64,000 nucleotides of DNA from the IMG/VR virus record IMGVR_UViG_3300011270_000006. One strand, written 5' to 3'. Source of the DNA: a virus. The notes beneath the pieces were generated by a model that saw only the letters and a program-made list of their open reading frames with translations, was not told the DNA's origin and searched no databases. Of the stretch, positions 1 to 64,000 are shown piece by piece (positions within the stretch are counted from its first letter, which is position 1; the number at the start of each line of letters is the position of its first letter). Made by a program: the position numbers and the translations under genes.

Positions 1-9
1 CACAAGAGG

Positions 10-405
10 ATGAGCAGCGAGATCACTCAAGGTGTCAGCGATTCCACGTTAGAGGAGGATGAGCTAATGCCACCAGATTTTGCCGAAATCAAAGCCATCA
101 TCGAGTTAGTCAATGGCCCGATTAGCAAAACGCTTGAGCACATGCAGTCCAACCAGGAGGAGCTACGGCGAATTGTTGACCTGCTCAGCAGCAGGCTCGT
201 GAAGATGGAGGAGCGTGTCGCCATCGTGGAGAAAGATAATAGTGAATTGTCGAAGCAGATTACGGAAGTTCAGGAAAACATCCTTGAAGATCAGCGGAAA
301 AGGTTCCGGCAAACGATTGCATTGCAGGGTTTTATCTTAGGCTCTATTCTGGTGGCGTTCCTCTCCTACATTATCCCTGTCATTGTACAGTCATTTCATC
401 ATTAG
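10..405 (+). CDS. lysis-cassette protein with coiled-coil N-terminus and one C-terminal TM helix (holin/spanin-like)
   Basis: Complete ORF with RBS AAGAGG at 4-9; C-terminal hydrophobic stretch GFILGSILVAFLSYIIPVIV; sits directly upstream of the amidase endolysin. Confidence 0.45.
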   Translation: MSSEITQGVSDSTLEEDELMPPDFAEIKAIIELVNGPISKTLEHMQSNQEELRRIVDLLSSRLVKMEERVAIVEKDNSELSKQITEVQENILEDQRKRFRQTIALQGFILGSILVAFLSYIIPVIVQSFHH

Positions 406-414
406 GAGAGCCTC

Positions 415-1134
415 ATGAACGTTTTCAAGACAAGATCAGGTTTTGCCTACTTGAGCGCGGTGGTGATCATCGTGTTTCTGATCACCTGCTCTCAAATTGC
501 CATTCAGTTGACGCTCTCACAGGAGACAGGAACGCGTAATCTTGCGACACTTATGTCATTGCAAGAGTTACGGTCACAGCGACTATTACGTAATTCGCTA
601 CTTCTGCTTGCGCCAAATAACACAACGGTGAATCCGCTACACATCGATCCAGCGAGCCAACTCAAGAGCGATCTCGCCTTCGAGGAGGCAACGAATCGCC
701 AACTGATAGGGGATGGCACACCAGTCGATATTGCTACCCAGATCAAGGTACTGCAACCAGACTTTGTACTCATGGAGAGCGCTGGACAGAAAGAATTGTC
801 CGACTACACGGCGAAGAATACGAAGGATATGGTTGCACAGATCGCGGTAATCTTCGTGCATGAGCAAAAATACTTGCAAGGTGTCTATGCGACCTACACC
901 GAACTGACACAGCAAGCTGACGCATCGGTACGGGTTGTACAGATCCTGGAGATCAGCATCTATGTGGTTTCCCTGCTGGTTGTTGGCTACGAGGTACTTG
1001 GCGTGGTGCTACCGGCTGAGCGAGAAAGCCGCCGGGAAAGCGAGGGATTACGATTACACATCAAAGCGCTAGAAGAAGCGTCGGCAAGAGCGCCGCAATC
1101 AAACGGTGGCTCAACGATACCAGCGCCGCAATAG
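415..1134 (+). CDS. membrane protein with N- and C-terminal TM segments, lysis-cassette associated
   Basis: ORF 239 aa; TM at YLSAVVIIVFLITCSQIAI and ISIYVVSLLVVGYEVLGVV; co-directional and adjacent to the endolysin. Confidence 0.45.
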   Translation: MNVFKTRSGFAYLSAVVIIVFLITCSQIAIQLTLSQETGTRNLATLMSLQELRSQRLLRNSLLLLAPNNTTVNPLHIDPASQLKSDLAFEEATNRQLIGDGTPVDIATQIKVLQPDFVLMESAGQKELSDYTAKNTKDMVAQIAVIFVHEQKYLQGVYATYTELTQQADASVRVVQILEISIYVVSLLVVGYEVLGVVLPAERESRRESEGLRLHIKALEEASARAPQSNGGSTIPAPQ

Positions 1135-1275
1135 TGTTCATCGGGCTGGCAATCATGATCATCCTCGTCCTGTTTATATTGCGGTGATCGATCTGGCAAA
1201 ACGCCATTCTTGTGTAATTTTGAGCGCTGGTACAATGAACGTAGTACGAGCAATGTGGAGGATCGGGGAAAACAG

Positions 1276-2115
1276 ATGCCAGATGAACCGAGCGTGATTT
1301 CCATACCTAATACCAATTTCTTCCCAGGTAGGGATGGACTGAAACCGAAATATATTATTCTACATGGTACTGCTGGTGGCGCAAGCGCGATTGCCATTGC
1401 TCAATACTTCGCATCAACGCAAGGCACTGCTAACCCGGTGTCGTCACATTACGTCATCGGACAAGACGGCATGGTGGCTCAGTGTGTGAACGAGGCAGAC
1501 GGCGCTTATGGTAACGGCGTACTCACACCAGGCCACGATGATTTCTGGAGCATGGCGATCAACCCTAACCTCATTACCATATCGATAGAGCATGTGAAGC
1601 CCTCCATCGATAATTCCAACCTGCTTACTGACGCTCAGAAATCGGCGTCATTCGCGTTAGTAAAACACATCTGCGAACGTCATGGTATCCCGAAACAGCG
1701 TGCTGATGCCAACGGTGGAATCACTGGACACTATAGTCTCGATCCTGTGTCCCGCGCAGCTTGTCCAGGCCCGTACCCCTGGCAGGACTTATTCAGCTTT
1801 TTGCAGAGCACAGTGGGAGTACCGAAGGGATGGCACGATGATGGTGCAACATTAACCGCTCCAAACGGTGTGCCTGTGGTTAAGGGCTTCAGATCTTATA
1901 TTCTCAGCAATCCATCATGGGATGTCAATAATTGGCCGCTACAGCCAGAAGAGGCGCGTAATCCATTAGAGTTAAGCAATCCTAGCCTCGGCACTGGCAC
2001 ACAGCAGATTTTCCGCTACAGTGCATTAGAGTGGACAGCAGCACGCGGCGTCTTTGTGGCATGGATCGGTCAGGAGCTTCTAGCGCTCAGAAAGCTATTG
2101 CAAAGCAAACCATAA
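1276..2115 (+). CDS. N-acetylmuramoyl-L-alanine amidase (Amidase_2/PGRP-type) endolysin
   Basis: Motifs KYIILHGTAGG...SSHYVIGQDG...ISIEHV typical of the amidase_2/PGRP zinc amidase fold; internal ATG at 1276 preferred over the ORF-track start at 1210. Confidence 0.8.
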   Translation: MPDEPSVISIPNTNFFPGRDGLKPKYIILHGTAGGASAIAIAQYFASTQGTANPVSSHYVIGQDGMVAQCVNEADGAYGNGVLTPGHDDFWSMAINPNLITISIEHVKPSIDNSNLLTDAQKSASFALVKHICERHGIPKQRADANGGITGHYSLDPVSRAACPGPYPWQDLFSFLQSTVGVPKGWHDDGATLTAPNGVPVVKGFRSYILSNPSWDVNNWPLQPEEARNPLELSNPSLGTGTQQIFRYSALEWTAARGVFVAWIGQELLALRKLLQSKP

Positions 2116-2137
2116 TTCAGAAAGGTCTTATTTATTT

Positions 2138-2638
2138 ATGCCTGACGCAATGAACGTTCTTATCGTTCTCGCAGTCTTAGTGCCTGTTCTCTCAGCGTTT
2201 TTCGCAAGGACGCTGGCGGGTTTCATCGCGCAAGATCATTGGCCTGACTACATTAATGAGGGGATCGCTGATGGCTTCATATTGATTGCAGTCGCCAGTG
2301 ATGTCTATGTCATGGCTCGTGCGAGTGCCGACTTCGCACTGTTTACCATCGTGCCATCTGGACTGCTCACGGCCTATCTTGCACAGAGTTTAGGCACGCT
2401 GAAACGGTGGTCGCTGTTTCTACAAAGCAACTTTCTCGTCATACATGGGGATCATGTGGAGCTAGACAACCCCACTACTGGTGAACCGTTGTTTGTTATG
2501 CCGACACAGCAGCCGATTATCTTGCCGGGTGACACGACGCAGGTGGCGACATCGGGGAGCACGCAGAACGTCGTAGTGCCACCACCGATTACGCTACCAC
2601 TACGACGGACAGATACGCCGACAGATGGAGGAAAGTAA
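2138..2638 (+). CDS. holin-like membrane protein (about 3 TM) with hydrophilic Pro/Thr-rich tail
   Basis: Three hydrophobic segments in the first 100 aa; last gene of the lysis cassette before a bidirectional terminator. Confidence 0.4.
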   Translation: MPDAMNVLIVLAVLVPVLSAFFARTLAGFIAQDHWPDYINEGIADGFILIAVASDVYVMARASADFALFTIVPSGLLTAYLAQSLGTLKRWSLFLQSNFLVIHGDHVELDNPTTGEPLFVMPTQQPIILPGDTTQVATSGSTQNVVVPPPITLPLRRTDTPTDGGK

Positions 2639-2648
2639 ACAACATACA

Positions 2649-2681
2649 AAGAAGCTCTGAGCGGTCAACTCAGAGCTTCTT
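2649..2681. terminator. bidirectional intrinsic terminator hairpin
   Basis: AAGAAGCTCTGAG-cggtcaa-CTCAGAGCTTCTT, a perfect 13-bp stem; T-rich on the + side, and TTTGTATGTTGTTT follows on the minus strand; lies between convergent gene blocks. Confidence 0.6.
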
Positions 2682-2687
2682 TACTGC

Positions 2688-2978
2688 TTACCATCTTCCG
2701 TCAATGTAGGGATCGGCAGGCGGTTGGTATGGACGCTTCGTCCACAGGATCTTTGGTGTGTGTGCCTCCATCCATCCCAATTCCAATGCGTACACTTGCT
2801 GGTAGAGCGCTTCATATGGTTCTGGCAACTCTGGAGCGGACATGCCCCAGAGCATATGATTTTGCTTTTTATTCAAAAATGCTTCAAATTTTGTCATATC
2901 TTCATCGAATGCATCCAAAATAACTTGGTCGCAATCATACGAGCCGTCTTCATTCTGATACTGTTCAGGTGTTTTCAT
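2688..2978 (-). CDS. hypothetical protein
   Basis: ORF 96 aa, first minus-strand gene after the convergent terminator. Confidence 0.4.
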   Translation of the reverse strand: MKTPEQYQNEDGSYDCDQVILDAFDEDMTKFEAFLNKKQNHMLWGMSAPELPEPYEALYQQVYALELGWMEAHTPKILWTKRPYQPPADPYIDGRW

Positions 2979-3031
2979 CTCTCCTCCTTTTGTTCTTATG
3001 TTATCAGATCAGACTGCAAAATAGTTGCAGT

Positions 3032-3646
3032 CTACTCCTCCTGCAACCGTGCGATTCCACGAATGATGAGCAACTCTGCCCAGATGAGCACTAGTTCATC
3101 GTTGCTAATCCCGCCGCGACCTGTGCTAAATCCATGACAAGCACAGGCAGCATAATGGCCTGTCGTCACTTCGTATTTCCATAGACCTTCCGTTACCGTT
3201 GTCTCTCCAACAGGACCGACAGGCGGTGGCGGACCTGGCTGGCGGCGATATCCTCTCACATTTTGCAGCCCTTTCCCTGCAAAAACCAGAGGAAGGACTT
3301 TCTGATAATTGTCAACTTCAAAAACTTGAGCGAGCAGGGTTCTTTCATAATACCCAAAGTTCAGGGTGGCAAGATCTATTTTTTCTTCCCAATCTGGTTT
3401 GATTTCGTCCAATAAGGTTGCACCACGCAAGACATTTTCTTTCCAGCGTTTCTCGTGATTAGCTTTTTGCGCAATGCCATCAACCGTACGATTGATATCG
3501 ATGCGATCATAGTTATACCCATGATCGGCGAAGTAACCGATCACCAGTTCGCTTGAGTAGTTGGCTTCTAACTTATCAATATTAAGATCTCTGATTGCTT
3601 CCTCGCATAAATCGTAAAGCTTTTGATACCAGGGGGTGACGATCAT
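3032..3646 (-). CDS. hypothetical protein
   Basis: ORF 204 aa, no recognisable motif. Confidence 0.5.
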   Translation of the reverse strand: MIVTPWYQKLYDLCEEAIRDLNIDKLEANYSSELVIGYFADHGYNYDRIDINRTVDGIAQKANHEKRWKENVLRGATLLDEIKPDWEEKIDLATLNFGYYERTLLAQVFEVDNYQKVLPLVFAGKGLQNVRGYRRQPGPPPPVGPVGETTVTEGLWKYEVTTGHYAACACHGFSTGRGGISNDELVLIWAELLIIRGIARLQEE

Positions 3647-3664
3647 CTCTTACTCACTTTCTTG

Positions 3665-3889
3665 TTATATCTCAACATCTTTTAATGGCAAGAGCAGTCG
3701 ATTAATGCCAGCAAGCGCGGCTCTCTTCGCCAACTCCACACAATTCTGGTCTGTAGGCTTCTTGCCGTTCTGTTCTAGCACCAGCCGCAACAACGCCACA
3801 TCTTCCGCCTTGAGATACAGGCTAATAGTGCGACCTGTATCTCCTTTGGCCGCGTACCGGTTGCCTTCTGGCGCTCCTTTCCCTGCCAT
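3665..3889 (-). CDS. small putative DNA-binding protein (ribbon-helix-helix-like)
   Basis: 74 aa; N-terminal basic beta-strand-like RTISLYLKAEDVALLRLV followed by helices; 1-nt overlap with the upstream gene. Confidence 0.35.
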   Translation of the reverse strand: MAGKGAPEGNRYAAKGDTGRTISLYLKAEDVALLRLVLEQNGKKPTDQNCVELAKRAALAGINRLLLPLKDVEI

Positions 3890-4482
3890 TATTGCTCCTC
3901 ATGGATCAGGCGCAATTGACAGTGGTAGCCAGCCGCATCGAACACGTCATTTGCATCCTCTAAGTCGGTGGCGTCCGATGAAGAGAGGTAGTGATTTCCG
4001 ACAACTATATAGCGATTGCCGCGCCATGAGACGATTTTACCAACCTCATAAGAGGCGTCAATGGTGACATTTTCTTCTGGAGAAAGTTGCTCAGCTTTAC
4101 TCAATTTGGATTCGACAACGACATGCGTGTGATCATATTCGTCAATAATTTGATATACCCAGGAGCCTGCTACAAGACTTGCATTCTCAACTACAACGAA
4201 GCGATATTCTCCCCACAAAACACGCTCCCATTGCGCGAATTTTTGCACGGCAGGCTCTTCGCGCTTGATGGCAGGCCACGCATTGGCACCGCGTCGTTTG
4301 CATTCCATCCGAAATGCAAAAATCTCATCAAAGATGGAGATGCCAGGAAATGCCACTGGCAAACTCTGGCGAAGCGTCTCTTCTTCACCTTCGCCATACG
4401 CAACTGCCTGCTTTTCGCCGTCGCGTAAAATAACACCAACATAAATGCCACTACCTTTGTACTGAAATGCACCGATTGTCAT
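3889..4482 (-). CDS. hypothetical protein
   Basis: ORF; start moved to the ATG at 4482 (MTIGAF...) which has RBS GGAG; sigma70-like promoter lies upstream. Confidence 0.5.
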   Translation of the reverse strand: MTIGAFQYKGSGIYVGVILRDGEKQAVAYGEGEEETLRQSLPVAFPGISIFDEIFAFRMECKRRGANAWPAIKREEPAVQKFAQWERVLWGEYRFVVVENASLVAGSWVYQIIDEYDHTHVVVESKLSKAEQLSPEENVTIDASYEVGKIVSWRGNRYIVVGNHYLSSSDATDLEDANDVFDAAGYHCQLRLIHEEQ

Positions 4483-4529
4483 AATCTTAATCTCCTTCAT
4501 ATTTGGATGTACTCACATCACCTGTTAGT

Positions 4530-4559
4530 ATTCTAACGGATATCTGTTAGAATGTCAAG
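4530..4559 (-). promoter_or_regulatory. sigma70-like promoter (TTGACA-18-TAGAAT) overlapping CTGTTAG/CTAACGG repeats
   Basis: On the minus strand: TTGACAttctaacagatatccgtTAGAATactaacagg; repeated TTCTAACAG and near-palindrome CCTGTTAGtattCTAACGG suggest an operator. Confidence 0.45.
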
Positions 4560-4781
4560 CGGTTTTGGTAAAAAATACAACGAATTATAGGATACCGCTG
4601 AAAATTGGCAAAACAAAGAGCGCAGAGATTGCTCACCACATGTGCATATGCCTGTTCGCGATGTTGGTATACTGAAAATTGGCAAGATTTCCAGGTCAGT
4701 TGGGTTCCTGTGTCTGATTTCAGCAAGAGAGGCGAGTTAAATGCTAACTCGCCTCTCTTGTACTGGCTACTTACTACTTCA

Positions 4782-5147
4782 CTAAAATGGAATTGCCTCT
4801 AAATCTCCTAATCCATCGTCTAACACAGGATCTTGCAGCACAGTAACAGGTCCATCCTCCCAATCGTCTAACTCCCCCATAAGATGCGACATTTTTAGGC
4901 TGCGCCCAACCTTCGCGCGGCGTCGGCCTAGCTCCCGTTGATGGTCCGGTAGAGGACGCTCAAAACGGTAGAAAACTTCGTACGTCTCGCCATCCTTCAC
5001 CTGTGACGCCCATCGTCCCTGGTAGTCTATCGGTTTGACTGCCAAGATCTCCACTTTTGAATAGCCAGAACGCCACACGAGAAGATCCACTATCTGCTGT
5101 CGTGTCTCCTCGCTAACCATATTGGTCATAAGTTCCTCGCTTTCCAT
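4782..5147 (-). CDS. hypothetical protein
   Basis: ORF 121 aa. Confidence 0.4.
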   Translation of the reverse strand: MESEELMTNMVSEETRQQIVDLLVWRSGYSKVEILAVKPIDYQGRWASQVKDGETYEVFYRFERPLPDHQRELGRRRAKVGRSLKMSHLMGELDDWEDGPVTVLQDPVLDDGLGDLEAIPF

Positions 5148-5222
5148 ATATACAGGGATGTATCATAGAATACCATATTTCCTGTATAACATACTAGTGC
5201 AACTTCCTAATGAGATCGCTCA

Positions 5223-5507
5223 TTATGGCTTACTACCATGTTCAATGTAATGAGATCGTTCCAACCCTAACCCCTCATATCCCTCCCATATCGTATTTCC
5301 TGCTAATAAGCGTACCTGGAGTCTTTCAGACTCCTCTCGTACATAACCAAACAAGGTGCTATAGCCTTTGACGCCATGAATACAATGCACCATAACCTGA
5401 TGCTCAACGCCATTGGTCTGTACCGGCTGGTTTTCATCACACCTTAAACTGCCCTGATTACATCTGTGCATCGCGACACCTCCTGAAAGTTTACTATTCC
5501 AAATCAA
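5223..5507 (-). CDS. hypothetical protein
   Basis: ORF 94 aa directly downstream of the integrase (4-nt overlap). Confidence 0.35.
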   Translation of the reverse strand: MIWNSKLSGGVAMHRCNQGSLRCDENQPVQTNGVEHQVMVHCIHGVKGYSTLFGYVREESERLQVRLLAGNTIWEGYEGLGLERSHYIEHGSKP

Positions 5508-6418
5508 TCTAGATATACAAAGTCTACCGCGTTATTGTCAAGGTTCAATTTACGCTTCTGGTATCGCTCAGTGGTACGCGGATCATCATGTCCTGCTGCG
5601 TACTGAACCTGCATCAACGTAGCACCGCCCTCTAATGCTAATGTAATGAACGTGGCACGCAGTCCGTGAGGAGTAAGCGTGTACACGCCGTTCTTCTCAC
5701 CATACACCTTCACCGTCCTCTCAATGAGCTTATCGCTCACTCTGATTGTGGTCGGACGGTCCCATCGATCAAAGCCCACGAAGAGCGGATCGCCAGGTGG
5801 TGCAGTGGACCTCTGCGTATCTTCAATGTACTCCTGGATGGAGCGGAAGACATCGACAGGCACCTTTGCCTTACGTCGCTTATCTCCCTTGCCGTGCCGA
5901 ATGATAGCAACATGGTGTCCTTGATCCATCATCAAATCACCGATGTTGAGCGCGGCACACTCTGATCGACGTATGCCCGTTCTCAGTAAGAATGAGATCA
6001 GTGCATAATCACGTTTGCCTCGATGCCTTGACTGATCGATGGATGCTAGCAAGTCTTTTGCCTGCTGTTTCGTGAGCGCGGTGTGTGGCGTCTCATTGTT
6101 CGCTTTAGGTATTCCTCTCATGCCTTCAAATGGGTTGGAGGTCCGTATACCGGCGTTAACCTGCTCTCTAAAGATATTTTTAGCGACTGAGATCATGCGC
6201 TTTACTGTCGCACCTGCATGTTTTTCATTAAGCCATGACAGGTACATTATGGCATTGGAGCGCGTGAATTTTCCAGGCACAAGAGCTTGATCTAGCATCC
6301 ATTCCGCCAGTACACGCGCATCGTGCTCATATACTGGCTTTGAGCGAGGCATGAGTTGACCTGTAGCGTCGGCAATGGATGCTGACAGATCGCAAGAGAT
6401 AAGGTCTGTCATTGTCAC
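5504..6418 (-). CDS. int: tyrosine site-specific recombinase (phage integrase/XerCD family)
   Basis: C-terminal catalytic signature ...HGLRATFITLALEGGATLMQVQYAAGHDDPRTTERY (the R..H..R..Y tetrad) plus an N-terminal SAM-like domain. Confidence 0.85.
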   Translation of the reverse strand: MTMTDLISCDLSASIADATGQLMPRSKPVYEHDARVLAEWMLDQALVPGKFTRSNAIMYLSWLNEKHAGATVKRMISVAKNIFREQVNAGIRTSNPFEGMRGIPKANNETPHTALTKQQAKDLLASIDQSRHRGKRDYALISFLLRTGIRRSECAALNIGDLMMDQGHHVAIIRHGKGDKRRKAKVPVDVFRSIQEYIEDTQRSTAPPGDPLFVGFDRWDRPTTIRVSDKLIERTVKVYGEKNGVYTLTPHGLRATFITLALEGGATLMQVQYAAGHDDPRTTERYQKRKLNLDNNAVDFVYLD

Positions 6419-6834
6419 CTTGTACCCACCTCTCGTTGCTGAACAAAGCGTTCATAGTTCTTTGGGAAGAGCATATTTGCCTTCCTGATAGCCTCATCAT
6501 CATTGTCAGCTATAAAACTGTATACCCCTTGATACTCTTTTCCTGTTCCATTTATATCATTCACCCGCAATTCGCCAGGAATATGAACGGTATACCGCCT
6601 CCCTTTGCTACCTGATTTGCGGCGTCCGCGAGAACGCCAGATGATAGATTCTGTTTCTGGATCAAAAGCAAATTTGCCCTGAAGCCGCCAGTAATAGAAA
6701 ATGCTATCATAGCTTTTCTGACTGACACTGGCTTTTTGCTCTCCCATCTCAGGAAGGAGATCTTGAAATGCCTGAAACTTACCCATACTGCCAACCTCCT
6801 TGTATCGTGACGTTAAATGCAAATTTAAAGACAT
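6415..6834 (-). CDS. hypothetical protein translationally coupled to the integrase
   Basis: 139 aa ORF whose stop overlaps the int start (ATGA); basic, could be a recombination directionality factor or other accessory protein. Confidence 0.45.
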   Translation of the reverse strand: MSLNLHLTSRYKEVGSMGKFQAFQDLLPEMGEQKASVSQKSYDSIFYYWRLQGKFAFDPETESIIWRSRGRRKSGSKGRRYTVHIPGELRVNDINGTGKEYQGVYSFIADNDDEAIRKANMLFPKNYERFVQQREVGTR

Positions 6835-6908
6835 CAGATTGACTCTATTCTACCATACCTCACCAATGCAAGTCAACACATTTTCATATAGAAATACACA
6901 CAAACAAA

Positions 6909-6950
6909 AAAGAGAAGTACGATAACTTACTGTCGTACTTCTCTTTATTT
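6909..6950. terminator. bidirectional intrinsic terminator
   Basis: AGAGAAGTACGA-taacttactg-TCGTACTTCTCT, a 12-bp perfect stem, flanked by AAAAAA upstream and TTTATTT downstream. Confidence 0.65.
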
Positions 6951-7028
6951 AACGTGCTTACCGCTAGCTACTGGTTTTTGTTGCTAATCAGTAGCAGTAT
7001 ACAGGCATAACGGGCATCTATCCCCATG

Positions 7029-7529
7029 TTAAAAGTTGTAGATGCCTGCATGCTCGCAGTGTTCCAATGCCCACTTCACCCACCAATCTAGCCAGATCAG
7101 GCGTGCCAAGTTAGCGTCCTCTGGCATAGCCCCATCGTCGAAGTGTGGAGTCGCGTGTGGATAGCGCTCTTTGAATGAAGAGAGGGCGCGGGCAATCTCT
7201 TCAGCATGCCATGATTTGAGTTCTGCGTGTCCAGGGTGTTCACGCATAAGTCCATGTTTTTTATTGAAAAACAGGCTATGCAAACCCGCCATTGCAAGAA
7301 AGCTACTCCACTGCCCATAGCCAGGATGACGGTCGTTGCCATTGCTGGTCATCCCATCACCAGGGAAGGTCGGAGCGTCGGGTTGCCGTATGCTTCGTAC
7401 CACCGGTTTATAGTAACGAACCTTCCCATCGATCACGCGTGAATAGGGTGTAACATACTCCTCTTCATCGTCATCATAAACATCGATGAGTTCCATCTCA
7501 GTGTTGCCAATATAGATGTCATACCCCAT
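7029..7529 (-). CDS. hypothetical protein
   Basis: ORF 166 aa. Confidence 0.5.
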   Translation of the reverse strand: MGYDIYIGNTEMELIDVYDDDEEEYVTPYSRVIDGKVRYYKPVVRSIRQPDAPTFPGDGMTSNGNDRHPGYGQWSSFLAMAGLHSLFFNKKHGLMREHPGHAELKSWHAEEIARALSSFKERYPHATPHFDDGAMPEDANLARLIWLDWWVKWALEHCEHAGIYNF

Positions 7530-7824
7530 TACTTTTGCCTTTCACGTTGAGAGTGCTGACATCTTTCCAGGGTTCACATATCCGACACACCGGATAGCGT
7601 GCAGGATCATACTCAATAGAAGGGCGACTTGTTACCATGATAGAGGCGATATGCTCTCTTCTGGTAAACTGTTCGCCAGCACCAATCTTACGGCTACAAC
7701 GGTTGCAACCAAGAGGCTCGTTTGCTTCATGCAACGTTCTATACTGTCCATCATTCCCCTCTACCCTTACCTTTAGTATCTTATACTGCGGCTGGACCTT
7801 TTGAACCTTTTCTTTCTTTGCCAC
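7519..7824 (-). CDS. small zinc-ribbon protein
   Basis: 101 aa with CNRCSRK...CRIC cysteine pairs. Confidence 0.45.
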   Translation of the reverse strand: MAKKEKVQKVQPQYKILKVRVEGNDGQYRTLHEANEPLGCNRCSRKIGAGEQFTRREHIASIMVTSRPSIEYDPARYPVCRICEPWKDVSTLNVKGKSNGV

Positions 7825-7955
7825 TTACTTTCTCCTCCATATTGCCCATAATCTACACTCAGGACACATTACCTGCTTGTGTGTCTTCGCCATCCTCGCA
7901 GCCCACGCATGCCATGCTAAATAGCCAGTAGGCTGCTTTGTATGCCTACATTGCT

Positions 7956-8225
7956 TCATACCGATAGCCAGCAATCCCCTTGTGGATTAACGCCGTACAG
8001 TGCATTCAATTCGTCTAAGCGCTCCACCGGCAAGTCTGTTTCCCATACATCTCCTTGCCAATCGAGACGCCATATGTGAAGCCAGGAACGCCCTACACCG
8101 CTGTAGCGTTCCTGTACGATGATCGTTCCGCCACTCTCACTGATGGCGCTGGCTTTGTTGCCAGTACTGTGAGCTATCGCCCTAGCCATGTTCATACTAC
8201 TCTCCTTCTGGCAACGAGAAATCAA
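7956..8225 (-). CDS. hypothetical protein
   Basis: ORF 89 aa. Confidence 0.35.
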   Translation of the reverse strand: MISRCQKESSMNMARAIAHSTGNKASAISESGGTIIVQERYSGVGRSWLHIWRLDWQGDVWETDLPVERLDELNALYGVNPQGDCWLSV

Positions 8226-8619
8226 GTTGCCCTTTGTCGCGCATATCGGCGATCATCTCAGGAGAGAGCACTTCAACCGTACCGTCCACTGACTGAATAA
8301 CCACGCCTATAGCACGGATCTGGATACAGTGTGCTTTCCCAGTAATCAGGCGTTTGCGCACTGTCGTCTCTAGGTGTCCGCGCAGGTCGCCCTCAGTCAT
8401 GATGAAGTCTCGTTGCATAGTTGCCGTGTGATGCGGTATTGACGCTGCTACAGCTAGACCAATCCGTCGATCAATCTCTTTGTTGCGCTCGTCCAGATCG
8501 CCCCATGATAGAAGATGATCATCGGGGACATCTTTACCACCTTGCTCAATCTCCTCTAATTTGCAGGCGATCCACGCATCACGAACTGCCTTGCCTAGTA
8601 TCTCACCTACTGATTCCAT
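8197..8619 (-). CDS. hypothetical protein
   Basis: ORF; start moved to the ATG at 8619 (MESVGEILG) with RBS GGAGAAGG; this removes the overlap with the upstream gene. Confidence 0.45.
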   Translation of the reverse strand: MESVGEILGKAVRDAWIACKLEEIEQGGKDVPDDHLLSWGDLDERNKEIDRRIGLAVAASIPHHTATMQRDFIMTEGDLRGHLETTVRKRLITGKAHCIQIRAIGVVIQSVDGTVEVLSPEMIADMRDKGQLDFSLPEGE

Positions 8620-8620
8620 A

Positions 8621-9025
8621 TCATTCCTTCTCCTGCTCAATGTCTGGCAATCGTTCCCGTAGCATCTCGACAATTACCCGTCGATGACACTGCTCATATT
8701 CTTTGCAGGCACAGAGCAACACCATCGAGTAGCCTTGCAGCAATCCGTTGACCAGGCGTGCTAGACCTGGCTCAGCGTTGGCAAGCTGGATCACGCCGCC
8801 ATTCTTATAGTTGATGTTACCCAGTGATCGACCGAGCCAAAGATAGCGTTTACCGTACCTCGCTTGCAATGCCGATTGTTGCCACTCAGGACGGCGCGAG
8901 CGCGGACTATAGCGCGTATCGATGAGATACACATACTCATCTTGCAAGAGCGCATCCAGGCGCGTAGAGGCACCTGGAGCGCTATAGCCAAATGGGATTA
9001 ATCTACCGAGCATGAGACGACTCAT
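8621..9025 (-). CDS. DUF488-family protein
   Basis: LIPFGYSA...YLIDTRYSPRSRRPEW...RYLWLGRSLGN resembles the DUF488 (YeaO-like) family; start uncertain, range 9013-9130. Confidence 0.5.
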   Translation of the reverse strand: MSRLMLGRLIPFGYSAPGASTRLDALLQDEYVYLIDTRYSPRSRRPEWQQSALQARYGKRYLWLGRSLGNINYKNGGVIQLANAEPGLARLVNGLLQGYSMVLLCACKEYEQCHRRVIVEMLRERLPDIEQEKE

Positions 9026-9212
9026 TTCTATGGAGCATCGCAACCAACTGCTGTTCGCTCCTCTCATCCGTAACGATTGATGCGCAATCGCCACATGCCG
9101 GTATGTTGCCGATAGTGGCAGAGTCGCCAAAGAAGTCTCGCCCGATAGGTTGCCACATGCTCACGTCATCCAAAAACATTGGGCAAAATGGACACATTTC
9201 CTTGCCTTCCAT
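9003..9212 (-). CDS. small zinc-ribbon protein
   Basis: Start at 9212 has a strong RBS AGGAGGA; CPFCP...CGDC motif. Confidence 0.4.
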   Translation of the reverse strand: MEGKEMCPFCPMFLDDVSMWQPIGRDFFGDSATIGNIPACGDCASIVTDERSEQQLVAMLHRNESSHAR

Positions 9213-9264
9213 GTATCCTCCTGGCTGGCTTTGTGTGAGGTAGCCAGCCAACCTCGCTGAATAA

Positions 9265-10173
9265 CTAAGCCGCGCCCTTTGCGGCGGCGATAGCATAATC
9301 GACACGAATCGCCTCGTCATTCGTGATATCGGCAATCTCATCAGCGGTCACCTGACGCTCAACTACCTCAGTAATGTAAACCGCCATGCCGACACGATCA
9401 GCAAACAGTCCCTTCTCCTTGCCCTGCGAAAAGAGAACATTGAGTTGATCGCGTGATGCTTTGCGCACTGGCATCGGAGCACCATCAAGCCATGCTTTGA
9501 GCGTATCAGCCAAACGTCCATCAGGCTTCTCGATGACTTGATTGGCAAGCGCACTGCAACGGCTTTTCTGGACAATGAGAGTGTTGCTGTAATCCATCTC
9601 GAAGAAACAATCAAACTCATACTCAACGTCATTGCGTTGTACTGGAGCCATGCCAACCTTGCGAGGAATATTTCTACCGGTGCGTTCATCACGCTCAAGA
9701 GAATACTCCTGCTTAGAACGCATCGTACAGATGACGTGGAGATGAGCACGTGTTATTGCGTCTATGAGGCGATTCTGAATGGGAGTTGCCTCGCTCCATG
9801 CAGTGAAGGTGTTTGCAGATTTTGAGCGCTTGGCGACGCTCTCAACGATTTCTAATAAGCCTCCTGTACCGCTCCACGCGTGACTGAGCGAATCGATCAC
9901 CAGCACGCCGAAGCCAGCACGCTCAGCCTCGTGGATGATGTCAATAAAATTGTTAGGATGGAAATTATCGAGTTCGATCACGCTGAAATTGAAGAGATCC
10001 GCATATTTTGAGGCACTACCGCGCTCAGTGTCGAGGACGGCCACACCACCGTCACCGGCAAGAGCACTGGCAAGTAGCAGTGAAGTGTAGGTCTTCCCCG
10101 ATCCCGATGGGCCTGCAATAGCGATACGTGCCTTGCTCTCGTGCTTTACTGCTGGTTTGAATGAAAACGCCAT
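9265..10173 (-). CDS. Sak4-like RecA-fold ATPase (AAA_24 family), phage recombination protein
   Basis: Walker A IAIAGPSGSGKTYTS, Walker B VLVIDSLS; size and layout are typical of the phage Sak4/AAA_24 family. Confidence 0.75.
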   Translation of the reverse strand: MAFSFKPAVKHESKARIAIAGPSGSGKTYTSLLLASALAGDGGVAVLDTERGSASKYADLFNFSVIELDNFHPNNFIDIIHEAERAGFGVLVIDSLSHAWSGTGGLLEIVESVAKRSKSANTFTAWSEATPIQNRLIDAITRAHLHVICTMRSKQEYSLERDERTGRNIPRKVGMAPVQRNDVEYEFDCFFEMDYSNTLIVQKSRCSALANQVIEKPDGRLADTLKAWLDGAPMPVRKASRDQLNVLFSQGKEKGLFADRVGMAVYITEVVERQVTADEIADITNDEAIRVDYAIAAAKGAA

Positions 10174-10232
10174 AACCTTACTCCTTAAAATTTATCGATT
10201 AGTGGCGGCAACCGAAGCCACCGCCATCATAA

Positions 10233-10556
10233 CTACATTTCGCCTGTCATTGCGTAGTAGATCGCTACACACGCATCGCATGGGCATTCTTCGCGATAGG
10301 GGTGCGTACTGCCCAAAGCATCGATAGCTTCTCTGTAGAGGGTTATCTTCGTGTCGTAGTAGCCACGATATCCTTCGCGGCTATTCCACACTTGCTGGTC
10401 GTGCTCACCGATTGACGCTTGTGCCTTTTCGATGAGGCGGCTCAACTCCTCGATGACGTTCTGAGACTTCAGCGCATTGATGATGCAATAGTACGCTGCG
10501 TGCTCAGGAGTCCCTTTCACGCTGTTCTCAAAAAGCTGTTGATAGTCTTTTGTCAT
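10233..10556 (-). CDS. hypothetical protein
   Basis: ORF; start moved to 10556 (RBS AAGGTG) to remove a 70-nt overlap. Confidence 0.4.
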   Translation of the reverse strand: MTKDYQQLFENSVKGTPEHAAYYCIINALKSQNVIEELSRLIEKAQASIGEHDQQVWNSREGYRGYYDTKITLYREAIDALGSTHPYREECPCDACVAIYYAMTGEM

Positions 10557-10566
10557 CTCACACCTT

Positions 10567-10890
10567 TTACAGCGTCCTCGCCAATTCTCGTAGCGCCTCG
10601 TTATATGCCTTTGGCGTCTGATCTTCGGCACTTGCATACCATTCCTTCACGTCTGGCCCGATATGCCAGGTGCTACCACGCTGGAGAGGCTTGCGATCCG
10701 TGCGCACGACTGGGGCATCACCAACGAGCTTCTTGGCTTTTGCCATGCTCGCCTCCTCAGTTCCAGCAAAAAAGATGGCGAAGTCATTCTCATCATTATT
10801 GTTCGCCTTACTACATGTCCACCATTTTCTACCGTCATGCCACTGGGCAATCACGTGAAGATCAACAATGACAATCCGATACTGGGTCAT
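10567..10890 (-). CDS. hypothetical protein
   Basis: ORF; start at 10890 with RBS AGGAGAA. Confidence 0.45.
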   Translation of the reverse strand: MTQYRIVIVDLHVIAQWHDGRKWWTCSKANNNDENDFAIFFAGTEEASMAKAKKLVGDAPVVRTDRKPLQRGSTWHIGPDVKEWYASAEDQTPKAYNEALRELARTL

Positions 10891-11024
10891 AGCTTCTCCT
10901 GTTGTGTCTCTTTTTGTTTCAAAATCACCGTTCGCAACGCTATCGAGGATGTGGCATTCCTCGTCTAACTTATCATTCCACCAGGGAGGTGTAGTGTTGC
11001 CTACACCTCCCAACAAACTGCGGA

Positions 11025-11441
11025 CTACTTGCACAGACAAGCCCCGCACAGCTGTCCGTCATGCTCTAATTTGACGATGTGTCCGCAACAGCCGTAGCCG
11101 TGCGACACCCGCTTTGTAGACGCGAGCGAATTGTATTCGTTCGTCTCAAGCGCATCGATAGCATCTTTGATAGCGTTCTGTACGGAAATCGTGCCGATGC
11201 GTTGTGATAGTGTCTCATCATACGTGGGGAGATCAATGCTCAACAATGCGGTCATGTGATAGCATGGTTTGCGTGACTCACAAGTACAGGAACCGGAGCC
11301 ATCAGGCTTTACCTGAGTGAAATAGACCTGACCTCTGTCATTGCAGATACGAGCGCATTTGATGCCGCTCGGCTTTGTAAAACCATGCTCAACGACAATG
11401 GTGCGATCTTTTTTGCGGCTATCTTTTACTACGATGTTCAT
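11025..11441 (-). CDS. SWIM zinc-finger domain protein
   Basis: CTCESRKPCYHMTALL matches the SWIM CxCx(n)CxH signature; first gene of the leftward operon. Confidence 0.5.
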   Translation of the reverse strand: MNIVVKDSRKKDRTIVVEHGFTKPSGIKCARICNDRGQVYFTQVKPDGSGSCTCESRKPCYHMTALLSIDLPTYDETLSQRIGTISVQNAIKDAIDALETNEYNSLASTKRVSHGYGCCGHIVKLEHDGQLCGACLCK

Positions 11442-11531
11442 TGTGCTACAATCCTCTCGACTAATCGCCGCTTCCTCTGTGTCTTGACGGGCCAGGTGGA
11501 GGGCGATTTCTTTATTTCTCTCAACACAAGT

Positions 11532-11560
11532 AGTTTATCATCATAACGATGAATTGTCAA
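11532..11560 (-). promoter_or_regulatory. leftward sigma70-like promoter with embedded TCATCgTtATGATGA operator (site A)
   Basis: Minus strand reads TTGACAattcatcgttatgatgaTAAACT; 17-bp spacer; shares the core with sites B and C. Confidence 0.45.
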
Positions 11561-11587
11561 CACATTTTTGCGCCAATTTTAGCGGAA

Positions 11588-11616
11588 TTGACAAATTCAT
11601 CATAATGGGTTATTAC
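11588..11616 (+). promoter_or_regulatory. rightward promoter with operator half-site (site B)
   Basis: TTGACAaattcatcataatgggtTATTAC, 17-bp spacer. Confidence 0.4.
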
Positions 11617-11654
11617 TTATGCATGATCATTACACAAACAAAAGGAGCATGGGC

Positions 11655-11975
11655 ATGCCGAGAATAAAAGAGGAAATAAGGGCACTTTCTGATGATGAAT
11701 TACTGGCACTTGGGGCGAAAGTTGTCTCAACCTCTATGATACCCGCTATCTGGCATCAAAAAACAGGCGAAACCTATACGCGTACTGCACCATTACAAGC
11801 AAAGAAAAAGGGGCGCATTACCCCTATGGGGCAAAATAGAAGCGCTCTTTACTTCTGGCGCGATGAAGTAGAGAAAGCTGTTGCAGAAGGATCGAAGCGA
11901 GGACGCAAGATGCTAAGTGATGAAAAGCCAATGCTCCCAAGAACTGATAAACAAATGCTTGACAATTCATCATAA
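11655..11975 (+). CDS. hypothetical protein
   Basis: Start at 11655 (MPRIKEE) is 7 nt after RBS AAAGGAG; basic protein. Confidence 0.5.
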   Translation: MPRIKEEIRALSDDELLALGAKVVSTSMIPAIWHQKTGETYTRTAPLQAKKKGRITPMGQNRSALYFWRDEVEKAVAEGSKRGRKMLSDEKPMLPRTDKQMLDNSS

Positions 11976-11986
11976 TGATGATAATA
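11958..11986 (+). promoter_or_regulatory. sigma70-like promoter TTGACA-17-TAATAT with perfect palindromic operator TCATCATaATGATGA (site C)
   Basis: Palindrome at 11966-11980 lies exactly in the spacer; directly upstream of the gene at 12032. Confidence 0.55.
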
Positions 11987-12031
11987 TGTCTCTTGTAAGC
12001 AAAAGTTATTTAGCGATAGGAGATAGAGAAA

Positions 12032-12412
12032 ATGGCAAGACAAAGTAAGAATGACACACTGTTTCAGAGCAAATCATTGCCAGAACTCAAGGCACTACAC
12101 ACGGCGATCACAGCGCGATTGAATGAGTTCATCAAAGATGAGAACGAGGCACAGGTCATTACCTACAGAGGCTTACAGGCGTCTATTGAAGCCCACATGA
12201 TCAAGAAGTCCCTACTCTCTGAGGAGGGATACAAGGGATATCGTCTAGAATACGATGAGTGCGTCTTAGAGTACACGTTACGGCAACATTCCAAGTATGG
12301 ATGGGATTACTATGGTGGCTTCACGCATGGCAATGTGAAGTCATACAAGAGTCTGAGCCGCGCCATTATCGGTGTGCTGAACATCATCAATAAACAGGAG
12401 GCGAAACAATGA
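12032..12412 (+). CDS. hypothetical protein
   Basis: ORF 126 aa. Confidence 0.5.
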   Translation: MARQSKNDTLFQSKSLPELKALHTAITARLNEFIKDENEAQVITYRGLQASIEAHMIKKSLLSEEGYKGYRLEYDECVLEYTLRQHSKYGWDYYGGFTHGNVKSYKSLSRAIIGVLNIINKQEAKQ

Positions 12413-12639
12413 CGACACTACAGCAAAAAGAGCAGCGTATCCAGGCCCATGTCGCAGGTTGGTATCACCTGCGTCTGGACGATGGACAAGACGGCGACCC
12501 AGTCTTCGAGTCCACTACCTTTGACGGAGTGGATACATGGACTCTCATCATAGCGACGGCTACGCATGGACGAGAGCGTGTGACTGTGCATAGCGACGGC
12601 GAAACCTGGGAGGAGATTCATAACTCGAACCGCATTTAA
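12409..12639 (+). CDS. hypothetical protein
   Basis: ORF 76 aa, 4-nt overlap with the upstream gene. Confidence 0.45.
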   Translation: MTTLQQKEQRIQAHVAGWYHLRLDDGQDGDPVFESTTFDGVDTWTLIIATATHGRERVTVHSDGETWEEIHNSNRI

Positions 12640-12652
12640 TGACAATTCATTC

Positions 12653-12689
12653 AGACGCTACCGATGAGAGTAGCGTCTTTTCTTTGCTC
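12653..12689 (+). terminator. intrinsic terminator
   Basis: AGACGCTA-ccgatgagag-TAGCGTCT followed by TTTCTTTGCTC; preceded by a partial copy of the GACAATTCAT operator core at 12642-12651. Confidence 0.55.
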
Positions 12690-12791
12690 TCCTCGCTTCA
12701 TTCCTCACCAGCACATTCCTCACATGAACGCTCGTTTATGCACGCCTCACGTACAATGGAAAGAAGAACACATTGAGGAGGTTGAACTACC

Positions 12792-13100
12792 ATGTATTTG
12801 TTCCTACGATCCATCTTTCACCGCATACGCCTTATAGCGCTCCGAGACGCGTTTCTGCTGGATCAGTGCCAGCGATGCGGTATTGCACACGCCGCTATCC
12901 TGGAGCACACGCAGCAGGCGTTAGAGACACGTACCATCGAGACTGCCGACACGATAGCAATGCCACAAATCACGGCACCGCTCCCACTCGCCGATGAGGG
13001 GCTATTTGACGATGATAGCGATACGCGTAGAACGATGAAGATCCACAAAGTATGGCGGCGATCCAATGGTGGCAACGCTGAGGAACACATTCGATTCTAG
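12792..13100 (+). CDS. hypothetical protein (weak)
   Basis: ORF 102 aa with RBS GAGGAGG 11 nt upstream. Confidence 0.3.
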   Translation: MYLFLRSIFHRIRLIALRDAFLLDQCQRCGIAHAAILEHTQQALETRTIETADTIAMPQITAPLPLADEGLFDDDSDTRRTMKIHKVWRRSNGGNAEEHIRF

Positions 13101-13166
13101 CCTCTTGCATTTTGCACTGCGATATGGCAATCTTAGCTCAGACAAAAAGCAAGCAGCAAGGCAAGG

Positions 13167-14018
13167 ATGTGGATGATGGAAGACAATCACTACTTTATCG
13201 ACGTAGAACATCAGGCAGAGATGGCACGGTTGTTGGTGCAGGAGAGCCTGTTGAATGCTCACATGGGCGGGCTGCCAGAGCGCGGCAACGACTTCTCAGC
13301 GATCCATAAGGTTCTCGATATCGGTTGTGGTCCTGCCGGGTGGCTCCTCGATATTGCAGCCACACAACCATCGGTGAGTGTGGTAGGCATCGACATCAGC
13401 CAGATGATGATTACGTATGCACAGGCACAAGCACAGGCACATGGACTCAGCAATACATCCTTTGCTCTCATGGACGCAACACAACCGCTCTCCTTCGCCG
13501 ATGGATCTTTTGATCTTGTCAACGGACGGCACCTCATTAGTTTCCTTCGCGGGGATCAGTGGCCGGATCTCCTGCGTGAGTGCTATAGGATCACCAGGCC
13601 AAGTGGCATAATCCGCTTGGTCGGCACGGAACTCTCTGGTATCACGAACTCACCCGCTTTCCACCGGGCCGTCAATCTCTTTATCGAGGCACTGCAAAAA
13701 GCTGGACGCGGACTGACGCCACTGAGTCCGACAATCGGCGTTATGGCGCAGCTTGCACAACTGGTAAGCGAGGCTGGTTATGAGAATGTGCAACTCTATC
13801 CCTATCTCATTGACTTCTCGGCTGGAACGAATGGGCATCAAGCCACCTATGAAGATTGGAGTGTCGGCTATAAACTGGTAATGCCATTCCTCTCAAAACG
13901 CACAGGCACACCTCTCGCAGAGTTAGAACAACACTACCAGGATATGCTTGTGGATCTAGCATTGCCAACCTTTCGAGGCTATACCGACCTCTACTCAATC
14001 GTAGCAAGGAAGTCGTAG
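13167..14018 (+). CDS. class I SAM-dependent methyltransferase
   Basis: Motif I VLDIGCGPAGW, acidic motif II GIDIS, motif III FDLV; small-molecule/RNA methyltransferase fold (type 11/12). Confidence 0.75.
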   Translation: MWMMEDNHYFIDVEHQAEMARLLVQESLLNAHMGGLPERGNDFSAIHKVLDIGCGPAGWLLDIAATQPSVSVVGIDISQMMITYAQAQAQAHGLSNTSFALMDATQPLSFADGSFDLVNGRHLISFLRGDQWPDLLRECYRITRPSGIIRLVGTELSGITNSPAFHRAVNLFIEALQKAGRGLTPLSPTIGVMAQLAQLVSEAGYENVQLYPYLIDFSAGTNGHQATYEDWSVGYKLVMPFLSKRTGTPLAELEQHYQDMLVDLALPTFRGYTDLYSIVARKS

Positions 14019-14936
14019 CAAGTCTTGCTCCATTTGATGTAACACCTCCCACTCTCGCTGCTGGCGTGAAGCAAAGGGCATCTGCTGAAGACACTCCGTC
14101 ATCCTCTGACGATAATGCGCCACATGATCCTGCTCATGAAAGGGTGGGTATGCGAGGAGCGCAATCTGCTCAGGTGCATACCACTCGTTCGCATGAAATA
14201 CACATCCGAGGAGATCACAATATTGATCAAGATACGAGCGGTGGGACGCTGAGAAGGAGTCTAACTGCGTGCTTGCCACCATGATACCACCTGCAATAGC
14301 GGTGCCTCGTCGTATAATGCCGGTTGCCATGCTCAAGGCACCATTAATAGGCGGACTTGTGAAGAGAGTGCAGCGCATATCAGGGATGTAAAGCGATTTT
14401 TGTTCCATCACGGAGCGGCCAATAAAGGACTCACATCCCACAAAGCGACGTTCACTCCAGATAGTGGAGAGCCAGGGACGTGAGCCAATCCCACAACGAA
14501 GTAACAAACTTCTTACCTGCTTATCAGAGGAGGGAAAGCAGCAGAAGAGGATAATACAGACGCCTTGCTGCATCGAGTCGAGGAGTCCGCGCATCTGTAT
14601 CAGTGCCAGTTGCGTTGCGGTCGGAAAGCGCAATTCAGGAGGCGAAGTCGTAGCGGCTTGTATCACATTCTCACGAAAGGCGGGCGGTATGGTAAGCGCC
14701 TCCTCACACTCATCTGTATAGTGCTGCATTACCTCGTCATCACGCAACGCGTAGAACATCTGAGCACGCTCCACAAGCGGCAAGGTCATCAGCAGACGCC
14801 GAAAGGTGGCATCATGAGGCGTCGTTTGTCCGTCAATCCAACGCCGAAATGTGCGTTCATTGACATCCAGACTCAGCACGAGCCTCCGTCTGGTATTCGT
14901 TGCCAAACCAGCCAATACCGCTCTCCAAGTATGCAT
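13995..14936 (-). CDS. putative transcriptional regulator (N-terminal HTH plus GAF-like sensor domain)
   Basis: N-terminal ERTFRRWIDGQTTPHDATFRRLL HTH-like; central SLYIPDMRCTL...GIIRRGTAIAGGIMVAS resembles a GAF ligand-binding fold. Confidence 0.4.
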   Translation of the reverse strand: MHTWRAVLAGLATNTRRRLVLSLDVNERTFRRWIDGQTTPHDATFRRLLMTLPLVERAQMFYALRDDEVMQHYTDECEEALTIPPAFRENVIQAATTSPPELRFPTATQLALIQMRGLLDSMQQGVCIILFCCFPSSDKQVRSLLLRCGIGSRPWLSTIWSERRFVGCESFIGRSVMEQKSLYIPDMRCTLFTSPPINGALSMATGIIRRGTAIAGGIMVASTQLDSFSASHRSYLDQYCDLLGCVFHANEWYAPEQIALLAYPPFHEQDHVAHYRQRMTECLQQMPFASRQQREWEVLHQMEQDLLRLPCYD

Positions 14937-15297
14937 AACATCACCGCCTTTCTCACACGTAAACAGGATTTCTCTGCTTTCAAGTATAGCGGTGCTGTCA
15001 AAATGTCACAATTTTTTAAAGATTTTCTGACATTTGTGTGATATTCATTGCAAAAGGCTGTGGTAGTATGGTACTGTTACCATGCTATTTAAAATAAAAA
15101 AGAGAGCAAACCCTCGGCGGTGTAGTGCCGAAGACCTGCTCTCCAGAAACAAGACGTACGTAGGTTGTAATTGATAGTGCGGCCTGCGTACATCATATAG
15201 TGCGTTGCGCACATCATACGAGCATTGATGAGAATTGTCAACGCTTTGTTCTGTGCTGTCCTGCAACGCTACTCGACTTGAGGGAAGGTGGCGGCAC

Positions 15298-15735
15298 ATG
15301 GGAAATCCAAATCCTTATGAACTCAATGGATACGACCTGAGAAAAGTCTTCCAGGATAGAGATCTCAGTCTCACCGAGAGATACACGGTAATCGCGCTCA
15401 TTTGCTGGCTCACAGAGAGCGGCGGAGGCAATATACCGACGCGTGAGTTCGCGACACTAAGCGGACAATCTGCTGGCAATATTGGAAAGCAATTGTATTC
15501 ACTGATTAGCAAAGAGGCGATCACAGCAGATAAACGTGCCAACACCACGCACAAGGACTCTTGGGCGATTGATCAGGTGAAGAAATATCGTATCGATCAG
15601 GTGATCCAACCACCAGAGAACCATGAGCACGTCTACCACATCAAACACGAGGAATTGGGACGTATAACCGTAACAGTTGCCATTCCGTTTCAGGAAAATG
15701 GGAAGAGCAACGGGAAAATACCTGAGCCAATATAG
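15298..15735 (+). CDS. hypothetical winged-helix-like protein
   Basis: Start at 15298 with RBS GGAAGGTGG; LSLTERYTVIALICWL...IPTREFATLSGQSAGNIGKQL looks like a wHTH. Confidence 0.45.
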   Translation: MGNPNPYELNGYDLRKVFQDRDLSLTERYTVIALICWLTESGGGNIPTREFATLSGQSAGNIGKQLYSLISKEAITADKRANTTHKDSWAIDQVKKYRIDQVIQPPENHEHVYHIKHEELGRITVTVAIPFQENGKSNGKIPEPI

Positions 15736-15928
15736 CATCCATTAGTCCTATTTTGGGTTACCTCCGCATTGCCATAGCCTCCTTCTGTCCTCTTTACTGC
15801 TCACTCTACGAGCAGATGCGCTCATACTGTGTACACTTGTTCCATTGCATTTTTCCTCAATTTCGCTACACTTAATTACATCATGCTTAAAGTGCAATTG
15901 TTGTACAAGAAGTAGTTGAGGTTGATAT

Positions 15929-16306
15929 ATGAAAATAGGCATTGTGGAATTGCATTCTGGATTGCACGGACTCTTGAGAGATGCGCTTCTTCTCAGTAAC
16001 TTCGCCTCTATTGGTATCGATGAGCAGACGGCGTTACAAGAGGTTGCCCTCATTATCATTCATCCCAATTCTAATCGCAGCCAAGATGATCAGATTAGAG
16101 ATTGGCACGAGCAACATATCCCAATTGTGATGCTCTCCTGCTTTGAGAGTAAGGATTACTTTCTCGCTCAAGAGATTGACGCTCCTATTTTCTACATCCC
16201 CTTCGCGATCAGGGACGTGGTGGAGGCGGTAGCAGGTATAACGTATTGTGCCCGCTATGCGCCTGGACACCCATCCACTCCTGCACAAACCAGAAGATAC
16301 GCCTGA
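15929..16306 (+). CDS. pseudo-receiver (REC-like) domain protein lacking the phospho-acceptor Asp
   Basis: MKIGIVELHSG...ALIIIHPN...IPIVMLSC follows the CheY fold pattern, but the acidic pocket and conserved D are replaced. Confidence 0.4.
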   Translation: MKIGIVELHSGLHGLLRDALLLSNFASIGIDEQTALQEVALIIIHPNSNRSQDDQIRDWHEQHIPIVMLSCFESKDYFLAQEIDAPIFYIPFAIRDVVEAVAGITYCARYAPGHPSTPAQTRRYA

Positions 16307-16308
16307 TA

Positions 16309-16566
16309 TTATCGTTGTAGGAGTCTTCTGAGTTGCGCTTGCACCCATCGTTTCGCCGGTGCAAGGTAGTCATGGAGAGGATTGCCGTCGAAATAGACAC
16401 CGAGATGGTACACCGACTGGATCTCGAATGTGTGTCTCTGTTCAGCACACGCTCTTTCTTGCGGTGGCCTGTGTGGTGGCTCTTCATGATGAATGGCGCG
16501 TAGATGCGCATCGGTTGTGGGTAGAGGGACGCGCGACGGGGACCACTCGAATAACTCTGAAGCCAT
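16309..16566 (-). CDS. hypothetical protein (weak)
   Basis: ORF 85 aa, convergent with neighbours. Confidence 0.25.
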   Translation of the reverse strand: MASELFEWSPSRVPLPTTDAHLRAIHHEEPPHRPPQERACAEQRHTFEIQSVYHLGVYFDGNPLHDYLAPAKRWVQAQLRRLLQR

Positions 16567-16707
16567 AGTGAACCGCCTCCTTTGGACAGGTAAGTAAACT
16601 TCTATCTATATCTCATTGTAGCTATCGCACATAATACGAGCAGTAAAGCAAAGCAAGGAGGAGTTATGCAGTGGTAACCATCACCTTACAGAAAAACTAT
16701 CGAGATC

Positions 16708-17142
16708 ATGGTAACACGATTAGTCAAAAACGGCGTGATGACAGAGAAAGAGGAGGACATACTGGGTACTGGCGATATGACGCCATGCATCGAAGTCATA
16801 GGCGACTTTGAGGCGTTGGATCTGAACGATATGGATGTCTGGGGCGGACATCTCAAGTTTTCCATCAGAGACATGGAAGCCAAAGACGAAGAGGAAATAC
16901 AAGCACGGGGATGGATAGCCATGCAATCGCCAGAGCTTGCCACACTCTTTACGGCGAAGGCAGCCATGCTCGTGTACAAGCAGGTGACGATCATCACGCG
17001 CACGACGACCATCGTAGAGCAGATGGTGGATGGCATCGTACAAGACCGCCAGCAAGACGTACAGGAGCGGGAAAGCGAGGAGTGGCAGGATATCACACGC
17101 GAATTCGGCAAGCGTAGCCAGAACCATTTCGGGTGGTCTTGA
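16708..17142 (+). CDS. hypothetical acidic protein
   Basis: ORF 144 aa. Confidence 0.45.
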   Translation: MVTRLVKNGVMTEKEEDILGTGDMTPCIEVIGDFEALDLNDMDVWGGHLKFSIRDMEAKDEEEIQARGWIAMQSPELATLFTAKAAMLVYKQVTIITRTTTIVEQMVDGIVQDRQQDVQERESEEWQDITREFGKRSQNHFGWS

Positions 17143-17193
17143 TTTGATGCCATCGCCACGATTGCGTCAACTTAGGACAGAGGAGGGTGGAAG

Positions 17194-17373
17194 ATGTTAT
17201 ATCCACTAGGTCAGGCACTATTCTGGCTGATTATCGTTGTATTCACGCTTTATCTGCTACGCATACCTATCGCACGCTTTGTTGGATACGCAAAACAAAG
17301 GTTATCTACAGATAAACGGGATGTTATACAAGAATATCATCAAGGATTAGAAAAGAAAGAAGAAGACAGGTAG
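17194..17373 (+). CDS. small membrane protein (59 aa), not in the ORF track
   Basis: ATG at 17194 is 4 nt after GGAGGGTGGAAG; one TM (LFWLIIVVFTLYLL); stops 1 nt before the SPFH gene. Confidence 0.5.
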   Translation: MLYPLGQALFWLIIVVFTLYLLRIPIARFVGYAKQRLSTDKRDVIQEYHQGLEKKEEDR

Positions 17374-17374
17374 T

Positions 17375-18289
17375 ATGGGAGATTATTTCGAGGAGCATAC
17401 GGTGGGCTGCCTTGCAACCATCATGGTTGTTATTGTTGTGGCTATCCTCGTCGGGGGCTTTGCCTCCAGTTACAAGCGCATTGATCCAGGCAATGCGGGA
17501 ATCCTCGTCAATTATGCCGCTGGCAGTAGTGCAGGCAAACCGGAAATCCAGCCGCTTGCAACGGGACAATACGTGTTCATTCCGCCATTTTCGGGCAGCA
17601 CGTTGATCGAGTACCCGATTGCACAACAACAACTGGTGCTCTCCTCCAATAGCGCAGAAGGCGAATTATCAGGCGATTCTACCATTGCCTGTCAGATGAG
17701 CGGTGGCGGCGTACTCAACATCGGGCTGACGATCAATTGGCAAGTGAATAGCCAGCACCCTGAGACACTTTATCTGAAAAAGCCGAATGTACCACTCACC
17801 TCGTCACTCAACAATGACATCAACACCACCATCGTCTATGGCGCGGTGCGTAGTGACTTGCTGGATCTCTGCACACGCTACACCTGGCAAGATGTCCTGG
17901 GAGATGGCACCGGTCCGTCGAATAGCGACCAACTCAAAGCCAGGCTCTTCAAGGCATTACAAAGCGACCTTACGCCAGATGGCATCGTCGTCAATCAGGT
18001 GTTTCTGAACGAGCGTAGACCGGACGCGACGATACAGGCGGTGCTCAATGCACGTAATGAGGCACAGAAGAGTGCGTACTTGAAGCAGCAGGCACAATAT
18101 CAAGCTGATGCAGAGGTAGCAAAAGCCAATGGTGATGCGCAGTCCATAGCCATCATCAACGCGCAATTGGCGAAGTCGCCAGAGTACATCAACTACCTCA
18201 TCGCGCAGAAGTGGGACGGGAAGTTGCCGCAATATCTCAATACCAACGGCAACGCGAACCCGGTACTTGCCTCGCTCGGTGGAAAGTGA
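17375..18289 (+). CDS. SPFH/band-7 (prohibitin/HflK-C-like) domain membrane protein
   Basis: N-terminal TM then IDPGNAGILVNY...; C-terminal coiled coil rich in AQ/EAQ, typical of the SPFH family. Confidence 0.75.
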   Translation: MGDYFEEHTVGCLATIMVVIVVAILVGGFASSYKRIDPGNAGILVNYAAGSSAGKPEIQPLATGQYVFIPPFSGSTLIEYPIAQQQLVLSSNSAEGELSGDSTIACQMSGGGVLNIGLTINWQVNSQHPETLYLKKPNVPLTSSLNNDINTTIVYGAVRSDLLDLCTRYTWQDVLGDGTGPSNSDQLKARLFKALQSDLTPDGIVVNQVFLNERRPDATIQAVLNARNEAQKSAYLKQQAQYQADAEVAKANGDAQSIAIINAQLAKSPEYINYLIAQKWDGKLPQYLNTNGNANPVLASLGGK

Positions 18290-18361
18290 CAAAGCGCATC
18301 TAGACATCTATGATAGAATCAGCACTACCTAATTCGGAAGATTGAAGGGAAGACGTAATTC

Positions 18362-19093
18362 ATGAGTCATCTAGCCCAAGTTATTGCAGTTGAGAAGGAC
18401 ACCAAAGAGAAAGCCGCTCAACACCTCACCCACACCCGCAACATTTTCGGCAATCGCAATCTCTTTTCCGGCCTGGCACGCACCTACACCCCAAAAGAGG
18501 AGGATGGTGAGCAGTTGCCGCCTGAGTCCAACCGCGTCCAGCACAAAGTTGCCTCCGTCCTCAAAGATGCACAAGAAAGTCTCGTAGCCCTCTTCGATGT
18601 GGTGGCAACCAAAGACTATACCAACTGCGTCGCTAAAGCCAATATTGTTGTCGATGGCAAAGTCCTGCTCTCGGATGTGCCAGCTACCTACATCCTCTTT
18701 CTGGAGAAGCAGGTAGCAGAGTTACTGGCATTTGTAAAAACCATACCAGTTCTGGACGCTGCTGAAGACTGGCGATACGATACCACACAGGACTATTGGG
18801 CAACGCCACATGTTGAGACGATCCGCTCTCGCAAGGTGATGCGCAACCATACGCTCTCTGAGGCCACGCCACATCATCCAGCACAGGTACAGGTGTACGC
18901 TGAAGACATCCCGGCTGGACGCTGGCGAACCGTGAAGTACAGTGGTGCAATACAGGCTAATGATCACAATGCCATGATCGCCCGTATCGAGAAGTTGCAG
19001 AAGGCCATCAAGTTTGCACGTGAGGACGCCAATCGCCACGAGGCATTACAGCAGCACGTTGGCGAAACGGTGTTGACCTATGTCTTCGGATAA
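18362..19093 (+). CDS. hypothetical protein
   Basis: ORF 243 aa, co-operonic with the SPFH gene. Confidence 0.5.
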   Translation: MSHLAQVIAVEKDTKEKAAQHLTHTRNIFGNRNLFSGLARTYTPKEEDGEQLPPESNRVQHKVASVLKDAQESLVALFDVVATKDYTNCVAKANIVVDGKVLLSDVPATYILFLEKQVAELLAFVKTIPVLDAAEDWRYDTTQDYWATPHVETIRSRKVMRNHTLSEATPHHPAQVQVYAEDIPAGRWRTVKYSGAIQANDHNAMIARIEKLQKAIKFAREDANRHEALQQHVGETVLTYVFG

Positions 19094-19098
19094 CCATC

Positions 19099-19521
19099 AT
19101 GGCACACGCATATTATCATGCCAGAAGTAGTGCCAGGCGGTTTGGCGGCGTCTACACCGATTACATGGAACTTCATGAGTACATGGACCATACGAAAGCT
19201 CATATCGGCGATAACCGCCACCGCCTGTTACTGCATAACACTTGGGGTATCTATCTGGTAGAACGTATCTTTGGTGCTGTCTGGACACGTACATCCGATG
19301 GACAGGCAGTACCAACTCGCGCAATCCTGGAGCAACATGTTCTTGAGGATTTGCGTTGTATTCCATCATTAGAGCAGTGTTTTGCGAATGTGCCTATAGA
19401 GAACTGGCAATTTCGCAAAGCGCTGCCTTTATCGCAAGAGGATTGGAGTGAGGATGATGAAGCAGACAACACTAACCCGGCAACAACTAGTACAACTGAC
19501 GAAGGAGTATCAAGCACTTGA
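19099..19521 (+). CDS. hypothetical protein
   Basis: ORF 140 aa with low-complexity acidic tail. Confidence 0.45.
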   Translation: MAHAYYHARSSARRFGGVYTDYMELHEYMDHTKAHIGDNRHRLLLHNTWGIYLVERIFGAVWTRTSDGQAVPTRAILEQHVLEDLRCIPSLEQCFANVPIENWQFRKALPLSQEDWSEDDEADNTNPATTSTTDEGVSST

Positions 19522-19978
19522 AGACTGGATGATTATCCGTGATTTCTGCGCACAGGTGTATGGTGAAGGAAAAGCCGCCAAAGTTGAAACCGAAACCGAT
19601 GGAGAGTATAACGATGAGGGTGGCACTAATTACAGTGTGAGCCACATTACTGCCTATGACGCCAAAGGTGACGAACTCGAATTTGACTTGAAACTCCTAT
19701 TCTGGACACACTCTCACTTTTTGGATGATCAAGGCAAATTTGGCAACATCCCAGGTGAAACTAGCGAAGATGGCGACGATCCGCAAGATGCGGCACTGGA
19801 GGCGTTGAAGGACTATAGCCCCTGGCGCGATGAGGACAAGGCACTTGCTGAGAAGCACGGATGGATTGAATGGGGGAACCTACCAGTCGATGAGCACAAT
19901 GGAGGTAATACCACCTACGATCTCACCACTCAGCCAGCAATTAGTTTCCCAGTCATCTATGCGGCAACCGCCGATTGA
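19454..19978 (+). CDS. hypothetical acidic protein
   Basis: ATG at 19454 with RBS GGAG; overlaps the previous gene by 68 nt in another frame. Confidence 0.45.
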   Translation: MMKQTTLTRQQLVQLTKEYQALEDWMIIRDFCAQVYGEGKAAKVETETDGEYNDEGGTNYSVSHITAYDAKGDELEFDLKLLFWTHSHFLDDQGKFGNIPGETSEDGDDPQDAALEALKDYSPWRDEDKALAEKHGWIEWGNLPVDEHNGGNTTYDLTTQPAISFPVIYAATAD

Positions 19979-20122
19979 CAAGGACGAGAACAACGTGTAA
20001 TATGCACGACGGAGTACAGATTAAGCCTGAATTTGAGACTGAGACAGAGTAGCAGATTCTTACTCCAGACTTAACTCTGCTGCCTTCCAGAAAGACGCAG
20101 CACAGGCGTTAACCTCGTAGTC

Positions 20123-20161
20123 GATGGTTCGAATCCATCTCTCCCGTCCAACATCGGGAGA
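20123..20161 (+). other. tRNA-like 3' module (T-arm, acceptor 3' strand, discriminator, CCA) followed 4 nt later by the complementary 5' acceptor strand
   Basis: GATGG-TTCGAAT-CCATC (perfect T-arm with canonical T-loop), TCTCCCG, T, CCA, acat, CGGGAGA; no complementary 5' strand exists upstream (no GGG anywhere in 20041-20110). Confidence 0.45.
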
Positions 20162-20364
20162 TACGCTCAGTGGCAGAGTGGACGAGCATCAACAACCGCC
20201 TACAACAACGTTGGAATGGAACAAGCAGCAATTGCTAGCATTAGCCGAATGGTAAAGGCACTAGTTTCAACAACTAGACCCGAATAGGGAGTACAGGTCC
20301 AATTCCTGTATGCAATAGCAAAAGACCGACTCGGATTGGGCATTTTCGAGTCGGTCGCTTTTAT
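20155..20364 (+). ncRNA. candidate structured RNA (~205 nt) starting with an acceptor-like 5' strand and D-arm-like GCTCAGTGGCAGAGT, ending in an intrinsic terminator
   Basis: Several local hairpins (CTAG..CTAG, TACAGG..CCTGTA) and a terminator at 20324-20364; no ORF. Confidence 0.3.
20324..20364 (+). terminator. intrinsic terminator
   Basis: GACCGACTCG-gattgggcatttt-CGAGTCGGTC, a 10-bp perfect stem, followed by GCTTTTAT. Confidence 0.6.
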
Positions 20365-20380
20365 ACACAATGCCAGCCAT

Positions 20381-20523
20381 GTCGCCGATAGTATAGAGGC
20401 TCAGTACGCCCGTATCCTTCTCGGATAGTGTGCATATGCCGAGACATCAACCCATCCTCGATAGCTACAAGGGTGAGCGATGCCAGATATGAGGAAACGC
20501 CGGTTCAAATCCAGCTTGGCGGC
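20381..20523 (+). ncRNA. tRNA-like element with about 70-nt insertion (possible degenerate or intron-containing tRNA)
   Basis: 5' TCGCCGA-TA-GTAT-AGAGGCTCA-GTAC (acceptor, U8 A9, D-arm with GG) and 3' GCCGG-TTCAAAT-CCAGC-TTGGCGG; acceptor pairs with two G-U wobbles. No canonical anticodon arm; the TATCC/GGATA hairpin has a 5-nt loop. Confidence 0.3.
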
Positions 20524-20564
20524 TCCAAACAGCAACAGAGGCAAGAAGGTATGCCAATGCTTGC

Positions 20565-21143
20565 TTATCCTGGGAGAACTTCAGCCTGATCCATCTCACT
20601 TGTGATGTACATAAAAGGCGAACTCACGATACAGGTATGCCGCTCTGCCGCACTTAAAGCGCAATATAAACTCTTTAGCGGTGCCAAACCTAAATAATTC
20701 GTTGTATGCAATGAACCTATTGCAACTTCGCCTCCCTTGCCTACAGAATCATAATCATCTGCGGTATTGCATATATTGAACTCCTTACCAATCGTAAAGA
20801 GTTCACCATCCAGCGCTAGCAGAATACTCCCATCTAACTCATCACTGGGATATTCATTTTTCTTAAAGCAAGCTTGCAGCGATGGGACAAACTCAGAAAC
20901 AAGATACCTCACTTTATCTTGACCAGTAGTATATTTGGGCGTTACATGCTCATAGCGCAAAAGCTGGAGCATTCTCACCGCTCCGTTTGCACCGAATAAC
21001 ATGCCATCCTTTGCCCAGACCTTCGGTTCGCGTCTTACCGTTTGACTGACGCCTGAATGGTACTGACTCGGAACACTCCCCACAAACGAATCGCCAGCAA
21101 AATAGGCAATCCCGTTTTCAACGAGCGCGACAATACACGTCAT
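20565..21143 (-). CDS. HslV/proteasome-beta-like Ntn-hydrolase
   Basis: Mature N-terminus would be Thr: M-TCIVALVENGIAYFAGDS (compare HslV TTIVSVRRNGHVVIAGDGQ); later GSILLALDG and VGKGGEVAIGS segments match the fold; no HslU partner nearby. Confidence 0.5.
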   Translation of the reverse strand: MTCIVALVENGIAYFAGDSFVGSVPSQYHSGVSQTVRREPKVWAKDGMLFGANGAVRMLQLLRYEHVTPKYTTGQDKVRYLVSEFVPSLQACFKKNEYPSDELDGSILLALDGELFTIGKEFNICNTADDYDSVGKGGEVAIGSLHTTNYLGLAPLKSLYCALSAAERHTCIVSSPFMYITSEMDQAEVLPG

Positions 21144-21357
21144 AGTATTCTCCTCTTATTGTTTGGGGCATCATAACACGAATTGCAAGATACGCTTACT
21201 GACTTCGCTTGACCACCAAACACGCAGTAATGGTACCATTGCTCACATCACGGTCAAAAATTACAATTTGCTCATAATGGACGCTTGCTTGTTGAATTCA
21301 GGTCATCGCTGATATAGCATGTAATGGACCGAGAGAGAACCAACGTGAGGAGGAGTG

Positions 21358-21621
21358 ATGATACAACAGCCTGCAACAAAAATAAGTTTACAAGATGCTA
21401 GAGCGCAATTACGCGTCCCACAGAGAGTGCTCGCAGAACGTGCAAGGCTCTCGATAACAACGGTATGGCAATGTGAGCGAGGTGGATTCATCCAACTCAC
21501 AACACTCCATGCGCTCTTAGACGCTCTGAACAGTTTCAGGCGTGAACAGAACCTAAATCCGCTTGCGAGGGGCGATGTAGAGTGGAAAATTAGAGGGAAG
21601 AGAATTCGCATGAAGCACTAG
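21358..21621 (+). CDS. XRE-family helix-turn-helix regulator (Cro/CI-like)
   Basis: LRVPQRVLAERARLSITTVWQCERG matches the HTH_XRE pattern; RBS GAGGAGGAG. Confidence 0.55.
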   Translation: MIQQPATKISLQDARAQLRVPQRVLAERARLSITTVWQCERGGFIQLTTLHALLDALNSFRREQNLNPLARGDVEWKIRGKRIRMKH

Positions 21622-21753
21622 ACAACAAAAGAGGACCGCCTGCCTGGAAACGAGCGATCCTGTCTTTTATTTGCTTCTGTATGCCGCCACGTCACAGCAG
21701 CTTTGTCTCATTTTACCTTCTCACGCAACGAGAGTCAAGGAAATCAATCTATT

Positions 21754-21774
21754 GGTAGGTAGGTAGGTAGGTAG
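21754..21774. repeat. (GGTA)5 tetranucleotide microsatellite
   Basis: ggtaggtaggtaggtaggtag seen directly, in the intergenic region upstream of the gene starting at 21922. Confidence 0.9.
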
Positions 21775-21921
21775 TAGGGAGGATGCGCGGTGCATCAACG
21801 CTCATATTTGTACACACGACGAACATCCTCCTCCATAGCATGCATGCGGTTAGATACTATCATGAGTAGCGATCCATTTAGTATCATCATTGATGCACAG
21901 ATTACCACAAGAGGAGAGAGC

Positions 21922-22848
21922 ATGGTGCAGCAAAAATATGTTTTGAGTGAACAGCAGAAGTTTTTTCTGCTAGAACTCTACGACGGTACCACCGAACGGA
22001 TTGAGATGCTTGCACGACACCATCTCTTTCACGGTGTCCCTCGGTGGAAAATGCGTCAATGGGCAGTCGAACTAGGACTTGCGAGATCTCGTGATCCCAG
22101 ATGGACGAAAGAGGATGAGAACTACTTGGAGCGTAATCTCCACAGAGAAAGTGTGCAAGATATCGCCGACCATCTCGGACGCACGGACACTGCGGTCAAA
22201 CTGAAAGCCAAGCGACTGGGCGTCAATAAATGCGACCAAGAAGGCTATACTCAGCGTGGTCTTTGCGCAGGTTTAGGTTGCAATCATCGCAAAATCAAAC
22301 GTTGGATCTCGAATGGCTGGCTCAAAGGATCTCGCCGACAGACTGAGCGGGCAGTTGACGATACGTGGTATTTTAGCGATTTCGCTATTTATCAGTTCAT
22401 TAAGGAGCATCCTGAAGAAATCGATCCGCGTCGGGCAGATTGGCTCTGGCTCGTTGACATCATGGCAGGTGGAGTTGGGGAACTCGGACACGAGTTCGAA
22501 TCTGCACCTCGCACAAACAGATTTCTCCATCCTCCTGCAACACCATCATCAGAGGAACACGCAAGAATGAGAGTTGAATATCCCGAAAAACTACGCTCTG
22601 CAACCCGGTTTGCACTCATGAAGTTTGTCAAGTGGCCGATCTCTCGGCACATGACCGTCAGCAAAGGGGAAGTGATCAGGCGCATGGGTGCTGTCCTCAT
22701 GTCCCACAGTGGTGTCGAGAGGTTCGTAAATGGGGCTAGTGTTCCCTACATCGTCGATGGCGGCAATGGCTATGTCCAGTGCGGCAATTATCGCCTGAGC
22801 TTTGATCAAAACCTTTCACCAATAATGGGGGACTACTATGGATCTTGA
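21922..22848 (+). CDS. hypothetical protein with two HTH-like segments
   Basis: Start at 21922 with strong RBS GAGGAGAGAG; WTKEDENYLERNLHRESVQDIADHLGRTDTAVKLKAKRLGV resembles a sigma-region-4/Myb-type HTH. Confidence 0.5.
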   Translation: MVQQKYVLSEQQKFFLLELYDGTTERIEMLARHHLFHGVPRWKMRQWAVELGLARSRDPRWTKEDENYLERNLHRESVQDIADHLGRTDTAVKLKAKRLGVNKCDQEGYTQRGLCAGLGCNHRKIKRWISNGWLKGSRRQTERAVDDTWYFSDFAIYQFIKEHPEEIDPRRADWLWLVDIMAGGVGELGHEFESAPRTNRFLHPPATPSSEEHARMRVEYPEKLRSATRFALMKFVKWPISRHMTVSKGEVIRRMGAVLMSHSGVERFVNGASVPYIVDGGNGYVQCGNYRLSFDQNLSPIMGDYYGS

Positions 22849-23239
22849 GAAAGCGCGGTTAATGCGTGTCCAATTAGCCATGAACGTGCTCAACAACACC
22901 TTCATCGCGACACAAGCGCACATTGCCATGATCCAAGCCACTGAAGTGAAGCAACCACCGCCAATGGTGTTACGCAACCTCACGAAGACCTGCGAGTGCA
23001 ATCCTGCGCAGTGGGAAGCCGTCAATGAGCGAGGTGAGGACGTGTATATCCGCTATCGCTTTGACAATCTCACGGTGCATTGCCCGTACAGCGAAAATGC
23101 CACCAATGAAGAGTTCTACGCTGCCAAGATCTTTGAACTCGACGAGGTATGCGGCGATAGCATGGTGGGCGTGATGGAAACGGCTGAGATGCTGGCACTC
23201 ACCGGGTACACGGTGGCAGAGGAGGAGCAAGCGGTATGA
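22838..23239 (+). CDS. hypothetical protein
   Basis: ORF 133 aa. Confidence 0.45.
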   Translation: MDLEKARLMRVQLAMNVLNNTFIATQAHIAMIQATEVKQPPPMVLRNLTKTCECNPAQWEAVNERGEDVYIRYRFDNLTVHCPYSENATNEEFYAAKIFELDEVCGDSMVGVMETAEMLALTGYTVAEEEQAV

Positions 23240-23373
23240 TTATCCTTCTCATCTTGCCTTTCCTGCTTGCTGATGTGCTCTTTCGTCTCGTGCCTGCCTC
23301 GTGGACTACGGCAGCCATCATCATCTGGTGTGCAGCCACGTTCGCCCAACCAGCAAAGGAGGTGCGATCTTGA
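23236..23373 (+). CDS. small hydrophobic protein (45 aa), not in the ORF track
   Basis: ATGA overlap with the upstream stop; MIILLILPFLLADVLFRLVPASW... is TM-like. Confidence 0.3.
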   Translation: MIILLILPFLLADVLFRLVPASWTTAAIIIWCAATFAQPAKEVRS

Positions 23374-23606
23374 GTACAAGCTTCGCCCTTTTCGTGATCC
23401 TCGTTGCTTGGATCTTCCAGGTAATCCCGACAAACGTGGTATCCTGGCTGCTCGTCGCCTGGTGCATCATCACCTTGCTAGAGCCGCTACAACCGCGACG
23501 ACAAGGCTACCAGCCGCCGGTAAAGCCACAACAGCGGGATGAGCCGACGCAAAGCGTCAGTGGTGCCTTTCCCTATCAAGACGAGGAAGAGGAGGTGCAG
23601 CAGTGA
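23370..23606 (+). CDS. small two-TM membrane protein
   Basis: Putative TTG start 7 nt after RBS AAGGAGGTG; ILSTSFALFVILVAWIFQVIP...WLLVAWCIITLL. Confidence 0.35.
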   Translation: MSTSFALFVILVAWIFQVIPTNVVSWLLVAWCIITLLEPLQPRRQGYQPPVKPQQRDEPTQSVSGAFPYQDEEEEVQQ

Positions 23607-23827
23607 AACCATATACACTGCCAATCTATCTTCAGTGCGTAGCGATACTCATTGTGGTGATCGGGGTCATCGGCGACCTTGTATACCACACATCTATGAC
23701 CTTCTCCGTCGCCATGCTCATCATTGGAGCGGCTACGAGCGTGCTGGTGAGCGTGCTGGTGTGGCTCAGAGCATACAAGGATCGCGCAAAAATACGACAG
23801 TACTGGCGAGAGCAGGAGGCAGTATGA
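23603..23827 (+). CDS. small two-TM membrane protein
   Basis: 74 aa; AILIVVIGVIGDLVY...MLIIGAATSVLVSVLVWL. Confidence 0.45.
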   Translation: MKPYTLPIYLQCVAILIVVIGVIGDLVYHTSMTFSVAMLIIGAATSVLVSVLVWLRAYKDRAKIRQYWREQEAV

Positions 23828-24189
23828 CAAAGCACACGATTTGTCCCAATTGCGGCAATGCCACCATCTCATCATTTGCTCATCGTGAGCAGCGGATGCG
23901 CGGCCAAACCGTCTGTCACGGCAATAGCGCGATGCCCTGCCTGCCCATTGTCCATCTCGCTACCGTACACAACACCGCTTCTGTCGGACTCTCACGTGAG
24001 GAAACAGACTACCTGATCCTGACGCTTTACCAACACATGGCCGTTGTCGGAATCCGTGAGCAACCAGTAGAAGACGGTAGCCAGATGGCGGCGTACGGTG
24101 ACACGGCATTTGCGCAGGCGCTGGTTGCGAAACTCATGCCGTTCGCTCATCAGCGAGTAACGGTAACACCAGAGTTGAGGCGAGAATAG
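23824..24189 (+). CDS. zinc-ribbon protein
   Basis: Start at 23824 with RBS GAGCAGGAGG; CPNCGN...C..C. Confidence 0.45.
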   Translation: MTKHTICPNCGNATISSFAHREQRMRGQTVCHGNSAMPCLPIVHLATVHNTASVGLSREETDYLILTLYQHMAVVGIREQPVEDGSQMAAYGDTAFAQALVAKLMPFAHQRVTVTPELRRE

Positions 24190-24197
24190 GAGAGGAC

Positions 24198-24845
24198 ATG
24201 AGCAAAGAAACCTTCACTATCACGCAACACCACCTTGATCTTCTGCGCAACGCCGTTCTTCGATGGAATGATGGGGAATTTGGCGCACCGGGCATTGATC
24301 CCAAGTGTCCATACGGCAACTCAGTTGGGATCTACAGCGACATAGCGGCGATCCTGCACATCAAACCAGAAGGCGACGAAGACAGTTTCACGGCTGACCA
24401 AGAGGACCAGATGAGACGAATGCACGATAGCACACTCATCGTCCTCCAGATAGCCATCGATACAGGGTGTATGGCAATTGGAACCTACAGGCGGGTATCA
24501 ACAGAAGATGGATGGCGATGGGTACGCGAAGACGAGACGGTATCCGACGAAGCCGATGAGCCAATTATCGCGCACATTACTGCATTTATCCGAAGCCTTT
24601 GTGACATGGACTGTCCGCCAGCCTTTGTGCTAGACAAAGCATTCACGTACGCTCTCAAGATGCAGGCTGAGATAGCCTATCAAGATATGAGCCGCGAAGC
24701 GATAAGATTCGGAGGAGGAACGGTGGACATGGGTATGAGCGAGTCGAATACCGTGTGGATGCTACAAGCCGCAATGTGGATGAAAAAGGCAATCAGCGCT
24801 GACCACCGTCTCGTCAACTATCTTCGCACGGGGGCAAAAGCATGA
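24198..24845 (+). CDS. hypothetical protein
   Basis: ORF 215 aa. Confidence 0.5.
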   Translation: MSKETFTITQHHLDLLRNAVLRWNDGEFGAPGIDPKCPYGNSVGIYSDIAAILHIKPEGDEDSFTADQEDQMRRMHDSTLIVLQIAIDTGCMAIGTYRRVSTEDGWRWVREDETVSDEADEPIIAHITAFIRSLCDMDCPPAFVLDKAFTYALKMQAEIAYQDMSREAIRFGGGTVDMGMSESNTVWMLQAAMWMKKAISADHRLVNYLRTGAKA

Positions 24846-25402
24846 TTGAGCAAGCTACCATCAAATACTGCAAACGCTGTGCCGATATGGGACGCGAAGC
24901 CACTCATCCACTCACGGCGTTTAACAAGAACAAGAGCATGCCTGACGGTTTGGGCTTCTATTGCCGCCAGTGCGAACATGAGCGAACCAGCCTCTATCGA
25001 GTGCGCAACGCAGATGCCATAAGACAGCGTACACGCGTCGCAGCACTCTCACCTGAGCAACGTGCCTATAGACAGACAAAAGCGCTAGAAATGTACCACA
25101 GACACAAAGAAGAGCATCGGGACGAGGCAAGAGAACGATCAAGACGCTATTATGGTGAGCGCAGAGACACCCCTGAGCAGAAGTTGAAAAACAAGCTGCA
25201 CAATGAACGATACTACACACAGCACAAGGCAAAGGCACATGCAGCACACCGTGACTACCAGCACCGTAAGCAAATCCTGACGACCTTGCTGGTCTGGACG
25301 CTGCAATCACCGAACCGGTTGCAGGTATTTCCTACACTCTACGCCACGTTTAGCCAGGCCGTCTATGTACGTTCGACAAAAAGCGAGGATACATCAGCAT
25401 GA
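24842..25402 (+). CDS. hypothetical protein with N-terminal Cys4 ribbon
   Basis: CKRCADMG...YCRQCEHE; ATGA overlap with the upstream gene. Confidence 0.5.
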   Translation: MIEQATIKYCKRCADMGREATHPLTAFNKNKSMPDGLGFYCRQCEHERTSLYRVRNADAIRQRTRVAALSPEQRAYRQTKALEMYHRHKEEHRDEARERSRRYYGERRDTPEQKLKNKLHNERYYTQHKAKAHAAHRDYQHRKQILTTLLVWTLQSPNRLQVFPTLYATFSQAVYVRSTKSEDTSA

Positions 25403-25614
25403 CAGATCGCTATAGCGGCTATGTCGTCATCCTGGAGGACAACATTCGAGATGACGATGCGCAGGATACCATCAATGCCATCAAGCAAATTAAAGGCGTA
25501 CTTGATGTGACACCAATTGTGAGTGATTTCGCCACCATGATTGCGGAGAAACGCGCAAGAATAGGCTTGCTGCAAAAGATGATAACGATTATCAATGACG
25601 ATGCGCAACCATGA
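25399..25614 (+). CDS. hypothetical protein
   Basis: ORF 71 aa, ATGA-coupled. Confidence 0.4.
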   Translation: MTDRYSGYVVILEDNIRDDDAQDTINAIKQIKGVLDVTPIVSDFATMIAEKRARIGLLQKMITIINDDAQP

Positions 25615-25907
25615 CACATCCAACAAACGCCCGTGACGCACAGTTTACAAAGTTTGCGGAATTGCTTGCCGAGGAGCTAAAGACTCATGGACTTCTGGAT
25701 CTTGGGAACAGGATGCTCCCACTGGTGAATGTCGATCTTGACTACGAAGAGGTGAAACGTATTATCACCCAACGAGCCTACGACTTGGCATACCATGTGA
25801 TCGACTCCTGTAATGATCAAGAGTCTGCGATGATGTCCGATGTCAATCATATCGATGTTGATAGTATGCTACCTAATGTGCCAGACATGACCGAGTGGCC
25901 GGGATGA
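25611..25907 (+). CDS. hypothetical protein
   Basis: ORF 98 aa, ATGA-coupled. Confidence 0.45.
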   Translation: MTHPTNARDAQFTKFAELLAEELKTHGLLDLGNRMLPLVNVDLDYEEVKRIITQRAYDLAYHVIDSCNDQESAMMSDVNHIDVDSMLPNVPDMTEWPG

Positions 25908-26236
25908 TAGCGAATTGGTGGCTCTTTCGGGCATGGCTTCTATGCCAGCCTAGCGGCGTAGAGGTAGGCTATACATGGTTTCCAGACGGGTCGCCGATTG
26001 CACGTTGGCTTGAATATGAAACGGGCAAGGAGTACGAGATCTGGCAAGACAACTACAATGTGCTCGGTGCAGACGAGATGGACGATTTGCCACTGCCATT
26101 CTGGGTACATCTCTATCATCCACTTGTTGATGGGCGCAAGGATCGCTACGGATCGCCGATTTACCGTGAGCATGCGCTGAGGATACTGGAATTCGTTGAA
26201 TATGGGATGGCACAACAAATGTTGAAAGAAAAGTGA
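25895..26236 (+). CDS. hypothetical protein
   Basis: ORF 113 aa. Confidence 0.45.
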   Translation: MAGMIANWWLFRAWLLCQPSGVEVGYTWFPDGSPIARWLEYETGKEYEIWQDNYNVLGADEMDDLPLPFWVHLYHPLVDGRKDRYGSPIYREHALRILEFVEYGMAQQMLKEK

Positions 26237-26502
26237 TGAGTGAGATTGAACGAGCGTATGTGCGTGCTCAACAGCAACTTCACATGCAGGCTTTGGAGGC
26301 GGCAAATCTCAAAATACAGGTAATCCGTGCGTACATGGCGGATCATTGGCCCCATGTGCGCTTTGAGGCGCGTACGCTCAAGAGCGACATGCTCACGGTA
26401 GATCTTTGCTTTCCAGGTTCAGGAATCAGGCTCTCTCGTGCGCTGGCAAGTGAGTTGGGCGTCTATTTAGAGCGGTTGTTAGAGGTTGGTGATGAGATAT
26501 GA
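26233..26502 (+). CDS. hypothetical protein
   Basis: ORF 89 aa, ATGA-coupled. Confidence 0.45.
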   Translation: MMSEIERAYVRAQQQLHMQALEAANLKIQVIRAYMADHWPHVRFEARTLKSDMLTVDLCFPGSGIRLSRALASELGVYLERLLEVGDEI

Positions 26503-26960
26503 GTAACAAAAGTTGGAGTGAACAGGTGTCAGATCCTGGCACGAGTGGGCGCGGCCACGTTCTTGAGCCGAAGATAAAGTTCGTGAAGGGTGGCGGGTAC
26601 ATCGTTGAGCCAGTTGTTCCCATTGGCGCTATCATGCAGGCGATTACAGTGACGTGCCACGAGGGTTTGATTACTCAGGCATGGTATCACGAAACCGAAC
26701 TCGACGTAGAGCAGCACCCAGAACATCAGAAAACGATGGTGCATCTCACTGAGATCATTGATCTAGAATTTTCCTATCTGCCCGATGACCGGATTCAGGT
26801 AGACGGTTATATGCGGATTACAGACGCATATCTCGATAAACAGAGAAAGTTCCATGAACGCAGGCGTTGGCTCAAACGTGTGAATCCAACCCTTTATCGG
26901 ATGTGGACAAAAAATGTGGACAAAAAAGCCAACGGGCGTCAACAAGGCAGGAAAGCATGA
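26499..26960 (+). CDS. hypothetical protein
   Basis: ORF 153 aa. Confidence 0.5.
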   Translation: MSNKSWSEQVSDPGTSGRGHVLEPKIKFVKGGGYIVEPVVPIGAIMQAITVTCHEGLITQAWYHETELDVEQHPEHQKTMVHLTEIIDLEFSYLPDDRIQVDGYMRITDAYLDKQRKFHERRRWLKRVNPTLYRMWTKNVDKKANGRQQGRKA

Positions 26961-27364
26961 ACAACGATAACATTTGCGCACAATGTGGCGGCATTCTACG
27001 ACTTGAGTACACGATTGTTTTTGAGCAATGCAGCCCACACGAGATACGTTTAAATCTGGACAACGAACCTGATCGACCAATCAGGCTTTGCCCTGGGCAT
27101 CGTGAGCTTGCACAGGAGCATCATGATGGCATCCTGACTACGAACGAGGATCGACTTGACCATCACGAATACGTGGTTGAGTGGCGAGAGGCTGAGTTCG
27201 ACGGTCGAAATGTTGCCATCTTTGACCAGATGAGCTTCTCATCCAGTGGCACCTGTCTGTTATGGCCGCAGGAGGCACTGGAGTTGCTTACTTGGCTACA
27301 GCGAAACCGGGAGAGACTAGAGACATTGGCGAGGGAGCAAGAGGAAGTGAGGAAGCATGAATGA
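26957..27364 (+). CDS. hypothetical Cys-containing protein, paralog A
   Basis: MNNDNICAQCGGILRLEY... is similar in length and pattern to the next gene (MNDLTLCKECGGVIGVTY...). Confidence 0.5.
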   Translation: MNNDNICAQCGGILRLEYTIVFEQCSPHEIRLNLDNEPDRPIRLCPGHRELAQEHHDGILTTNEDRLDHHEYVVEWREAEFDGRNVAIFDQMSFSSSGTCLLWPQEALELLTWLQRNRERLETLAREQEEVRKHE

Positions 27365-27767
27365 TCTAACACTCTGCAAGGAATGTGGTGGCGTTATCGG
27401 CGTGACGTATAGAGGCGCTATTATTTCCTTTGACATGGCTCAACACGTGAACGCAGAAGTTTACCATCCACCTATAACTATTAGGGATACTCGCACGACT
27501 GAATACCGTTTGTGCCTCGGTCATCCTGCGCCGAAGCACGATGGCATGTTGGATAAGCGAGATCCACGCAATTATTACCATGCTTCCGTTGAGGTGCAAA
27601 CGAATTGGAGTGCGTGCGATGGCAGCCAAGTTGTTGTCGTAAGTGGCGGGTATGGCGACTGCGAGAGCAATCAGGTGCTCATTGATCCGGCACAAGCGCT
27701 TTCACTGCTGGTATGGTTGCAAGAGCAGCAGAGCACGCTAGAAGAGTTAGCGAGGAGGCAATCATGA
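27357..27767 (+). CDS. hypothetical Cys-containing protein, paralog B
   Basis: Tandem paralog of 26957-27364; both end with a WLQ...LE.LAR motif. Confidence 0.5.
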   Translation: MNDLTLCKECGGVIGVTYRGAIISFDMAQHVNAEVYHPPITIRDTRTTEYRLCLGHPAPKHDGMLDKRDPRNYYHASVEVQTNWSACDGSQVVVVSGGYGDCESNQVLIDPAQALSLLVWLQEQQSTLEELARRQS

Positions 27768-28027
27768 CCGTCAAAGAACTTCTCGAACAATTACAGGACT
27801 GCAACCCAGAGGACACTGTAATCCTCGCCAAAGACTCCGAAGGCAACGACTTCTCTCCAATGTCAGAGATTACTGAAGGTAGGTACGTGGCAGAGAGTAC
27901 ATGGAGTGGTACCGTGCTGCTACGAGAATTGACGCCAGAACTGGTGCAAGAAGGGTACACCGAAGAGGATGTTGGCGACTTGGATGCTGGCGCAGTGAAT
28001 TGCGTCACGATCTGGCCGACGAATTGA
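27764..28027 (+). CDS. hypothetical protein
   Basis: Start at 27764 with RBS GAGGAGG. Confidence 0.45.
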   Translation: MTVKELLEQLQDCNPEDTVILAKDSEGNDFSPMSEITEGRYVAESTWSGTVLLRELTPELVQEGYTEEDVGDLDAGAVNCVTIWPTN

Positions 28028-28038
28028 GGAAAGATATC

Positions 28039-28260
28039 ATGATGCAATGGCTATCTCAACGCTGGAGACACCTCACACACAGCCTGCACGCCGCTATGCA
28101 GGCAAAGACGTGTCAGTTTTGTGGCATCTTCTGTCTCTTCGGTGGCATGTCCACCAGTGAGCATCGTTTCTTCTGTGGGCAGCATTGCCACGACATGGAG
28201 CGAGCATGGCTGGCAAGACGTGCGAATTGCGACAAGAGGGCATCAAATCATATTGAGTGA
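28039..28260 (+). CDS. small Cys/His-rich protein
   Basis: CQFCG...CGQHCHD. Confidence 0.4.
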   Translation: MMQWLSQRWRHLTHSLHAAMQAKTCQFCGIFCLFGGMSTSEHRFFCGQHCHDMERAWLARRANCDKRASNHIE

Positions 28261-28386
28261 GTGATGAAGCGAAGCAACGAAGCGGCGTATGCCTCTCGTA
28301 GGTTGAAGCAATACGGCGTGACAAATGAAGAAAATAAGCCATCTAAGCAACATTACTCAGATGGATCTATACCAGACGGCATGGCA

Positions 28387-29106
28387 TCAACGCCGATGAG
28401 GATAATCATAACTCAATTGAAAGTACGCGCCGACGAGCGTTGAGCGGACAAACATAATCGTCCTACCCTCTTGTGTGAGAAAATGCTTTCTTACCTCCAG
28501 TACCGGGGTAGTGCGAACGATACTCAACAGAGACATCTCATCAGGCGTAGGGAGCCGGGTGAAAACGTCATCATGAATGTTCGCTATGGCAATCCCAGTT
28601 GCCTCTCTGATTCTGCCAGCAACGTTCATGTTGGGATCTTGTTTCATCTCACTGAGAAATGGCGTGGCAAGATCACCGGGATACCAATTTTCATGCAGAC
28701 GATATGGGACTTCAGCCGTTCCTTGCTTACGCATCCGATGAACAACGTGTGCACCTTCTGCTAGTCCGAAGATTACAGCGATATCAGCAGGCGCAGGAAC
28801 AACACTCGGTTCGACAAGATTGTCAGTGACAGGCACCAGCCCTTGCTGAAGGAGAAATTTGTCAAACAGGGGTGATCCGGGGATGCGCATAAGTGGGTAG
28901 TTAACATAGTAGTTCTTGTCTCTCGCAACAACGATCCCCTCGGCTTGCAGGCGTTGCAAGGCTTGATATACCGTTGATTTCCCTGTTTGATAGATCTTTG
29001 CCATCTGAGCGAGGGACGGCAATCGCCCTTTCGTACCAAAATCGCTTTTTTTGATCTGTTGACGTAGCACGTTCACGAGTGCTTCAACTTTACTGTCTGG
29101 GGTCAT
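28387..29106 (-). CDS. GntR-family transcriptional regulator with UTRA effector domain (HutC subfamily-like)
   Basis: N-terminal LPSLAQMAKIYQTGKSTVYQALQRLQAEGIVVAR is a GntR wHTH; the C-terminal ~150 aa fit the UTRA fold; start may be 29106 or 29175. Confidence 0.7.
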   Translation of the reverse strand: MTPDSKVEALVNVLRQQIKKSDFGTKGRLPSLAQMAKIYQTGKSTVYQALQRLQAEGIVVARDKNYYVNYPLMRIPGSPLFDKFLLQQGLVPVTDNLVEPSVVPAPADIAVIFGLAEGAHVVHRMRKQGTAEVPYRLHENWYPGDLATPFLSEMKQDPNMNVAGRIREATGIAIANIHDDVFTRLPTPDEMSLLSIVRTTPVLEVRKHFLTQEGRTIMFVRSTLVGAYFQLSYDYPHRR

Positions 29107-29260
29107 TGATGTTCCCTTTGCATTCAAAATGCCTTGACGAAATGATGTAGTGTCATGTACTATTGAAATTAGCAAGCCGTTCGCAACGATTGGACGGAAC
29201 GACTGAGAAGATCACAAATGCTATCGTTGTATTTTGACAGGTTTATTAGAGGAGTATACC

Positions 29261-29308
29261 ATGTTCGGAACGTTCGGTCAATTCGTTGCGAACGTTCCGA
29301 ACACGTAG
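29261..29308 (+). other. 15-codon mini-ORF (MFGTFGQFVANVPNT) with strong RBS, built over nested palindromes
   Basis: AGAGGAG lies 6 nt upstream of the ATG; the ORF spans the inverted repeat GTTCGGAACGTTCG / CGAACGTTCCGAAC; possibly a leader peptide or operator cluster. Confidence 0.2.
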
Positions 29309-29327
29309 TCACACACATTATTTAGTC

Positions 29328-29362
29328 GTCTCTACTGCATGCTGCGAACATGCAGTAGAGAC
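29328..29362. other. perfect 14-bp stem-loop GTCTCTACTGCATG-ctgcgaa-CATGCAGTAGAGAC
   Basis: Seen directly; no flanking U-run, so it looks like a protein-binding palindrome or RNA processing hairpin rather than a classical terminator. Confidence 0.5.
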
Positions 29363-29449
29363 TAACCTAACCAGTAATTAGCGTACTGCTTAGGCTGTAG
29401 CACATTCTACGTGCTTGGCCTGGGCAATGCAAGCAGAAAGAGGAGCATT

Positions 29450-29752
29450 ATGTTAGACCAAGCACAGGCACAAACAGCAACAACACCAACTTTATTGTTA
29501 CTTCAAGATCCTAGTTTCCTAGAGGGCTTCACCGATGGACGCCTCGCATGTCAGGAAAACGCGTATGGCGATGATCGACAGTGGGACGAGTCCGACATTA
29601 TCCGCTTCATACGCAAAGAGATTTCCTTCCAGATGCGCAAGCGCGAGAGAAGCCTCGACATAGCAACGGGAGACGAAACACTCCCGATCATCCATCATGT
29701 GGGATTCGTGATGGGCTATCTTGACGGCGTGCTCAGTCAAGATCAGCAATAG
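29450..29752 (+). CDS. hypothetical protein
   Basis: Start at 29450 with RBS AGAGGAG. Confidence 0.5.
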   Translation: MLDQAQAQTATTPTLLLLQDPSFLEGFTDGRLACQENAYGDDRQWDESDIIRFIRKEISFQMRKRERSLDIATGDETLPIIHHVGFVMGYLDGVLSQDQQ

Positions 29753-29921
29753 GGTATAATTATAATCTGGCTACTTACTTGCATCGCAGGTAGGTAGCCG
29801 CTCATTGGAAACGGAAGAGGTGGAAGGGATGTTATTTCCAATAACTAGTGATCATAATATTTCACTTATTAACGAGATTATGGGTTTATCGCGCAAAGCC
29901 TTGCGATGTATTGCCAGGGGG

Positions 29922-29967
29922 TTGACATTTGTTGCGCAACGCTCTATACTGTATCTGTTGCGCAACA
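29922..29967 (+). promoter_or_regulatory. sigma70-like promoter TTGACA-17-TATACT with two 12-bp palindromic operators TGTTGCGCAACG/TGTTGCGCAACA
   Basis: Operator 1 at 29930-29941 sits in the spacer; operator 2 at 29956-29967 sits just downstream of the -10; a related CGCAAagccTTGCG is at 29892-29905. Confidence 0.5.
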
Positions 29968-29985
29968 TCAACATTGAGGAACTGG

Positions 29986-30192
29986 ATGAATATGAGCCGA
30001 TTGCGGGATTTATTCAAAAACGAAGGCTTTACCATTCACATGCATACACGCCGCAAGGGGCTAAAATATGTGTATGCAGCGTGGAGGGATGGGGGGAAAG
30101 TCAAGCAAAAATACTTTGCTCCTCAAACCAGGGCGGAGCTAATGACGGAAGAACAAGTACTAGAAAAACTAGTCTTGCTCAAAATAAAATAA
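29986..30192 (+). CDS. small basic protein, possibly an AP2/arm-type DNA-binding domain
   Basis: MNMSRLRDLFKNEGFTIHMHTRRKGLKYVYAAWRDGGKVKQKYFAP resembles integrase arm-binding/AP2-like folds; immediately downstream of the operator-controlled promoter. Confidence 0.4.
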   Translation: MNMSRLRDLFKNEGFTIHMHTRRKGLKYVYAAWRDGGKVKQKYFAPQTRAELMTEEQVLEKLVLLKIK

Positions 30193-30194
30193 AA

Positions 30195-30213
30195 GCCGCC
30201 AATTACTGGCGGC
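30195..30213. terminator. GC hairpin GCCGCCA-attac-TGGCGGC, likely a terminator (U-run on the minus strand, A-run on the plus strand)
   Basis: Immediately after the stop at 30192; on the minus strand it is followed by TTTTATTTTATTTT. Confidence 0.4.
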
Positions 30214-30373
30214 GATTGAAAAACTTAGTAGCCAACCATTTACCTGACGATTACGACCCGGAAGGTGAATGGCTTAGGAATGTGCTACCTTCATGTCTCT
30301 AAGTATACACTACTTGGCAGCAGTTATACAAGTAGTATAGAGACATGGGTGCATATTAGAAAGTGTGTGCTCA

Positions 30374-30771
30374 TGCCAAAAGCAAAGAAGAAACCTCAAC
30401 CCAAACCGAGCGACCTCGCCAGCTTCTGGAAACTCACACGAGATAGACAGGGGAAAGTAAGAGATCGCTATGCTCCTACACTGCCATTCCAGGAGTTGGA
30501 GAGACATGGCATCGCCTATGAGGTAAGTCATGGCGACGAAGTTACTGATCTGGATGCGCTCGTTGCCCAGATCCTGCTCATGCCTGTCAACGATGAGTTC
30601 ACTGTCGACCTTTGGAATGGCAATGCCAAGTTAGGGCGCGGCGAGTACTTCCGAAGCGACAGGACACACCAACTGGTGGAAGTCCTTCACGAAGAGGAGA
30701 ATGCAGTAGGACTGGGTATCGTTCTCAATGAGAAGTACAGGCTAGTGGAGAATAGTGAGGCAGTGCAGTGA
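30374..30771 (+). CDS. hypothetical protein
   Basis: ORF with start at MPKAKKKPQ; weak RBS. Confidence 0.45.
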
Positions 30772-32018
30772 AAGCCATAGATATCTTTACCGGCATTGGC
30801 GGGTGGAATGTGGCGTTATCAACGCTTGGTATCCAGGTGATCATGGCTGCCAATCATAGCCAACCCTCACTTGCTACCAATCGGTTGAACTTCCCCGATA
30901 CCGAGCAAATCCATCTCGATATCATGCAGTGCGATCCTGCACTGATCCCAGATGCGGATCTGTTGTGCGCCAGCCCGGAATGCACCAACCATAGCCATTC
31001 CAAAGGCGTACGATTGCTCTCGCAGAATCAGTTACGTCTGCCCGGTATCTGGACGGATCGCTCTGATGATCCCTTCGTCACGCTCTCCAGAGAAACGATG
31101 AATGGCGTGCATCGTTGGGCTGAAATTAAAGCCTTGCAAGGAAATCCATTCAAAGTCATTTTCCTAGAGAATGTGACGGATATCTATCATTGGAGTGGGT
31201 TGAATGGCTGGTATGCCAACATGGAAAAGCTTGGCTATCATGCTCAGACGATATCCTTCAATAGCATGTTTGCTCGTCCCTTTCCGGTACCCGTACCTCA
31301 GAGTCGGGATCGCTGCTATATCGTGCTCACCCGTCATGGCCTTCCAATCCCTGATATCGCTATTCGCCCGGCTGCTCATTGCCGTTTCTGTCAGGGAGAA
31401 GTCGAAGCCATCCAGTGCTGGCGCAAAACCGCCCAAAATGTACCATTTGGCGACTATGGCGACCAATATGACTACCGTTGCCCAAATTGCAATACGGAAG
31501 TGGTGCCAACGTCTACACCTGCTTACACGGTCATCGATTGGGATTTACCTACGCCGCCGATTGGGGATCGCACCCGACCATTGTGCGAGGAAACCATGCT
31601 CAAAATACACAAGGGACTGCGATGGTACACCTCGCTCACTCCAGACCAGCAGGCACGAAAAACGTTCATGTTGAGCTATTACAAAAATGCCGTCTTACGC
31701 AATGTAGACGGGGTAGCAGGCACCGTCACCACGAGAGATAGGCATGCGCTCATCTCTCTGCCTACCAGTTGGAATCCGGGTGAGGCGGCTCCTGATGTCA
31801 ATCAGTGTGGGTATCGCATGTTTACTTGGTACGAATATCAGCGTTTGATGGGACTCCCTGAGTCTTTCAGGTTCGCCTGTAATGTGACGGAGCGCAAACG
31901 TCAGTTAGGGCTTGCGGTGACACCAGCAGCAGCGCTAGAGGTGGTCAGTCGTGGACTAGCTGCGCTTGGTCATCTTGATATGTATACACACTATAGTGGG
32001 AATGAGGATGTGGCATGA
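30768..32018 (+). CDS. DNA (cytosine-5)-methyltransferase
   Basis: Motif I DIFTGIGGW, motif IV ASPECTNHS (PC catalytic Cys), motif VI FLENV, and a C-terminal target-recognition region. Confidence 0.8.
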   Translation: MKAIDIFTGIGGWNVALSTLGIQVIMAANHSQPSLATNRLNFPDTEQIHLDIMQCDPALIPDADLLCASPECTNHSHSKGVRLLSQNQLRLPGIWTDRSDDPFVTLSRETMNGVHRWAEIKALQGNPFKVIFLENVTDIYHWSGLNGWYANMEKLGYHAQTISFNSMFARPFPVPVPQSRDRCYIVLTRHGLPIPDIAIRPAAHCRFCQGEVEAIQCWRKTAQNVPFGDYGDQYDYRCPNCNTEVVPTSTPAYTVIDWDLPTPPIGDRTRPLCEETMLKIHKGLRWYTSLTPDQQARKTFMLSYYKNAVLRNVDGVAGTVTTRDRHALISLPTSWNPGEAAPDVNQCGYRMFTWYEYQRLMGLPESFRFACNVTERKRQLGLAVTPAAALEVVSRGLAALGHLDMYTHYSGNEDVA

Positions 32019-33694
32019 GTAGCACTACACCGACGACCAATGATGTTCTCGATCAAAAAGAGGCGGCGCACGCTATTAATAACTACACTCGTGTAGCCAA
32101 TATGCTTGTTGATGGCTACACCGAATTGCACCCACAGGATAAATGGCTATTTGTCTGCCTTGACCGGCTGTGTGGCAAGGAGAAGAACCGCTACCTCTCA
32201 CTGCGCTATATCTCAAAACGTACCGGCTTCTCTCCTAGTGTTCTCAGCGACAACAAAAAAGACGGGAAGCCAGGCATGATCAAACGGTTACATGATGCTG
32301 GACTTATTCACGCTGAGATCAAACGTCGGATCACCAACGACGGCGACGAGGAAAAGAATGCACAGTATCACATCACCATCACCGATACGTGGGCGCTCAA
32401 CTATGCTTTCTATAACGGCGCAACCCGTTCGGAATCAGAACAGGCTACAGAAGAAGAGTCAAAACCTGTTCTGATTCCGAACAAACCTGTTCTAAAACAG
32501 AACGGGAAAGTCAAAACCTGTTCTGATTCCGAACAAACCTGTTCTGATTCCGGTACAATAGTAAGATTACAAGATAAGATTACAGATTCTAGTAAGATTA
32601 CAGAACAAGAGAACGATTCGCCCAACGCGTCACCATCCGCAACCTTGTCTTCGTCTAGCGACTCAGACGCCTCTCACACACAACGAATCCTCGCAATGCT
32701 ACAAGACGAGAACGCGCAACTCAAAGCGATGATCGCGCAACTCACATCCATGCACAACTCTGTATCCGCCGTGAGCACCGATGAGCACGCTACACCCCCA
32801 CGCCAGCATGTGGACGAGTACACCCCCGACGAGGACCGTACTGGCGCATTACCCACCCAGGGTCGGGGTATTGTAGAGCCGATGATACCGGATGAAGCAA
32901 GCGTTCATATAGCCCCAATGGATACACGAAATGATGCCTCTTCTGAGCCGACACCACACCAGGGTTCCGTGCAAGATGCGCAAAATGGTGTAGTCGCAGT
33001 GGCTATAAGCAAGCAAGCAGAGTTATCTAGTGTGACGCCTCATGTTGAGCCTGTTAAGTCAGTAGCGGAAAAGGTAAAACCGACAATACGCACTAGCAAG
33101 AAAGTCGTGGCGGTGCCTGTTGGTCCTCCAGAGTTGCCGGGTGATGATGCCGTTTGGAATGCAGAGACAATCGTGCAGATCCATGAGGCGCATCAAGGAC
33201 GCCGTTACCCCAATGGGGCGAAGCGTGCTGCTAATCGTGTACGTGACAAAGAGCTTGCTGCGTCGGAAGACATGTTGCTGATGACCGACATTTGGGAGAG
33301 CGATAACACTGCTGAGAATCGAAGACGCTTGCTCAAGATTATCATTCGCCAGGAGACACGCAAAGAGAACTGGTGGCTTGAGACGAATGGGCATATCACG
33401 CCACACCAATTGGTGGAAAAGGACCGCATTCATCAGATGGTGGATGAGTTAAAGCGCATGAAGCAGGAAAAACGCGCTAATTTCCAGTCGATTAGCGGTC
33501 AACGCAACTACACCTATCAGCCAGAGTTGCCGGGTGAGCAAGAGCAAGAGCAAGAGCAAGCAAAACCATTGCCCTATACCATCATGCCACAAGTATCACA
33601 ACCGAGGATTGATGCAACCCCCATACGTCCATCGACACGGCGTTTAACCTTACGCCGTCCGGTTTCAGTCACTCAGGAGTCAGTGGCAAAGTAG
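32015..33694 (+). CDS. replication-initiator-like protein carrying internal iterons
   Basis: N-terminal wHTH-like region (lambda O / DnaD-type architecture), low-complexity Ser/Asp/Gln-rich middle; lies directly upstream of dnaB; contains the iteron array at 32425-32610. Confidence 0.5.
   Translation: MSSTTPTTNDVLDQKEAAHAINNYTRVANMLVDGYTELHPQDKWLFVCLDRLCGKEKNRYLSLRYISKRTGFSPSVLSDNKKDGKPGMIKRLHDAGLIHAEIKRRITNDGDEEKNAQYHITITDTWALNYAFYNGATRSESEQATEEESKPVLIPNKPVLKQNGKVKTCSDSEQTCSDSGTIVRLQDKITDSSKITEQENDSPNASPSATLSSSSDSDASHTQRILAMLQDENAQLKAMIAQLTSMHNSVSAVSTDEHATPPRQHVDEYTPDEDRTGALPTQGRGIVEPMIPDEASVHIAPMDTRNDASSEPTPHQGSVQDAQNGVVAVAISKQAELSSVTPHVEPVKSVAEKVKPTIRTSKKVVAVPVGPPELPGDDAVWNAETIVQIHEAHQGRRYPNGAKRAANRVRDKELAASEDMLLMTDIWESDNTAENRRRLLKIIIRQETRKENWWLETNGHITPHQLVEKDRIHQMVDELKRMKQEKRANFQSISGQRNYTYQPELPGEQEQEQEQAKPLPYTIMPQVSQPRIDATPIRPSTRRLTLRRPVSVTQESVAK
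32425..32610. repeat. candidate origin of replication: five copies of the GTTCTGATTCCGAAC-type iteron plus three TAAGATTACA repeats
   Basis: Copies at 32427-32444 (inverted), 32465-32482, 32486-32508, 32517-32534 and 32538-32553, then GTAAGATTACA at 32561, 32576 and 32593. Confidence 0.5.
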
Positions 33695-33719
33695 TTTCGT
33701 TGCAGAGAGGAAAGAAACC

Positions 33720-35066
33720 ATGAGCAACCACTTAGAGCCTATGTTACCTAGCTCTATCGAGGCAGAACAAGCTGTGCTCGGTAGCATTCTCATTGATCCT
33801 GACGCGCTCGTCCTGGTCAGTGACTTCTTGAATGCCGAGGACTTTTACCGTGATGCGCACCGCTCCATCTATGAGGTCATGCACTATCTACTTGAGCGAC
33901 AAGAACCTGCTGATATTATCTCCGTTTCCGATGAACTAGGACGCCGTAATGTCCATCTCGATTTGAAGCGTGACAACTTCTTTTACCTGCAATCGCTCGT
34001 CAATTGTATTCCCACCAGTGGGAATGCCGAGATGTATGCGCATATGATCGTCGAGAAAGCCATCCTGCGTCGTCTCCTGCATGCGGCTGGCACAATAGCC
34101 GCATCTGCACAAAATGACACGGCGGAAGAGGCGATCCTGCACGCAGAAGAAGCCATCTTTGCTATCTCACAACGTCAGCATACTGCTACCTACGCGCCAA
34201 TCGCTGATGTGGTATCCCGATGTATGAGCAAGATGGAGATGGTAAGTCAGAAGCGCGGATCAATCATTGGTGTACCAACTGGGTACGTCGATCTCGACAG
34301 AATGTTGGGAGGGCTACGTAGGAAAGCTCTCTATATCCTGGCTGCTCGCCCTGCACAGGGGAAAAGTGCTCTCGCGCTCAATATTGGTTATCATGCGGCA
34401 ACCAATGGCTATAAGGTCGCATTCTTCTCTTTGGAAATGGGTGATGAAGAATTAGCGTTTAGACTGATCTCGATGGAATCGGGTGTGGAAAGTCGCAGAT
34501 TGCAGGATGGATGGATCGAGGATGAGGACTGGCCGAAGGTTGAGGATGCCATGACGCGCATCTCTGAAAGTCAAATGGTGATTGACGAGACGGGCGGACT
34601 CTCCATCGCGATGCTACGTAGCCGAGTGCGACAGATACAAGCGAAGCAGGGGCTAGACTTCATCATTGTGGATTACCTGCAACTGCTTAATGCGAAGAAG
34701 GATGGTCGCCCTATTGAGAACCGTGTACAGGAGATTAGCGAGATTAGCCGCAATCTAAAGATGATTGCAAAAGAGTTGGACGTGCCTGTGCTTGCGCTTG
34801 CGCAGTTATCGCGTGCCGTTGAGTACCGAGCGTCGAAGATTCCGCAATTATCAGATCTACGGGAAAGTGGAAGTATCGAGGCCGATGCCGATTGTGTTAT
34901 TGGGCTGTATCGCGACATTGTTTACAACCCTGCAACCGAGAATCCAAACGCAGCAGATCTCATTATCTTAAAAAACCGGAGCGGCCCTACGGGTGAAATA
35001 CGATTACATTTCGTCCCAAGTAAAACGAAATTTTATAACATGATGGTAAGCCCTTCGGAGGAATAG
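33720..35066 (+). CDS. dnaB: replicative DNA helicase DnaB
   Basis: N-terminal DnaB domain (AEQAVLGSILIDPD), Walker A ARPAQGKSALALN, and H2/H3/H4 motifs (IIVDYLQLL, LAQLSR, LIILKNR). Confidence 0.9.
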   Translation: MSNHLEPMLPSSIEAEQAVLGSILIDPDALVLVSDFLNAEDFYRDAHRSIYEVMHYLLERQEPADIISVSDELGRRNVHLDLKRDNFFYLQSLVNCIPTSGNAEMYAHMIVEKAILRRLLHAAGTIAASAQNDTAEEAILHAEEAIFAISQRQHTATYAPIADVVSRCMSKMEMVSQKRGSIIGVPTGYVDLDRMLGGLRRKALYILAARPAQGKSALALNIGYHAATNGYKVAFFSLEMGDEELAFRLISMESGVESRRLQDGWIEDEDWPKVEDAMTRISESQMVIDETGGLSIAMLRSRVRQIQAKQGLDFIIVDYLQLLNAKKDGRPIENRVQEISEISRNLKMIAKELDVPVLALAQLSRAVEYRASKIPQLSDLRESGSIEADADCVIGLYRDIVYNPATENPNAADLIILKNRSGPTGEIRLHFVPSKTKFYNMMVSPSEE

Positions 35067-35070
35067 GACT

Positions 35071-35280
35071 GTGAATGATGAGCAAATCCTGACATGGGCG
35101 GAACACTGGCACTTTCCGCAACTGGTGGCTGATGGGTATGTGGTCAGGGCTGGTCACTCATCCTGGCTGAATGCAATGTGCGTGTGTGCAAAAGTAGAGA
35201 AAGAGGCAGTAATCATGCGTATCGAACAATGGAATACGTTGGTAGATCCAGCGTCTATGCAAGGAGCGCAAAATGGATAA
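35071..35280 (+). CDS. hypothetical protein (weak)
   Basis: ORF 69 aa. Confidence 0.3.
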   Translation: MNDEQILTWAEHWHFPQLVADGYVVRAGHSSWLNAMCVCAKVEKEAVIMRIEQWNTLVDPASMQGAQNG

Positions 35281-36034
35281 GCAGCGTATCATGCGGCTAA
35301 AAACGATGCCTTATGAGGCGTATCTCAAAACGCCAGAGTGGGCGGAAAAACGGGAACAGGCTCTAGAGCGTGACGATCACCGATGTAGGGCTTGCAATAG
35401 TGATGAAGCACTACAGGTCCATCACCGCACCTATGCACGTCGTGGGCATGAGGATCTGAACGATTTGACGACGCTTTGCGGTCCTTGCCATGAGCACTTT
35501 CATCAGAAGATAAGTCAAGATGAAATCCTGACGAGAACCTACACACCGCCCCTTGACCCGGCACTGAGAGAAGAACGAAAACGAAAAGATGAACAAAAGT
35601 GGGAAGATTACCTTATCGGGCTTCTTCTCCAGCGACCTGACCTTTGTCCACATGTTTGCGGAATACTCAATGAAGATGATTTTACAAGTAAGGATACTAA
35701 AGCACTCTACCAGTTAATAAGGGTAACCTATCCCACGTCCAAACTTGATCCACAAAACATTCCCTCTGAGTTAGCGCATGCTGTCTCCAGGGCAAACGCC
35801 ATAATGGATGCAAGACCACCGAAAAATGATGTGAAAGACATTGAAAACATCATCCAATGTGCTACCCGTCTCAAACGTCAACGCCTCTTGCGATCAAATG
35901 AGGAGATCAAACGTCTTATCCGAGAAGCCTCTGAGTCTGGCGACAACGAGAAACTACGGCAATTACAGTATCAGATGGTAGGGATCTATCAGCAACTACG
36001 AACTATCGATACCGCTACGCATCTGAGAGGTTGA
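35273..36034 (+). CDS. HNH endonuclease domain protein with C-terminal helical extension
   Basis: HRCRACNSDEALQVHHRTY...CGPCHEHFH is a classic HNH with a zinc-binding CxxC pair. Confidence 0.6.
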   Translation: MDKQRIMRLKTMPYEAYLKTPEWAEKREQALERDDHRCRACNSDEALQVHHRTYARRGHEDLNDLTTLCGPCHEHFHQKISQDEILTRTYTPPLDPALREERKRKDEQKWEDYLIGLLLQRPDLCPHVCGILNEDDFTSKDTKALYQLIRVTYPTSKLDPQNIPSELAHAVSRANAIMDARPPKNDVKDIENIIQCATRLKRQRLLRSNEEIKRLIREASESGDNEKLRQLQYQMVGIYQQLRTIDTATHLRG

Positions 36035-36108
36035 AGCACATGGAATTACAGACAACGACTCATTACGAAGTCATATCGACAAGCAAGCAGAGTGAAAAGT
36101 AGAGGTGC

Positions 36109-36489
36109 ATGATGCAAACAATAACCCCTTCAGCAGTCGAAACCAAATACCTCATTGCCGCATGTCGTCATTGCGGCAAACCTCACTTCGAGGAGGAGAT
36201 CTATGAGAAAAGCGGTGCATTACATTGTCGTCGCACTGGCTTGGTAGTTGAGCGCATGGAGTCGCCAATGCCAATTCGCATCTATCGCTTTGCTTGGCAT
36301 CGCATCACTATTAAGCGTCATGTCGTGCTGAGTGGTGGCAGATTGCGTGCTGGTACATCGTTCCCTTTGCGCGATCCGCAGATTATCGATGGGCATTTGC
36401 ATGTGGAGACACCGCAGTATGGTGTGGTGCTGATTCCGATGGATGCCGTACAGATGGAGCCGTGCAATGCGCCAGTGGGGGTAAAGTGA
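36109..36489 (+). CDS. hypothetical zinc-ribbon protein
   Basis: CRHCGK...C. Confidence 0.4.
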   Translation: MMQTITPSAVETKYLIAACRHCGKPHFEEEIYEKSGALHCRRTGLVVERMESPMPIRIYRFAWHRITIKRHVVLSGGRLRAGTSFPLRDPQIIDGHLHVETPQYGVVLIPMDAVQMEPCNAPVGVK

Positions 36490-36920
36490 TGCCTTTGGTA
36501 ATCAGCCAGCGTGCCGCCACCTGGAGGCAACCGCTCACGCTCATACCCTGTTGTCACTGCCGTATCACGGTGCGCAACAAAGCCATCGCACTGCTGCAAC
36601 TGCTCTGGTGCAACGTGCCAGCATGCCTCATAGCACAGTGCGTCATGGCGCTACGGGTGCCTGGCTCATGTTACGGTACCGCGTCAGGCTATTGGTTCTG
36701 TGCTGGCTGCTGGCGGCGTCACGCACTCATCAAATTTGCAGAACGCTACTGGCGCGATGAATTCATCGCGCTCTGTTGGCCGCGATTTGTGCAGTCAGGC
36801 GGTTGCACGGTAGTCTCGACGAGCAACCTGCGATACTGGTTGCAGTATAGTATCGAGGCGTCTGATGCTGAGATTTGCGCGGCATATGAGGCGTTTCGTT
36901 TAGGCAAGGAGGCAGTATAA
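36489..36920 (+). CDS. hypothetical Cys-rich protein
   Basis: TGATG overlap with the upstream gene; more than 10 Cys. Confidence 0.4.
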   Translation: MPLVISQRAATWRQPLTLIPCCHCRITVRNKAIALLQLLWCNVPACLIAQCVMALRVPGSCYGTASGYWFCAGCWRRHALIKFAERYWRDEFIALCWPRFVQSGGCTVVSTSNLRYWLQYSIEASDAEICAAYEAFRLGKEAV

Positions 36921-37801
36921 TGGCAATGATGAACCAGTTGAGGTCACCGCTTCCCTGGCAATGCGGCAAACATTATAGCGCTCAATTCATTTTGAGTCAG
37001 TTGCCTACATCAAGTCAGTACGGTATCTTTGTTGATGTATTTGGCGGTGGCGCAAATATCTTGCTCAACAAAGCCGTATCGAGTCATTTGGAAATCTACA
37101 ATGACATCAATGATGATTTAGTGAATTGCTGGATGCATCTGCGAGACGAGCCTGCTCAGATGCAGGAGCGCTTACAGTCCTTGCCCTATGCTCGTTCGCT
37201 CTATTACGCCTATCACAAGAGCCTTGTTGATGGCACACTACTCGATCCACTTGAACGTGCTGTACGATGGTTTTATGTATTACGTAGTAGTTTTCGAGCG
37301 GAAGTATCTGCGTTTCCTAACGGATGGAATGGGAGCGTCAAGGACAAGCTCACCCTTAGCGCGAAAACTTATCGCAATCTTGACTTCCATGCTATTGCTG
37401 AACGTTTTCAGCATGTGAATATTGATTGCCGAGATTTTGAAGCAGTTATTAAACAGTATCAGCAGGTAGAGGATTTGCGCACATTGCTCTATTGTGATCC
37501 ACCCTACATCAACTCGGAGCACTATTACAAACCCTCGAAAGACGCCAACTACACAGCATTTCATCAGCGTCTTGCCTGTGTTCTCAACGAAACGCCAGCA
37601 TTGGTGACGCTCTCGTATTACGAGCATCCCTGGCTTGATGAACTCTATCCTGCCGAAAAGTGGCGGCGCGTGCGATTTGAGACGATTAAGCATAGCCAGC
37701 GTACGAAACCTACGAGGGACAAGGCACCCGAATTGCTGCTCACCAATTACGCGCCAGCAAATGTCACAAAGTCGCTGTGGGACGCGGAGGTTGCCATATG
37801 A
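36920..37801 (+). CDS. Dam-like DNA N6-adenine methyltransferase (D12 class)
   Basis: Motif I VDVFGGGANI and motif IV DPPY (LYCDPPYIN). Confidence 0.8.
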   Translation: MAMMNQLRSPLPWQCGKHYSAQFILSQLPTSSQYGIFVDVFGGGANILLNKAVSSHLEIYNDINDDLVNCWMHLRDEPAQMQERLQSLPYARSLYYAYHKSLVDGTLLDPLERAVRWFYVLRSSFRAEVSAFPNGWNGSVKDKLTLSAKTYRNLDFHAIAERFQHVNIDCRDFEAVIKQYQQVEDLRTLLYCDPPYINSEHYYKPSKDANYTAFHQRLACVLNETPALVTLSYYEHPWLDELYPAEKWRRVRFETIKHSQRTKPTRDKAPELLLTNYAPANVTKSLWDAEVAI

Positions 37802-38160
37802 GTACGAGTACAGCAATCCAAGCGCTCACCATCGGACACATGCAAGCCATCGTAGAGCCTGACGTGCGCGATCCTCTGCAATCCCGTCAAACGGGCTATC
37901 CCAAACTGAGCTTGAGCCAATCGAAGCACATACGGCTCTGTCTCGCTGACAGCCGTGTCATGGAAGTGTGCGAGGTCAGCGATGACGATTTCCGTGCGTT
38001 CATGCATCGCCACCTCGACTGGATGCGGACAGGCACAGTGCGTGATGAGTTGCTCTGTGTGCTGGATGGACCGATGGATACCTATGCGCGGTGGTGGCTC
38101 TTGCTGGAGGTGACGAGACTAGCGCAGGTGAATGTGTTTGTAGAGGATGTGGCGCTATGA
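37798..38160 (+). CDS. hypothetical protein
   Basis: ATGA overlap with the dam-like stop. Confidence 0.45.
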   Translation: MSTSTAIQALTIGHMQAIVEPDVRDPLQSRQTGYPKLSLSQSKHIRLCLADSRVMEVCEVSDDDFRAFMHRHLDWMRTGTVRDELLCVLDGPMDTYARWWLLLEVTRLAQVNVFVEDVAL

Positions 38161-38525
38161 AGCAGCGTCATCCTCACCACAATGCCATTATTCGCACGTA
38201 CCGTGAGCAAACACAGCCCGCATTATTTGAAAACGATACTCAGGATATCTCGAAATTGCCACGTCAGAATAGCGTCTCAGCGCCAAATAATGCCATGCCG
38301 TCAAATGGCATCTTGCCAAGCATCGTTATTGGCGTTTGTATCCGATGTAGTGGCGATGCTACCGTTGCTTCTCCTGGTGGTAGCGCCTACTGTACTTCGC
38401 ATTCAGGATGTGCGCGGTGCCACCGATCCATCACAGCGTTTGTGTTCGATACGATGCGTGGTTTGTGGCTGTGTCCCTGCGTGATACACTATGGCGAGAC
38501 AGTGGCGCAAGGCAGCCTCGTGTAA
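38157..38525 (+). CDS. hypothetical Cys-rich protein
   Basis: ATGA overlap; CIRCSG...CTSHSGCARCH. Confidence 0.4.
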   Translation: MKQRHPHHNAIIRTYREQTQPALFENDTQDISKLPRQNSVSAPNNAMPSNGILPSIVIGVCIRCSGDATVASPGGSAYCTSHSGCARCHRSITAFVFDTMRGLWLCPCVIHYGETVAQGSLV

Positions 38526-38648
38526 TCGGCATAGCGGCGTTTTTTCAGCGAGAGATAAAATCCCTTGTCGAACTTGGAAAAACGCCGGAAATCGCCAACG
38601 GTGGGCGAGAAAAGGGCATTGTAGTAATGTGGTGAGGGAGGAGTCAGG

Positions 38649-38912
38649 ATGGCAAAGTCAACCTGCGGCAAGTGTAGCCAGATTTTCACCAGCGTCGTAT
38701 CTTTCGACAAGCATCGCACGGGTAGTTATGGTGATGCGATCTACACCAATAGCAAGCACAATAAGGTTATCGGGCATACACTAAGCACTCGGCGTTGCAT
38801 GACAGTGGAAGAGATGACGGCAAAGGGTATGGTGTTCGCGCATGGACGATGGGGAACCGGGCAATTCGATGGTGGATGGCTCAAGCGGGATGTATGCGAA
38901 GAGAGCGCGTAA
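38649..38912 (+). CDS. C2H2-type zinc-finger-like protein
   Basis: CGKCSQIFTSVVSFDKHRTG matches the Cx2Cx12Hx3-4H pattern; RBS GAGGGAGGAG. Confidence 0.45.
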   Translation: MAKSTCGKCSQIFTSVVSFDKHRTGSYGDAIYTNSKHNKVIGHTLSTRRCMTVEEMTAKGMVFAHGRWGTGQFDGGWLKRDVCEESA

Positions 38913-39052
38913 CACAAGAAAACACCGATTTAAATTCATTGACTTTACTGCGAGCATTAGATATACTGCGGCGGTATCAGTCGTTGCTCATGTTCATTGA
39001 GTTGAGGAGGCGCGTCTAGGGGTAGAGCGCACCTGCCTCGTGGAATTACAAC

Positions 39053-39658
39053 TTATGACTCGAAGATACCCTCAACCACACTGTGGAACTCTTCAACCAG
39101 TGCCTCGACACCAATCAGCAACGCATCATGGCTGGTAGACTGCAACGTCTGTAATCTGGACATCATGGTAGCAACCAGTGTTTCATGCCACCATCGCTGC
39201 TCTGATTTCGGTCCGTGTAGTTTGCTCCAGGCCACATCACCATATTTGCGAAGAGAGCGACGCAACTCTCGTACGGATTGCAACTTGTCGGCTACGATGA
39301 TCAGTAGCACGTTGGCTGGCACATCGGCGATGTGAGCGGCGTATGCTTCCTTGCGCACCCACCACGCTGATTTTGTTCCGGTCCCAGTACCAACCTCAGT
39401 GCAAGCGAGGACAAGGCTGGCAACGTCCTCGCTGATGGCACTGATGCGGACAATGGTGTGAGCACCCTGATCCTCCACTGCGTCATGGAGGAGTGCAGCC
39501 GCTACCGTCGCGTCGTCACCACCACAGGCCATCACCATACCCGCAACTTCCATGAGATGCGAGAGGTATGGCGTGCCTCCTGGGATGATGGAGGCTTTAC
39601 GTCGCTGGCTGGCGTGTAAATCGGACGCCAGCAAGAACGCCTGCTCGACAATTGTCAT
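39053..39658 (-). CDS. HD-domain phosphohydrolase (RelA/SpoT-type HD, ppGpp-hydrolase-like)
   Basis: HASQRRK..., YLSHLMEVA and HDAVED spaced as in the HD_4/SpoT hydrolase domain. Confidence 0.65.
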   Translation of the reverse strand: MTIVEQAFLLASDLHASQRRKASIIPGGTPYLSHLMEVAGMVMACGGDDATVAAALLHDAVEDQGAHTIVRISAISEDVASLVLACTEVGTGTGTKSAWWVRKEAYAAHIADVPANVLLIIVADKLQSVRELRRSLRKYGDVAWSKLHGPKSEQRWWHETLVATMMSRLQTLQSTSHDALLIGVEALVEEFHSVVEGIFES

Positions 39659-39673
39659 GTGACTTCGCTTTCT

Positions 39674-40015
39674 TTACCTGCGACGTGGAGGTCGCTCTTC
39701 TTGCGGCACCCTGCGCCCTGCGCGTTGACGCAGAAGTTCAGGTCCGGGGACGTGTGGCGTCCCATTGCCGAATTGTGCATCGCCAAATTCCTCATTGTGC
39801 CAATCGGTCCGCCGCTCCTGTTGCTGGTTGCGCCCCATTTCCTGGGCAATCTCTTCGCGGGTTTGAAGCTTGCCGCTCTCGCCGTCATAGGGATTACAAA
39901 CGCAGAGATCAATGCTGCACTTGCATCTTCCACACCATTCGCCATTCTTTAGTAGGGCATCCAGAGCCGCCGCTGGATTGAGCGGAAGAATCTCATTGTT
40001 GTGTTGGATAGCCAT
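39674..40015 (-). CDS. hypothetical protein
   Basis: ORF 113 aa. Confidence 0.4.
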   Translation of the reverse strand: MAIQHNNEILPLNPAAALDALLKNGEWCGRCKCSIDLCVCNPYDGESGKLQTREEIAQEMGRNQQQERRTDWHNEEFGDAQFGNGTPHVPGPELLRQRAGRRVPQEERPPRRR

Positions 40016-40070
40016 TCTGCTTTCTTCTTTCTGGGCATCAGCCCGATTGCTTTGCTTCTAGGGATTAACG

Positions 40071-40346
40071 CTATAAGTTACAGGGGCAGACATAGCCCCA
40101 CACAGACTTAGCATCAGCCAGTAGCCCGTCTTGAAATCCAACCATATGGATCGGGCACGCTTCTGCTAATGCCTCGACCACTTCCGCAAACTCTGGCGGA
40201 TACTCGTATATGACTGTAGCCTCTTCCTGGCTGTTGTCTTCAGACAGGATAATCTGGAGGTGGCACTCGCCACTTAAAAACTCAATGCTTTCTAAGTGGA
40301 AGGCTCGTCGGCCAATTTGTTCGACAGTATAAATGGTTGTATTCAT
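40071..40346 (-). CDS. hypothetical protein
   Basis: ORF 91 aa. Confidence 0.4.
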   Translation of the reverse strand: MNTTIYTVEQIGRRAFHLESIEFLSGECHLQIILSEDNSQEEATVIYEYPPEFAEVVEALAEACPIHMVGFQDGLLADAKSVWGYVCPCNL

Positions 40347-40458
40347 TGCCTGTTTCCTTCCCCGCGCTCATCACGCGGACTGCTTTGCTTCCAACATACC
40401 AGCACAATCGCTGGATGTCTTCCTCTGAGGCTATGAAAATCCTCAGAGGAAACTATCA

Positions 40459-40902
40459 TTACTTTTGTATAAGTCCGATCTGACGAACTTTCTCTTCCAA
40501 ATTGCTGACTTGGTAGGTTGTGCTATTCCATGCACGCTCTACCGCATCTGCCACCGCCATACACTCAAACGGTGTAAGTTCGCGCAATTTCTCGACAAGT
40601 GCAGTCCCGTCAACTTCCCATTTTTCAGCATAGCCCTCTTTGAGTGCATCGCTGACTTCTGCCCAGATAAGGTGCATGCTATAGGACAGATGTAGAGTGC
40701 CATTGAGCACATCCACCAAGAGCATAGCCTCACCTTGCGTAAAGGAGGGCAATGATCGCTGTAACATCTCATAGTAGCGCTCAAGGTCACGCTTGGCAAC
40801 CGTATGGACGCTCAGGCTCTCATCGGATCTTGCAGCCAGTTCGCGGTCAAGGATTTCGCTTGACCGGAACTGGATACGGGGGTACATGTTACCATCAGGC
40901 AT
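40459..40902 (-). CDS. hypothetical protein
   Basis: ORF 147 aa. Confidence 0.45.
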   Translation of the reverse strand: MPDGNMYPRIQFRSSEILDRELAARSDESLSVHTVAKRDLERYYEMLQRSLPSFTQGEAMLLVDVLNGTLHLSYSMHLIWAEVSDALKEGYAEKWEVDGTALVEKLRELTPFECMAVADAVERAWNSTTYQVSNLEEKVRQIGLIQK

Positions 40903-40914
40903 TAGAAAACCTCA

Positions 40915-41172
40915 CTACAGATAATAGATAGTTTCGCCATCTACGACATTGTCCCAGGTGGTCCAGTCGTTGAGCATATCCGAACTCTTGCCTGATTGCC
41001 ATGTTTCTTTGACTTCTGCCTCTTGTGCTTCTGCATAGACATCGCCATCCACGCAGAGCACACCTTGAGGGGTATGGAACTCATAGCGGTCCTTCATCGG
41101 GTTCCAGGTTGGCTCTGCTTGCTCATTGACGATAGGAGGTACGTAGGTTCCGAATAGCCATGCTATCTTCAA
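40915..41172 (-). CDS. hypothetical protein
   Basis: ORF 85 aa. Confidence 0.35.
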   Translation of the reverse strand: MKIAWLFGTYVPPIVNEQAEPTWNPMKDRYEFHTPQGVLCVDGDVYAEAQEAEVKETWQSGKSSDMLNDWTTWDNVVDGETIYYL

Positions 41173-41342
41173 TTACTTCACTTACCGTTACACCGCTGGA
41201 TACACCGAGAGTCTGAACGGCCTCATGAAGCTCCTGGCACGCGAGGGAAGGGGCTTTAGCTTCGAGGTCATCCGTGCTAAAGTCCTGTTGACCAATGGCC
41301 TTCGCAAGCAGGACAGACCTCGCTACGACAAGCGGGGCATGG

Positions 41343-42206
41343 TTACACTTGAGCATAGTTCACCTCTTCACGCTGATGTTCTACCCCTGGAAGTTCTGTC
41401 AGGCGTGCCCATGCATCCCGAATATACAGACAAGATCGATGCCAGCATTCCAGATACAAATCCGGCGTGTTAGTGTGACGCTCAGGATGTGCTACCCACA
41501 CGCCATTTTGCCAGAACTTCGCAAACTGTGTTGCCATCTTCTGAGCCATATTCCCATCCGCACTGATCACTTGAGCACAGGGAGAGAGCGTCTTGTACAC
41601 GTCCATTTGTTCATGTGGGCTACCACCCAGGAGATGAATACGGCGTCCTTCCAACTCCCACAGTGGATACCTTGCCCCACCGTATGATGTGGGAATGGAG
41701 TAGCCAATGGCGATATCATTGGGGAGCATCGCAACCTGGCCGGGTAACTTCGGGACAATGAGCGGAACCTCGCAGTACACTGCCATCTCCCTGTACTGAG
41801 TGAGAGCACGCTCAACATCTTGCAGAGAAACCTCCTCCTCAGAGAGGTCTAGAACCGTCGCGTATTTAGGCCAATGCCGACGTACCGAAAGCATATGCTT
41901 TGCAAAGTTGGGCTTGCGATATTCGATATCAACAAACTTCACCGGAAACCCATGAGCAGCACGCCCCGAACGAATGCCGATCAAAAAGCCTGCCTCATGA
42001 GCAATCCGCGTCAATCGCTCATTGTCGCCAGCACAGTAAATGAGGTCAAGACAATGAGAATTTCGTGACAAATTGTCACGTTTTTCGCCATTCCTCATCC
42101 GGCAAGCATTTTGTCGGCAGGCATCATTACAATGCTGTTTGTGCCTGCCTCGTCCTTGTTGAATCTGAAGCAATTTTCCACATGCCTTACAATACTCTCG
42201 CTTCAT
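41343..42206 (-). CDS. hypothetical protein with N-terminal Cys-rich zinc ribbon
   Basis: CKACGK...HCNDACRQNAC, then a ~250 aa domain of unknown function. Confidence 0.5.
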   Translation of the reverse strand: MKREYCKACGKLLQIQQGRGRHKQHCNDACRQNACRMRNGEKRDNLSRNSHCLDLIYCAGDNERLTRIAHEAGFLIGIRSGRAAHGFPVKFVDIEYRKPNFAKHMLSVRRHWPKYATVLDLSEEEVSLQDVERALTQYREMAVYCEVPLIVPKLPGQVAMLPNDIAIGYSIPTSYGGARYPLWELEGRRIHLLGGSPHEQMDVYKTLSPCAQVISADGNMAQKMATQFAKFWQNGVWVAHPERHTNTPDLYLECWHRSCLYIRDAWARLTELPGVEHQREEVNYAQV

Positions 42207-42469
42207 CAGACTATCTTTTCCTCTCTCAGAAATTCCACGTAAGCTGTGCCATTTATATCATGTGAATATTTAGAGCGATTCCACGCATATTTCCGAATAG
42301 CCCGAATGGATACTGGCTATATTCGTACATGTATTGACTCCTTTTCCCGCTTCTTTGTTTGTACTCACTTAGTACATTCCCATTGTACGACAATTGTACG
42401 ACAAAGTCAAGCAATTTTGTCACCTATTCACGCATCTCCCACAAATCGCAAAATTGGTCTTGCGCACCG

Positions 42470-42892
42470 TTATTCCTGGGACTCCAAACGCTTTAGGAGG
42501 CGCTTCCTCTGCTTGGCTTGGCGTTGTTTCTCCCAGGTCTTGCGTAGCCTTTCCGGGTCATCATGGCGCATCTTCTCGTAGCGCCAGTGTTGATAGGACC
42601 GATCACCAGCACGCTTTGCGCCTTTGGGGTCGTCTCGCCGACAGTCCACACACCAGGGCGAGATAAACGACGAATCTTGCCGACAAAGCAACTCAGAGAG
42701 GAGGACGGTTTTGCGGCACCGTTCGCATGGTCGGCGAGGAGCGCTATAGGACTCTTCGCCACGCTTAGCACGGTAGCAGCCAGCATACCAAGAGATGGTG
42801 AAGCCCTGCGCCTCCAGTTCGGCAATCATGGTTTTGCGCTGGAGACGTGAGGCGTTCGCCATGTGCGCAAGCATCATCTCAATATCGATCAT
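42470..42892 (-). CDS. hypothetical basic protein with CxxC pairs
   Basis: CERCRK...CVDCRRDD. Confidence 0.4.
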   Translation of the reverse strand: MIDIEMMLAHMANASRLQRKTMIAELEAQGFTISWYAGCYRAKRGEESYSAPRRPCERCRKTVLLSELLCRQDSSFISPWCVDCRRDDPKGAKRAGDRSYQHWRYEKMRHDDPERLRKTWEKQRQAKQRKRLLKRLESQE

Positions 42893-43027
42893 CTCTTCGT
42901 CACTGGACTGAATATCGATAAACGAATAATCATGGTGTAGTTCTCCCTCCTTGCTCAGGATTACGATAAATCGCGCCTCTACGGGTTCACCTGATGGATC
43001 AGTGCAAAATGATAGTGATACTCACGC

Positions 43028-43549
43028 TCAGATTGTTGGTCTGTCCTTGAGGTCTTGCCAATAGAACGCTAACTCCTTCTGTCGCTGTCGTATACCTCGT
43101 GCATCCATCCCGTCTGCCGTTACCAGCGCTGCCGTGATCACCTCTTGCAACTTCGTGTACTCATCATCACTCAAAGCCTTTGCCAGCCCAAACATCTCGA
43201 CGCTATTGCCTGTTTCGATGAAGCGCAGAAAGAGCCGTTTGCGTTCTCTGACGTACTCAATTGGCGGCAAGAGTGGCTCACCTGTACCGCCTCCTGGCAA
43301 CGCGTTGGCGCAGATGGTGACGCACTCATTGAACAAAGAGAACTTCTTGTCCCAATCGGGTGCATCGGGATCGCCGGGTGCAATTTCGGCGCTGATCTGC
43401 GTTTGGCTGGCACCATGTCCTTTGATGACAAAGTTGCCGAGTGGCCCTAGCGTGCGGTGTGTGAAGAGATAGACACGGGAGCCATCAGCCCGATTGGTTG
43501 CGGTGGTCGTAACGCCATTGGGTAAAGCGTCTGGGGTGAGTCGTTGCAT
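43028..43549 (-). CDS. hypothetical protein
   Basis: Start at 43549 with strong RBS GGAGGA; divergent from parA. Confidence 0.5.
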   Translation of the reverse strand: MQRLTPDALPNGVTTTATNRADGSRVYLFTHRTLGPLGNFVIKGHGASQTQISAEIAPGDPDAPDWDKKFSLFNECVTICANALPGGGTGEPLLPPIEYVRERKRLFLRFIETGNSVEMFGLAKALSDDEYTKLQEVITAALVTADGMDARGIRQRQKELAFYWQDLKDRPTI

Positions 43550-43699
43550 TGTGTCCTCCATTCGTGTTTGGCTCAAGATTACTGCATTGTGTGACTTGTG
43601 GCGAGTGAGCGGGACTTGCGTACCAGTTGAGGGAAGCGAACAGAAATTCGTTGACTCGCCATCCTGCGTAATCAATAATGCATTCATAAGTGGATAGTA

Positions 43700-43719
43700 A
43701 CTTGCTAGGTAGCAAGTTT
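43700..43719. promoter_or_regulatory. 20-bp palindrome AACTTGCTAgGTAGCAAGTT in the parA promoter region (parS/operator candidate)
   Basis: Near-perfect dyad seen directly; a second copy is at 45517-45536. Confidence 0.5.
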
Positions 43720-43742
43720 GTGAAAGGAAGGACACTGACAGG

Positions 43743-44723
43743 ATGGCGCATATTTACGTAGTCACCAATCAGAAGGGTGGCGTGAAGAAGACTACCAATA
43801 CTATTCAACTCGGCTATCAGTTCGCCAATCGAGGGTACAAGACGTTGCTGGTGAGTTTAGATCCACAATGCAACATCGACTACACCTTGCTTGGATACGT
43901 CGAGGATGAAGAGGAATTGAGTGATGACGACCTTGCCGCATTTCAGCAGGAGTTTGCGCAATTCGAGGATGAGTATGAGTTAGATGAGGCGGAAATGCAT
44001 CTAGATGATGACGAGAGCAGTGAGGAGCCTGTCTATCCAGGGTTTGGTGTGCCGACGCTCTATGATGTTATTCTTGGCATAAATGGAGAACCTCGCAAAA
44101 AACGGCCTATTGACGAAGTGATTGTGGCAGTGCCGCAGCAGCCGAACCTTTATCTTGCAAAAGGATCAATCGCCCTCTCGGATATGGATATCAAATTAGC
44201 GGCCACGAATGGACGTGAGAAGATCTTGAAACGTGCCATTGACACAATTACTAACGACTATGACATCATCCTTATTGATACACCGCCGACACTAGGACTT
44301 GCCCCAGTGAACGCTTTTTTTGCAGCGGGAAATCTGGTGAAACGGACGAATGGCATCGTTATCGCCATTTCGCCTCAAGCCTATTCGGTTCTGGGCATTC
44401 GCACACTACTTGGTGCATTTCTCGAATTACGCACTGCACTGGAAATACCTCTGCCGATATTTGGGGTTATCTGTGCTGACGTGAAACGAACGAAGAATGC
44501 CAGAAAACGCATTGTACAAGTTCGCCAATTCTTTCGTAAGGCCGTCTTTCAAACGATTATCCCGCAAAATGAGAAAGTGGAGGAGGCTGCCGATGTGCAA
44601 TTACCTCTGATGCAATTTGCCCCAAATAGTCCTGGTGCCAAAGCGTATGCAAGCCTTGCTGACGAATTCTTGCGCCGTGCCGGTTTGCCACTACAGAAGC
44701 AGGAGGAAGTGACTCATGCCTGA
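43743..44723 (+). CDS. parA: ParA/Soj-family partition ATPase with acidic insertion
   Basis: Deviant Walker A NQKGGVKKTT; Walker A' and B motifs; C-terminal region typical of ParA. Confidence 0.85.
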   Translation: MAHIYVVTNQKGGVKKTTNTIQLGYQFANRGYKTLLVSLDPQCNIDYTLLGYVEDEEELSDDDLAAFQQEFAQFEDEYELDEAEMHLDDDESSEEPVYPGFGVPTLYDVILGINGEPRKKRPIDEVIVAVPQQPNLYLAKGSIALSDMDIKLAATNGREKILKRAIDTITNDYDIILIDTPPTLGLAPVNAFFAAGNLVKRTNGIVIAISPQAYSVLGIRTLLGAFLELRTALEIPLPIFGVICADVKRTKNARKRIVQVRQFFRKAVFQTIIPQNEKVEEAADVQLPLMQFAPNSPGAKAYASLADEFLRRAGLPLQKQEEVTHA

Positions 44724-45162
44724 TCCATTAGCACGCCGTCCCAGTCCCAAAAGAGAGTTACTTTCCGATACGGGAAAGCTTGAGAATGGAGGCGGTGAGA
44801 AAGAGGAGTCCACTGCGCAGCTACCACCAGAGCCAGAGGTAAAGCCTACAATGGTGCCGCCAGTTCTACCGCCTGCACCTGCGCAGTATTCGGTGATGGC
44901 ACCATCGTCATTCCTGCCGCCTGGTCAACCGATGTCACATGATCGCCGCAGCAAGGTGCCGTTTGAGCAACGGTATAAAAAAGAGAATATCCAGGTAGAT
45001 CGTCGGCTACTGCCCTATTTCTACGATCTTGTCTCTCGTGGCAATAGCCGCGTGTCTGTCATCAACGAAGTGCTGCTCAAGGTGCTCGTCGAAGCTGGCT
45101 ATCCTGTCGATCCACGATTGCTTGAGCGTCCCTTCTCCTGGGATGATGTACCAAGATCATGA
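44716..45162 (+). CDS. putative partition adaptor/centromere-binding protein (ParB-like functional analog)
   Basis: Overlaps the parA stop; Pro-rich N-terminus, basic C-terminus; this position and size fit type Ib partner proteins. Confidence 0.4.
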   Translation: MPDPLARRPSPKRELLSDTGKLENGGGEKEESTAQLPPEPEVKPTMVPPVLPPAPAQYSVMAPSSFLPPGQPMSHDRRSKVPFEQRYKKENIQVDRRLLPYFYDLVSRGNSRVSVINEVLLKVLVEAGYPVDPRLLERPFSWDDVPRS

Positions 45163-45440
45163 ACCAGTTATGAGCGGCTTGTTAGCATGAGTCGCTCATA
45201 ACCCACAACTGAGATGCTCCCATCTTGCTTATAAACTCCTCACAAGCCGCTCAGTAGCCATTCATCTTTCGCTTATCTTTCGCTTATCTTCTGCTCATTT
45301 CACCTTCATAAGCACCTCTAGAGAGCCTTGTTACCATCTTGTGAAGTGCTTGTGCTTACCTTATGAGAAGATAGAGAAGACTTCATGCTGATCTTCTCTC
45401 CTACTTATGAGCAAGTTAGTAAGAGTTTGTGACCACTTCA
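45163..45440. repeat. noncoding repeat region with TTATGAG iterons, one inverted copy and a tandem TCTTTCGCTTATC x2
   Basis: agTTATGAGcgg at 45169, inverted CGCTCATAAC at 45198, tandem tctttcgcttatc at 45266-45291, TTATGAGaag at 45364, TTATGAGcaag at 45407. Confidence 0.4.
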
Positions 45441-45516
45441 GCATTACTGTTTGGAATTGAGCTTAAATATCTACATAAGCAAGAAGAGATGTAGAGAACG
45501 TTGTAAGACGATGATA

Positions 45517-45536
45517 ACTTGCTACGTAGCAGGTTG
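45517..45536. promoter_or_regulatory. second copy of the palindrome AACTTGCTAcGTAGCAgGTT, downstream of the par operon
   Basis: Core GCTACGTAGC is perfect; matches the site at 43700. Confidence 0.5.
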
Positions 45537-45822
45537 TTACTACCAGTAGATGTATTCTCTCTTATCGTCCCCATCAGGCCGTCGTCGTCCTGTCTCTGGA
45601 CTGCGAAACCATCCCTGCGGCTCCTCGTCCTTTTCGCTATCCCACGCGTTCAGGCTGCTCACGGCAGCTTCGTGGTTCGCAAATCAGTAGGAGACATCGA
45701 CGGACATTTCATCGTAACGATTGCAGATGCTCAGTCGCGCTCGTCCGCCGATAAGTGGGTAGACGATAACTTTGCGTCCATCGGGCAGGATGCGTTCTGC
45801 GTAACGTTTGGGATCTCTCATG

Positions 45823-46389
45823 TTAGTTCCATCCTGCTTTACCTACCAGCATCTGGGCGAACTTCTTGTCACTTAGTTTGGCGCTATCCCATCCAGCCAG
45901 GAAACTGGTAAGCAGTCCATCCTGCGTTACGGTAATCTCACCGTAGGACAGCAAGTCGATGAGGCTACCATCACGTGTACGAATCATCTCATAGGAATGC
46001 ATCTCATGGCTCATGGTGCCGCCTGTGTTGTGCGCCGTGTAGATCATGACGATCTCCTTACGCTTTGGATCTTTCGATGGTGACACGCGCTTGACTGGCT
46101 TCCCATCTTTCACTCGGTACTCGCTCATCCACATCTCACATACAAACGTCACCCGCGCCAACTTGCGCCTCTGGTGACTTTGCCCTATCTGTCGTCCTGC
46201 GCCGAAAAGCATAGCGGATCTCTCATCGGCAGTGTTTGGCAACATAACTCCACAGAGGATCAGTTCAGCCTGCGCCTCTGGTGTGGCCGCTATCTCGATA
46301 AAGAGTGTCGGCATGTACTCGCCGTGCTTGAGGATGCTCTCTTTGACATGTTCAATGATGTCTTCGATGTCCATACTGTTCCTTTCCAC
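45823..46389 (-). CDS. hypothetical protein
   Basis: ORF 188 aa. Confidence 0.5.
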   Translation of the reverse strand: MERNSMDIEDIIEHVKESILKHGEYMPTLFIEIAATPEAQAELILCGVMLPNTADERSAMLFGAGRQIGQSHQRRKLARVTFVCEMWMSEYRVKDGKPVKRVSPSKDPKRKEIVMIYTAHNTGGTMSHEMHSYEMIRTRDGSLIDLLSYGEITVTQDGLLTSFLAGWDSAKLSDKKFAQMLVGKAGWN

Positions 46390-46390
46390 A

Positions 46391-46879
46391 TTACACTTCT
46401 TGGCTCAAATTCAACTGCACACTACACACCTCGACAAAATGCACCATCTGGTCATGTCCCTTGATGGCCGCTGTCCTGCTGTTATATCGTCGTTGAATGT
46501 CTATGGTACCTGTGAACATGGCAATGATGCTACTTTCCACTTGCTCTGACATCTTTGCCAATTCCTTGATGATGTCCTCGTTACCGAGTACCATTGTTTC
46601 GTAGAGGATTGGCTCCTCTTCGTCTCGAAGAAAGTTATGGTTTGCACCCAAAAAAACAGTAGACACGAGCATCTCATGCCCTCGTATCTTGAATGTCTGT
46701 TGTCCAACAACCGTGCGCCGTGATTTTCGCGCATCCTCCATCCATCGCGCCCATTTGATGGCATCAAGTTCAGGTATGGAATTATTGCGTTCGTCAAGGA
46801 TGAAATAGAACTGATACATCGCCTCACTCATTTTGGCTATCCTGTTCATCAAACTCGCCATGTCTGGCACGTGTTGCAA
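46391..46879 (-). CDS. hypothetical protein
   Basis: ORF 162 aa. Confidence 0.45.
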   Translation of the reverse strand: MQHVPDMASLMNRIAKMSEAMYQFYFILDERNNSIPELDAIKWARWMEDARKSRRTVVGQQTFKIRGHEMLVSTVFLGANHNFLRDEEEPILYETMVLGNEDIIKELAKMSEQVESSIIAMFTGTIDIQRRYNSRTAAIKGHDQMVHFVEVCSVQLNLSQEV

Positions 46880-47531
46880 TGCTCTCTAGTCCGTGCGTTC
46901 TGGCATCCTGGACAAGCGCGGTAATGGGCATGTCAAGCGGTGAGCGGAAGTCATCGTAATATCCATCCCTCGCACGTGTGATCATCTCCGGTGGCGCACC
47001 GACTTCCTCCAGCGCTTCAGCCAGGATGTCACTCGTTGGCTTTCTCGTTGCCTCTGCTACCGGATCGTCTTCTTCCGGTTCCTCACTATTCTTCTTGAGA
47101 ATATGCAGTCCGCCAAGCATGTACAGCCTATCGCAGAAATCGGCCCGTTCCGCTAGACTCCAGGGTGTCGCGTCGCCTTTGATCTCAATACGTGTCCTTG
47201 CCCATGTATCGAACTGTTCGTCCGTGCAAACTTGGACATCGATGGATTCCCACAGCCCTGCGCTATCCTGCGCACGAATGAAGACGCGGGCCAGATCGTT
47301 GACCGTGATTGGATCTGGGATATCTTTCGGAAAGAGCGTTATGGACATAATGGCATTGCAGGGTTTATGTCGTGGTAACGCCGCCGCTACCTGAAAGTCC
47401 GGTCCTCGTTGTGCTTCCATGTTGGTGAGGAAATCGAGGTACTCCTGATTAACGTATCGATATGCGCCGCAGTATGGGCAAATCAGCACAGCTTTTGAGT
47501 CACGCTGTCGTGTCGTATGCATAGTGTCCAT
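46824..47531 (-). CDS. hypothetical protein with N-terminal CxxC
   Basis: ORF 235 aa. Confidence 0.45.
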   Translation of the reverse strand: MDTMHTTRQRDSKAVLICPYCGAYRYVNQEYLDFLTNMEAQRGPDFQVAAALPRHKPCNAIMSITLFPKDIPDPITVNDLARVFIRAQDSAGLWESIDVQVCTDEQFDTWARTRIEIKGDATPWSLAERADFCDRLYMLGGLHILKKNSEEPEEDDPVAEATRKPTSDILAEALEEVGAPPEMITRARDGYYDDFRSPLDMPITALVQDARTHGLESIATRARHGEFDEQDSQNE

Positions 47532-47637
47532 CTCTCCCTCGCTACGTTTTTGCTATGATAGCACCATTGAACACAACGCTACTCGATTGCTCATAGAGCG
47601 TGCATTGCTCGTCGAGGATGGTCCATACATCACGCCC

Positions 47638-47874
47638 CTACAAGAGGCGTCGCTTGCGTTGCAGGACATCACCTGGCTCGCTTGTCCATCGATCCTCTTC
47701 AAGCCGGTAGTCCAGTTCGTATGCCAGCGTGCCGATAATCTCACGAACGTCTCTCTCTCGATATTGCTTACACTGCTGTTGGATCGCGTTCATGAGAAAC
47801 GATACTGATTGCTCTGGTGTCATTGGCGCATCTATCGCCACCGCGACTACCACGTTCTCTGGTTGTTGACTCAT
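47638..47874 (-). CDS. hypothetical protein
   Basis: ORF 78 aa. Confidence 0.35.
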   Translation of the reverse strand: MSQQPENVVVAVAIDAPMTPEQSVSFLMNAIQQQCKQYRERDVREIIGTLAYELDYRLEEDRWTSEPGDVLQRKRRLL

Positions 47875-48072
47875 TATTGCCCTGCTTTCTGCTCATACTA
47901 TGTACATCATAGATCATTATATGAGCATAGAAGAGAACGAGCCACAATGCAACCCGTGAATTACGTAATGCCGCTACGTAGCGTTCTTGTGTACTATTGC
48001 GTAGTGGTGACACACGAGCTTGCAACCTGATCCATTGTCAGTCAGCCGATTTGTCGTCTTTTGCGGGAAGTA

Positions 48073-48996
48073 TCATTGACGTTGTGTGGTTGCTGTATTC
48101 CGAAGCCGCCAGAGAAATGCCGAGGCATAGGTGGTATGTACACCAGACTCTTCACGCAATTTCTTCATCGATAGCGTTTCACCGCGTTCCTGCAATACGT
48201 TTATTGCCACTTCTAACTTGCGTTGCGTGACTTCTGGGATACACACATTTCCATATTTTGCCTCTTGTAGACTCGTCTGTGGTATACATCTTGTATGAAT
48301 CTGAACATACTCAGGTGCATAGGCGGTGAGATACTCACGCATGCACCTGAGATAGCGCATCTTGTTCCCCTTCACCGCCTGATACTTCTTCGTGGTCGAG
48401 TCACCACCTGCAATCTCATGCATGGTTTCTGTGTTCTGGCCTTGCATTCCATAGAGACGCGTCATAAGCCCTGTCGCGGTATGTCCTGGTATGGACTCTA
48501 GCGCCTGATAGAGTGGTGTGGTGTCTTGCTCGATTTCCTCGATCATGACTTTCTCTTCGATGTCAAACTCGTCCGTGTCGAATTCATCCAGGAGCGGCAA
48601 GAACTCATATGGCTGGTGTTCTGGTCCAGATGGGAGGGTGATGATATATCGGAAGTGGCAACAATAGTCCAGCATATGTCGGTGCGCGAACTTGAGGAGG
48701 TAGCCTATCGGATTCGGATGGAGAAGCGATTCTTCAAGCTTCTCCACGATAATATGGTTGCCAACATTGACTAACTCTAGCATCGGCATGTCCAGCTTTT
48801 GTAGACGCATGGCGTAGCCTCTAATCACCGGCAGCAGCGAGCAAAGAAACCCATCCTTTGCTGATCTGTCGCCAGCTTGAAGACGTTCTAGATACTCAGC
48901 AGAAGTACCAGCGTAGAGATCTTTGCGGTAGTACTGGATATCACGTTGGTAAAGCTGTTCGCTGGTGAGCAGTGGCCCCAATGGATCGCTCACCAA
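48073..48996 (-). CDS. sigma-70-family-like transcription factor (paralog 1) with C-terminal extension
   Basis: LELVNVGNHIIVEKLEE resembles region 2.2 (DLIQEGNIGLMKAVEKF); LYGMQGQNTETMHEIAG...KMRYLRCMREYL resembles a region 4.2 HTH. Confidence 0.55.
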   Translation of the reverse strand: MVSDPLGPLLTSEQLYQRDIQYYRKDLYAGTSAEYLERLQAGDRSAKDGFLCSLLPVIRGYAMRLQKLDMPMLELVNVGNHIIVEKLEESLLHPNPIGYLLKFAHRHMLDYCCHFRYIITLPSGPEHQPYEFLPLLDEFDTDEFDIEEKVMIEEIEQDTTPLYQALESIPGHTATGLMTRLYGMQGQNTETMHEIAGGDSTTKKYQAVKGNKMRYLRCMREYLTAYAPEYVQIHTRCIPQTSLQEAKYGNVCIPEVTQRKLEVAINVLQERGETLSMKKLREESGVHTTYASAFLWRLRNTATTQRQ

Positions 48997-49499
48997 CGGG
49001 TATCCTTCGTTGGCGGACTCATCCCCGCTTGCAGGATAGCATCGAAGTCCGACATGGTGGTGGCGAGTGCGTCTTCTCTCTCGTCTTCGTCTCGCTGTTC
49101 CTCTTCCGCTTTGAAGGTGTTCGCGTCAAAGTGTAACCCGAACACGGTGATGCCACCAGCGCAGAAGGACAGAATAGCGACACCCTCGCTGAGACTTCGC
49201 ATGGCTTCCCGGCTTTCAGCTATGAGACGCTTTTTCTTTTCCTGTGGTCGCTCAGGCGGAAACATGAGCGTATCACCCAGGGTGCCGAGGGTAAGGGCGA
49301 ACTCCTGAGCATGCTGGTAATCCTGAGCGTTTGGTCCGCCTTTCCAGAGAAGGTGCCGAATGCGTGGAGGGACGGTTGCTTGCAAGTGGGCACGCATCCG
49401 TGCTCGTGTCCGTTCTTCCCAGTGTGGATCTAGCAATTGGCTTCCCTTACGTCTTTTTTTGCTATCGGTGAGAGCGCTCGTATGATAACATCCTTGCAC
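48990..49499 (-). CDS. hypothetical protein
   Basis: ORF 169 aa between the two sigma-like genes. Confidence 0.45.
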   Translation of the reverse strand: MQGCYHTSALTDSKKRRKGSQLLDPHWEERTRARMRAHLQATVPPRIRHLLWKGGPNAQDYQHAQEFALTLGTLGDTLMFPPERPQEKKKRLIAESREAMRSLSEGVAILSFCAGGITVFGLHFDANTFKAEEEQRDEDEREDALATTMSDFDAILQAGMSPPTKDTRW

Positions 49500-49551
49500 A
49501 CCGTATGAGCGCTCTCACGTATAGTATACATGAGTTGCCTCAATCTCTCTG

Positions 49552-50463
49552 TCAATGGCGGCTTTCAACCGACGTATTCCGAAGTCGCCAGAGATATGCC
49601 GATGCATGGGTACTGTAGACACCAGCCTCATCGCGCAGTTTATTCATCGACAGCGTTTCGCCACGCTCCTGCAAAGCTCTCATGGCTGTCTCTAACTTGC
49701 GTTGCGTACGTTCTGGAATGCGTAGTGTCTCATAGTACGTTTGTTGGAGGCTGGTCGTTGGTGCTTGCCTGGAGTGTCTCGCTACATATTCAGGAGCATG
49801 CGTGGTAAGGTAGTTGCGTATCCATTTGAGATACACCGATTTCATATTTCTCGCAGCTTGATATCCTTTCGTCGTCGAGTTACCACCCGTGATCTCCTGC
49901 ATTGTCTCAGCATCTTGATCCTGCAATCCAAAGAGGCGTGCGATAAGTGCCTTGCCTCTCTGACTAGGGATTGCGTCAAGAGCCTGATAGAGCGGTGTCG
50001 CATCATCTTGTTCCTCTTCGTTGGTGGCTGTCTCTTCAATGTCGAACTCATCCGATAGTGGGAGCAGTTCGTATGGCGGAAGCGACGGCCCAGACGGTAG
50101 CGTGATGACACTCCTGAAATGGCGAGAACAGGCAAACATGTATCGGCGTGCGAACGTAAGGAGATAGCCGATAGGTGCAGGATGTAGGAGCGCCTCCTCT
50201 AACTTTTCAACGATGATGAAGTTGCTCGCGCATATCAGTTCCAACATGGGAACATCAGTTGTTTGCAAGTGTGTTGCGTAGCCTCTAATCACCGGCAGCA
50301 GCGAGCAAAGAAACCCATCCTTTGCGGATGTGTCGCCGCGTTGGAGGCGCTCCAGATACTCGACAGAGGTGCCAGGATGGATCACTTCGCGGTAGTAGTC
50401 TACATCCCGTCGATAGAGTTGTTCACTAGTAAGTAGTGGGCCGAACTCGTCTTCCATCTTCAC
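49552..50463 (-). CDS. sigma-70-family-like transcription factor (paralog 2)
   Basis: Same architecture as 48073-48996 (LELICASNFIIVEKLEE; LFGLQDQDAETMQEITG); the two genes share a ~50-bp identical tract (48811-48862 and 50275-50326). Confidence 0.55.
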   Translation of the reverse strand: MKMEDEFGPLLTSEQLYRRDVDYYREVIHPGTSVEYLERLQRGDTSAKDGFLCSLLPVIRGYATHLQTTDVPMLELICASNFIIVEKLEEALLHPAPIGYLLTFARRYMFACSRHFRSVITLPSGPSLPPYELLPLSDEFDIEETATNEEEQDDATPLYQALDAIPSQRGKALIARLFGLQDQDAETMQEITGGNSTTKGYQAARNMKSVYLKWIRNYLTTHAPEYVARHSRQAPTTSLQQTYYETLRIPERTQRKLETAMRALQERGETLSMNKLRDEAGVYSTHASAYLWRLRNTSVESRH

Positions 50464-50566
50464 CCATTCTTATTTTGTTAAAATGCAGTGTACCACACAT
50501 TGCTCATAGCACAAGCAAGTAGGGAGCAATGTGGCAATGCAAGAAAGAAGCGTCTCGACGGGAAAC

Positions 50567-50857
50567 CTAACGAGACGCTTCTTTCTTGTATTCATCAGGA
50601 TACGGCTTCGCGTTCAGGCTCATGCAGAGAACATGTTCTGCTCTCTGCTCATTGGTGTAGCCCTCTGCTTTCAACTCGACGTAATGGTCGAGGAGGAAAT
50701 GCAAACCATCCTCCTCAAGCCCATCCCAGACATACAGTAACTTTGTTGCCATCGCTCCCGCTCGTATTGGGGCGACCCAAAGTGAAGGATCAGAGGGATA
50801 GTGTATTCTCCGATATCCCCGTTGTGCGAGCAGGGCATCAAGGTTGGCTTCGTTCAT
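50567..50857 (-). CDS. hypothetical protein
   Basis: ORF 96 aa. Confidence 0.35.
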   Translation of the reverse strand: MNEANLDALLAQRGYRRIHYPSDPSLWVAPIRAGAMATKLLYVWDGLEEDGLHFLLDHYVELKAEGYTNEQRAEHVLCMSLNAKPYPDEYKKEASR

Positions 50858-51341
50858 AGACTTTCTCCTGACATTCTAGAAGTTAGCGAGGTTCCCATCC
50901 TTCTTCGCCAGCGAAGGATGCGATATCTTTGAGTGGATCTGCATGAAGGCCATCCCAACCCCAATACGAACTCGTGCTACATGGGCTACGCCGCGCTCGA
51001 TCATCGGGCGAGAAATCCTTAAAATATCCCGCCGATAAATTGGCTTTGCTCACCGTATAGACACCGGCAATACTTCCATTGTAGGTTCCAACACAAGCAT
51101 AGACGTGGATTCTGCTCAGAGAAGTGCCGGTGAGAGAGGAACAATGTAGAAATGCTACAGTATTCCCTCATCTACCTTGTCGTATTTGTCTGATAGCATC
51201 GCGACATCTTGAGCAGACATTCACGACCTTACCAGTGCTTAACCGTACAATGCAGACAGCCCTTTCGCTGCATCCTATACACCAGCACTTCATAAATCTT
51301 CCCTTTCTTCAGACATATGCTTGCTAACCTCTCCAGACATT

Positions 51342-51656
51342 CTACTCTGCCCAGGACGCCATAGTTTCTCCACACGTTGGGCATTTTGTGTAAGAATTGA
51401 CCTCGTGGCTCTGGAGGATGAGTACTGTACCCTCCAGACGGAAAACCATTCCGCGACGAAGGACTCGCCCATTGTGGTGCATTTCTAAATCCGCAACGGT
51501 ATAATCAACATGCGATTTGCGCTGACATGGACGGCAGAGCATCCAGACGCGCATTGTCTCCTCAGAGACAATGCGCGTCTGGATGCCAGTGATTTTTGCA
51601 AGTTGTGTAACCACAAGTTCCGAATACGTTTCCATGATTTTCTCCTTTAATTTCAT
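51342..51656 (-). CDS. hypothetical zinc-ribbon protein
   Basis: Start at 51656 with RBS AGGAGAG; CRPCQ...CPTCGE. Confidence 0.4.
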   Translation of the reverse strand: MKLKEKIMETYSELVVTQLAKITGIQTRIVSEETMRVWMLCRPCQRKSHVDYTVADLEMHHNGRVLRRGMVFRLEGTVLILQSHEVNSYTKCPTCGETMASWAE

Positions 51657-51735
51657 GGTATACTCTCCTGGGTGAACGAACGTCTTACTCAAAAAAGCGC
51701 TAGCCCTGGTGATTTCAGGGCTAGCGCGGCCCGTT

Positions 51736-52242
51736 CTAGCGGTTCCCCGCGCAGAAGTGGGCATGTTCGATCATCTCAGCGTGAAATAATTCCTCCTCTC
51801 TCTCAGCCGTCTGGCAGTGTTCGCAGTCGCTGGTTAGCTCTGGGAATTCGCCAGTCTGTACACACGAGCAGGTGTACACGCCGTCGGCATGCTTTGTGAC
51901 TATCTGGTATGTATCGTACTTCTTCAACGTGAAGGAGACGCGACCTTTGTTCTCGAAACGGTCGACGACTTCAAACGGGCGATCCTCACGAGCCGCCGCT
52001 ACACTCCACACAACATGTTTACATACGCCATTTTTGCGGCAATGCGCGAAACCGCTTTGACCAGCCTCACAAGTGCATTGAAAGCCCTGTTTGCGATTCC
52101 AGGTGACTTTGTACTCGACCAAGTTGCCAGACTCAGACTCGACCATGTAGAAATTTCCGTCTGCATGTTCGACCTTCTGACAATGGGTGATCTGCTCAAG
52201 AGTGACTGTGCTGGTATCGATGTTTTTAGCGGCTACGATCAT
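51736..52242 (-). CDS. SWIM zinc-finger domain protein
   Basis: CTCEAGQSGFAHCRKNGVCKH matches the SWIM signature; a second Cys cluster (CSCVQ...CEHC) is present. Confidence 0.5.
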   Translation of the reverse strand: MIVAAKNIDTSTVTLEQITHCQKVEHADGNFYMVESESGNLVEYKVTWNRKQGFQCTCEAGQSGFAHCRKNGVCKHVVWSVAAAREDRPFEVVDRFENKGRVSFTLKKYDTYQIVTKHADGVYTCSCVQTGEFPELTSDCEHCQTAEREEELFHAEMIEHAHFCAGNR

Positions 52243-52326
52243 TGTTTTGTGCTCCTCTAACGTCTTACTGAATTTTCGCGTACCTCATTGGTACTCTTAT
52301 AGTATGCCATATAATGGCTCAACTGT

Positions 52327-52376
52327 CAATACTTTTAAGCGTAAGTATTGACATATCTTTGAAATTGGTATAATAT
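52327..52376 (+). promoter_or_regulatory. promoter TTGACA-17-TAATAT with an 8-bp inverted-repeat operator CAATACTT-n8-AAGTATTG overlapping the -35
   Basis: Seen directly upstream of the XRE regulator gene. Confidence 0.5.
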
Positions 52377-52417
52377 TCCTATATCAGACCGACAGGCAAA
52401 AACAAAAGGAGGCATTT

Positions 52418-52711
52418 ATGAACGAAAAAGTATATACAGTAGAAGAACTGTACAAGAGATTACCGGTCTCTCTCTCAGAGCTAGCACGCAGAAGCCAAGT
52501 TAGCGAGGTAACGGCAGCAAAGATACGCGATGGTAAAACTGCAAGACTTCACACCATCAACAAGCTGCTCGCAACGTTCTCAGCGATCTATGATGTAACA
52601 CTCACCACTGATAATGTTATCGGCTTTAATGTATTGGTGGGACGCTATGGCGATGGAAAGATAGATGGACAGAAGGTGGAAGTACGCACAGAAGAAGATC
52701 CAGCAGCATAG
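52418..52711 (+). CDS. XRE-family HTH regulator
   Basis: LSELARRSQVSEVTAAKIRDGKT matches the HTH_XRE pattern. Confidence 0.6.
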   Translation: MNEKVYTVEELYKRLPVSLSELARRSQVSEVTAAKIRDGKTARLHTINKLLATFSAIYDVTLTTDNVIGFNVLVGRYGDGKIDGQKVEVRTEEDPAA

Positions 52712-52781
52712 TCCGGTGAGCAGTGCATCAGCCTCGACAACTTCGCGCTGCTCACCATTACTACCTAGAAGGAATTATAAC

Positions 52782-53207
52782 ATGAGTGATACACAGGAAA
52801 TACGAAAAGTCTTAGCACTGCACTGGCTCGTCGTCGGCTACGTATTGCCAGGAGCGCAGGCGTGGATTACAGAAGCTGGCGGCCAAGTGGTCAGCCTGCA
52901 TAGCGATCCGCCCATGATAGCCGTAGCAATAGCCTTTGACCCGGCTGGCTCCTGGACGTGGAGCAAAGGTCGTCAAGAGTATCATTGTGGTGTAGCATTC
53001 TGGAATACTGGAGAGGTTCAGGAAGCTTCTACAGGGATCACCCTGGACTACGGCAATGCCGACGGTGACTCGCCAGAGTTCTGCAATGTGCCAGATAACT
53101 ACATCATCTTGCCTGACGAGTGGTTTAACCCACAGACTCGTCAGATCGGTGAGCGTCCGGTTCCCGTCCCTGTCGATTGGGGCGATCTGGATGACTCACC
53201 TTATTAA
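52782..53207 (+). CDS. hypothetical protein
   Basis: Start at 52782 with RBS GAAGGAA. Confidence 0.45.
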   Translation: MSDTQEIRKVLALHWLVVGYVLPGAQAWITEAGGQVVSLHSDPPMIAVAIAFDPAGSWTWSKGRQEYHCGVAFWNTGEVQEASTGITLDYGNADGDSPEFCNVPDNYIILPDEWFNPQTRQIGERPVPVPVDWGDLDDSPY

Positions 53208-53224
53208 GAGACGAGGAAACACGG

Positions 53225-53449
53225 ATGGATGAATACATAAAGCAACAGTATACGAGCGCGTACGGGTCTTATGTTCCTGGCGAGTATGCCATTGAGGACC
53301 AGATTGCGACCCGACACTACGTAGGCACAGTAATCTGGTCCTACAACGTCCCTGGCAAGGGCTTGACCTATGTTGTCGATACAGGTAGCGGCTTTCCCGT
53401 AGAAGCTGCTGCTAACACGGTGATAGTGAAGAGAGAGGGAAAATCATGA
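53225..53449 (+). CDS. hypothetical protein
   Basis: ORF 74 aa. Confidence 0.4.
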   Translation: MDEYIKQQYTSAYGSYVPGEYAIEDQIATRHYVGTVIWSYNVPGKGLTYVVDTGSGFPVEAAANTVIVKREGKS

Positions 53450-53718
53450 GCGAACAGCCTGCATCCTACGGCGACCATCCCATAGCGCCGCCCATTCCAG
53501 CAAGGGTCGATACGCTAGAGCATCAGATGGCGCAGAACACCAGTGCTATCATCGCATTGGTGAACGCCATAGATAGACTGCGCACCGATATGGATCATCG
53601 CTTTGTCGGTGTTGACACGCGGCTCACCGCGATAGAACGGCAGTTAGAGGTGATTCATCAGAGCAACCAGCTTCTCGCTGAGTTGCTATCGACACGACTA
53701 CCACCGCCACCGAAATGA
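53446..53718 (+). CDS. hypothetical protein
   Basis: ORF 90 aa, ATGA-coupled. Confidence 0.4.
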   Translation: MSEQPASYGDHPIAPPIPARVDTLEHQMAQNTSAIIALVNAIDRLRTDMDHRFVGVDTRLTAIERQLEVIHQSNQLLAELLSTRLPPPPK

Positions 53719-53947
53719 GTGGATGACTCATGCTTGTGGCTCTGGCGGTGTCCGCAATCCTGGTATGGTAAACGTCGGATTCCCGGCTTCATCGTGATTT
53801 GCCCGATACCATTCAGCGAAGCCGGGAAAGATGCTTCCCATGCTGACAATCTGCTCCTCAGACATGCGCTTACGCTCAGGTGGCTTGCGGATACGCTTCT
53901 TGCGTGGCGGTTTTTCGTCGTTATTGGTCATCGTCTACCCACTTTCT

Positions 53948-54391
53948 TCAAAGTATCTGTGCTGGCAGTTCGTCCAGTGTATCATCATCAAAGCGAAACC
54001 TCACTTCACCGGCAAGATAGGATTTCACCCGTTGCGTCGCCTGGTCAAAGCCCTGCCTCTTATGGACAACGCAACTTCGACATGCAGGGACAACGTTCTC
54101 TCGTGTGAGTCCTGTAAGTGGTACTACCGTATCAATGGCGCTAAATGGCGTCACGAGGCAGTAGGCACACAGTGCATTGAAATCCGAGACGACGGAGAGC
54201 CATTCAACCAACGTGAGCGTAGCAGGTAGTTTGGCGCGAATGGCGCGGCGCTTCTCACTCTCTAGCCTGTCAAATTCTCTCAGCGTATCGCGATGGTAGC
54301 AGAGCGGACAGATGCCATAGGTGGTCCGTGCCTCGAAGGGCATTCCACAGATAGCGCAGGTGGTGGTCATGGCGTACCCCTTTTCTCCCAT
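53948..54391 (-). CDS. HNH-family endonuclease-like protein with N-terminal zinc ribbon
   Basis: CAICG...CPLC at the N-terminus; NVVPACRSCVVHKRQGF near the C-terminus resembles the HNH core. Confidence 0.5.
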   Translation of the reverse strand: MGEKGYAMTTTCAICGMPFEARTTYGICPLCYHRDTLREFDRLESEKRRAIRAKLPATLTLVEWLSVVSDFNALCAYCLVTPFSAIDTVVPLTGLTRENVVPACRSCVVHKRQGFDQATQRVKSYLAGEVRFRFDDDTLDELPAQIL

Positions 54392-54603
54392 TCATCTGCC
54401 TTTTTTAGCGCCTGTTCACTAATAGCATGTAGTCTTCGCGTCAACTCTTCCTTCCAAGCTTGCTTATCTTCTGCCTGATACCATGCTGAGTTATCCCATT
54501 CGCACGCGATTCTGAAAGCGCTAAAACAATCTCCCCAGTGGCGTCGTGCTTCATCTATCCTACTCATGATCGCATCACCTACCATCGCTCCCTTTCTTCC
54601 CAT
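54367..54603 (-). CDS. hypothetical protein
   Basis: ORF 78 aa. Confidence 0.35.
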   Translation of the reverse strand: MGRKGAMVGDAIMSRIDEARRHWGDCFSAFRIACEWDNSAWYQAEDKQAWKEELTRRLHAISEQALKKADEWEKRGTP

Positions 54604-55097
54604 CTCGATTGTTCATCGAGAGCATTGCTTATATCCTCAAGCATAGAACAGATGTACTCTTGCTGGTCAATCTGTCTTCTATCCTCAAATTTAAGAAAGC
54701 TCAGGAATTCCTCTTTTGTCACTGATTTTCCATCAATGCGAATGCCTCCATCGTCAGGACAGGTGTGTTCAAATTGAAGAAGAGCGTAGCCAAGATACTT
54801 GATCTTTGTTGGTCGCTTGGCATTTTCGCGCCTCAAGGAGAAATCTGGATGTGTAAAGGCAAAACGCAGTGCCTGGTCAACAACGGACTGCGTATCTCTT
54901 TGTGCATAGGATGGTACTGCGTTATATGTTTTGATTTCTAAGAATCTGAGGTACCCATAACGGTATTGATGCCAGACAAATCGTTGAGTTCCATCAATAT
55001 CTTCGCCGTCGTAACCGTAGATTGAGGGTATTTCTGGATGGCTCCGAAGCCATTTGCTAAACGGTGTGTCCTTCTCATCTCGACGTGACCTTGTCAT
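54579..55097 (-). CDS. hypothetical protein
   Basis: ORF 172 aa, overlaps neighbours by about 20 nt. Confidence 0.45.
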   Translation of the reverse strand: MTRSRRDEKDTPFSKWLRSHPEIPSIYGYDGEDIDGTQRFVWHQYRYGYLRFLEIKTYNAVPSYAQRDTQSVVDQALRFAFTHPDFSLRRENAKRPTKIKYLGYALLQFEHTCPDDGGIRIDGKSVTKEEFLSFLKFEDRRQIDQQEYICSMLEDISNALDEQSRWEERERW

Positions 55098-56415
55098 GCT
55101 GCACTTCCCCTACCCCACTTAATCCCTTCATTCCACCCAATGCAGATGCGTGCCGATCCTGATCGACTTCTATTCCAATAGAGTGCCGATGAAGCTTGTG
55201 TGCAGCACGCAAGATTGTTCCCGATCCACACATGGGATCGACAATAAGTTGACCAGGCTTCGTCAACTTCTCAATGAAATAGGCAGCTTCGCCTTCACCC
55301 TGTGACCATTCGTGTACAGCTTTATCACCCTTGTCACCGCGATAGAGATCCATCAACCAATCATGCGCAAGAGGCTCGCCTTTACTGAACATGACAATCG
55401 GCTTCCAGTCATTCCATAAGGTATGCTTCCATATCTGAATGTGTCCGCCAGTGTGCTGCACACCCAGAAGCCAGCAATACTCTAAATGCTGTGTAAGAGC
55501 GTCGAGTACCTTTGGAAGAAAGAGTTGGCCGCTATAGGCGAGAAGGATGCCCCCAGGCGTGAGCACTCGCTGCGCAAAAGAGGAGAGATGCGTCCAGAGC
55601 AGGAGTTGTTCCTCTTGGTAAGGAGGATCGGTAAAAATAAGCGATACGGAATTATCCTGAATGCACGTACCGATTTCCATGAAGTCCCCAGGAGGAAGCA
55701 GTTGAATGCTATTTGGCAGGATAATGGTCTTTGCCTGTTCCGTGATTTGTTCTTTTTTAACCTTCGTCTTCTCTTCTTTTATCGCATCCTTGATGGGTTT
55801 ACTTACACGTCTACCAGTTTGCTCTTTTTTCTTAGTCGCCTGCTCAACAATGGCAGATTGACTTTCTTTTGGTAGATTGGCTATGGCCTTTGCATCTGGG
55901 AGCGTAATCGTTCCATTCGCTATATGCTCTTCTAATTCAGGTGCATGCTTCATAATATCTTTGGCGTGCTGTACATACTTCTCGTTGGTCCCAAAGTCTT
56001 TAGCGGCTAAACCGACCGATGCGCCAGATATCAAGATGGAATTTTTTCCATCTTGATATTCTTCGCTTTTATGGTCGCCTCCATGCCTTTTGGCCGATTC
56101 AGCTTCATAGAGAGGTAAACTACGTACCGCAATCATCGCTCTTTGACTACTATCTAAGTGCCGACGCCTAATATTCATGCTTACCGCAAAGGAGATAAGT
56201 GAGCCTTTGCAGTCCCACTCCTGATAGCGTGGCTCGACATTCGCCTCTAGACACGCACGATACCGATTACGTCCATCAATAATCTTGTCCTGGTACGTCC
56301 ATATCGGCTGCTGTAGCCCATGTTCACGGATATCTGTAACCAATTCGTCAAACGCTTGGCCTTCGATGAGGGGAAAGAGATTTGCAACTTCGTGGAATTC
56401 CACTACCACCTCCAC
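55075..56415 (-). CDS. ParB-like nuclease domain fused to DNA N6/N4 methyltransferase
   Basis: N-terminal ParB/Srx motif (GRNRYRAC); C-terminal motif IV IFTDPPYQ and motif I VDPMCGSGT (beta-class amino-methyltransferase order). Confidence 0.8.
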   Translation of the reverse strand: MEVVVEFHEVANLFPLIEGQAFDELVTDIREHGLQQPIWTYQDKIIDGRNRYRACLEANVEPRYQEWDCKGSLISFAVSMNIRRRHLDSSQRAMIAVRSLPLYEAESAKRHGGDHKSEEYQDGKNSILISGASVGLAAKDFGTNEKYVQHAKDIMKHAPELEEHIANGTITLPDAKAIANLPKESQSAIVEQATKKKEQTGRRVSKPIKDAIKEEKTKVKKEQITEQAKTIILPNSIQLLPPGDFMEIGTCIQDNSVSLIFTDPPYQEEQLLLWTHLSSFAQRVLTPGGILLAYSGQLFLPKVLDALTQHLEYCWLLGVQHTGGHIQIWKHTLWNDWKPIVMFSKGEPLAHDWLMDLYRGDKGDKAVHEWSQGEGEAAYFIEKLTKPGQLIVDPMCGSGTILRAAHKLHRHSIGIEVDQDRHASALGGMKGLSGVGEVQHDKVTSR

Positions 56416-56513
56416 ACAGCATAATTGCTCATCTATGAACGTGTGATGAGCATTACCATTATACCGCTATCTCAAATCAACGTGTATCGTTGTAGTTCTT
56501 TCGCGCTTGCTTG

Positions 56514-56542
56514 TTGACTCGCATTGTAAGAGTCTCTACTAT
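56514..56542 (+). promoter_or_regulatory. sigma70-like promoter TTGACT-17-TACTAT
   Basis: Seen directly, 40 nt upstream of the gene at 56582. Confidence 0.4.
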
Positions 56543-56581
56543 ATCCTATATTTGTAAATATCGATAAATAGCAAAGAAAGT

Positions 56582-57271
56582 GTGATTTGTATGTACCAAC
56601 CACCGCAGCAGGGACAACCCTATTATCAGCCACCCAATGGCCCGTATCCACCGCCACAGCGCTATCCACCATCCTACCCGCCTCAGAAACCGCGTAAGAA
56701 GCCGAATGTGTGGCTCTGGATCGTTGGCGCTGTTGTGCTCTTCTCTCTCTTTGCGTACGTCTCAATTGCCACCTCAACCGCAAAGAACGGCACATCTACC
56801 ACTACTGCTACACCCACGAGCCAGGCTACTACGACGCCTACCGCCAAACCAACGCCGCAGCCAGTACGCTATCCACCCGTCACCGTCGCTGATTTGCATG
56901 CTCTGGCTGCCAAAGGTGACGCCAGCGCTATCGTCGGATTTCACAGCGAGAGCACGGGCCTCGTGGCAATCTGTCCGCAGCCCAAGAGGTTCGTTACCGT
57001 TGATCCGTCCATTACAGGACAGCAGCTTGCGCAGGACTTGCTGGCCTATTTCTACGCAGGGCAACTCGACAGTCCCTGCGGATCGCTCATCTTGGTTTAC
57101 CATCAGCAGTCGGAATCGAACGATGTCTACACCGCAGGCTTAATCCACTTCGATGTCACTGATGCCAGTGGTGGCGCGAACACCGATCCGAATGCTAGCG
57201 GGTTGAAGTATACGCTGACGCTCGATATCGGCACGTTTGATGCGCATCAAGAGGCGGTTGTCACGTACTGA
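56582..57271 (+). CDS. Pro/Gln-rich N-terminus, single-TM, Thr-rich linker exported protein
   Basis: PPQQGQPYYQPPNGPYPPPQRYPPSYPPQKP, then TM WLWIVGAVVLFSLFAYVSIA, then a T/P-rich linker. Confidence 0.5.
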   Translation: MICMYQPPQQGQPYYQPPNGPYPPPQRYPPSYPPQKPRKKPNVWLWIVGAVVLFSLFAYVSIATSTAKNGTSTTTATPTSQATTTPTAKPTPQPVRYPPVTVADLHALAAKGDASAIVGFHSESTGLVAICPQPKRFVTVDPSITGQQLAQDLLAYFYAGQLDSPCGSLILVYHQQSESNDVYTAGLIHFDVTDASGGANTDPNASGLKYTLTLDIGTFDAHQEAVVTY

Positions 57272-57330
57272 GGTTTATCGATAAAATGCCAAGCCCTCTA
57301 GAATGTGCTGGATGGCTTGGCTACCTCGGC

Positions 57331-57543
57331 TCAGAACATCGTTAACTGTTGCGCCGCGTCATCCTCATTGGGCTGCTCTGCTGCTGGCTGATGGTTGCTC
57401 AGACAGAACAAGTACCAATCTACATAGCGTCGCTCAAATCCTTCGGCAATCAACTCGTCGAAGATGTCCTTGCGCGACTTCTGTTCGCCGCCACACCACA
57501 GGAGTTCGGACATCACGATATCCGAGGCGAGTTTCCGTTTCAT
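57331..57543 (-). CDS. hypothetical protein
   Basis: ORF 70 aa downstream of the primase-helicase. Confidence 0.3.
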   Translation of the reverse strand: MKRKLASDIVMSELLWCGGEQKSRKDIFDELIAEGFERRYVDWYLFCLSNHQPAAEQPNEDDAAQQLTMF

Positions 57544-57545
57544 GC

Positions 57546-59933
57546 TTACCTCTCTTTCGCAGATTGAGCGTACTTTAGCGCCTTGCCCACTTTATCATGC
57601 CCCATTGTACGTGCATACTTCCACCACTTGTCCGCGCCAGCCTCAACGACAGGGCGGCGTACAAGTTCATCATAAAGCGCAGGATATCCTAGCATATCGC
57701 CCTGCATCATGAAGTGGTAATGTACGATACAGTCAGCACACCAGTAGTTACCGCCATTGTCGTAGTTACCTATATCGTCGGTATTTTGTTGGTGATTACC
57801 ACTCATCGTGTAGTCAAACGATGTGGAGCAATGAGGTATTTCTTCGCCGTCAAGTCCACATGGAGGCTGACTCATGCCATTTTGAGCGGTTTCATCAGTG
57901 AAACTGACATCAAAAACCATGTCAGTAATGTCAGTTTGTTCTAACGCTACATCTGGAGCGGTGTTAGAGTCATCTCCCAAAACTGACATGTCAGTATCGG
58001 CTATATAGCTGGTTCTGACATTACTGATAGGACTTTGCGAACTGACATTACTGACATTACTGACATCGGATATAGACTCTTTCGGTTTTGGAGTGTAAAG
58101 AGAATTGCCGTTATAGGTATAAAGTCCTCTACTGGGACGTATGAGAATACCCTGTTCTAACTTCCGCTTCAACATCTGCTCCAAAGCATTGAGCGATTGC
58201 CCTGTGTTCAGCTTTTCATAGACCTCAACGGGTGTCATTGCCATTCCGTTCTCTTTCAATACCTCGATGAGTTCTGTTTCCTGCTCAGATTTTGGGTTAT
58301 TGGTTGGAGTTGCTTGATTAAGCAATTGGTCTTGTGTGTAAGGGCTGGCACCTTCCCATTCGATATACCCTATCTCACTTGGATTCTCATGGAAAGAATA
58401 GCGCAGGCTTGCGGTCTTCACTTTTGATGCAAGATTGTTTTTATGATTCACAATAACGCCACCCATTTCATTGTCGGGGTCAGGAACCACAAACAAACCA
58501 ATACGAAACAATGCGATAAATGCAATCGATGCCCCACTTCGATAGAGAGGATTGCCTGCTGATGTTTTATTGAGATGCATAACTCCAACAATGGCACAAT
58601 TTTGTTTTTCCGCCACTGTCATTACTCGCATTAACGCCAGCCGGACTGCTTGATCTTTATGTGTGTCATACTTGCCGTCAATCATGGAAAGAACGGGATC
58701 GATAATGGCGAGCGATGCTTTACAGTCAATCATAGCCTCTTCCAATATGGATGCATCATCTGGAAATGAGATAGGACGCTCGTATTCGTTCCCATCCTTG
58801 TCACGTTCGGTGACTTTGCTCAATAGAATCACTTTTGAGAGGTCCGCTCCCGCTGCAACTAAACGCGGTACAATCGTGTGGGAATCGCTCTCTTCGGGTG
58901 ACATGATGATGACGCCACCAGGCTCGATCTTATGGTTGTCTGGTAGCATCCCACCTGTCGTCACGGCAGAGGCTATCTTGGTAAGTGCCATCGACTTCCC
59001 TAGACCTGGATCACCAATGAGAAGTGTACCCATACCCCGTGCAATGCGTCTTTGCCATAGCCACTCCACAGGTTCTATTTCGACCTCAGAGGCGTAGAGG
59101 AACTTGCGTTTATGTGGCATGGTCATCCGCTCTAATTGTTCACGTGTCCCTCCAGCGGCTAACCAGTCAGACACATCACCTTTATCGGGCAAGTTTGGCA
59201 GATTGATAATACGAACCTCTTTCGTGATCTCCTGAAGATGTTTGGCTACATCCTCTCCGTGTTCTTTCCCCTTCTCGTCGTTATCAGGTAGGATCACCAC
59301 ACGCCGCCCCTGAAAGTAGGGATTGCAACTCTCTTGCCAATTGCCCGCTCCTCCTGAACTGGTTGTAGCGATGAGTCCCTTATTGGAAAGATTGTCAGCG
59401 TCTTTTTCGCCCTCAACAATGTAGACAGTGGTATCAAGTGATGCTCTAAGCAACTCAGGTAGACGGTATGGTATACGTGTAACACCATCTAACTTGTATA
59501 CCCATTCGCCATTTACGGGTCTGCGCTGGTTAAAACCTTTGTCAGCATAGCGCATCACTTGATAGGCGAGTCTTCCTCTTTCATCCTGATAGGAGTAGGT
59601 GGCTACTAACTCTCGACGGGCGGATGTTTCGCTTCGCTTCTTAACTGCTGTAGTTTTCGGAGGATTGAGAGGGGTGATTGTTGCACCGTGTTGTGCGCCG
59701 CATTTACATGGGCCTTTTAGTTTATGCCAGTAACCTTCTGGTGATGTTGATGCTAACTCCAGCGAACCCGCATGCTCTTCTCGTGTGCAGAGAGCGTACT
59801 CGTGATCATCACTCATGAACCCGCTACATCGTTCGCCTATACCGCGCTTTGTGTGATCGAAGCCTTGACATATGGGGCATCGCGAACTTGCCGTGAGGAA
59901 GCGTTGCTTGTTGGTGACAGAAGATATTGTCAT
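57546..59933 (-). CDS. DNA primase (Toprim) fused to RepA/DnaB-like AAA_25 helicase, with N-terminal zinc-binding region
   Basis: Toprim acidic motifs YIVEGEKDA and ILPDNDEKG; Walker A GDPGLGKSM and Walker B AIIDPV; N-terminal CPICQG...C..C. Confidence 0.75.
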   Translation of the reverse strand: MTISSVTNKQRFLTASSRCPICQGFDHTKRGIGERCSGFMSDDHEYALCTREEHAGSLELASTSPEGYWHKLKGPCKCGAQHGATITPLNPPKTTAVKKRSETSARRELVATYSYQDERGRLAYQVMRYADKGFNQRRPVNGEWVYKLDGVTRIPYRLPELLRASLDTTVYIVEGEKDADNLSNKGLIATTSSGGAGNWQESCNPYFQGRRVVILPDNDEKGKEHGEDVAKHLQEITKEVRIINLPNLPDKGDVSDWLAAGGTREQLERMTMPHKRKFLYASEVEIEPVEWLWQRRIARGMGTLLIGDPGLGKSMALTKIASAVTTGGMLPDNHKIEPGGVIIMSPEESDSHTIVPRLVAAGADLSKVILLSKVTERDKDGNEYERPISFPDDASILEEAMIDCKASLAIIDPVLSMIDGKYDTHKDQAVRLALMRVMTVAEKQNCAIVGVMHLNKTSAGNPLYRSGASIAFIALFRIGLFVVPDPDNEMGGVIVNHKNNLASKVKTASLRYSFHENPSEIGYIEWEGASPYTQDQLLNQATPTNNPKSEQETELIEVLKENGMAMTPVEVYEKLNTGQSLNALEQMLKRKLEQGILIRPSRGLYTYNGNSLYTPKPKESISDVSNVSNVSSQSPISNVRTSYIADTDMSVLGDDSNTAPDVALEQTDITDMVFDVSFTDETAQNGMSQPPCGLDGEEIPHCSTSFDYTMSGNHQQNTDDIGNYDNGGNYWCADCIVHYHFMMQGDMLGYPALYDELVRRPVVEAGADKWWKYARTMGHDKVGKALKYAQSAKER

Positions 59934-60026
59934 CGCGCCACCTCGCAGTCACCGAATGCAAGCATTGACGTTTGTGTATCACCTGTGGTATCATCAGATA
60001 TGTAGATGCGCGGCTTCGGCCAGCGT

Positions 60027-60108
60027 GCTATAATGCAACAGGGCATAAGAATACCTTTCTACGATAGCCAGCAAACCTTAGTGGGAGTAGCTGGCTATCA
60101 CTTTTATT
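60027..60108 (+). ncRNA. candidate small RNA: extended -10 promoter TGcTATAAT, ~65-nt transcript, intrinsic terminator
   Basis: TGCTATAAT at 60027-60035; hairpin GATAGCCAGC-n17-GCTGGCTATC at 60063-60099 followed by ACTTTTATTT; no ORF; antisense to the primase-helicase 5' region. Confidence 0.35.
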
Positions 60109-60125
60109 TAATTGAAAAATAACAA

Positions 60126-60170
60126 AGGCGTAGTAAGCCGCTAAAAGCGACCTGCTACGCCTGACTTTTT
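60126..60170. terminator. bidirectional intrinsic terminator
   Basis: AGGCGTAG-n21-CTACGCCT with GACTTTTT on the + side and TTGTTATTTTTC on the minus strand. Confidence 0.5.
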
Positions 60171-60292
60171 GATAAGAACCTCACTACAACCATGACACAT
60201 TTCTCTTTCTCATCTCACGAGGAACAAAGTATAACAGATTGCGTTCATCTCTGCACGCATTATGAACAGTTACAGAGATGAACGTTCTATGA

Positions 60293-60565
60293 TTACAGTA
60301 TCAGACCTACGCGACGTAGTTGGTCGCGTGCGAACTGAGGAGTTTGAACGTACTCGGTGATGAGCCTGCCCACGATTGAACGTAACTCGTGGGCCTCTGC
60401 GATGACTGGGTCTTCATCGAGTATCGGATGCACCAAGAAGCGCCCTACGTTATCACGCTCAATAACAACACCCACTTCAAGTGTGAGGCTAGCGACTTCA
60501 GCCAGCAAATAACCATCAATGATGGATTGCAGCGGATCGCGTTGTCCGTCTGTGGGAGGAATCAC
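60293..60565 (-). CDS. hypothetical small protein (second gene of a two-gene operon, TA-like layout)
   Basis: 90 aa; 2-nt gap to the upstream small gene. Confidence 0.4.
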   Translation of the reverse strand: MIPPTDGQRDPLQSIIDGYLLAEVASLTLEVGVVIERDNVGRFLVHPILDEDPVIAEAHELRSIVGRLITEYVQTPQFARDQLRRVGLIL

Positions 60566-60567
60566 GG

Positions 60568-60810
60568 CTATTCCTCCCCATTGGGTGAGAAGTTCTGGAC
60601 ATAAGCAGCGCGTTTTGCTGCTACACGTTGCTGCTCACGCTCTACCTCGTCTAGCTCCGACCAGGGAAGCTTACAGGGACGGCCATTACGAAACAACAGG
60701 TAAAGAGGCATGTCGTCGCCATATGCAGCGCACACGCCGCTCATGATGGAGGCGAGGTTGTCACGGAGTTCCGCGATGGGCATTTGCTCAAGTTGCGTAG
60801 GGGTAATCAT
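60568..60810 (-). CDS. hypothetical small protein (first gene of the pair)
   Basis: 80 aa. Confidence 0.4.
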   Translation of the reverse strand: MITPTQLEQMPIAELRDNLASIMSGVCAAYGDDMPLYLLFRNGRPCKLPWSELDEVEREQQRVAAKRAAYVQNFSPNGEE

Positions 60811-60920
60811 TATGCTAAAATCTCCCTTGTGCTACACTGATTGGTTTTCGAGGCGAAGCAGTGTAGCCGGAATGGGCCGTCCGAAAGGGCGGCTTTTCTT
60901 GTTAATAGTAGAATACATTG

Positions 60921-60995
60921 TATATGGTTAAATGCTTTCAATGTTTCGTAACTATTATACGTAGCCGAGGAATAGATGTCAAGGGAAATCACGGT
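60921..60995. repeat. left arm of ~70-bp imperfect inverted repeat flanking the MerR-GNAT gene
   Basis: Shares TTTCAATGTTTCGTA and GATGTCAAGGGAAATCA with the reverse complement of 61965-62046. Confidence 0.55.
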
Positions 60996-61043
60996 ATTTT
61001 ATACGCAATATTTAACGCCCTCCAACATCGGAGGGCGTTGCTT

Positions 61044-61865
61044 TTAATTGTTATAGACTTTCCATTTAGCTAGTGCGGCTTTGTATGGTTGGATTAACGG
61101 GATACCTGATTGTTCTACATCGATAATGAAGTTTCTCTCATTTGTTGTCGATACAATTTCAGTGAAGCCCAGACGCTTCAATAGATTAATGCCATCACGG
61201 GTATCGCTCCTGGCTGCGAGAAGTTTAATCTCGATACCTCTCTGTCCTAAGTTAACCAGAAATCGAAGGATGCCACGAATCAGCGTTGATCCTCTCGCTC
61301 GTTTAATCTTAAATCCGGTTTGTGATCGAACCGCCATTCCCATAATGAATATGCAGGCAGGCTGTCCAGGTCTGTATTGCTGAATATCGTCGCCATTGAC
61401 AAGTCTTGTGGATGGTGTCGGATCATCAAAGAGTTGATAAATCTTCTCCTCAGTGAGTGGGGGAGCAAACACGCATCCGACAATTTTACCTCCGACTTTG
61501 TTCCTCTCAATAAAGGCTACTTCTGGATTACGCTGTATCCATTCCATGCGCCTCTCAACTGTATCGCCACCACCAAACACCCCGATAAGGAGGTTGACAG
61601 TTTCGCGTATATCCTGTTCTGTTGCTACCATAAATCTTGGTCCTGGCTCTCCTGGTTCTGTGTAAAATTCATCGATAACTTTTACAAGGTTATCTACATC
61701 TTCGCGTTTATAGAAACCCTGCCCCATCCCAGGTGGAACAAGACGCTCAACCTTGCCTTGCTGGACGTAGTAACGCAACTTTCCATCACTGATGTTACCA
61801 AGTCTTCTCTTGGCAGTGGTCGCAGTACAATAGCCTATTGGTGGATGTCCTCTTTGCACTATCAT
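61044..61865 (-). CDS. MerR-like HTH fused to GNAT N-acetyltransferase
   Basis: N-terminal YCTATTAKRRLGNISDGKLRYYVQQGKV (MerR/HTH_17-like); C-terminal GNAT motif A RGSTLIRGILRFLVNLGQRGIEIKLLA; start uncertain (61865 or 61898). Confidence 0.55.
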   Translation of the reverse strand: MIVQRGHPPIGYCTATTAKRRLGNISDGKLRYYVQQGKVERLVPPGMGQGFYKREDVDNLVKVIDEFYTEPGEPGPRFMVATEQDIRETVNLLIGVFGGGDTVERRMEWIQRNPEVAFIERNKVGGKIVGCVFAPPLTEEKIYQLFDDPTPSTRLVNGDDIQQYRPGQPACIFIMGMAVRSQTGFKIKRARGSTLIRGILRFLVNLGQRGIEIKLLAARSDTRDGINLLKRLGFTEIVSTTNERNFIIDVEQSGIPLIQPYKAALAKWKVYNN

Positions 61866-61964
61866 AGTATCTCGCTTTCTCTGATGTATAGACATCATTA
61901 TTGTATGCGAAATTTTACACAATGACAATACATTGAAGCATCGAATAATTACAACGCCATGAAA

Positions 61965-62046
61965 TTTCCTGTATTTTGCCTTGATTTCCCTTGACACATC
62001 AATGTTTTTCAGGCATACTAAAAATGGTACGAAACATTGAAAGTAT
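61965..62046. repeat. right arm of the inverted repeat; contains outward promoter TTGACA-17-CATACT
   Basis: TGATTTCCCTTGACAcATC and TACGAAACATTGAAAG mirror the left arm. Confidence 0.55.
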
Positions 62047-62068
62047 TAAAACGTGTTTAGGAGAGATA

Positions 62069-62290
62069 TGGATGAGTAATACCACGTTTCAGCACCTTTT
62101 GTTAGAGGCAAATCTTTCTCTCGGTGGTTGGTCACGAGCCGCCAATGTTGATCCGAAGACGGCGCGAAAGGCTATTCGTGGTGAACGGGTCCAGCCTCTC
62201 AAGGCATATGCACTACTCAAGGCATTAAGTAAAGCGCTAGGTCGAGAAGTTGAGGCAGATGATATCCCAGAGTGGAGGAGCGTGAGTTAA
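62069..62290 (+). CDS. XRE-family HTH protein
   Basis: Start at 62069 with RBS TAGGAGAG; LSLGGWSRAANVDPKTARKAIRG matches the HTH pattern. Confidence 0.5.
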   Translation, partial: WMSNTTFQHLLLEANLSLGGWSRAANVDPKTARKAIRGERVQPLKAYALLKALSKALGREVEADDIPEWRSVS

Positions 62291-62327
62291 AAGTGTCAAC
62301 CGTAGGGAAACGCGACCATTTTTCAGA
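62288..62327 (+). repeat. conserved ~40-bp intergenic motif, copy R1
   Basis: TAAAAGTGTCAACCGTAGGGAAACGCGACCATTTTTCAGAG. Confidence 0.7.
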
Positions 62328-62343
62328 GAAAGGGAGCACACAC

Positions 62344-62634
62344 ATGGCGACCAATCCGCTCGGCAAACGTTGCGACAACAAAATGTCACCGTCTGGCAAA
62401 CTGCTGTGTATCCATCCAGGGTGCCAGCGCATCGCCACCGTTCGGGTCACGATGAGCGGACGGTTCCTCCACTCTTTCCGGTGTGCCAGTCACATTGGGA
62501 GCGCAGCAGTGGTGCAGGAGCGTAACACGGCTGGATTCATTGGTGAGACACGAGTCTTGGCTGGTTTCGGGCCGCTACGCTACACGGCGCGGTGGCAGGA
62601 ACGTGCTGATAGCAATGCCTATAGCCAGGTGTAG
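62344..62634 (+). CDS. small Cys/His protein
   Basis: Start at 62344 with RBS AAGGGAG; CDNK...CIHPGC...C..H. Confidence 0.45.
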   Translation: MATNPLGKRCDNKMSPSGKLLCIHPGCQRIATVRVTMSGRFLHSFRCASHIGSAAVVQERNTAGFIGETRVLAGFGPLRYTARWQERADSNAYSQV

Positions 62635-62649
62635 GAGAAAGGAACGTTC

Positions 62650-62868
62650 ATGAACGCTGAGCCGTTGGAAGTGCATGACATTGTAGACTTTCGTGGGAAA
62701 CGTGCGCAAGTGTTCGCTTTGTATTCTCGTGTGGAGGATGACGGTTCTGCACTGGTGTTGAGGTGCGGCATCAAAATGCTCAATGGTCGAAAGGATGCTG
62801 CCGAGCGTTGGGTGAAACCTGAGCGAGTTCTGTTAGTGAGGCATAGCGAAATAAAGTGTCGAGCGTAG
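62650..62868 (+). CDS. hypothetical small protein
   Basis: ORF 72 aa. Confidence 0.4.
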   Translation: MNAEPLEVHDIVDFRGKRAQVFALYSRVEDDGSALVLRCGIKMLNGRKDAAERWVKPERVLLVRHSEIKCRA

Positions 62869-62891
62869 GGAAATCCGACCATTTTTGAAAG
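62852..62891 (+). repeat. conserved intergenic motif, copy R2
   Basis: ATAAAGTGTCGAGCGTAGGGAAATCCGACCATTTTTGAAAG. Confidence 0.7.
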
Positions 62892-62898
62892 TGAGTAT

Positions 62899-63201
62899 GT
62901 GGATATGGAGCATCTTGGCAATGTGCGTCGTCGCATCAAATGGGCGGCTCAGGGCAATGAGGCAGCCACGAACAAGTTGCTGACGCTGCTTTCGGGTTTG
63001 GAGTTCGATCGAGCGTTGTGGGAGGAGATTACGCAGCACATGGCGGATACACAGAGTCACCTGCGCAATGCGTTGGGGTACTTGCCAGATAGCGAGGCGA
63101 AGACGGACTGGGAGGCGTTATTGCAGGACGAAGCAAGACCACCGGATATGGTGCGAAGCGCAGTAAAAGGGGCGCATTTCGCAGGAAAGGAGCAACAATG
63201 A
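62899..63201 (+). CDS. hypothetical small protein
   Basis: ORF 100 aa. Confidence 0.45.
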   Translation: MDMEHLGNVRRRIKWAAQGNEAATNKLLTLLSGLEFDRALWEEITQHMADTQSHLRNALGYLPDSEAKTDWEALLQDEARPPDMVRSAVKGAHFAGKEQQ

Positions 63202-63383
63202 CAGCAGCAGAGGCTATTCGCGCATTTCTCACGGCTCATCCCACGTGGCGTGGCGTGGAAGACGCTCTTTCCGTCAAGGAAAGGGATGAGTGGACATACA
63301 TTGTGTTTCAGGGATCGGAGATCGGGCGCGTAAAAATTGAAGGCAGGACTATTCTTGCTGAGGCTCTTTGGACTACCAGTTAA
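63198..63383 (+). CDS. hypothetical small protein
   Basis: ORF 61 aa, ATGA-coupled. Confidence 0.35.
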   Translation: MTAAEAIRAFLTAHPTWRGVEDALSVKERDEWTYIVFQGSEIGRVKIEGRTILAEALWTTS

Positions 63384-63410
63384 AAGTGTCCAGCGTAGGG
63401 ATTTTGAGGC
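63371..63410 (+). repeat. conserved intergenic motif, copy R3
   Basis: TAAAAGTGTCCAGCGTAGGGATTTTGAGGCATTTTCAGGG. Confidence 0.7.
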
Positions 63411-63431
63411 ATTTTCAGGGAAGGCAGACAC

Positions 63432-63638
63432 ATGGATATCTTTGGTTGGCTTCGTCCGAAGGCACCAGCGACGAGTGGATTGGTGATCGAGGAGTTATCG
63501 TTCGTAGGGACAACACAAGAGCTTGCAGCGCACCTACAGACGCTGGCCGATGAACATGGATGGGTGCTAGAGACGGATCAGGAGAAGGTGCAAGCGTTTA
63601 TTGAGCGGTTGAGCAAATTGTCACATCCGCAGAAGTAG
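63432..63638 (+). CDS. hypothetical small protein
   Basis: ORF 68 aa. Confidence 0.4.
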   Translation: MDIFGWLRPKAPATSGLVIEELSFVGTTQELAAHLQTLADEHGWVLETDQEKVQAFIERLSKLSHPQK

Positions 63639-63671
63639 TGCGAAGCGTAGTAAAATCGAGGCATTTTGTAG
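63632..63671 (+). repeat. conserved intergenic motif, copy R4 (more diverged)
   Basis: GAAGTAGTGCGAAGCGTAGTAAAATCGAGGCATTTTGTAG. Confidence 0.6.
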
Positions 63672-63741
63672 TTTGGACGCCTCTCCTACGCAGTTCCCGC
63701 CGAGTAGGAGAGGCTCACCAAGAGGAAGGGTGAACTTCCAG

Positions 63742-64000
63742 ATGGCTAATGAAATTATACAAGAAACGCTGTCATTAGCGGACGCTGCGATCACGACGGA
63801 GAGCATCGTCAATGCTGATGGCACGCTCACGGTGATTGCGCGGTCGGCAATAGCCTTTAGCGTGCTGGTGTACTCCGTGAGTGGCGGATCGGCTATCAGT
63901 CCACTTGCGCAAGCTGAGTACGAGGATCGGGTGTGGAGTTATGCGGTGCAACACCTGGACTCGATGAAGGCCGTGCAGTTCCAGAACCATTGGCAGTGCG
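63742..64000 (+). CDS. hypothetical protein, 3' end outside the window
   Basis: ATG at 63742 is 9 nt after GAGGAAGGGTGA; open to the window end. Confidence 0.4.
   Translation, partial: MANEIIQETLSLADAAITTESIVNADGTLTVIARSAIAFSVLVYSVSGGSAISPLAQAEYEDRVWSYAVQHLDSMKAVQFQNHWQC

What the first reader, a model, noticed from the sequence alone, without database searches (positions are those of the whole stretch)
20041..20530. Circularly permuted tRNA-like RNA locus: T-arm, acceptor and CCA come before their own 5' acceptor strand
At 20123-20150 there is a perfect tRNA 3' module: T-stem GATGG/CCATC with the canonical T-loop TTCGAAT, acceptor 3' strand TCTCCCG, discriminator T and an encoded CCA. Its complementary 5' acceptor strand CGGGAGA is not upstream; there is no GGG anywhere in the preceding 70 nt. 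It lies 4 nt downstream of the CCA, and is followed by a D-arm-like GCTCAGTGGCAGAGT and ~200 nt of structured RNA ending in a strong intrinsic terminator (20324-20364). The size and order (about 80-nt acceptor piece, short spacer, about 205-nt second piece) mimic two-piece permuted tmRNA genes, but the acceptor lacks the G3-U70 alanine identity pair and no ALAA-type tag frame is present. About 20 nt further on (20381-20523) is a second tRNA-like element with a good acceptor, U8 A9 and D-arm and a T-arm TTCAAAT, but it carries a ~70-nt insertion and has no canonical anticodon loop. This could be a new permuted tRNA-like or tmRNA-like regulatory RNA, a phage tRNA mimic, or an attachment-site relic.
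Basis: seen in the sequence. Interest (0 to 1): 0.75.

Follow-up and report, generated by a model that had tools for sequence, protein, structure and literature searches.

The report
Phage tRNA-mimic RNA of YrlA type
The "back-to-front tRNA" is real and conserved, but it has the known design of bacterial and phage Y-RNA-like tRNA mimics (YrlA); what is new is that it travels with an uncharacterised protein (DUF7873) rather than with the usual Ro60 partner.

Summary
At 20123-20179 a T-arm, a 7-bp acceptor helix closed by the loop UCCAACAU, and a D-arm lie in permuted order. They sit on a long stem made by the 5' and 3' flanks (20079-20229). Eight homologous loci keep this fold with strong covariation. 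The acceptor is paired in all eight, and 6 of its 7 pairs show compensatory changes.

This is the published architecture of YrlA, the tRNA-like bacterial and phage Y RNA. Rfam's YrlA model is the best non-tRNA match here and in relatives, though below threshold, as are bona fide phage YrlAs.

It is not a tmRNA, an att relic or a splice-matured permuted tRNA.

The window has no Ro60 gene. The RNA instead lies just downstream of a DUF7873 gene in all 16 distinct loci examined, from phages of several host phyla. Only one of these loci also has Ro60.

The 7-bp acceptor, U at -1 and the encoded NCCA (9 of 21 modules) suggest RNase P opens the loop, as shown for Mycobacterium smegmatis YrlA.

The second element (20381-20527) stays unresolved.

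Verdict: a new variant of a known kind, of moderate interest.

The parts
19975..20003 (+). Sigma-70-type promoter, TTGACA-17 nt-TAATAT. The predicted transcription start is near 20010.
   Evidence: 10 of 12 matches. The -10 and -35 regions align with relatives. The -35 box overlaps the stop codon of the upstream ORF.
20011..20066 (+). Conserved 5' leader hairpin (GGAGTA...TACTCC, with an inner GAGACT/AGATTC helix).
   Evidence: MFE fold. In the alignment of 8 homologs, 12 pairs are predicted and 2 carry compensatory changes. The sequence CAGATTCTTACTCCAGAC is nearly invariant.
20079..20113 (+). 5' strand of the long basal stem: GCTGC 20079-83, TTCCA 20085-89, purine loop GAAA, GACG 20094-97, AGGCG 20104-08. 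It contains GACGCAG, a near-match to the YrlA motif GNCGAAN0-1G.
   Evidence: helices 1-4 are 65-88% paired, with compensatory changes.
20114..20122 (+). 3' strand of the anticodon-stem-like helix (CTCGT 20114-18) plus the variable-loop equivalent AGTC, which ends in the invariant C48.
   Evidence: helix 5 is 92.5% paired, with 4 of 5 pairs compensatory. C48 is invariant.
20123..20139 (+). T-arm: GATGG / TTCGAAT / CCATC.
   Evidence: 97.5% paired. T54, T55, C56, A58 and the G53-C61 pair are invariant.
20140..20161 (+). Acceptor helix closed into a hairpin: TCTCCCG, loop UCCAACAU (discriminator U, CCA, 4-nt spacer with U at -1), CGGGAGA. The predicted RNase P cut lies between 20154 and 20155.
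   Evidence: 7 of 7 pairs in all 8 homologs, 6 pairs compensatory. The RNase P cleavage and CCA precedent is M. smegmatis YrlA (PMC4201824). Cleavage here is inferred.
20162..20181 (+). U8 A9 (+C), D-arm GCTC / AGTGGCA / GAGT, then GG.
   Evidence: 96.9% paired. U8, A14, G15, G18, G19 and A21 are invariant.
20182..20229 (+). 5' strand of the anticodon-stem-like helix (ACGAG 20182-86) and the 3' strand of the basal stem (CGCCT 20197-201, CGTT 20209-12, GGAA loop, TGGAA 20217-21, GCAGC 20225-29).
20235..20317 (+). tRNA-Leu(CAA)-like unit, co-transcribed directly after the mimic. It has acceptor mismatches at 1-72 and 3-70 and the T-loop TCCAATT. RNase P cleavage at its 5' end would set the 3' end of the mimic.
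   Evidence: Called by ARAGORN and Rfam (43.3 bits). The same position holds a tRNA-like unit in all 8 relatives, and 7 of the 8 have unpaired outer acceptor positions.
20324..20364 (+). Intrinsic terminator: a 12-bp stem, a 9-nt loop, then GCTTTTAT. It is preceded by the conserved sequence AGCAAAAGAC.
   Evidence: -20.8 kcal/mol. The hairpin and the AGCAAAAAGAC motif are conserved in relatives.
20381..20527 (+). Second, unresolved tRNA-shaped element: an 8-bp acceptor, a D-arm, a T-arm with one mismatch, a UCCA end, and about 82 nt in place of the anticodon arm.
   Evidence: Rfam tRNA gives 20.3 bits against a threshold of 29. ARAGORN calls tRNA-Arg(CCT) with a 48-nt intron only with -i. No sequence relative was found. 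The fold z-score is -0.03.
18362..19093 (+). DUF7873 gene, the conserved neighbour and candidate protein partner of the RNA.
   Evidence: Pfam E = 2.6e-96. A closed-acceptor tRNA-like module lies beside the gene, usually just downstream, in all 16 distinct DUF7873 loci examined.
19099..19978 (+). DUF6915 gene (19099-19521) and a conserved 176-aa ORF (19448-19978), lying between DUF7873 and the RNA.
   Evidence: Pfam. Both are shared with relative L121 at 73% and 59% amino-acid identity, within a collinear 1.7-kb cassette.

Best explanation
The locus encodes a YrlA-type tRNA mimic carried on a phage-like mobile element.

Transcript. One transcript of about 355 nt starts near 20010 and ends at the terminator around 20364. 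It contains a conserved leader hairpin, the mimic (20079-20229) and a tRNA-Leu(CAA)-like unit.

Fold. The mimic takes the L-shape of a tRNA: T-arm, D-arm, all elbow and core tertiary nucleotides, and a 7-bp acceptor helix. The acceptor end is closed by a loop. The 'anticodon stem' is formed by the 5' and 3' parts of the RNA and continues into a long, internally looped stem of about 20 bp that acts as a protein-binding handle.

What is shown: the fold, its conservation, and its linkage to DUF7873.

What is inferred:
(i) RNase P releases the downstream tRNA-like unit and so sets the 3' end of the mimic.
(ii) RNase P also cuts before C20155, because there is a 12-bp acceptor/T stack, U at -1 and a 3' UCCA. 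Trimming of ACAU then leaves a two-piece, CCA-ended tRNA-like RNA, as shown for M. smegmatis YrlA.
(iii) The RNA is an adaptor or decoy. It presents a tRNA shape to tRNA-recognising proteins while its stem and leader bind a partner.
(iv) In this element the partner is more likely the adjacent DUF7873 protein than Ro60, which the window lacks.
For: Sequence and fold.

Covariation in 8 homologs: 88.6% of cells paired against 34-44% for slid controls; 24 of 40 pairs compensatory; acceptor helix 100% paired.

tRNA tertiary nucleotides are invariant: U8, A14, G15:C48, G18, G19, A21, G53:C61, T54, T55, C56, A58.

Rfam YrlA (RF02553) is the best non-tRNA family, aligned over the full model. Scores are 18.9 bits in the window, and 32.4, 28.6 and 23.8 bits in relatives L121, L124 and L123.

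Bona fide phage YrlAs next to Ro genes also fall below Rfam's threshold (36.1 and 52.1 bits). My model R1 finds them (33.9 bits, E 6.6e-7, and 18.8 bits).

The closest relative, L121, has a TROVE + vWA_Ro60 gene directly after the RNA-tRNA pair.

Ro60 genes lie in 5 of the viral loci that carry closed-acceptor modules.

The literature describes the same architecture and shows RNase P cleavage with CCA addition for a YrlA with a 7-bp acceptor (PMC4201824; 10.1101/312249).

DUF7873 linkage holds in 16 of 16 loci. These include Gordonia, Arthrobacter, Klebsiella and Pseudanabaena phages and two Ktedonobacteria chromosomes. The first module lies 100-150 nt after the DUF7873 stop codon in most.

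NCCA follows the acceptor in 9 of 21 modules, where about 1.6% is expected by chance.
Against: - All Rfam YrlA scores are far below the gathering score of 69, and the window's E-value alone (0.35) means nothing.
- The window has no Ro60 gene.
- In L121 Ro60 is on the opposite strand and has its own array of short Y-like RNAs.
- The Ro-binding motif GNCGAAN0-1G is present only as a near-match (GACGCAG).
- The CCA is not conserved across relatives.
- The DUF7873 fold matched nothing informative, so no biochemical role can be assigned.
- No expression, processing or binding data exist. The partner and the decoy/adaptor function are inference.
Confidence: 0.75

Rival explanations
1. It is a classic Ro60-dependent Y RNA. 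The RNA binds a Ro60/Rsr protein supplied by the host, or encoded elsewhere on the element, and tethers or gates it as in the Deinococcus and Salmonella Ro60-Y RNA complexes. DUF7873 is only a neighbour.
For: The architecture is YrlA-like and Rfam's best family is YrlA. The closest relative, L121, carries Ro60 beside the same cassette. Closed-acceptor modules co-occur with Ro60 in viral loci L069, L085, L102, L105 and L106.
Against: There is no Ro60 in 64 kb of window. Only 1 of 16 DUF7873-linked loci has Ro60 nearby. The host genera of phages with DUF7873 and of phages with Ro60 barely overlap. The GNCGAA motif is not intact. L121 has separate Y-like RNAs on the rsr strand.
Confidence: 0.25
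2. It is a true circularly permuted tRNA gene. The transcript's ends are cut and ligated to close an anticodon loop, the acceptor loop is opened by RNase P and 3' trimming, and a functional aminoacylatable tRNA results, as in Cyanidioschyzon merolae or Thermofilum pendens.
For: The order is 3' half, N-CCA, short spacer, 5' half. There is a 7-bp acceptor and all tRNA core nucleotides. The YrlA authors themselves raise this possibility (10.1101/312249).
Against: There is no bulge-helix-bulge motif. The stem beyond the anticodon-like helix has internal loops of 5/10, 6/7 and 4/4 nt. The residues flanking that helix are not conserved and cannot give a conserved 7-nt anticodon loop. The long stem itself covaries and is sequence-conserved, as expected for a functional handle rather than a discarded intron. 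The CCA is absent in about half of the relatives. No splicing endonuclease is known in bacteria (established knowledge).
Confidence: 0.05
3. It is a permuted two-piece tmRNA gene or a tmRNA-like trans-translation RNA.
For: The order, acceptor piece first, resembles permuted ssrA. ARAGORN at a lowered threshold (-ps80) calls a permuted tmRNA at 20054-20519.
Against: ARAGORN makes no call at its default threshold. Rfam gives no tmRNA-family hit over the locus, even at E <= 10. The low-threshold tag (AQYARILLG*) lies inside the tRNA-Leu unit. Pair 3-70 is G-C, not G-U. Relatives conserve no tag reading frame.
Confidence: 0.02
4. It is a chance hairpin, an attachment-site remnant, or the decayed junction of two tandem copies of one tRNA gene, with no function of its own.
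For: Tandem tRNA genes with short spacers give the same local pattern, and many such junctions were hit by my pattern and by model R1. An integrase lies at 5504-6418.
Against: There are compensatory changes in all eight helices, including long-range stems that pair the two flanks. The locus has a dedicated promoter and terminator. It keeps its position after DUF7873 across phyla. The integrase is 14 kb away.
Confidence: 0.02

Closest known systems
YrlA (Y RNA-like A; Rfam RF02553) of Salmonella, Mycobacterium smegmatis and mycobacteriophages
   Same: Both have a tRNA-like domain in the order T-arm, loop-closed acceptor stem, D-arm. Both have an anticodon-like stem made by the 5' and 3' parts, extended into a long stem. 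Both conserve the tRNA tertiary nucleotides. The 7-bp acceptor matches M. smegmatis YrlA, which is cut by RNase P and receives CCA. Both occur in phages close to tRNA genes.
   Different: No Ro60 gene is nearby, and the constant neighbour is DUF7873. The GNCGAAN0-1G motif is only approximated (GRCGYA). This RNA adds a conserved 5' leader hairpin and a fused downstream tRNA-like unit. NCCA is often encoded in the acceptor loop. Scores fall well below Rfam's threshold.
Circularly permuted tRNA genes of Cyanidioschyzon merolae, some green algae and Thermofilum pendens
   Same: The 3' half precedes the 5' half. The acceptor is initially a closed loop. The anticodon stem is initially formed by the transcript's ends.
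   Different: Those have a bulge-helix-bulge motif, are circularised by the splicing machinery and become real tRNAs with an anticodon loop. Here there is no such motif, no conserved anticodon loop can form, and the extended stem is itself conserved.
Two-piece tmRNA from permuted ssrA genes (alphaproteobacteria, some cyanobacteria)
   Same: Gene order is permuted, with the CCA-bearing acceptor piece first. The predicted mature form has two pieces held together by base pairing.
   Different: There is no G3-U70, no tag reading frame, no pseudoknots, and no ARAGORN or Rfam tmRNA call at normal thresholds.
MALAT1/MEN-beta tRNA-like 3' modules (mascRNA)
   Same: It works alike in one respect: a downstream tRNA-like unit would be cleaved by RNase P, and that cut would create the 3' end of the upstream non-coding RNA.
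   Different: Those are eukaryotic nuclear lncRNAs with no homology to this RNA. The parallel is mechanistic and inferred.

Membership tests
YrlA / bacterial Y RNA-like (RF02553) | tRNA-like domain in the order T-arm, acceptor stem closed by a loop, D-arm | tested here: met
   Sequence, MFE fold and covariation in 8 homologs (T-arm 97.5%, acceptor 100%, D-arm 96.9% paired).
YrlA / bacterial Y RNA-like (RF02553) | Nucleotides for tRNA tertiary interactions (U8-A14, G15-C48 Levitt pair, G18/G19 with T-loop 55/56, T54-A58) | tested here: met
   All are invariant columns in alignment A4 of 8 homologs.
YrlA / bacterial Y RNA-like (RF02553) | Anticodon-like stem and a long stem formed by pairing the 5' and 3' parts of the RNA | tested here: met
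   Helices 1-5 are 65-92% paired with compensatory changes. They also appear in the MFE fold.
YrlA / bacterial Y RNA-like (RF02553) | GNCGAAN0-1G motif near the 5' end (the proposed Ro60 contact; PMC4201824) | tested here: inconclusive
   The window has GACGCAG at 20094-20100, with one mismatch at position 5. Relatives have GACGTAG, GGCGTAC, AACGTAG and GACGTAA; L121 has TGCGGAG. The consensus is GRCGYA: similar, at the right place, but not the motif.
YrlA / bacterial Y RNA-like (RF02553) | Encoded within about 4 kb of a Ro60/Rsr (TROVE) gene, on the same strand | tested here: not met
   Pfam finds no TROVE domain in any ORF of 400 aa or more, or in the neighbouring ORFs. tblastn with the Ro60 of L121 against the window gives a best E-value of 0.94. 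In relative L121 Ro60 is adjacent but convergent.
YrlA / bacterial Y RNA-like (RF02553) | Reaches Rfam's gathering score (69 bits) | tested here: not met
   The window scores 18.9 bits and relatives 23.8-32.4 bits. Control: YrlAs next to Ro genes in phages Cali and Forza also fail, at 36.1 and 52.1 bits.
YrlA / bacterial Y RNA-like (RF02553) | Bound by Ro60 in vivo | not testable with these tools
   This needs immunoprecipitation. The host genome is unknown.
Circularly permuted tRNA gene (matures to a functional tRNA) | The 3' half lies upstream of the 5' half, joined at the acceptor by a short linker | tested here: met
   TCTCCCG-UCCA-ACAU-CGGGAGA.
Circularly permuted tRNA gene (matures to a functional tRNA) | Bulge-helix-bulge motif at the paired termini, for endonuclease cleavage and ligation | tested here: not met
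   The internal loops next to the anticodon-like helix are 5/10, then 6/7, then 4/4 nt. There are no 3-nt bulges flanking a 4-bp helix.
Circularly permuted tRNA gene (matures to a functional tRNA) | Joining yields a conserved 7-nt anticodon loop (U33, purine 37) | tested here: not met
   The flanking residues differ in length and sequence among relatives, for example TTAAC/CATCAACAAC against CTTC/ATGAGCAAT.
Permuted two-piece tmRNA | Detected by ARAGORN or the Rfam tmRNA models | tested here: not met
   There is no call at default thresholds. The only call, at -ps80, puts the tag inside the tRNA-Leu unit.
Permuted two-piece tmRNA | G3-U70 alanine identity pair and a tag reading frame | tested here: not met
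   Pair 3-70 is G-C. No reading frame is conserved across relatives.
Canonical tRNA gene | 5' acceptor strand, D-arm, anticodon arm, T-arm and 3' acceptor strand in that order, called by tRNA finders | tested here: not met
   Not met for 20123-20190. It is met only by the separate unit at 20235-20317, which has acceptor mismatches at 1-72 and 3-70.

The most novel reading that the evidence does not exclude
DUF7873 and the closed-acceptor tRNA mimic form a previously undescribed phage ribonucleoprotein that does not depend on Ro60. It would be widespread in phages of Actinobacteria, Cyanobacteria, Proteobacteria and Chloroflexota. RNase P would open the RNA into a two-piece, CCA-ended tRNA look-alike. 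That RNA could be charged, or could act as a decoy or adaptor in the contest between host and phage over tRNAs.
Probability: 0.35. Interest if true: 0.65.

Novelty: new variant of a known kind. Interest (0 to 1): 0.45.

Why it matters
Y RNAs are defined by their partnership with Ro60, and why bacterial Y RNAs mimic tRNA is still unknown.

This cassette shows the same tRNA-mimic design moving through phage genomes without Ro60. It is always beside one uncharacterised protein family, often inside phage tRNA clusters, and often carries an encoded CCA.

That gives three things:
- a concrete candidate for a second protein partner of YrlA-type RNAs
- a testable prediction: RNase P opening of the loop, and DUF7873 binding
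- a practical correction for annotation, because these modules are missed by tRNA finders and by Rfam's YrlA threshold

If DUF7873 is only a neighbour, this is simply another divergent phage YrlA.

Tried and rejected
**Searches that found nothing**
- blastn of 19900-20650 against the phage and plasmid collections: no match.
- A specific degenerate pattern of the tRNA-like core in viral, genome and metagenome contigs: no match.
- Neighbour ORFs 19448-19978 and 20565-21143: no relatives in viral contigs.

**Searches that were too loose**
- A pattern built from four homologs gave about 120 metagenome hits. Almost all were chance; only copies of L121 and L246 were real.
- The broad pattern GGTTCRAWTCC..GCTCAGTGG and model R1 also hit ordinary tandem-tRNA junctions. 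They cannot on their own separate mimics from tRNA arrays.

**DUF7873 function**
- There is no PDB sequence match.
- The AlphaFold model is confident (pLDDT 87.6).
- Foldseek against the PDB gives nothing below E = 0.03.
- The afdb50 library was unavailable.
- No paper mentions DUF7873.

**Second element (20381-20527)**
- It has no sequence similarity to the first RNA beyond the T-loop and none to L121.
- It cannot be aligned with the 'tRNA with insertion' elements of L123 and L254.

**Rejected readings**
- tmRNA, splice-matured permuted tRNA, att relic and chance hairpin are rejected. The reasons are given under the rival explanations.

**Unavailable source**
- The Annual Review on bacterial Ro60 and Y RNAs (PMC10870794) was not held.
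Full report
**1. The observation**

- T-arm GATGG/TTCGAAT/CCATC, 20123-20139
- TCTCCCG, 20140-20146
- U-CCA, 20147-20150
- spacer ACAU, 20151-20154
- CGGGAGA, 20155-20161
- UAC, then the D-arm GCTC/AGTGGCA/GAGT, 20165-20179

ARAGORN and Rfam at gathering thresholds call no tRNA or tmRNA there on either strand. They do call a tRNA-Leu(CAA) at 20235-20317 (43.3 bits).

A sigma-70-type promoter (TTGACA-17-TAATAT, 19975-20003) precedes the locus. A 12-bp terminator hairpin followed by GCTTTTAT (20324-20364; -20.8 kcal/mol) closes it.

**2. The fold**

The minimum-free-energy fold of 20010-20234 (z = -2.4) has two parts.
- A leader hairpin spans 20011-20066.
- A long interrupted stem is formed by 20079-20118 pairing with 20182-20229.

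The stem carries three hairpins in the order T-arm, closed acceptor helix, D-arm. The helix CTCGT/ACGAG sits where a tRNA's anticodon stem would be. It is made by the two flanks and has no anticodon loop.

**3. Relatives**

Direct DNA searches found nothing, so I went through the neighbouring genes.

The gene at 18362-19093 belongs to Pfam DUF7873 (E = 2.6e-96). Its closest homologs are 60-81% identical. They lie on metagenomic phage-like contigs L121/L122, L123, L124 and L254-L257.

In every one of these, a homologous RNA follows the DUF7873 gene. Each RNA is followed by a tRNA-like unit, a conserved AGCAAAAAGAC motif and a terminator.

The acceptor strands differ between loci but are always 7 of 7 complementary:
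- TCTCCCG/CGGGAGA
- CCCCGGC/GCCGGGG
- CCTCTGC/GCAGAGG
- TCGCGCA/TGCGCGA
- CGTCTCA/TGGGACG
- TCTCCCC/GGGGAGA
- TCCCGGC/GCCGGGA

I scored an eight-helix, 40-pair structure on the 8-sequence alignment A4.
- 88.6% of cells are paired, against 34-44% when partners are slid by 1-3 columns.
- 24 pairs carry changes on both sides, a count reached by 0 of 500 shuffles.
- The acceptor helix is 100% paired, with 6 of 7 pairs compensatory.

All nucleotides that build the tRNA elbow and core are invariant. These are U8, A14, G15 with C48, G18, G19, A21, G53-C61, T54, T55, C56 and A58.

**4. What it is**

In E-value mode, Rfam's best non-tRNA family over the locus is YrlA (RF02553), aligned across the whole model. 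The window scores 18.9 bits.
- The same family is the best non-tRNA hit at the same place in L121 (32.4 bits, E = 0.0023), L124 (28.6) and L123 (23.8).
- All are far below the gathering score of 69.
- Undisputed phage YrlAs also fall below it. The one beside the Ro gene of Mycobacterium phage Cali scores 36.1 bits, and the one in Gordonia phage Forza scores 52.1.
- My covariance model R1, built from A4, recognises both: 33.9 bits (E = 6.6e-7) and 18.8 bits.

The primary literature describes YrlA as follows (PMC4201824; bioRxiv 10.1101/312249).
- It has a Ro60-binding stem formed by the RNA's ends, plus a domain with T-arm, loop-closed acceptor stem and D-arm.
- M. smegmatis YrlA has a 7-bp acceptor stem. 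It is cleaved by RNase P and receives CCA in vivo.

**5. Where it departs from YrlA**

The window has no Ro60 gene. Pfam finds no TROVE domain in the large or neighbouring ORFs. tblastn with the Ro60 of L121 gives a best E-value of 0.94.

Only L121, the closest relative, carries Ro60 (TROVE + vWA_Ro60, 8014-9633). It starts just after the RNA-tRNA pair but on the opposite strand. L121 also has its own array of short Y-like units upstream of rsr, on the rsr strand.

The window and L121 share a collinear 1.7-kb cassette at about 70% nucleotide identity. It comprises DUF7873, DUF6915 and a 176-aa ORF, and runs up to the start of the RNA. They share nothing significant beyond it.

The YrlA motif GNCGAAN0-1G is only approximated here, as GACGCAG. 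The family consensus is GRCGYA.

**6. The DUF7873 link**

The constant partner is DUF7873. Closed-acceptor modules follow DUF7873 genes in distant genomes too:
- Gordonia phages Phendrix and Ronaldo, where the gene sits in or next to tRNA arrays
- Arthrobacter phage Mimi, Pseudanabaena phage Pam2 and Klebsiella jumbo phage KpLz-2_45
- viral and metagenome loci L117 and L246
- the chromosomes of Tengunoibacter tsumagoiensis and Ktedonobacter racemifer, where no TROVE gene lies within 6 kb

In total, 16 distinct loci hold 21 non-redundant modules. The first module usually lies 100-150 nt after the DUF7873 stop codon.

For Pam2 the two modules share one acceptor sequence. A tandem tRNA-Leu array is an alternative reading there, so I do not lean on that case.

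In the phage collection, DUF7873 occurs mainly in Vibrio, Gordonia, Rhizobium, Klebsiella and Serratia phages. Ro60 occurs mainly in Mycobacterium and Streptomyces phages. Most DUF7873-linked RNAs therefore work without a phage Ro60.

DUF7873 has no literature and no informative structural match, despite a confident model.

**7. Mechanism**

Shown:
- the fold and its conservation
- the promoter and terminator
- the tRNA-like unit fused downstream
- the gene linkage

Inferred:
- RNase P cleavage at C20235 would release the tRNA-like unit and create the 3' end of the mimic.
- RNase P would also cut between 20154 and 20155. The 7-bp acceptor stacked on the 5-bp T-stem is one determinant. U at -1 is another, seen in most of the DUF7873-linked relatives I tabulated by eye. 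The 3' NCCA is the third, present in 9 of 21 modules against about 1.6% expected by chance.
- Trimming of ACAU would then leave a two-piece, CCA-ended molecule, as in M. smegmatis YrlA.
- The conserved stem has a 4x4 purine loop (GAAA/GGAA) and the near-motif GRCGYA. Together with the conserved leader it is the likely protein handle.

I commit to an adaptor or decoy role for a tRNA-shaped RNA whose partner here is DUF7873. Confidence is moderate for the kind of RNA (0.75) and lower for the partner (about 0.35-0.5).

**8. Rivals**

*Splice-matured permuted tRNA.* This is unlikely. There is no bulge-helix-bulge motif and no conservable anticodon loop. The 'intron' stem is itself conserved.

*tmRNA.* This is rejected. 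There is no default ARAGORN call and no Rfam tmRNA hit over the locus. Pair 3-70 is G-C. The only low-threshold call places the tag inside the tRNA-Leu.

*Chance hairpin, att relic or decayed tandem tRNAs.* These are rejected by the covariation of the long-range stems.

**9. The second element (20381-20527)**

It has an 8-bp acceptor, a D-arm, a T-arm with one mismatch and a UCCA end. About 82 nt replace the anticodon arm.
- Rfam tRNA gives 20.3 bits, below the threshold of 29.
- ARAGORN calls it only with its intron option, using a poor anticodon stem.
- Its fold is no better than that of shuffled sequence.
- It has no sequence relatives.
- ARAGORN -i also reports 'tRNAs with ~50-nt insertions' in relatives L123 (4898-5021) and L254 (3416-3559), but the three do not align.

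It remains unresolved.

**10. Verdict**

It is a divergent phage-borne variant of the YrlA class. Its apparently unreported feature is strict linkage to DUF7873 rather than Ro60.

Noticed in passing
window 20235-20317; L123 6980-7052; L124 6968-7043; L254 4795-4866; L255 5979-6051; L256 5971-6045; L257 5974-6046: The 'tRNA' fused downstream of the mimic has 1-3 unpaired outer acceptor positions in 7 of 8 relatives; in the window these are C1xU72 and A3xA70. It is followed by an A-rich stretch and the conserved AGCAAAAAGAC rather than a discriminator and CCA. The window copy also has the T-loop TCCAATT (C at position 55). Anticodons differ between loci (Leu CAA, Lys CTT, Ile GAT, Val GAC, Tyr GTA). 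These may be tRNA-like domains of one composite RNA rather than working tRNAs.
   Followed up: partly
L121 9650-10260, minus strand: A promoter is followed by an array of about 4-5 short Y-RNA-like units. Each ends in ATCGCYTTTTG, and some carry T-arms. The array lies directly upstream of the Ro60 (TROVE) gene on the same strand. None is recognised by Rfam YrlA, and R1 hits one (9821-9965, 25 bits).
   Followed up: partly
L253 (Gordonia phage Phendrix MN096369.1) 4873-4928 and 5024-5080; L252 (Ronaldo) about 5005-5060 and 5154-5241; L261 (Arthrobacter phage Mimi) 3324-3381 and 3478-3557: Published phage genomes carry unannotated closed-acceptor tRNA-like modules in the gap right after their DUF7873 gene, inside or next to tRNA arrays. 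Several have ACCA or TCCA directly after the 3' acceptor strand.
   Followed up: partly
L022, L042, L060, L069, L072, L094, L102, L105, L111 (viral contigs): These carry a second subtype of closed-acceptor module. A complete anticodon-arm-like hairpin with a 7-nt loop (for example ATCATAA, CTCTTAA, CTGCCAA) precedes the T-arm, and the basal stem enters between the D-arm and the anticodon arm. L069, L102 and L105 also carry Ro60 homologs in the same locus.
   Followed up: no
L022, L037, L060, L104, upstream of the modules: The motif ACAGCAAA recurs in the 5' strand of the basal stem of AT-rich members. Its meaning is unknown.
   Followed up: no
L015 5852-6267: A GOLLD RNA (Rfam 207.5 bits) lies immediately upstream of a run of partial tRNA-like pieces and tRNAs.
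   Followed up: no
L123 4898-5021 and L254 3416-3559: These are tRNA-shaped elements with canonical acceptor, D-arm and T-arm but a 50-59-nt insertion in the anticodon loop. The L123 element scores 47.6 bits on Rfam tRNA. The L123 copy lies next to a GIY-YIG gene. They are the same general type as the window's second element but cannot be aligned with it.
   Followed up: partly
[not shown]
   Followed up: partly
window 1-64000: The window looks like a phage-plasmid or prophage non-structural region. It has an integrase (5504-6418), an SPFH protein (17375-18289), DnaB (33720-35066), several DNA methyltransferases, a ParA-like protein (43743-44723), a ParB-methylase fusion (55075-56415) and a Toprim/AAA primase-like protein (57546-59933). 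The named DUF7873 relatives point to Ktedonobacteria (Chloroflexota) or Actinobacteria as related hosts.
   Followed up: partly

What the first reader, a model, noticed from the sequence alone, without database searches (positions are those of the whole stretch)
60921..62046. MerR-HTH/GNAT acetyltransferase gene bracketed by ~70-bp inverted repeats carrying outward-facing promoters
The regions 60921-60995 and 61965-62046 are imperfect inverted repeats sharing TTTCAATGTTTCGTA and GATGTCAAGGGAAATCA. Each arm contains TTGACA-17-CATACT pointing away from the central gene. The right arm would drive the XRE HTH gene at 62069; the left arm would drive the two-gene TA-like operon at 60810-60293. The central protein fuses a MerR-type HTH to a GNAT domain. 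That architecture suggests a regulator that binds both arms and could acetylate a target, making a symmetric regulatory switch. Alternatively the inverted repeats mark a small mobile cassette.
Basis: seen in the sequence. Interest (0 to 1): 0.6.

Follow-up and report, generated by a model that had tools for sequence, protein, structure and literature searches.

The report
Twin outward promoters around HTH-GNAT regulator
A regulator gene on a phage-like mobile element of a soil bacterium sits between two outward-facing promoters that carry the same operator sequence, a layout like phage lambda's immunity region but built around an uncharacterised DNA-binding/acetyltransferase fusion protein.

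Summary
The inverted repeat is real. Arms 60928-61009 and 61964-62050 share two exact blocks of 15 and 16 nt; 300 shuffles never exceeded 14. Each arm is an outward sigma-70-type promoter (left TTGACA-17-TATAAT, right TTGACA-17-CATACT) followed by the box TACGAAACATTGAAAG at the transcription start.

The central 273-aa protein is an excisionase/MerR-type winged HTH fused to a GNAT fold (AF2 pLDDT 89; Foldseek and Pfam across the family). The family has at least 190 clusters at 50% identity, all unnamed.

In about 20 unrelated loci the homologues keep the same upstream module. It has a divergent TTGACA-17/18-TATACT promoter (at least 11/12 in 18 of 26 regions, against 0.1% of shuffles), a palindromic TTTCAATGTTTC-type operator just downstream, a second box, and an own promoter ending in TACAAT. 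So the right arm is family-wide.

The left arm exists only in this element. It places an orphan two-gene operon under the same operator.

Best reading: a lambda-like OL/PL-repressor-OR/PR switch of a temperate mobile element. It is not a mobile cassette: no transposase or target duplication is evident, and no relative carries the block. The TA reading is unsupported. Binding and acetylation are untested.

The parts
60928..61009 (-). Left arm of the inverted repeat: a leftward promoter plus operator boxes
60954..60982 (-). P_left: TTGACA-17-TATAAT (12/12 consensus), pointing to the 80-aa/90-aa operon
60935..60950 (-). Box B, left copy (plus strand reads CTTTCAATGTTTCGTA). It starts 3 nt after the -10 and covers the predicted transcription start
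60977..60991 (-). Box A, left copy: TGATTTCCC + TTGACA (-35 and 9 nt upstream)
60910..60922 (-). Extra half-site-like box (minus strand TACAATGTATTCT), inverted relative to box B and 24 nt from it
   Evidence: (D1)
61013..61040 (.). G+C-rich hairpin between the stop of the HTH-GNAT gene and P_left. The scan calls it terminator-like on the plus strand; on the minus strand the tail is TTAAATATT
61044..61865 (-). HTH-GNAT gene, 273 aa plus stop: excisionase/MerR-type winged HTH (about residues 10-65) and GNAT fold (about residues 75-273)
61900..61928 (-). Own promoter TTGTCA-17-TACAAT. Homologues have the same TTGTnn-17/18-TACAAT at -64..-32 from the ATG
61925..61942 (-). Proximal operator-like box (minus strand GCTTCAATGTATTGT) abutting the own -35, centred near -39
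61964..62050 (+). Right arm of the inverted repeat. It is the family-conserved divergent promoter/operator module
61991..62019 (+). P_right: TTGACA-17-CATACT, pointing to the XRE-like gene
61982..61996 (+). Box A, right copy: TGATTTCCCTTGACA
61999..62007 (+). Half-site TCAATGTTT inside the -35/-10 spacer of P_right, inverted relative to box B (24 nt between them)
62028..62043 (+). Box B, right copy: TACGAAACATTGAAAG, at about +3..+18 of P_right
62072..62290 (+). 72-aa orphan protein with a five-helix XRE/Cro-type fold; first gene of the rightward operon of small ORFs
60293..60810 (-). Leftward two-gene operon (80 aa, then 90 aa, stop/start adjacent). No family match for either protein; the 80-aa protein has no homologue

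Best explanation
The 1.1-kb unit is the control region of a temperate mobile element, a prophage-like or integrative element probably of a Ktedonobacteria host. The central gene encodes a member of an uncharacterised family of Xis/MerR-type HTH + GNAT fusion proteins. In this family the gene always carries a stereotyped upstream module. That module has its own promoter (TTGTnn-17/18-TACAAT), a back-to-back divergent promoter (TTGACA-17/18-TATACT), and operators built from TTTCAATGTTTC-like half-sites at the start site of the divergent promoter and next to the own -35. The right arm is this module. The left arm is a second copy of only the functional boxes (the -35 with 9 upstream nt, and the operator box), placed after the gene's terminator hairpin and facing away. 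It puts a second, leftward operon under the same operator. Most likely mechanism (inferred): dimers of the HTH-GNAT protein bind the boxes, occlude the -10/+1 regions of P_right and P_left, and so repress both outward operons. The box at about -39 of the own promoter would give autoregulation. The GNAT domain would provide dimerisation and/or a ligand-sensing (acetyl-CoA) or acetylating function that sets the switch. Topologically this matches lambda's OL/PL - cI - PRM/OR/PR immunity region. Shown here: the repeat, the promoter-like elements, the domain architecture, and the family-wide conservation of the module. Inferred: which protein binds, the sign of regulation, and the role of the GNAT domain.
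For: The repeat is beyond chance. Both arms are near-consensus outward promoters. Similarity between the arms is confined to two exact boxes, while the 17-nt spacers and the -10 hexamers differ. That pattern fits selection on binding sites better than a recent duplication. The half-site TCAATGT[TA]T occurs four times in 60938-62040 and nowhere else in the 64 kb; the stricter 10-mer occurs three times against 0.29 expected. The sites lie at the P_left start, in the P_right spacer, at the P_right start and next to the own -35. In 26 non-redundant upstream regions of homologues (31-69% identical), 18 have a divergent promoter scoring at least 11/12, against 0.1% of shuffles. Seventeen of 26 have an own promoter scoring at least 10/12 in the last 80 nt, against 1.1% of shuffles. 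Palindromes lie directly downstream of the divergent -10, for example L018 GTTTCAATGTTTGAAACATTGAAAC and L051 TTTCAATGTTTCAAAACATTGAAA. The flanking genes differ between loci: a TnpB, sigma-like proteins, small HTH proteins, or a 17-gene operon of small ORFs. The HTH-GNAT gene is therefore the only constant partner of the operator. Domain calls: AF2 pLDDT 89; Foldseek GNAT hits at E about 1e-5 with TM to target 0.6-0.7; Acetyltransf_9 in 15/27 members, MerR_1 in 13/27 and HTH_17 in 4/27; a phage excisionase match to the N-terminal 65 residues. Mobile-element context: primase/helicase, DnaB, ParA, ParB-methyltransferase, tyrosine integrase, AAA_24 and amidase in the window. Homologues lie on two IMG/VR viral contigs, one beside a primase and one beside a terminase-like gene.
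Against: No binding data exist. In this window the operators are single strong half-sites with degenerate partners, not the tight palindromes seen in relatives. The bracketing left arm is found only in this element (L002 and L003 are the same element with 1 SNP), so the two-armed layout itself has no comparative support. The XRE-like protein or a host factor could bind the same boxes. No phage structural genes were identified in the window among the ORFs tested. The canonical GNAT Q/RxxGxG/A motif is only partly kept (RxxGxT; read from the alignment).
Confidence: 0.6

Rival explanations
1. The shared boxes are operators, but for another protein: the 72-aa XRE/Cro-like product of 62072-62290 or a host factor. 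The HTH-GNAT protein would then be a regulated cargo enzyme or have other DNA targets.
For: The 72-aa protein has an XRE-type fold and is the first gene behind P_right. Several other loci also have small HTH proteins or sigma-like proteins as the divergent gene.
Against: The 72-aa protein is an orphan with no homologue in 5.8 billion sequences and none in any related locus. Yet the same half-site and module recur upstream of HTH-GNAT homologues whose divergent genes are unrelated or absent.
Confidence: 0.17
2. The inverted repeats are the termini of a small mobile or invertible cassette carrying the HTH-GNAT gene: a MITE- or IS-like unit, or a segment flipped by a site-specific recombinase.
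For: Arms of about 80 nt in inverted orientation bracket one gene. The gene family occurs in many different contexts, once beside a TnpB. A tyrosine integrase lies in the window at 5504-6418.
Against: There is no transposase or invertase in or next to the unit, and I saw no direct duplication in the sequence flanking the arms. In about 20 distinct related loci, including the 69% and 62% relatives, only the upstream module is present and no downstream arm. Similarity is limited to promoter and operator boxes. The three available copies have the same orientation, but they are one element.
Confidence: 0.05
3. A fused toxin-antitoxin-like module: the HTH plays the part of the DNA-binding antitoxin and the GNAT that of a TacT/AtaT-type toxin. 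It would be autoregulated through the palindromes, and the arms would simply be its operators.
For: [quoted passage not shown] A GNAT toxin structure (7byy) is among the Foldseek hits. The context is a mobile element.
Against: One polypeptide gives no obvious way to free a toxin. The best structural matches are N-terminal acetyltransferases and small-molecule GNATs, not specifically the toxins. The conserved feature of the family is a strong divergent promoter that drives other genes, not just autoregulation.
Confidence: 0.08

Closest known systems
Lambdoid immunity region (OL/PL - rex/cI - PRM/OR/PR)
   Same: A repressor gene is transcribed from its own promoter, back to back with a divergent early promoter. 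A second early promoter lies downstream of the repressor gene and points away from it. Related operator sequences at both outward promoters, in inverted orientation, make a kilobase-scale inverted repeat. A small XRE/Cro-type protein is the first product of the rightward operon. One operator box sits near -40 of the repressor's own promoter. (Lambda layout from established knowledge; layout here.)
   Different: The protein is unrelated to CI: an Xis/MerR-type winged HTH instead of HTH_3, and a GNAT fold instead of the S24 autopeptidase domain. So any induction signal would not be RecA-mediated cleavage. There are one or two half-sites per promoter instead of three full operators. The arms are 1.05 kb apart instead of 2.4 kb. 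The left arm is not conserved in relatives. Binding, cooperativity and looping are untested.
GNAT-RHH / GNAT-Xre type II toxin-antitoxin modules (TacAT, AtaRT, KacAT; predicted in PMC2701414)
   Same: A DNA-binding module is paired with a GNAT fold on mobile elements, with palindromic operators in the promoter.
   Different: Here the two are one polypeptide. The HTH is of the excisionase/MerR type. The operator also controls a strong divergent promoter and, in this element, a second operon. No toxin-specific similarity was seen.
Excisionase/MerR-like small DNA-binding proteins (Xis, BldC, HTH_17/MerR_1)
   Same: The N-terminal domain matches MerR_1/HTH_17 profiles in the family and a mycobacteriophage excisionase model. 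Some operators contain short direct repeats in 8-nt phase (for example TTGAAGCATTGAAAC in L004), which recalls the head-to-tail binding described for BldC (my own knowledge, not tested).
   Different: It is fused to a 190-residue GNAT domain. Canonical MerR regulators have a coiled-coil dimerisation helix and act on promoters with 19-20-bp spacers. Here the spacers are 17-18 bp and the model shows no such helix between the domains.

Membership tests
GNAT (GCN5-related N-acetyltransferase) superfamily | GNAT alpha/beta fold | tested here: met
   AF2 model pLDDT 89, pTM 0.80. 227 PDB chains match at E<=0.001; the top hits are Naa10, Ard1, SbzI and NatC, with prob 1.0 and TM to target 0.6-0.7. 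Acetyltransf_9 matches 15/27 family members and Acetyltransf_1 10/27. The window protein alone gives no Pfam GNAT hit.
GNAT (GCN5-related N-acetyltransferase) superfamily | Acetyl-CoA pyrophosphate-binding motif Q/R-x-x-G-x-G/A at beta4-alpha3 | tested here: inconclusive
   R189-A-R-G192-S-T lies at the start of helix 185-208. R189 is nearly invariant and G192 invariant in 27 sequences, but the last position is T, not G/A.
GNAT (GCN5-related N-acetyltransferase) superfamily | Acetyl-transfer activity on a defined substrate | not testable with these tools
   Needs biochemistry.
Canonical MerR-family transcription regulators | N-terminal winged HTH of the MerR type | tested here: inconclusive
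   MerR_1 E=0.0017, 18.8 bits, below the 21.6-bit cut-off for the window protein. 13/27 members match MerR_1 and 4/27 match HTH_17. A phage excisionase is the structural match for the N-terminal domain.
Canonical MerR-family transcription regulators | Long coiled-coil dimerisation helix followed by an effector-binding domain; action on promoters with over-long 19-20-bp spacers | tested here: not met
   The model shows a helix at 54-68 and then directly the GNAT fold. All three promoters here and those of relatives have 17-18-bp spacers.
Lambda CI-type (HTH_3 + S24 peptidase) repressors | XRE-type HTH plus LexA-like autopeptidase domain | tested here: not met
   No such Pfam or PHROG hits. The fold is winged HTH + GNAT.
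Lambda-like immunity region (layout, not homology) | Repressor gene flanked by two outward promoters with related operators, with its own promoter divergent from one of them | tested here: met
   This tests the layout only; function is not tested.
Lambda-like immunity region (layout, not homology) | The central protein binds the operators and represses both promoters | not testable with these tools
   Only indirect support: the operator co-occurs with the gene across unrelated contexts.
IS / MITE / IR-flanked mobile cassette | Terminal inverted repeats with a target-site duplication and a transposase (in cis or trans); presence/absence as a block | tested here: not met
   No transposase in the unit, and I saw no direct repeat in the sequence flanking the arms. 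About 20 related loci carry the gene with the upstream module only.
Type II toxin-antitoxin pair (for 60810-60293) | Recognisable antitoxin and toxin families in a two-gene operon | tested here: not met
   No Pfam (even at E<=10, except ABATE at 0.16), NCBIfam, PHROG or PADLOC hits. The 80-aa protein has no homologue. Only the size and the stop/start adjacency are TA-like.

The most novel reading that the evidence does not exclude
The Xis-type HTH + GNAT proteins are a new class of master repressors of temperate phages and integrative elements in Ktedonobacteria and relatives. In them a GNAT domain replaces the RecA-sensitive peptidase domain of CI-type repressors. The maintenance/induction switch would then be set by acetyl-CoA (or another acyl-CoA or ligand) binding, or by acetylation of the repressor itself or of a partner, coupling lysogeny to the metabolic state of the host.
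Probability: 0.25. Interest if true: 0.75.

Novelty: new variant of a known kind. Interest (0 to 1): 0.5.

Why it matters
If the reading is right, it defines the operator, three target promoters and the likely regulator of an unstudied group of mobile elements in Ktedonobacteria, soil Chloroflexota with almost no genetics. It also gives a first functional hypothesis for a sizeable unnamed protein family: 190 cluster representatives at E<=1e-30 and 452 at E<=1e-10. A repressor whose effector domain is a GNAT fold would be a different way of wiring a genetic switch to physiology. The predicted sites are specific enough to test directly by EMSA and reporter fusions. If it is wrong, the region is still an ordinary pair of related promoters.

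Tried and rejected
1. Mobile cassette. I searched 700 nt downstream of the gene in about 18 distinct related loci for a match to the upstream module. Nothing better than 8-13-nt chance matches turned up outside this element. L050, L051 and L052, checked by eye, also lack a downstream arm.
2. Co-occurrence of neighbours. tblastn of the 80-aa, 90-aa, 72-aa, 96-aa, second 72-aa and 100-aa proteins against 47 loci found them only in L002 and L003, which are the same element.
3. Homologue searches for the 72-aa and 80-aa proteins returned only the proteins themselves.
4. Rfam at E<=1 on 59900-62400 gave no match.
5. A PDB sequence search with the family profile gave nothing significant; the best hit was NAT16 at E 0.8.
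6. tblastn of the protein against INPHARED phages and PLSDB plasmids gave no match.
7. The GTDB representative genomes yielded only one distant (30%) locus, from a Ktedonobacteraceae MAG.
8. PADLOC gave only an HTH-level hit to mad1 (E 1e-4), which is not evidence for a defence system.
10. I looked for further copies of the arms elsewhere in the window as a general repeated promoter. There are none.
11. Two literature searches found no description of this fusion as a regulator.

Full report
OBSERVATION

The region was read directly. The repeat finder reports two colinear inverted blocks: 60928-60959 / 62019-62050 (32 nt, 81%) and 60977-61009 / 61964-61996 (33 nt, 76%). When the left arm is aligned as reverse complement to the right arm, the two are 77% identical per column, with a single 5-nt indel.

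The similarity is concentrated in two exact boxes:
- Box A, TGATTTCCCTTGACA: 60977-60991 (minus strand) and 61982-61996 (plus strand).
- Box B, TACGAAACATTGAAAG: 60935-60950 (minus strand) and 62028-62043 (plus strand).

The 17-nt promoter spacers and the -10 hexamers between the boxes are unrelated. Each exact 15-mer occurs only at these two places in the 64-kb window. The longest exact inverted repeat in 60200-62800 is 16 nt. In 300 dinucleotide-preserving shuffles the maximum was 14, reached once.

The consensus scan finds:
- TTGACA-17-TATAAT (12/12) on the minus strand at 60982..60954.
- TTGACA-17-CATACT on the plus strand at 61991-62019.
- A third promoter, TTGTCA-17-TACAAT, on the minus strand at 61928..61900, in front of the central gene.

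THE GENES

The central ORF is listed from a GTG at 61997. Twenty-six homologues align from the ATG at 61865 (MIVQRGHPP...), so the gene is 61865..61044 and encodes 273 aa.

On its own the window protein gives only a sub-threshold MerR_1 hit (E 0.0017, residues 25-63) and no GNAT hit. Across the family, however, Acetyltransf_9 matches 15/27 members, MerR_1 13/27, Acetyltransf_1 10/27 and HTH_17 4/27.

An AlphaFold2 model built on the family alignment has mean pLDDT 89 and pTM 0.80. Foldseek finds 227 PDB chains at E<=0.001, all GNAT enzymes (Naa10, Ard1, SbzI, NatC and others), with TM to target 0.6-0.7 over about 180-220 columns. Against BFVD the C-terminal part again hits GNATs, and the N-terminal 65 residues match a mycobacteriophage excisionase. 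The architecture is therefore an Xis/MerR-type winged HTH fused to a GNAT fold.

It is not a canonical MerR regulator. There is no coiled-coil helix, and the promoter spacers are 17-18 bp. The R189-x-x-G192 element at the start of helix alpha3 is conserved, but the motif ends in T. Acetyl-CoA binding is therefore plausible, and catalysis is unknown.

The rightward gene (62072-62290, 72 aa) and the first leftward gene (60810-60568, 80 aa) have no homologues at all in the 5.8-billion-protein collection. They have no family hits either. A single-sequence model of the 72-aa protein (best model pLDDT 84) is a five-helix bundle. Its top 50 PDB matches are mostly XRE-type HTH proteins (C.EcoT38IS, ClgR, HigA, HipB, SinR), at weak E-values (0.08-0.6) but probabilities of 0.9-1.0. 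'XRE-like' is therefore supported at fold level. 'TA-like' for the leftward pair is not supported by anything beyond size and gene overlap.

CONTEXT

The window carries hallmarks of a mobile element:
- Toprim + AAA_25 primase/helicase, directly left of the locus (57546-59933)
- DnaB-type helicase (33720-35066)
- ParA (43743-44723)
- ParB-methyltransferase (55075-56415)
- several DNA methyltransferases
- a tyrosine integrase (5504-6418)
- AAA_24 (9265-10173)
- Amidase_2 (1210-2115)

The relatives that carry taxonomic labels are Ktedonobacteraceae. Two homologues lie on IMG/VR viral contigs of 109 and 60 kb. One is 5 kb from a primase and the other 3 kb from a weak terminase-like hit. There is no match in cultured-phage or plasmid records.

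COMPARATIVE EVIDENCE

I collected about 50 loci. None except L002 and L003 share any neighbouring gene with the window, and those two are the same element with one SNP. The neighbours of the homologues vary: a TnpB, sigma-70-like proteins, small HTH proteins, and a 17-gene operon of 54-104-aa ORFs.

Despite this, the 260 nt upstream of the homologues have one architecture. Counting from the ATG:
- an own promoter, TTGTnn-17/18-TACAAT, at -64..-32;
- an operator-like box beside its -35;
- a divergent promoter, TTGACA/TTGATA-17/18-TATACT;
- 6-14 nt past that -10, a palindrome built from TTCAA/TTGAA-containing half-sites.

Eighteen of 26 non-redundant regions have a divergent promoter scoring at least 11/12, against 0.1% of shuffled controls. 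Seventeen of 26 have an own promoter scoring at least 10/12 within the last 80 nt, against 1.1%.

In the subfamily nearest the window the half-site is the window's box B:
- L051 (62%): TTTCAATGTTTCAAAACATTGAAA, plus a second TTTCAATGTTTCAAATATTCAATG at the own -35.
- L018: GTTTCAATGTTTGAAACATTGAAAC.
- L011: a 50-nt palindrome.
- L004: GTTTCAATGCTTCAAtgatTTGAAGCATTGAAAC.
- L049: TCAATGTTtgtAACATTGA.
- L050 (69%): ACAATGTTTCG.

More distant subfamilies have different but related palindromes, such as AAGGTTTCGAAACCTT and GGACTTCAAAGTCC. That is what co-evolution of a regulator with its site would look like.

The right arm is therefore the family-wide regulatory module, and the HTH-GNAT gene is the only constant partner of the operator.

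A downstream copy, equivalent to the left arm, was not found in any of about 20 distinct loci.

ANATOMY IN THE WINDOW

The half-site TCAATGT[TA]T occurs four times between 60938 and 62040 and nowhere else in the 64 kb. The stricter 10-mer occurs three times against 0.29 expected. The sites are:
- 60938 (plus strand): inside box B at the P_left start.
- 61928 (minus strand): abutting the own -35, centred near -39.
- 61999 (plus strand): in the P_right spacer.
- 62032 (minus strand): inside box B at +3..+18 of P_right.

A fifth, weaker copy (ACAATGTAT) lies at 60912-60920. At P_right two inverted half-sites bracket the -10, with 24 nt between them. At P_left box B starts 3 nt after the -10.

A G+C-rich hairpin (61013-61040) separates the regulator gene from P_left.

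MECHANISM

The best-supported reading is a switch with lambda's topology. The regulator is transcribed leftward from its own promoter. A divergent rightward early promoter leads to a Cro-like small HTH protein and a string of small ORFs. A second, leftward early promoter sits downstream of the regulator gene. All three carry the regulator's operator.

Binding at -10/+1 predicts repression of both outward promoters. The box at about -39 of the own promoter predicts autoregulation; its position is the one from which lambda CI activates PRM (established knowledge). The GNAT domain would supply dimerisation and a ligand or acetylation input. All of these steps are inference.

RIVALS

- The XRE-like protein or a host factor binds the boxes instead (0.17). 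Against this: the protein is an orphan, whereas the operator travels with the HTH-GNAT gene.
- A mobile or invertible cassette (0.05). Against this: no transposase, no target duplication evident, no block-wise presence/absence, and similarity restricted to functional boxes.
- A fused TA-like module (0.08).

VERDICT

The finding is real. The regulatory reading is partly supported and can be sharpened. The cassette reading and the TA label are not supported.

In kind, a regulator with operators at flanking promoters is ordinary. The regulator family and its stereotyped module, however, appear undescribed: none of the homologues carries a functional name beyond 'hypothetical' or a generic GNAT label, neither library search found a paper describing such a fusion as a regulator, and the profile search finds at least 190 cluster representatives.

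Noticed in passing
window 60826-60905 (+), with possible promoter at 60793-60821 (+): A two-hairpin RNA on the plus strand (MFE -35.3 kcal/mol, z = -4.0). Its second hairpin plus TTTTCTTG is terminator-like. A possible extended -10 (TGcTAAAAT) lies just upstream. It would be a roughly 75-nt RNA antisense to the 5' UTR of the leftward operon, ending next to its Shine-Dalgarno sequence. The same stretch read on the minus strand folds less well (z = -1.9). No Rfam hit.
   Followed up: partly
window 60811-60947 (-): The leftward operon has an unusually long (about 137-nt) structured leader, against about 45 nt for the rightward gene. This may mean a second layer of control of the 80-aa/90-aa pair.
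   Followed up: no
window 60125-60165 (-): Hairpin GGCGTAGCAGGTCGC...GCGGCTTACTACGCC followed by TTTGTTATTTTT on the minus strand, downstream of the 90-aa gene. It looks like the terminator of the leftward operon, so the primase/helicase (59933-57546) probably has its own promoter. The consensus scan did not list it (one mismatch in the stem).
   Followed up: no
L004/L005/L006 2233-3564 (and L007, L008): In one lineage the 58%-identical homologue lies directly downstream of a TnpB (OrfB_IS605 / Cas12f1-like_TNB) gene. Its divergent promoter then points at the TnpB 3' end with no ORF to drive, possibly because an IS605-family insertion cut off the divergent operon.
   Followed up: no
L015, L016, L035, L038 (198-aa ORFs), L014/L036 (224-aa ORF), upstream and divergent from the homologue: In several loci the divergent promoter leads to proteins with sigma-70-like sequence features (for example ...DDLYSVGMLA.CE...). 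I judged this from the sequence only and did not scan it. If it holds, the module would control an element-encoded sigma factor.
   Followed up: no
profile search hits P0034, P0037, P0041, P0044 and others: Many family members are about 500-700 aa with two or three matched stretches. That suggests tandem duplications or fusions of the HTH-GNAT unit.
   Followed up: no
window 62072-63640 (+): Behind P_right lies a run of small ORFs (72, 96, 72, 100, 61 and 68 aa). None of the first four, the only ones scanned, has a family hit, as in early regions of phages. L052 has a comparable 17-gene run.
   Followed up: partly
window 1-60000: The window as a whole looks like a temperate mobile element: Amidase_2 (1210-2115), tyrosine integrase (5504-6418), AAA_24 (9265-10173), tRNA-Leu (20235-20317), D5-like regulator (21790-22848), three or more DNA methyltransferases, DnaB (33720-35066), ParA (43743-44723), ParB-methyltransferase (55075-56415), DUF7873 and DUF6610. 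No capsid, portal or terminase was identified among the ORFs scanned.
   Followed up: partly

What the first reader, a model, noticed from the sequence alone, without database searches (positions are those of the whole stretch)
62285..63700. Conserved ~40-bp motif repeated in front of each gene of a small-gene array
Four copies of TAAAAGTGTCnAnCGTAGGGAAAnnCGACCATTTTTnAnAG occur at 62288, 62852, 63371 and 63632. Each starts at or overlaps the stop codon of one small gene and ends 15-25 nt before the next start (R4 is further away). CGTAG and CATTTT are invariant and always exactly 16 nt apart. The intervening bases vary without keeping a hairpin, which argues for a protein-recognised bipartite DNA motif rather than an RNA structure. 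The motif matches neither sigma70 nor ECF consensus. The element encodes two sigma-70-like paralogs (48073-50463), which are obvious candidates for recognising such element-specific promoters.
Basis: seen in the sequence. Interest (0 to 1): 0.65.

Follow-up and report, generated by a model that had tools for sequence, protein, structure and literature searches.

The report
Repeated junction motif in small-gene array
A 32-base DNA motif sits in one orientation in front of five of the small unrelated genes in the early-gene array of an uncultured soil mobile element, most likely acting as internal promoters; this kind of arrangement is already known from phages, so it is modestly interesting.

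Summary
CGTAG-N11-CATTTT occurs four times, only on the + strand and only at 62301-63667. I found a fifth, degenerate copy (GTGCGAAGCGCAGTAAAAGGGGCGCATTTC, 63151-63180) inside the 3' end of g4, just ahead of g5. A weight matrix scores the five sites at 39-46 bits, against 5 bits for the next best site in 64 kb.

The flanking genes are unrelated ORFans. No RNA fold is conserved and nothing matches Rfam.

The array lies downstream of a canonical sigma-70 promoter (TTGACA-17-CATACT, 61991-62019), in the switch region of a phage-like integrative element that is probably from Ktedonobacteria.

The motif is absent from 551 kb of related elements and from every collection scanned. At least one relative (L088) and perhaps a second (L026) carry their own, different junction repeats. 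In L088 a TATAAAT box has the same geometry to the start codon as CATTTT has here.

The two "sigma-like" paralogs are divergent sigma-70 family proteins (profile E = 2e-29 against RpoS/SigA). Nothing links them to the motif.

Best reading: weak, factor-dependent internal promoters (GTGnnn-18-CATTTy with a conserved CGyAG block in the spacer), confidence about 0.4. Roadblock or operator sites, an RNA-level signal and recombination junctions remain open.

The parts
62292..62323 (+). Motif copy R1 (AGTGTCAACCGTAGGGAAACGCGACCATTTTT), between g1 and g2. The g1 TAA stop at 62288-62290 lies in the A-rich left flank.
   Evidence: 44.6 bits
62855..62886 (+). Motif copy R2 (AGTGTCGAGCGTAGGGAAATCCGACCATTTTT). 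The g3 stop codon is the TAG of CGTAG. It precedes g4.
   Evidence: 46.5 bits
63150..63181 (+). Motif copy R5, newly found and degenerate (GGTGCGAAGCGCAGTAAAAGGGGCGCATTTCG). It lies inside the last 16 codons of g4, 17 nt before the g5 ATG.
   Evidence: 38.8 bits; leave-one-out 17.5 against a background maximum of 3.5
63385..63416 (+). Motif copy R3 (AGTGTCCAGCGTAGGGATTTTGAGGCATTTTC), between g5 and g6. Its left half resembles R1/R2 and its right half resembles R4.
   Evidence: 41.4 bits
63637..63668 (+). Motif copy R4 (AGTGCGAAGCGTAGTAAAATCGAGGCATTTTG), after g6 and ahead of the conserved module g7 ... 188-aa membrane protein ... DUF87 ATPase.
   Evidence: 46.3 bits
63679..63714 (+). Stable hairpin (GCCTCTCCTAC / GTAGGAGAGGC, 14-nt loop) 11 nt after R4 and 28 nt before the g7 ATG. 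It is about 5 nt from the start site predicted if CATTTT is a -10 element. No T tract follows it.
   Evidence: -33.1 kcal/mol, z -2.65. Equivalent hairpins occur in L077, L080, L081 and L085, with one compensatory pair. No terminator-like site is called.
61991..62019 (+). Canonical sigma-70-type promoter of the array (TTGACA-17-CATACT), upstream of g1.
   Evidence: The same -35/-10 layout is conserved in the switch regions of about 39 related loci.
61999..62040 (.). Inverted repeat TCAATGTTT (61999-62007 +, 62032-62040 -) bracketing the -10 and start of the g1 promoter. It is the presumed operator of the switch and is not related to the array motif.
   Evidence: Further copies lie at 61936 (-) and 60938 (+); none lies in the array.
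62075..62290 (+). g1, 71 aa. By eye it is a Cro/Xre-like helix-turn-helix protein; it is the first gene of the array and a candidate binder of the motif.
   Evidence: No Pfam or PHROG hit. The HTH assignment is my reading of the sequence.
62344..63638 (+). g2 (62344-62634), g3 (62650-62868), g4 (62905-63201), g5 (63198-63383) and g6 (63432-63638): unrelated small ORFans.
   Evidence: no paralogy; no homologs in related arrays; g2 has no relative among 5.8 billion proteins.
63743..64000 (+). g7 (100 aa, runs off the window). It is the first gene of the unit that continues to the DUF87 ATPase.
61044..61868 (-). Divergent 273-aa regulator with a weak MerR-type HTH match. It is conserved next to such arrays in relatives.
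48073..50463 (-). Two divergent sigma-70 family paralogs (48073-48996 and 49552-50463; 63% identical) with a 169-aa ORF between them. They are candidate recognisers only; no link to the motif has been shown.

Best explanation
The five copies are cis-acting DNA signals that work as weak, factor-dependent internal promoters. They split the early small-gene array into short transcription units: R1 drives g2-g3, R2 drives g4, R5 drives g5, R3 drives g6, and R4 drives g7 through to the DUF87 ATPase.

In this reading:
- CATTTy is the -10 element. It keeps the A at -11 and the T at -7, as does the element's own main promoter -10, CATACT.
- The invariant GTG, 18 nt upstream of the hexamer, is the remnant of a -35 element (GTGTCA against TTGACA).
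- The invariant A-S-CGyAG-KRAWW block between them is contacted by an extra factor: an activator or an element-encoded sigma.
- Transcripts would start about 7 nt after CATTTy, right at the Shine-Dalgarno sequence. For R4 they would start 5 nt before a conserved stem-loop that could stabilise the 5' end.

Shown: the motif, its uniqueness, orientation and geometry; the lack of RNA structure; the unrelatedness of the flanking genes; the canonical upstream promoter.

Inferred: that RNA polymerase starts here, and who recognises the motif.
For: - All five copies lie on the coding strand, and each ends 16-21 nt before a start codon (75 nt for R4).
- The invariant blocks have fixed spacing.
- GTGTCA-18-CATTTT matches 7 of 12 sigma-70 positions, including A(-11) and T(-7) (read from the sequence).
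- The element's confirmed-consensus promoter also uses a C-A-T -10 hexamer, CATACT.
- In relative L088, four junction cassettes place TTGCTATAAATAGCAGAAAGAAGG 18-22 nt before each ATG. That is the same geometry and a similar following CAG-purine-rich Shine-Dalgarno tract as here.
- R4 is followed by a conserved hairpin at the predicted 5' end.
- There is no consistent RNA fold and no Rfam family.
- The flanking genes are unrelated, so the repeat is not a by-product of gene duplication.
- The element encodes sigma-70 family proteins that could supply a private specificity.
Against: - The best-conserved block (CGyAG) falls in what would be the spacer.
- The hexamers are poor (5-7 of 12) and do not pass a consensus scan.
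- The predicted starts fall on or within the Shine-Dalgarno sequence, which would be truncated at R3.
- A strong canonical promoter already precedes the array.
- There is no copy anywhere else in 67.5 kb of the element.
- There is no copy in 551 kb of relatives or in the genome, metagenome and viral collections.
- The L088 TATAAAT box is not called by the scanner either, so the analogy rests on my reading.
- There are no transcript data.
Confidence: 0.4

Rival explanations
1. The copies are operator or roadblock sites, working like stoperators. An element-encoded DNA-binding protein (g1, the Cro-like first gene, or another protein) binds the long asymmetric motif at each gene junction and blocks or modulates elongation and re-initiation through the array, silencing the ORFans during lysogeny or timing their expression.
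For: - The motif is long, information-rich and asymmetric, lies in a single orientation relative to transcription, and overlaps stop codons. This matches the mycobacteriophage cluster A stoperators (PMC9283540).
- It sits directly downstream of a divergent regulator / Cro-like switch.
- It is element-specific, as immunity specificities are.
- The 9-mer ACCATTTTT (3 occurrences in the window: R1, R2 and 62020-62028 on the minus strand) and GTGTCAAGGGAAA (61985-61997, minus strand) lie over the start and the -35 of the g1 promoter.
Against: - The switch region holds no full copy. The fragments are inverted and permuted, and GTCAAGGG is simply the family-conserved -35 flank.
- The evident operator there is a different inverted repeat, TCAATGTTT, which is absent from the array.
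- Stoperators are 13 bp and spread genome-wide; here there are five sites within 1.4 kb and none elsewhere.
- No DNA-binding domain could be confirmed in g1 by Pfam or PHROGs.
Confidence: 0.22
2. The motif acts at the RNA level, as a signal in the polycistronic mRNA between a stop codon and the next Shine-Dalgarno sequence. It could be a binding or cleavage site for an RNA-binding protein or endoribonuclease, or a U-rich translational enhancer. This would resemble the Start-Associated Sequences of cluster K mycobacteriophages.
For: - It is always on the transcribed strand, between a stop codon and the Shine-Dalgarno sequence at near-constant distance.
- It lies downstream of a strong promoter that would transcribe all copies.
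- The invariant GUG and CAU can pair in every copy.
- SAS/ESAS motifs are a precedent for start-associated repeats of unknown function (PMC3203893).
Against: - Folding energies are no better than shuffles for 4 of the 5 copies, and the pairing register differs between copies.
- There is no covariation, because the pairing bases are invariant.
- There is no Rfam match.
- The motif ends 16-21 nt before the start codon and does not include the ribosome-binding site, unlike SAS.
Confidence: 0.15
3. The copies are recombination junctions or cassette boundaries. They are mainly substrates or scars of homologous exchange that shuffles ORFan cassettes in a hyperplastic region, as PeSLs do in T4-like phages. 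Any regulatory role would be secondary or absent.
For: - The genes between the copies are unrelated ORFans with no counterpart in related arrays.
- The repeat reaches into the last codon plus the stop of the upstream gene (AGT TAA in R1 and R3).
- The copies are mosaic: R3 has the left half of R1/R2 and the right half of R4, and R4 and R5 share GTGCGAAGCGyAGTAAAA.
- L088 has 90-nt junction units that are 95% identical and begin in the last codons, CAG TCT GCG TAG.
- PeSL precedent: PMC2839356 and PMC4122927.
Against: - A 32-40 nt repeat is short for efficient homologous recombination.
- The conservation is block-wise with fixed spacing, which is the signature of recognition and not of recent copying.
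- No sister genome is close enough to show an actual exchange (the closest relative's regulator is 69% identical).
- No site-specific recombinase lies next to the array.
Confidence: 0.1

Closest known systems
PeSL (promoter-early stem-loop) regulatory cassettes of T4-like phages (Arbiol et al. 2010, PMC2839356; Comeau et al. 2014, PMC4122927)
   Same: Both are short repeated cassettes in one orientation in front of small, non-conserved ORFans in a hyperplastic early region. The copies are mosaic, and the flanking genes are unrelated and differ between relatives.
   Different: PeSLs are strong sigma-70-like promoters joined to a terminator stem-loop. Here the hexamers are weak (5-7 of 12). Four copies have no stem-loop and none is followed by a terminator-like hairpin with a T tract. 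An extra invariant CGyAG block lies between the hexamers. The host is probably a Chloroflexota bacterium and not a proteobacterium.
Stoperators of cluster A mycobacteriophages (L5 gp71 and TipsytheTRex repressor; PMC9283540)
   Same: Both are asymmetric motifs at gene junctions that often overlap stop codons, are oriented with transcription, and are element-specific.
   Different: Stoperators are 13 bp, number about 25-30, are spread over the whole genome, and share their sequence with the operator at the early promoter. Here there are five 32-nt copies within 1.4 kb, and the switch operator (TCAATGTTT inverted repeat) is different. No repressor with an HTH plus Stoperator domain was identified.
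Start-Associated Sequences (SAS/ESAS) of cluster K mycobacteriophages (PMC3203893)
   Same: Both are repeated one-orientation motifs just upstream of the start codons of unrelated genes, with function still unknown.
   Different: SAS is a 13-bp motif that includes the ribosome-binding site and lies a few bases from the start codon, and ESAS adds 17-bp inverted repeats. Here the motif ends 16-21 nt before the start, excludes the Shine-Dalgarno sequence, and has no conserved inverted repeat.
Phage-specific promoters read by phage-encoded sigma factors (for example Bacillus phage SPO1 gp28 and gp33/34, T4 gp55; from my own knowledge)
   Same: Both involve a private, highly conserved promoter-like consensus unlike the host consensus, in an element that encodes divergent sigma-70 family proteins.
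   Different: Those regulons comprise many promoters spread across middle and late genes. Here the sites are confined to one early array downstream of a host-type promoter, and the block spacing (CGyAG, 11 nt, CATTTy) does not fit a -35/-10 pair.

Membership tests
PeSL regulatory cassette | Located in a hyperplastic region rich in small non-essential ORFans | tested here: met
   g2-g6 are unrelated to each other and absent from related arrays. g2 has no relative among 5.8 billion proteins.
PeSL regulatory cassette | Strong sigma-70-like promoter | tested here: not met
   The consensus scan calls no site at any copy. The best manual fit, GTGTCA-18-CATTTT, matches 7 of 12 positions; the other copies match 5-6 of 12.
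PeSL regulatory cassette | Adjacent stem-loop that terminates transcription | tested here: not met
   No terminator-like site in 61800-64000. Fold z-scores of the copies are near 0. Only R4 is followed by a hairpin, and that hairpin lacks a T tract.
PeSL regulatory cassette | Recombination between copies reshuffles genes between close relatives | not testable with these tools
   No relative closer than 69% (regulator) or 65% (ATPase) protein identity was found. The metagenome copies are 100% identical across the array.
Stoperator system (cluster A mycobacteriophages) | Same asymmetric sequence at the early-promoter operator and at the dispersed sites | tested here: not met
   No full copy in the switch region. 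Only the fragments ACCATTTTT and GTGTCAAGGGAAA occur there, on the opposite strand. The switch operator is a TCAATGTTT inverted repeat that is absent from the array.
Stoperator system (cluster A mycobacteriophages) | Many sites across the genome, oriented with transcription | tested here: inconclusive
   Orientation is met: 5 of 5 sites are on the coding strand. Distribution is not met within the 67.5 kb seen. About 40 kb of the element remain unseen.
Stoperator system (cluster A mycobacteriophages) | Cognate monomeric repressor with HTH plus Stoperator domain | not tested
   No structure or profile comparison was made. Neither g1 nor the 273-aa regulator has a relevant Pfam hit.
Alternative-sigma / phage-sigma promoter | Two conserved blocks at fixed spacing compatible with -35/-10 contacts | tested here: inconclusive
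   The spacing is fixed. However, CGyAG to CATTTy is only 11 nt. GTG to CATTTy fits (18-nt spacer) but leaves the best-conserved block in the spacer.
Alternative-sigma / phage-sigma promoter | A cognate sigma factor is encoded by the element | tested here: met
   The paralogs at 48073-48996 and 49552-50463 belong to the sigma-70 family according to a profile of 84 relatives (E = 2e-29 to RpoS, regions 2 and 4). 37 of the 84 relatives hit Sigma70_r2. That they are cognate to this motif is not shown.
Alternative-sigma / phage-sigma promoter | Transcripts start a fixed distance downstream, dependent on that sigma | not testable with these tools
   This needs 5' end mapping or in vitro transcription.
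Integron attC cassette array | Imperfect inverted repeats (R''-L'' / L'-R') forming a folded single strand, with an adjacent integron integrase | tested here: not met
   The copies have no significant fold. The neighbouring genes are a MerR-like regulator and a primase-helicase. The only tyrosine recombinase is 56 kb away, at 5504-6418.
Start-Associated Sequence (cluster K mycobacteriophages) | 13-bp motif that includes the ribosome-binding site, a few bases from the start codon | tested here: not met
   The motif ends 16-21 nt before the start codon and the Shine-Dalgarno sequence lies outside it. SAS definition from PMC3203893.

The most novel reading that the evidence does not exclude
The motif is a private three-block promoter class (GTG / A-S-CGyAG / CATTTy) read by the element's own divergent sigma-70 family proteins. 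Their extra C-terminal helix-turn-helix domain would contact the middle block. That would amount to a self-contained transcription system in an uncultured phage-like element of about 100 kb from Ktedonobacteria-type hosts, with each lineage of the family evolving its own junction signal.
Probability: 0.12. Interest if true: 0.55.

Novelty: new variant of a known kind. Interest (0 to 1): 0.3.

Why it matters
If these are internal promoters or operators, they show that the "repeated regulatory cassette in front of every ORFan" design, known from T4-like phages and mycobacteriophages, also operates in mobile elements of an almost unstudied soil lineage, probably Ktedonobacteria (Chloroflexota). 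Here it uses a consensus unlike the host-type promoter that sits next to it. That would give a handle on how such elements time and insulate expression of rapidly exchanged accessory genes. It would also give a concrete DNA target for testing the specificity of a new, divergent branch of sigma-70 proteins. It would not change any general principle.

Tried and rejected
- Literal N16 spacing: one unrelated hit. The real gap is 11 nt.
- Motif scans of public collections: genome contigs 0 hits, JGI metagenomes 0 hits, IMG/VR 15 single chance-level hits.
- Protein-anchored retrieval of relatives:
  - The 273-aa regulator gave 21 proteins and 48 metagenome loci, and none in 185,000 species genomes.
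  - The ATPase gave 38 proteins and 3 IMG/VR contigs.
  - No locus carries the motif.
- Antisense promoter. The reverse complement of the left block resembles a -35 element (TTGACA, TCGACA, TGGACA, TTCGCA x2), but no -10 follows at 16-18 nt in any copy, nor in the L026 look-alikes. Rejected.
- ECF-type reading (CGTA as -10). Nothing is conserved 16-17 nt upstream (sequence). Rejected.
- T7-like single-subunit promoter (..CGTA|GGGAAA). There is no RNA polymerase-sized ORF in the window, and the conserved CATTTT at +12 would be unexplained. Rejected as unsupported.
- MerR-type spacer operator. The spacer block is not a dyad, and the regulator family's conserved operator is TCAATGTTT.
- Integron attC. 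Rejected (see the membership test).
- Tandem gene duplication. The small proteins are unrelated.
- A loose regular-expression search for the left block in all loci produced only noise.
- AlphaFold model of the sigma paralog from a 2-sequence alignment: pLDDT 48, unusable, so no fold search was run. An hhalign comparison with E. coli RpoE gave nothing.
- The full 104-kb or 69-kb source contig could not be retrieved. Sigma relatives could not be found in IMG/VR.
- No similar DNA or protein in annotated phages or plasmids.
Full report
**1. Observation**

CGTAG-N11-CATTTT occurs four times in the 64-kb window, with CGTAG at 62301, 62864, 63394 and 63646. All four are on the + strand. Allowing one mismatch adds nothing, and 0 of 100 dinucleotide-preserving shuffles reach four matches. 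The longer consensus AAGTGTCnAnCGTAGGGAAAnnCGACCATTTT matches R1 and R2 exactly.

A self-comparison of the array found a fifth copy, GGTGCGAAGCGCAGTAAAAGGGGCGCATTTCG, at 63150-63181. It lies inside the last 16 codons of g4 and ends 17 nt before the g5 ATG.

The five-way alignment leaves these positions invariant: GTG, A, CG-AG, A and CATTT. A 32-nt weight matrix scores the five sites 38.8-46.5 bits, against 5.3 for the next best position on either strand. In leave-one-out tests every held-out site (at least 17.5 bits) exceeds the background maximum (at most 8.0). The feature is therefore real, non-random, strand-specific and confined to 1.5 kb.

**2. Setting**

The array starts at g1 (62075). 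By eye g1 is a 71-aa Cro/Xre-like protein. It is followed by g2-g6 and g7.

Metagenome contigs that carry the same sequence (L016-L019) are 100% identical through the array. They show that it continues through g8, g9 and a 188-aa membrane protein to a 613-aa DUF87-type ATPase, with no further motif copy.

The small proteins are not paralogs. They have no homologs in the arrays of related elements, and g2 has no relative among 5.8 billion proteins.

Upstream lies a divergent switch region:
- a canonical TTGACA-17-CATACT promoter for g1 (61991-62019);
- a TTGTCA-17-TACAAT promoter for the divergent 273-aa MerR-like regulator;
- an inverted repeat TCAATGTTT bracketing the g1 promoter's -10.

The same promoter/operator layout is seen in about 39 related switch regions.

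The window also encodes an integrase, an amidase, DnaB, ParA, a primase-helicase and three DNA methyltransferases.

Relatives place a transglycosylase and a terminase downstream of the ATPase. IMG/VR holds three related contigs. The nearest cultured homolog of the ATPase lies in an integrated element of Thermosporothrix hazakensis.

I therefore read the window as part of a temperate, phage-like element of about 100 kb from an uncultured soil bacterium, probably Ktedonobacteria. The host assignment rests on a 42% identical protein and is only an inference. No relative exists among 185,579 species genomes or among annotated phages and plasmids.

**3. What the motif is not**

- **A conserved RNA structure.** The five copies fold no better than shuffles (z = 0.35, 0.64, -0.45, 0.63), except R5 (z = -2.06). 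The helices use different registers in R1-R3 and in R4-R5. Rfam has no match at E up to 1.
- **An intrinsic terminator**.
- **A remnant of gene duplication**.
- **An antisense promoter.** There is no -10 after the -35-like reverse complement.
- **An ECF-type or T7-type promoter, or an attC site** (reasons are given under "tried and rejected").
- **The switch operator.** TCAATGTTT never occurs in the array. Two fragments of the motif do occur over the g1 promoter on the opposite strand: ACCATTTTT at 62020-62028 and GTGTCAAGGGAAA at 61985-61997. The second is largely the family-conserved -35 flank. I leave the first unexplained.

**4. Comparative evidence**

No related locus (551 kb in all) has a matrix hit above 6 bits. 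The motif was also absent from the genome, metagenome and viral scans.

The phenomenon does recur in other elements, with different sequences:
- L088 (ATPase 41% identical) has four junction cassettes, at 6542, 6916, 7231 and 7531. In the best-preserved cassettes the upstream gene's stop lies inside GCGTAGCGC and a hairpin follows; all four carry TTGCTA[T/G]AAATAGCAGAAAGAAGG and an ATG 18-22 nt after the TATAAA box. Two units are 95% identical over 90 nt.
- L026 (regulator 47% identical) has TAG-GTG[C/T]GTCAA-type words after three stop codons and a second repeat present twice. Three-site motifs of this size also arise in shuffled intergenic sequences, so this case is weak.

Element-specific junction repeats therefore occur in at least one and perhaps two other members of this family. 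In L088 the box that occupies the position of CATTTT looks like an extended -10 (TGCTATAAAT). That is my reading, because the simple scanner does not call it.

**5. Mechanism**

The geometry fits internal promoters best. CATTTy would be a weak -10 that retains A(-11) and T(-7), like the element's own CATACT. The invariant GTG lies 18 nt upstream of the hexamer, where TTG of a -35 would lie. R1-R3 have an A-rich flank further upstream. The predicted starts fall just before each Shine-Dalgarno sequence.

At R4 the predicted start is 5 nt before a -33 kcal/mol hairpin. That hairpin has counterparts in L077, L080, L081 and L085, with a compensatory U-A to G-C change.

The weak hexamers and the invariant CGyAG block imply a required extra factor. 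They also carry an extra C-terminal HTH-like tail. Nothing connects them to the motif.

Against the promoter reading:
- the best-conserved block would be in the spacer;
- the predicted starts crowd the ribosome-binding sites;
- a strong promoter already feeds the array;
- the "regulon" is only these five sites.

I put internal promoters at about 0.4, roadblock or operator sites at about 0.22, an RNA-level signal at about 0.15, and recombination junctions without a regulatory role at about 0.1.

**6. Comparison with known systems**

It works most like the PeSL cassettes of T4-like phages (PMC2839356, PMC4122927) but fails two of their defining features, the strong sigma-70 promoter and the terminator stem-loop. 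It resembles stoperators (PMC9283540) in asymmetry, orientation and overlap with stop codons, but not in size, distribution or identity with the switch operator. It resembles SAS/ESAS (PMC3203893) in being start-associated, but it excludes the ribosome-binding site. It is therefore a new variant of a known kind of phage regulatory repeat and not a member of any named family.

**7. Verdict**

Interest is modest (0.3).

Noticed in passing
window 63679-63714; L077 about 8262-8297; L080 about 2587-2620; L081 about 1222-1255; L085 about 8415-8445: A stable hairpin with no T tract sits 10-30 nt before the ribosome-binding site of a gene ahead of the conserved module (membrane protein plus DUF87 ATPase) in five elements. 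The stems differ (GCCTCTCCTAC, GCTCTCCTG, GCTCTCCC, GCTCGCCC, GGAGACTCGG), with one compensatory U-A to G-C change. It could be a 5' stabiliser, a tail-less terminator or attenuator separating early genes from the module, or a DNA structure.
   Followed up: partly
window 61985-62040, 61936, 60938: The inverted repeat TCAATGTTT brackets the -10 of the g1 promoter, with further copies near the regulator's own promoter and at 60938. Related elements have analogous palindromes (for example AAGGTTTCGAAACCTT in L034) at the same place. This is probably the operator of the conserved 273-aa MerR-like regulator.
   Followed up: partly
window 62020-62028 (-) and 61985-61997 (-): Fragments of the array motif (ACCATTTTT, found only 3 times in the window; GTGTCAAGGGAAA) lie on the opposite strand over the start and the -35 of the g1 promoter, in permuted order. 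The second is mostly the family-conserved -35 flank. The first is unexplained.
   Followed up: partly
window 48073-48996 (-), 49552-50463 (-): These are two 63% identical, highly divergent sigma-70 family proteins that Pfam, PHROGs and PDB sequence search do not see directly. They carry an extra C-terminal tail of about 70 aa that looks like an HTH. They have 154 relatives among 1.84 billion representative proteins, and some of those relatives carry HTH_17 or other HTH domains.
   Followed up: partly
L088 6440-7560: Four junction cassettes lie ahead of small genes (best-preserved units: stop within GCGTAGCGC, then a hairpin; all four: GCTA[T/G]AAATAGCAGAAAGAAGG). Two units are 95% identical over 90 nt. 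The box contains TATAAATA, the T4 late-promoter consensus as I recall it.
   Followed up: partly
L026 (minus strand) 6854, 6580, 6244; 5640, 5315: TAG-(N2-3)-G[TC]G[TC]GTCAA[TG]T follows three stop codons, and TAGTCGGTCGGGT[AG]CCGTAAA occurs twice, in a 17-gene array next to a 47% identical regulator. GTAGTGCG is shared with R4 of the window. Motif counts of this size also appear in shuffled controls.
   Followed up: partly
L023-L025 (about 14.7-16.5 kb in L023): Relatives that carry the same regulator and a small-gene array also encode a ResT/TelK-type protelomerase and ParA. At least some members of the family are therefore probably linear plasmid-prophages.
   Followed up: no
L027 2925-3007; L085 16576-16710: Tandem or near-tandem repeats lie next to replication genes: a 22-nt unit ATGCACGGCTTTCCGTCTTCCT (three overlapping 39-nt copies at 22-nt spacing, about 3.8 units) near DnaB/primase in L027, and CGAGATTGTTCAAAATTTGA x3 upstream of DnaB in L085. 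These look like iterons.
   Followed up: no
window 30768-32018, 36920-37801, 55075-56415: The element carries three DNA methyltransferases: a C5-cytosine enzyme, a Dam-like D12 enzyme, and an N6/N4 enzyme with a weak ParB-HTH match. It also has a tRNA-Leu(CAA) at 20235-20317, an integrase at 5504-6418 and an amidase at 1210-2115.
   Followed up: no
window 62899-63201: The last 16 residues of g4 (VRSAVKGAHFAGKEQQ) are encoded by motif copy R5 plus the g5 ribosome-binding site. This suggests that g4 lost an earlier stop codon and now reads through a former intergenic cassette.
   Followed up: no
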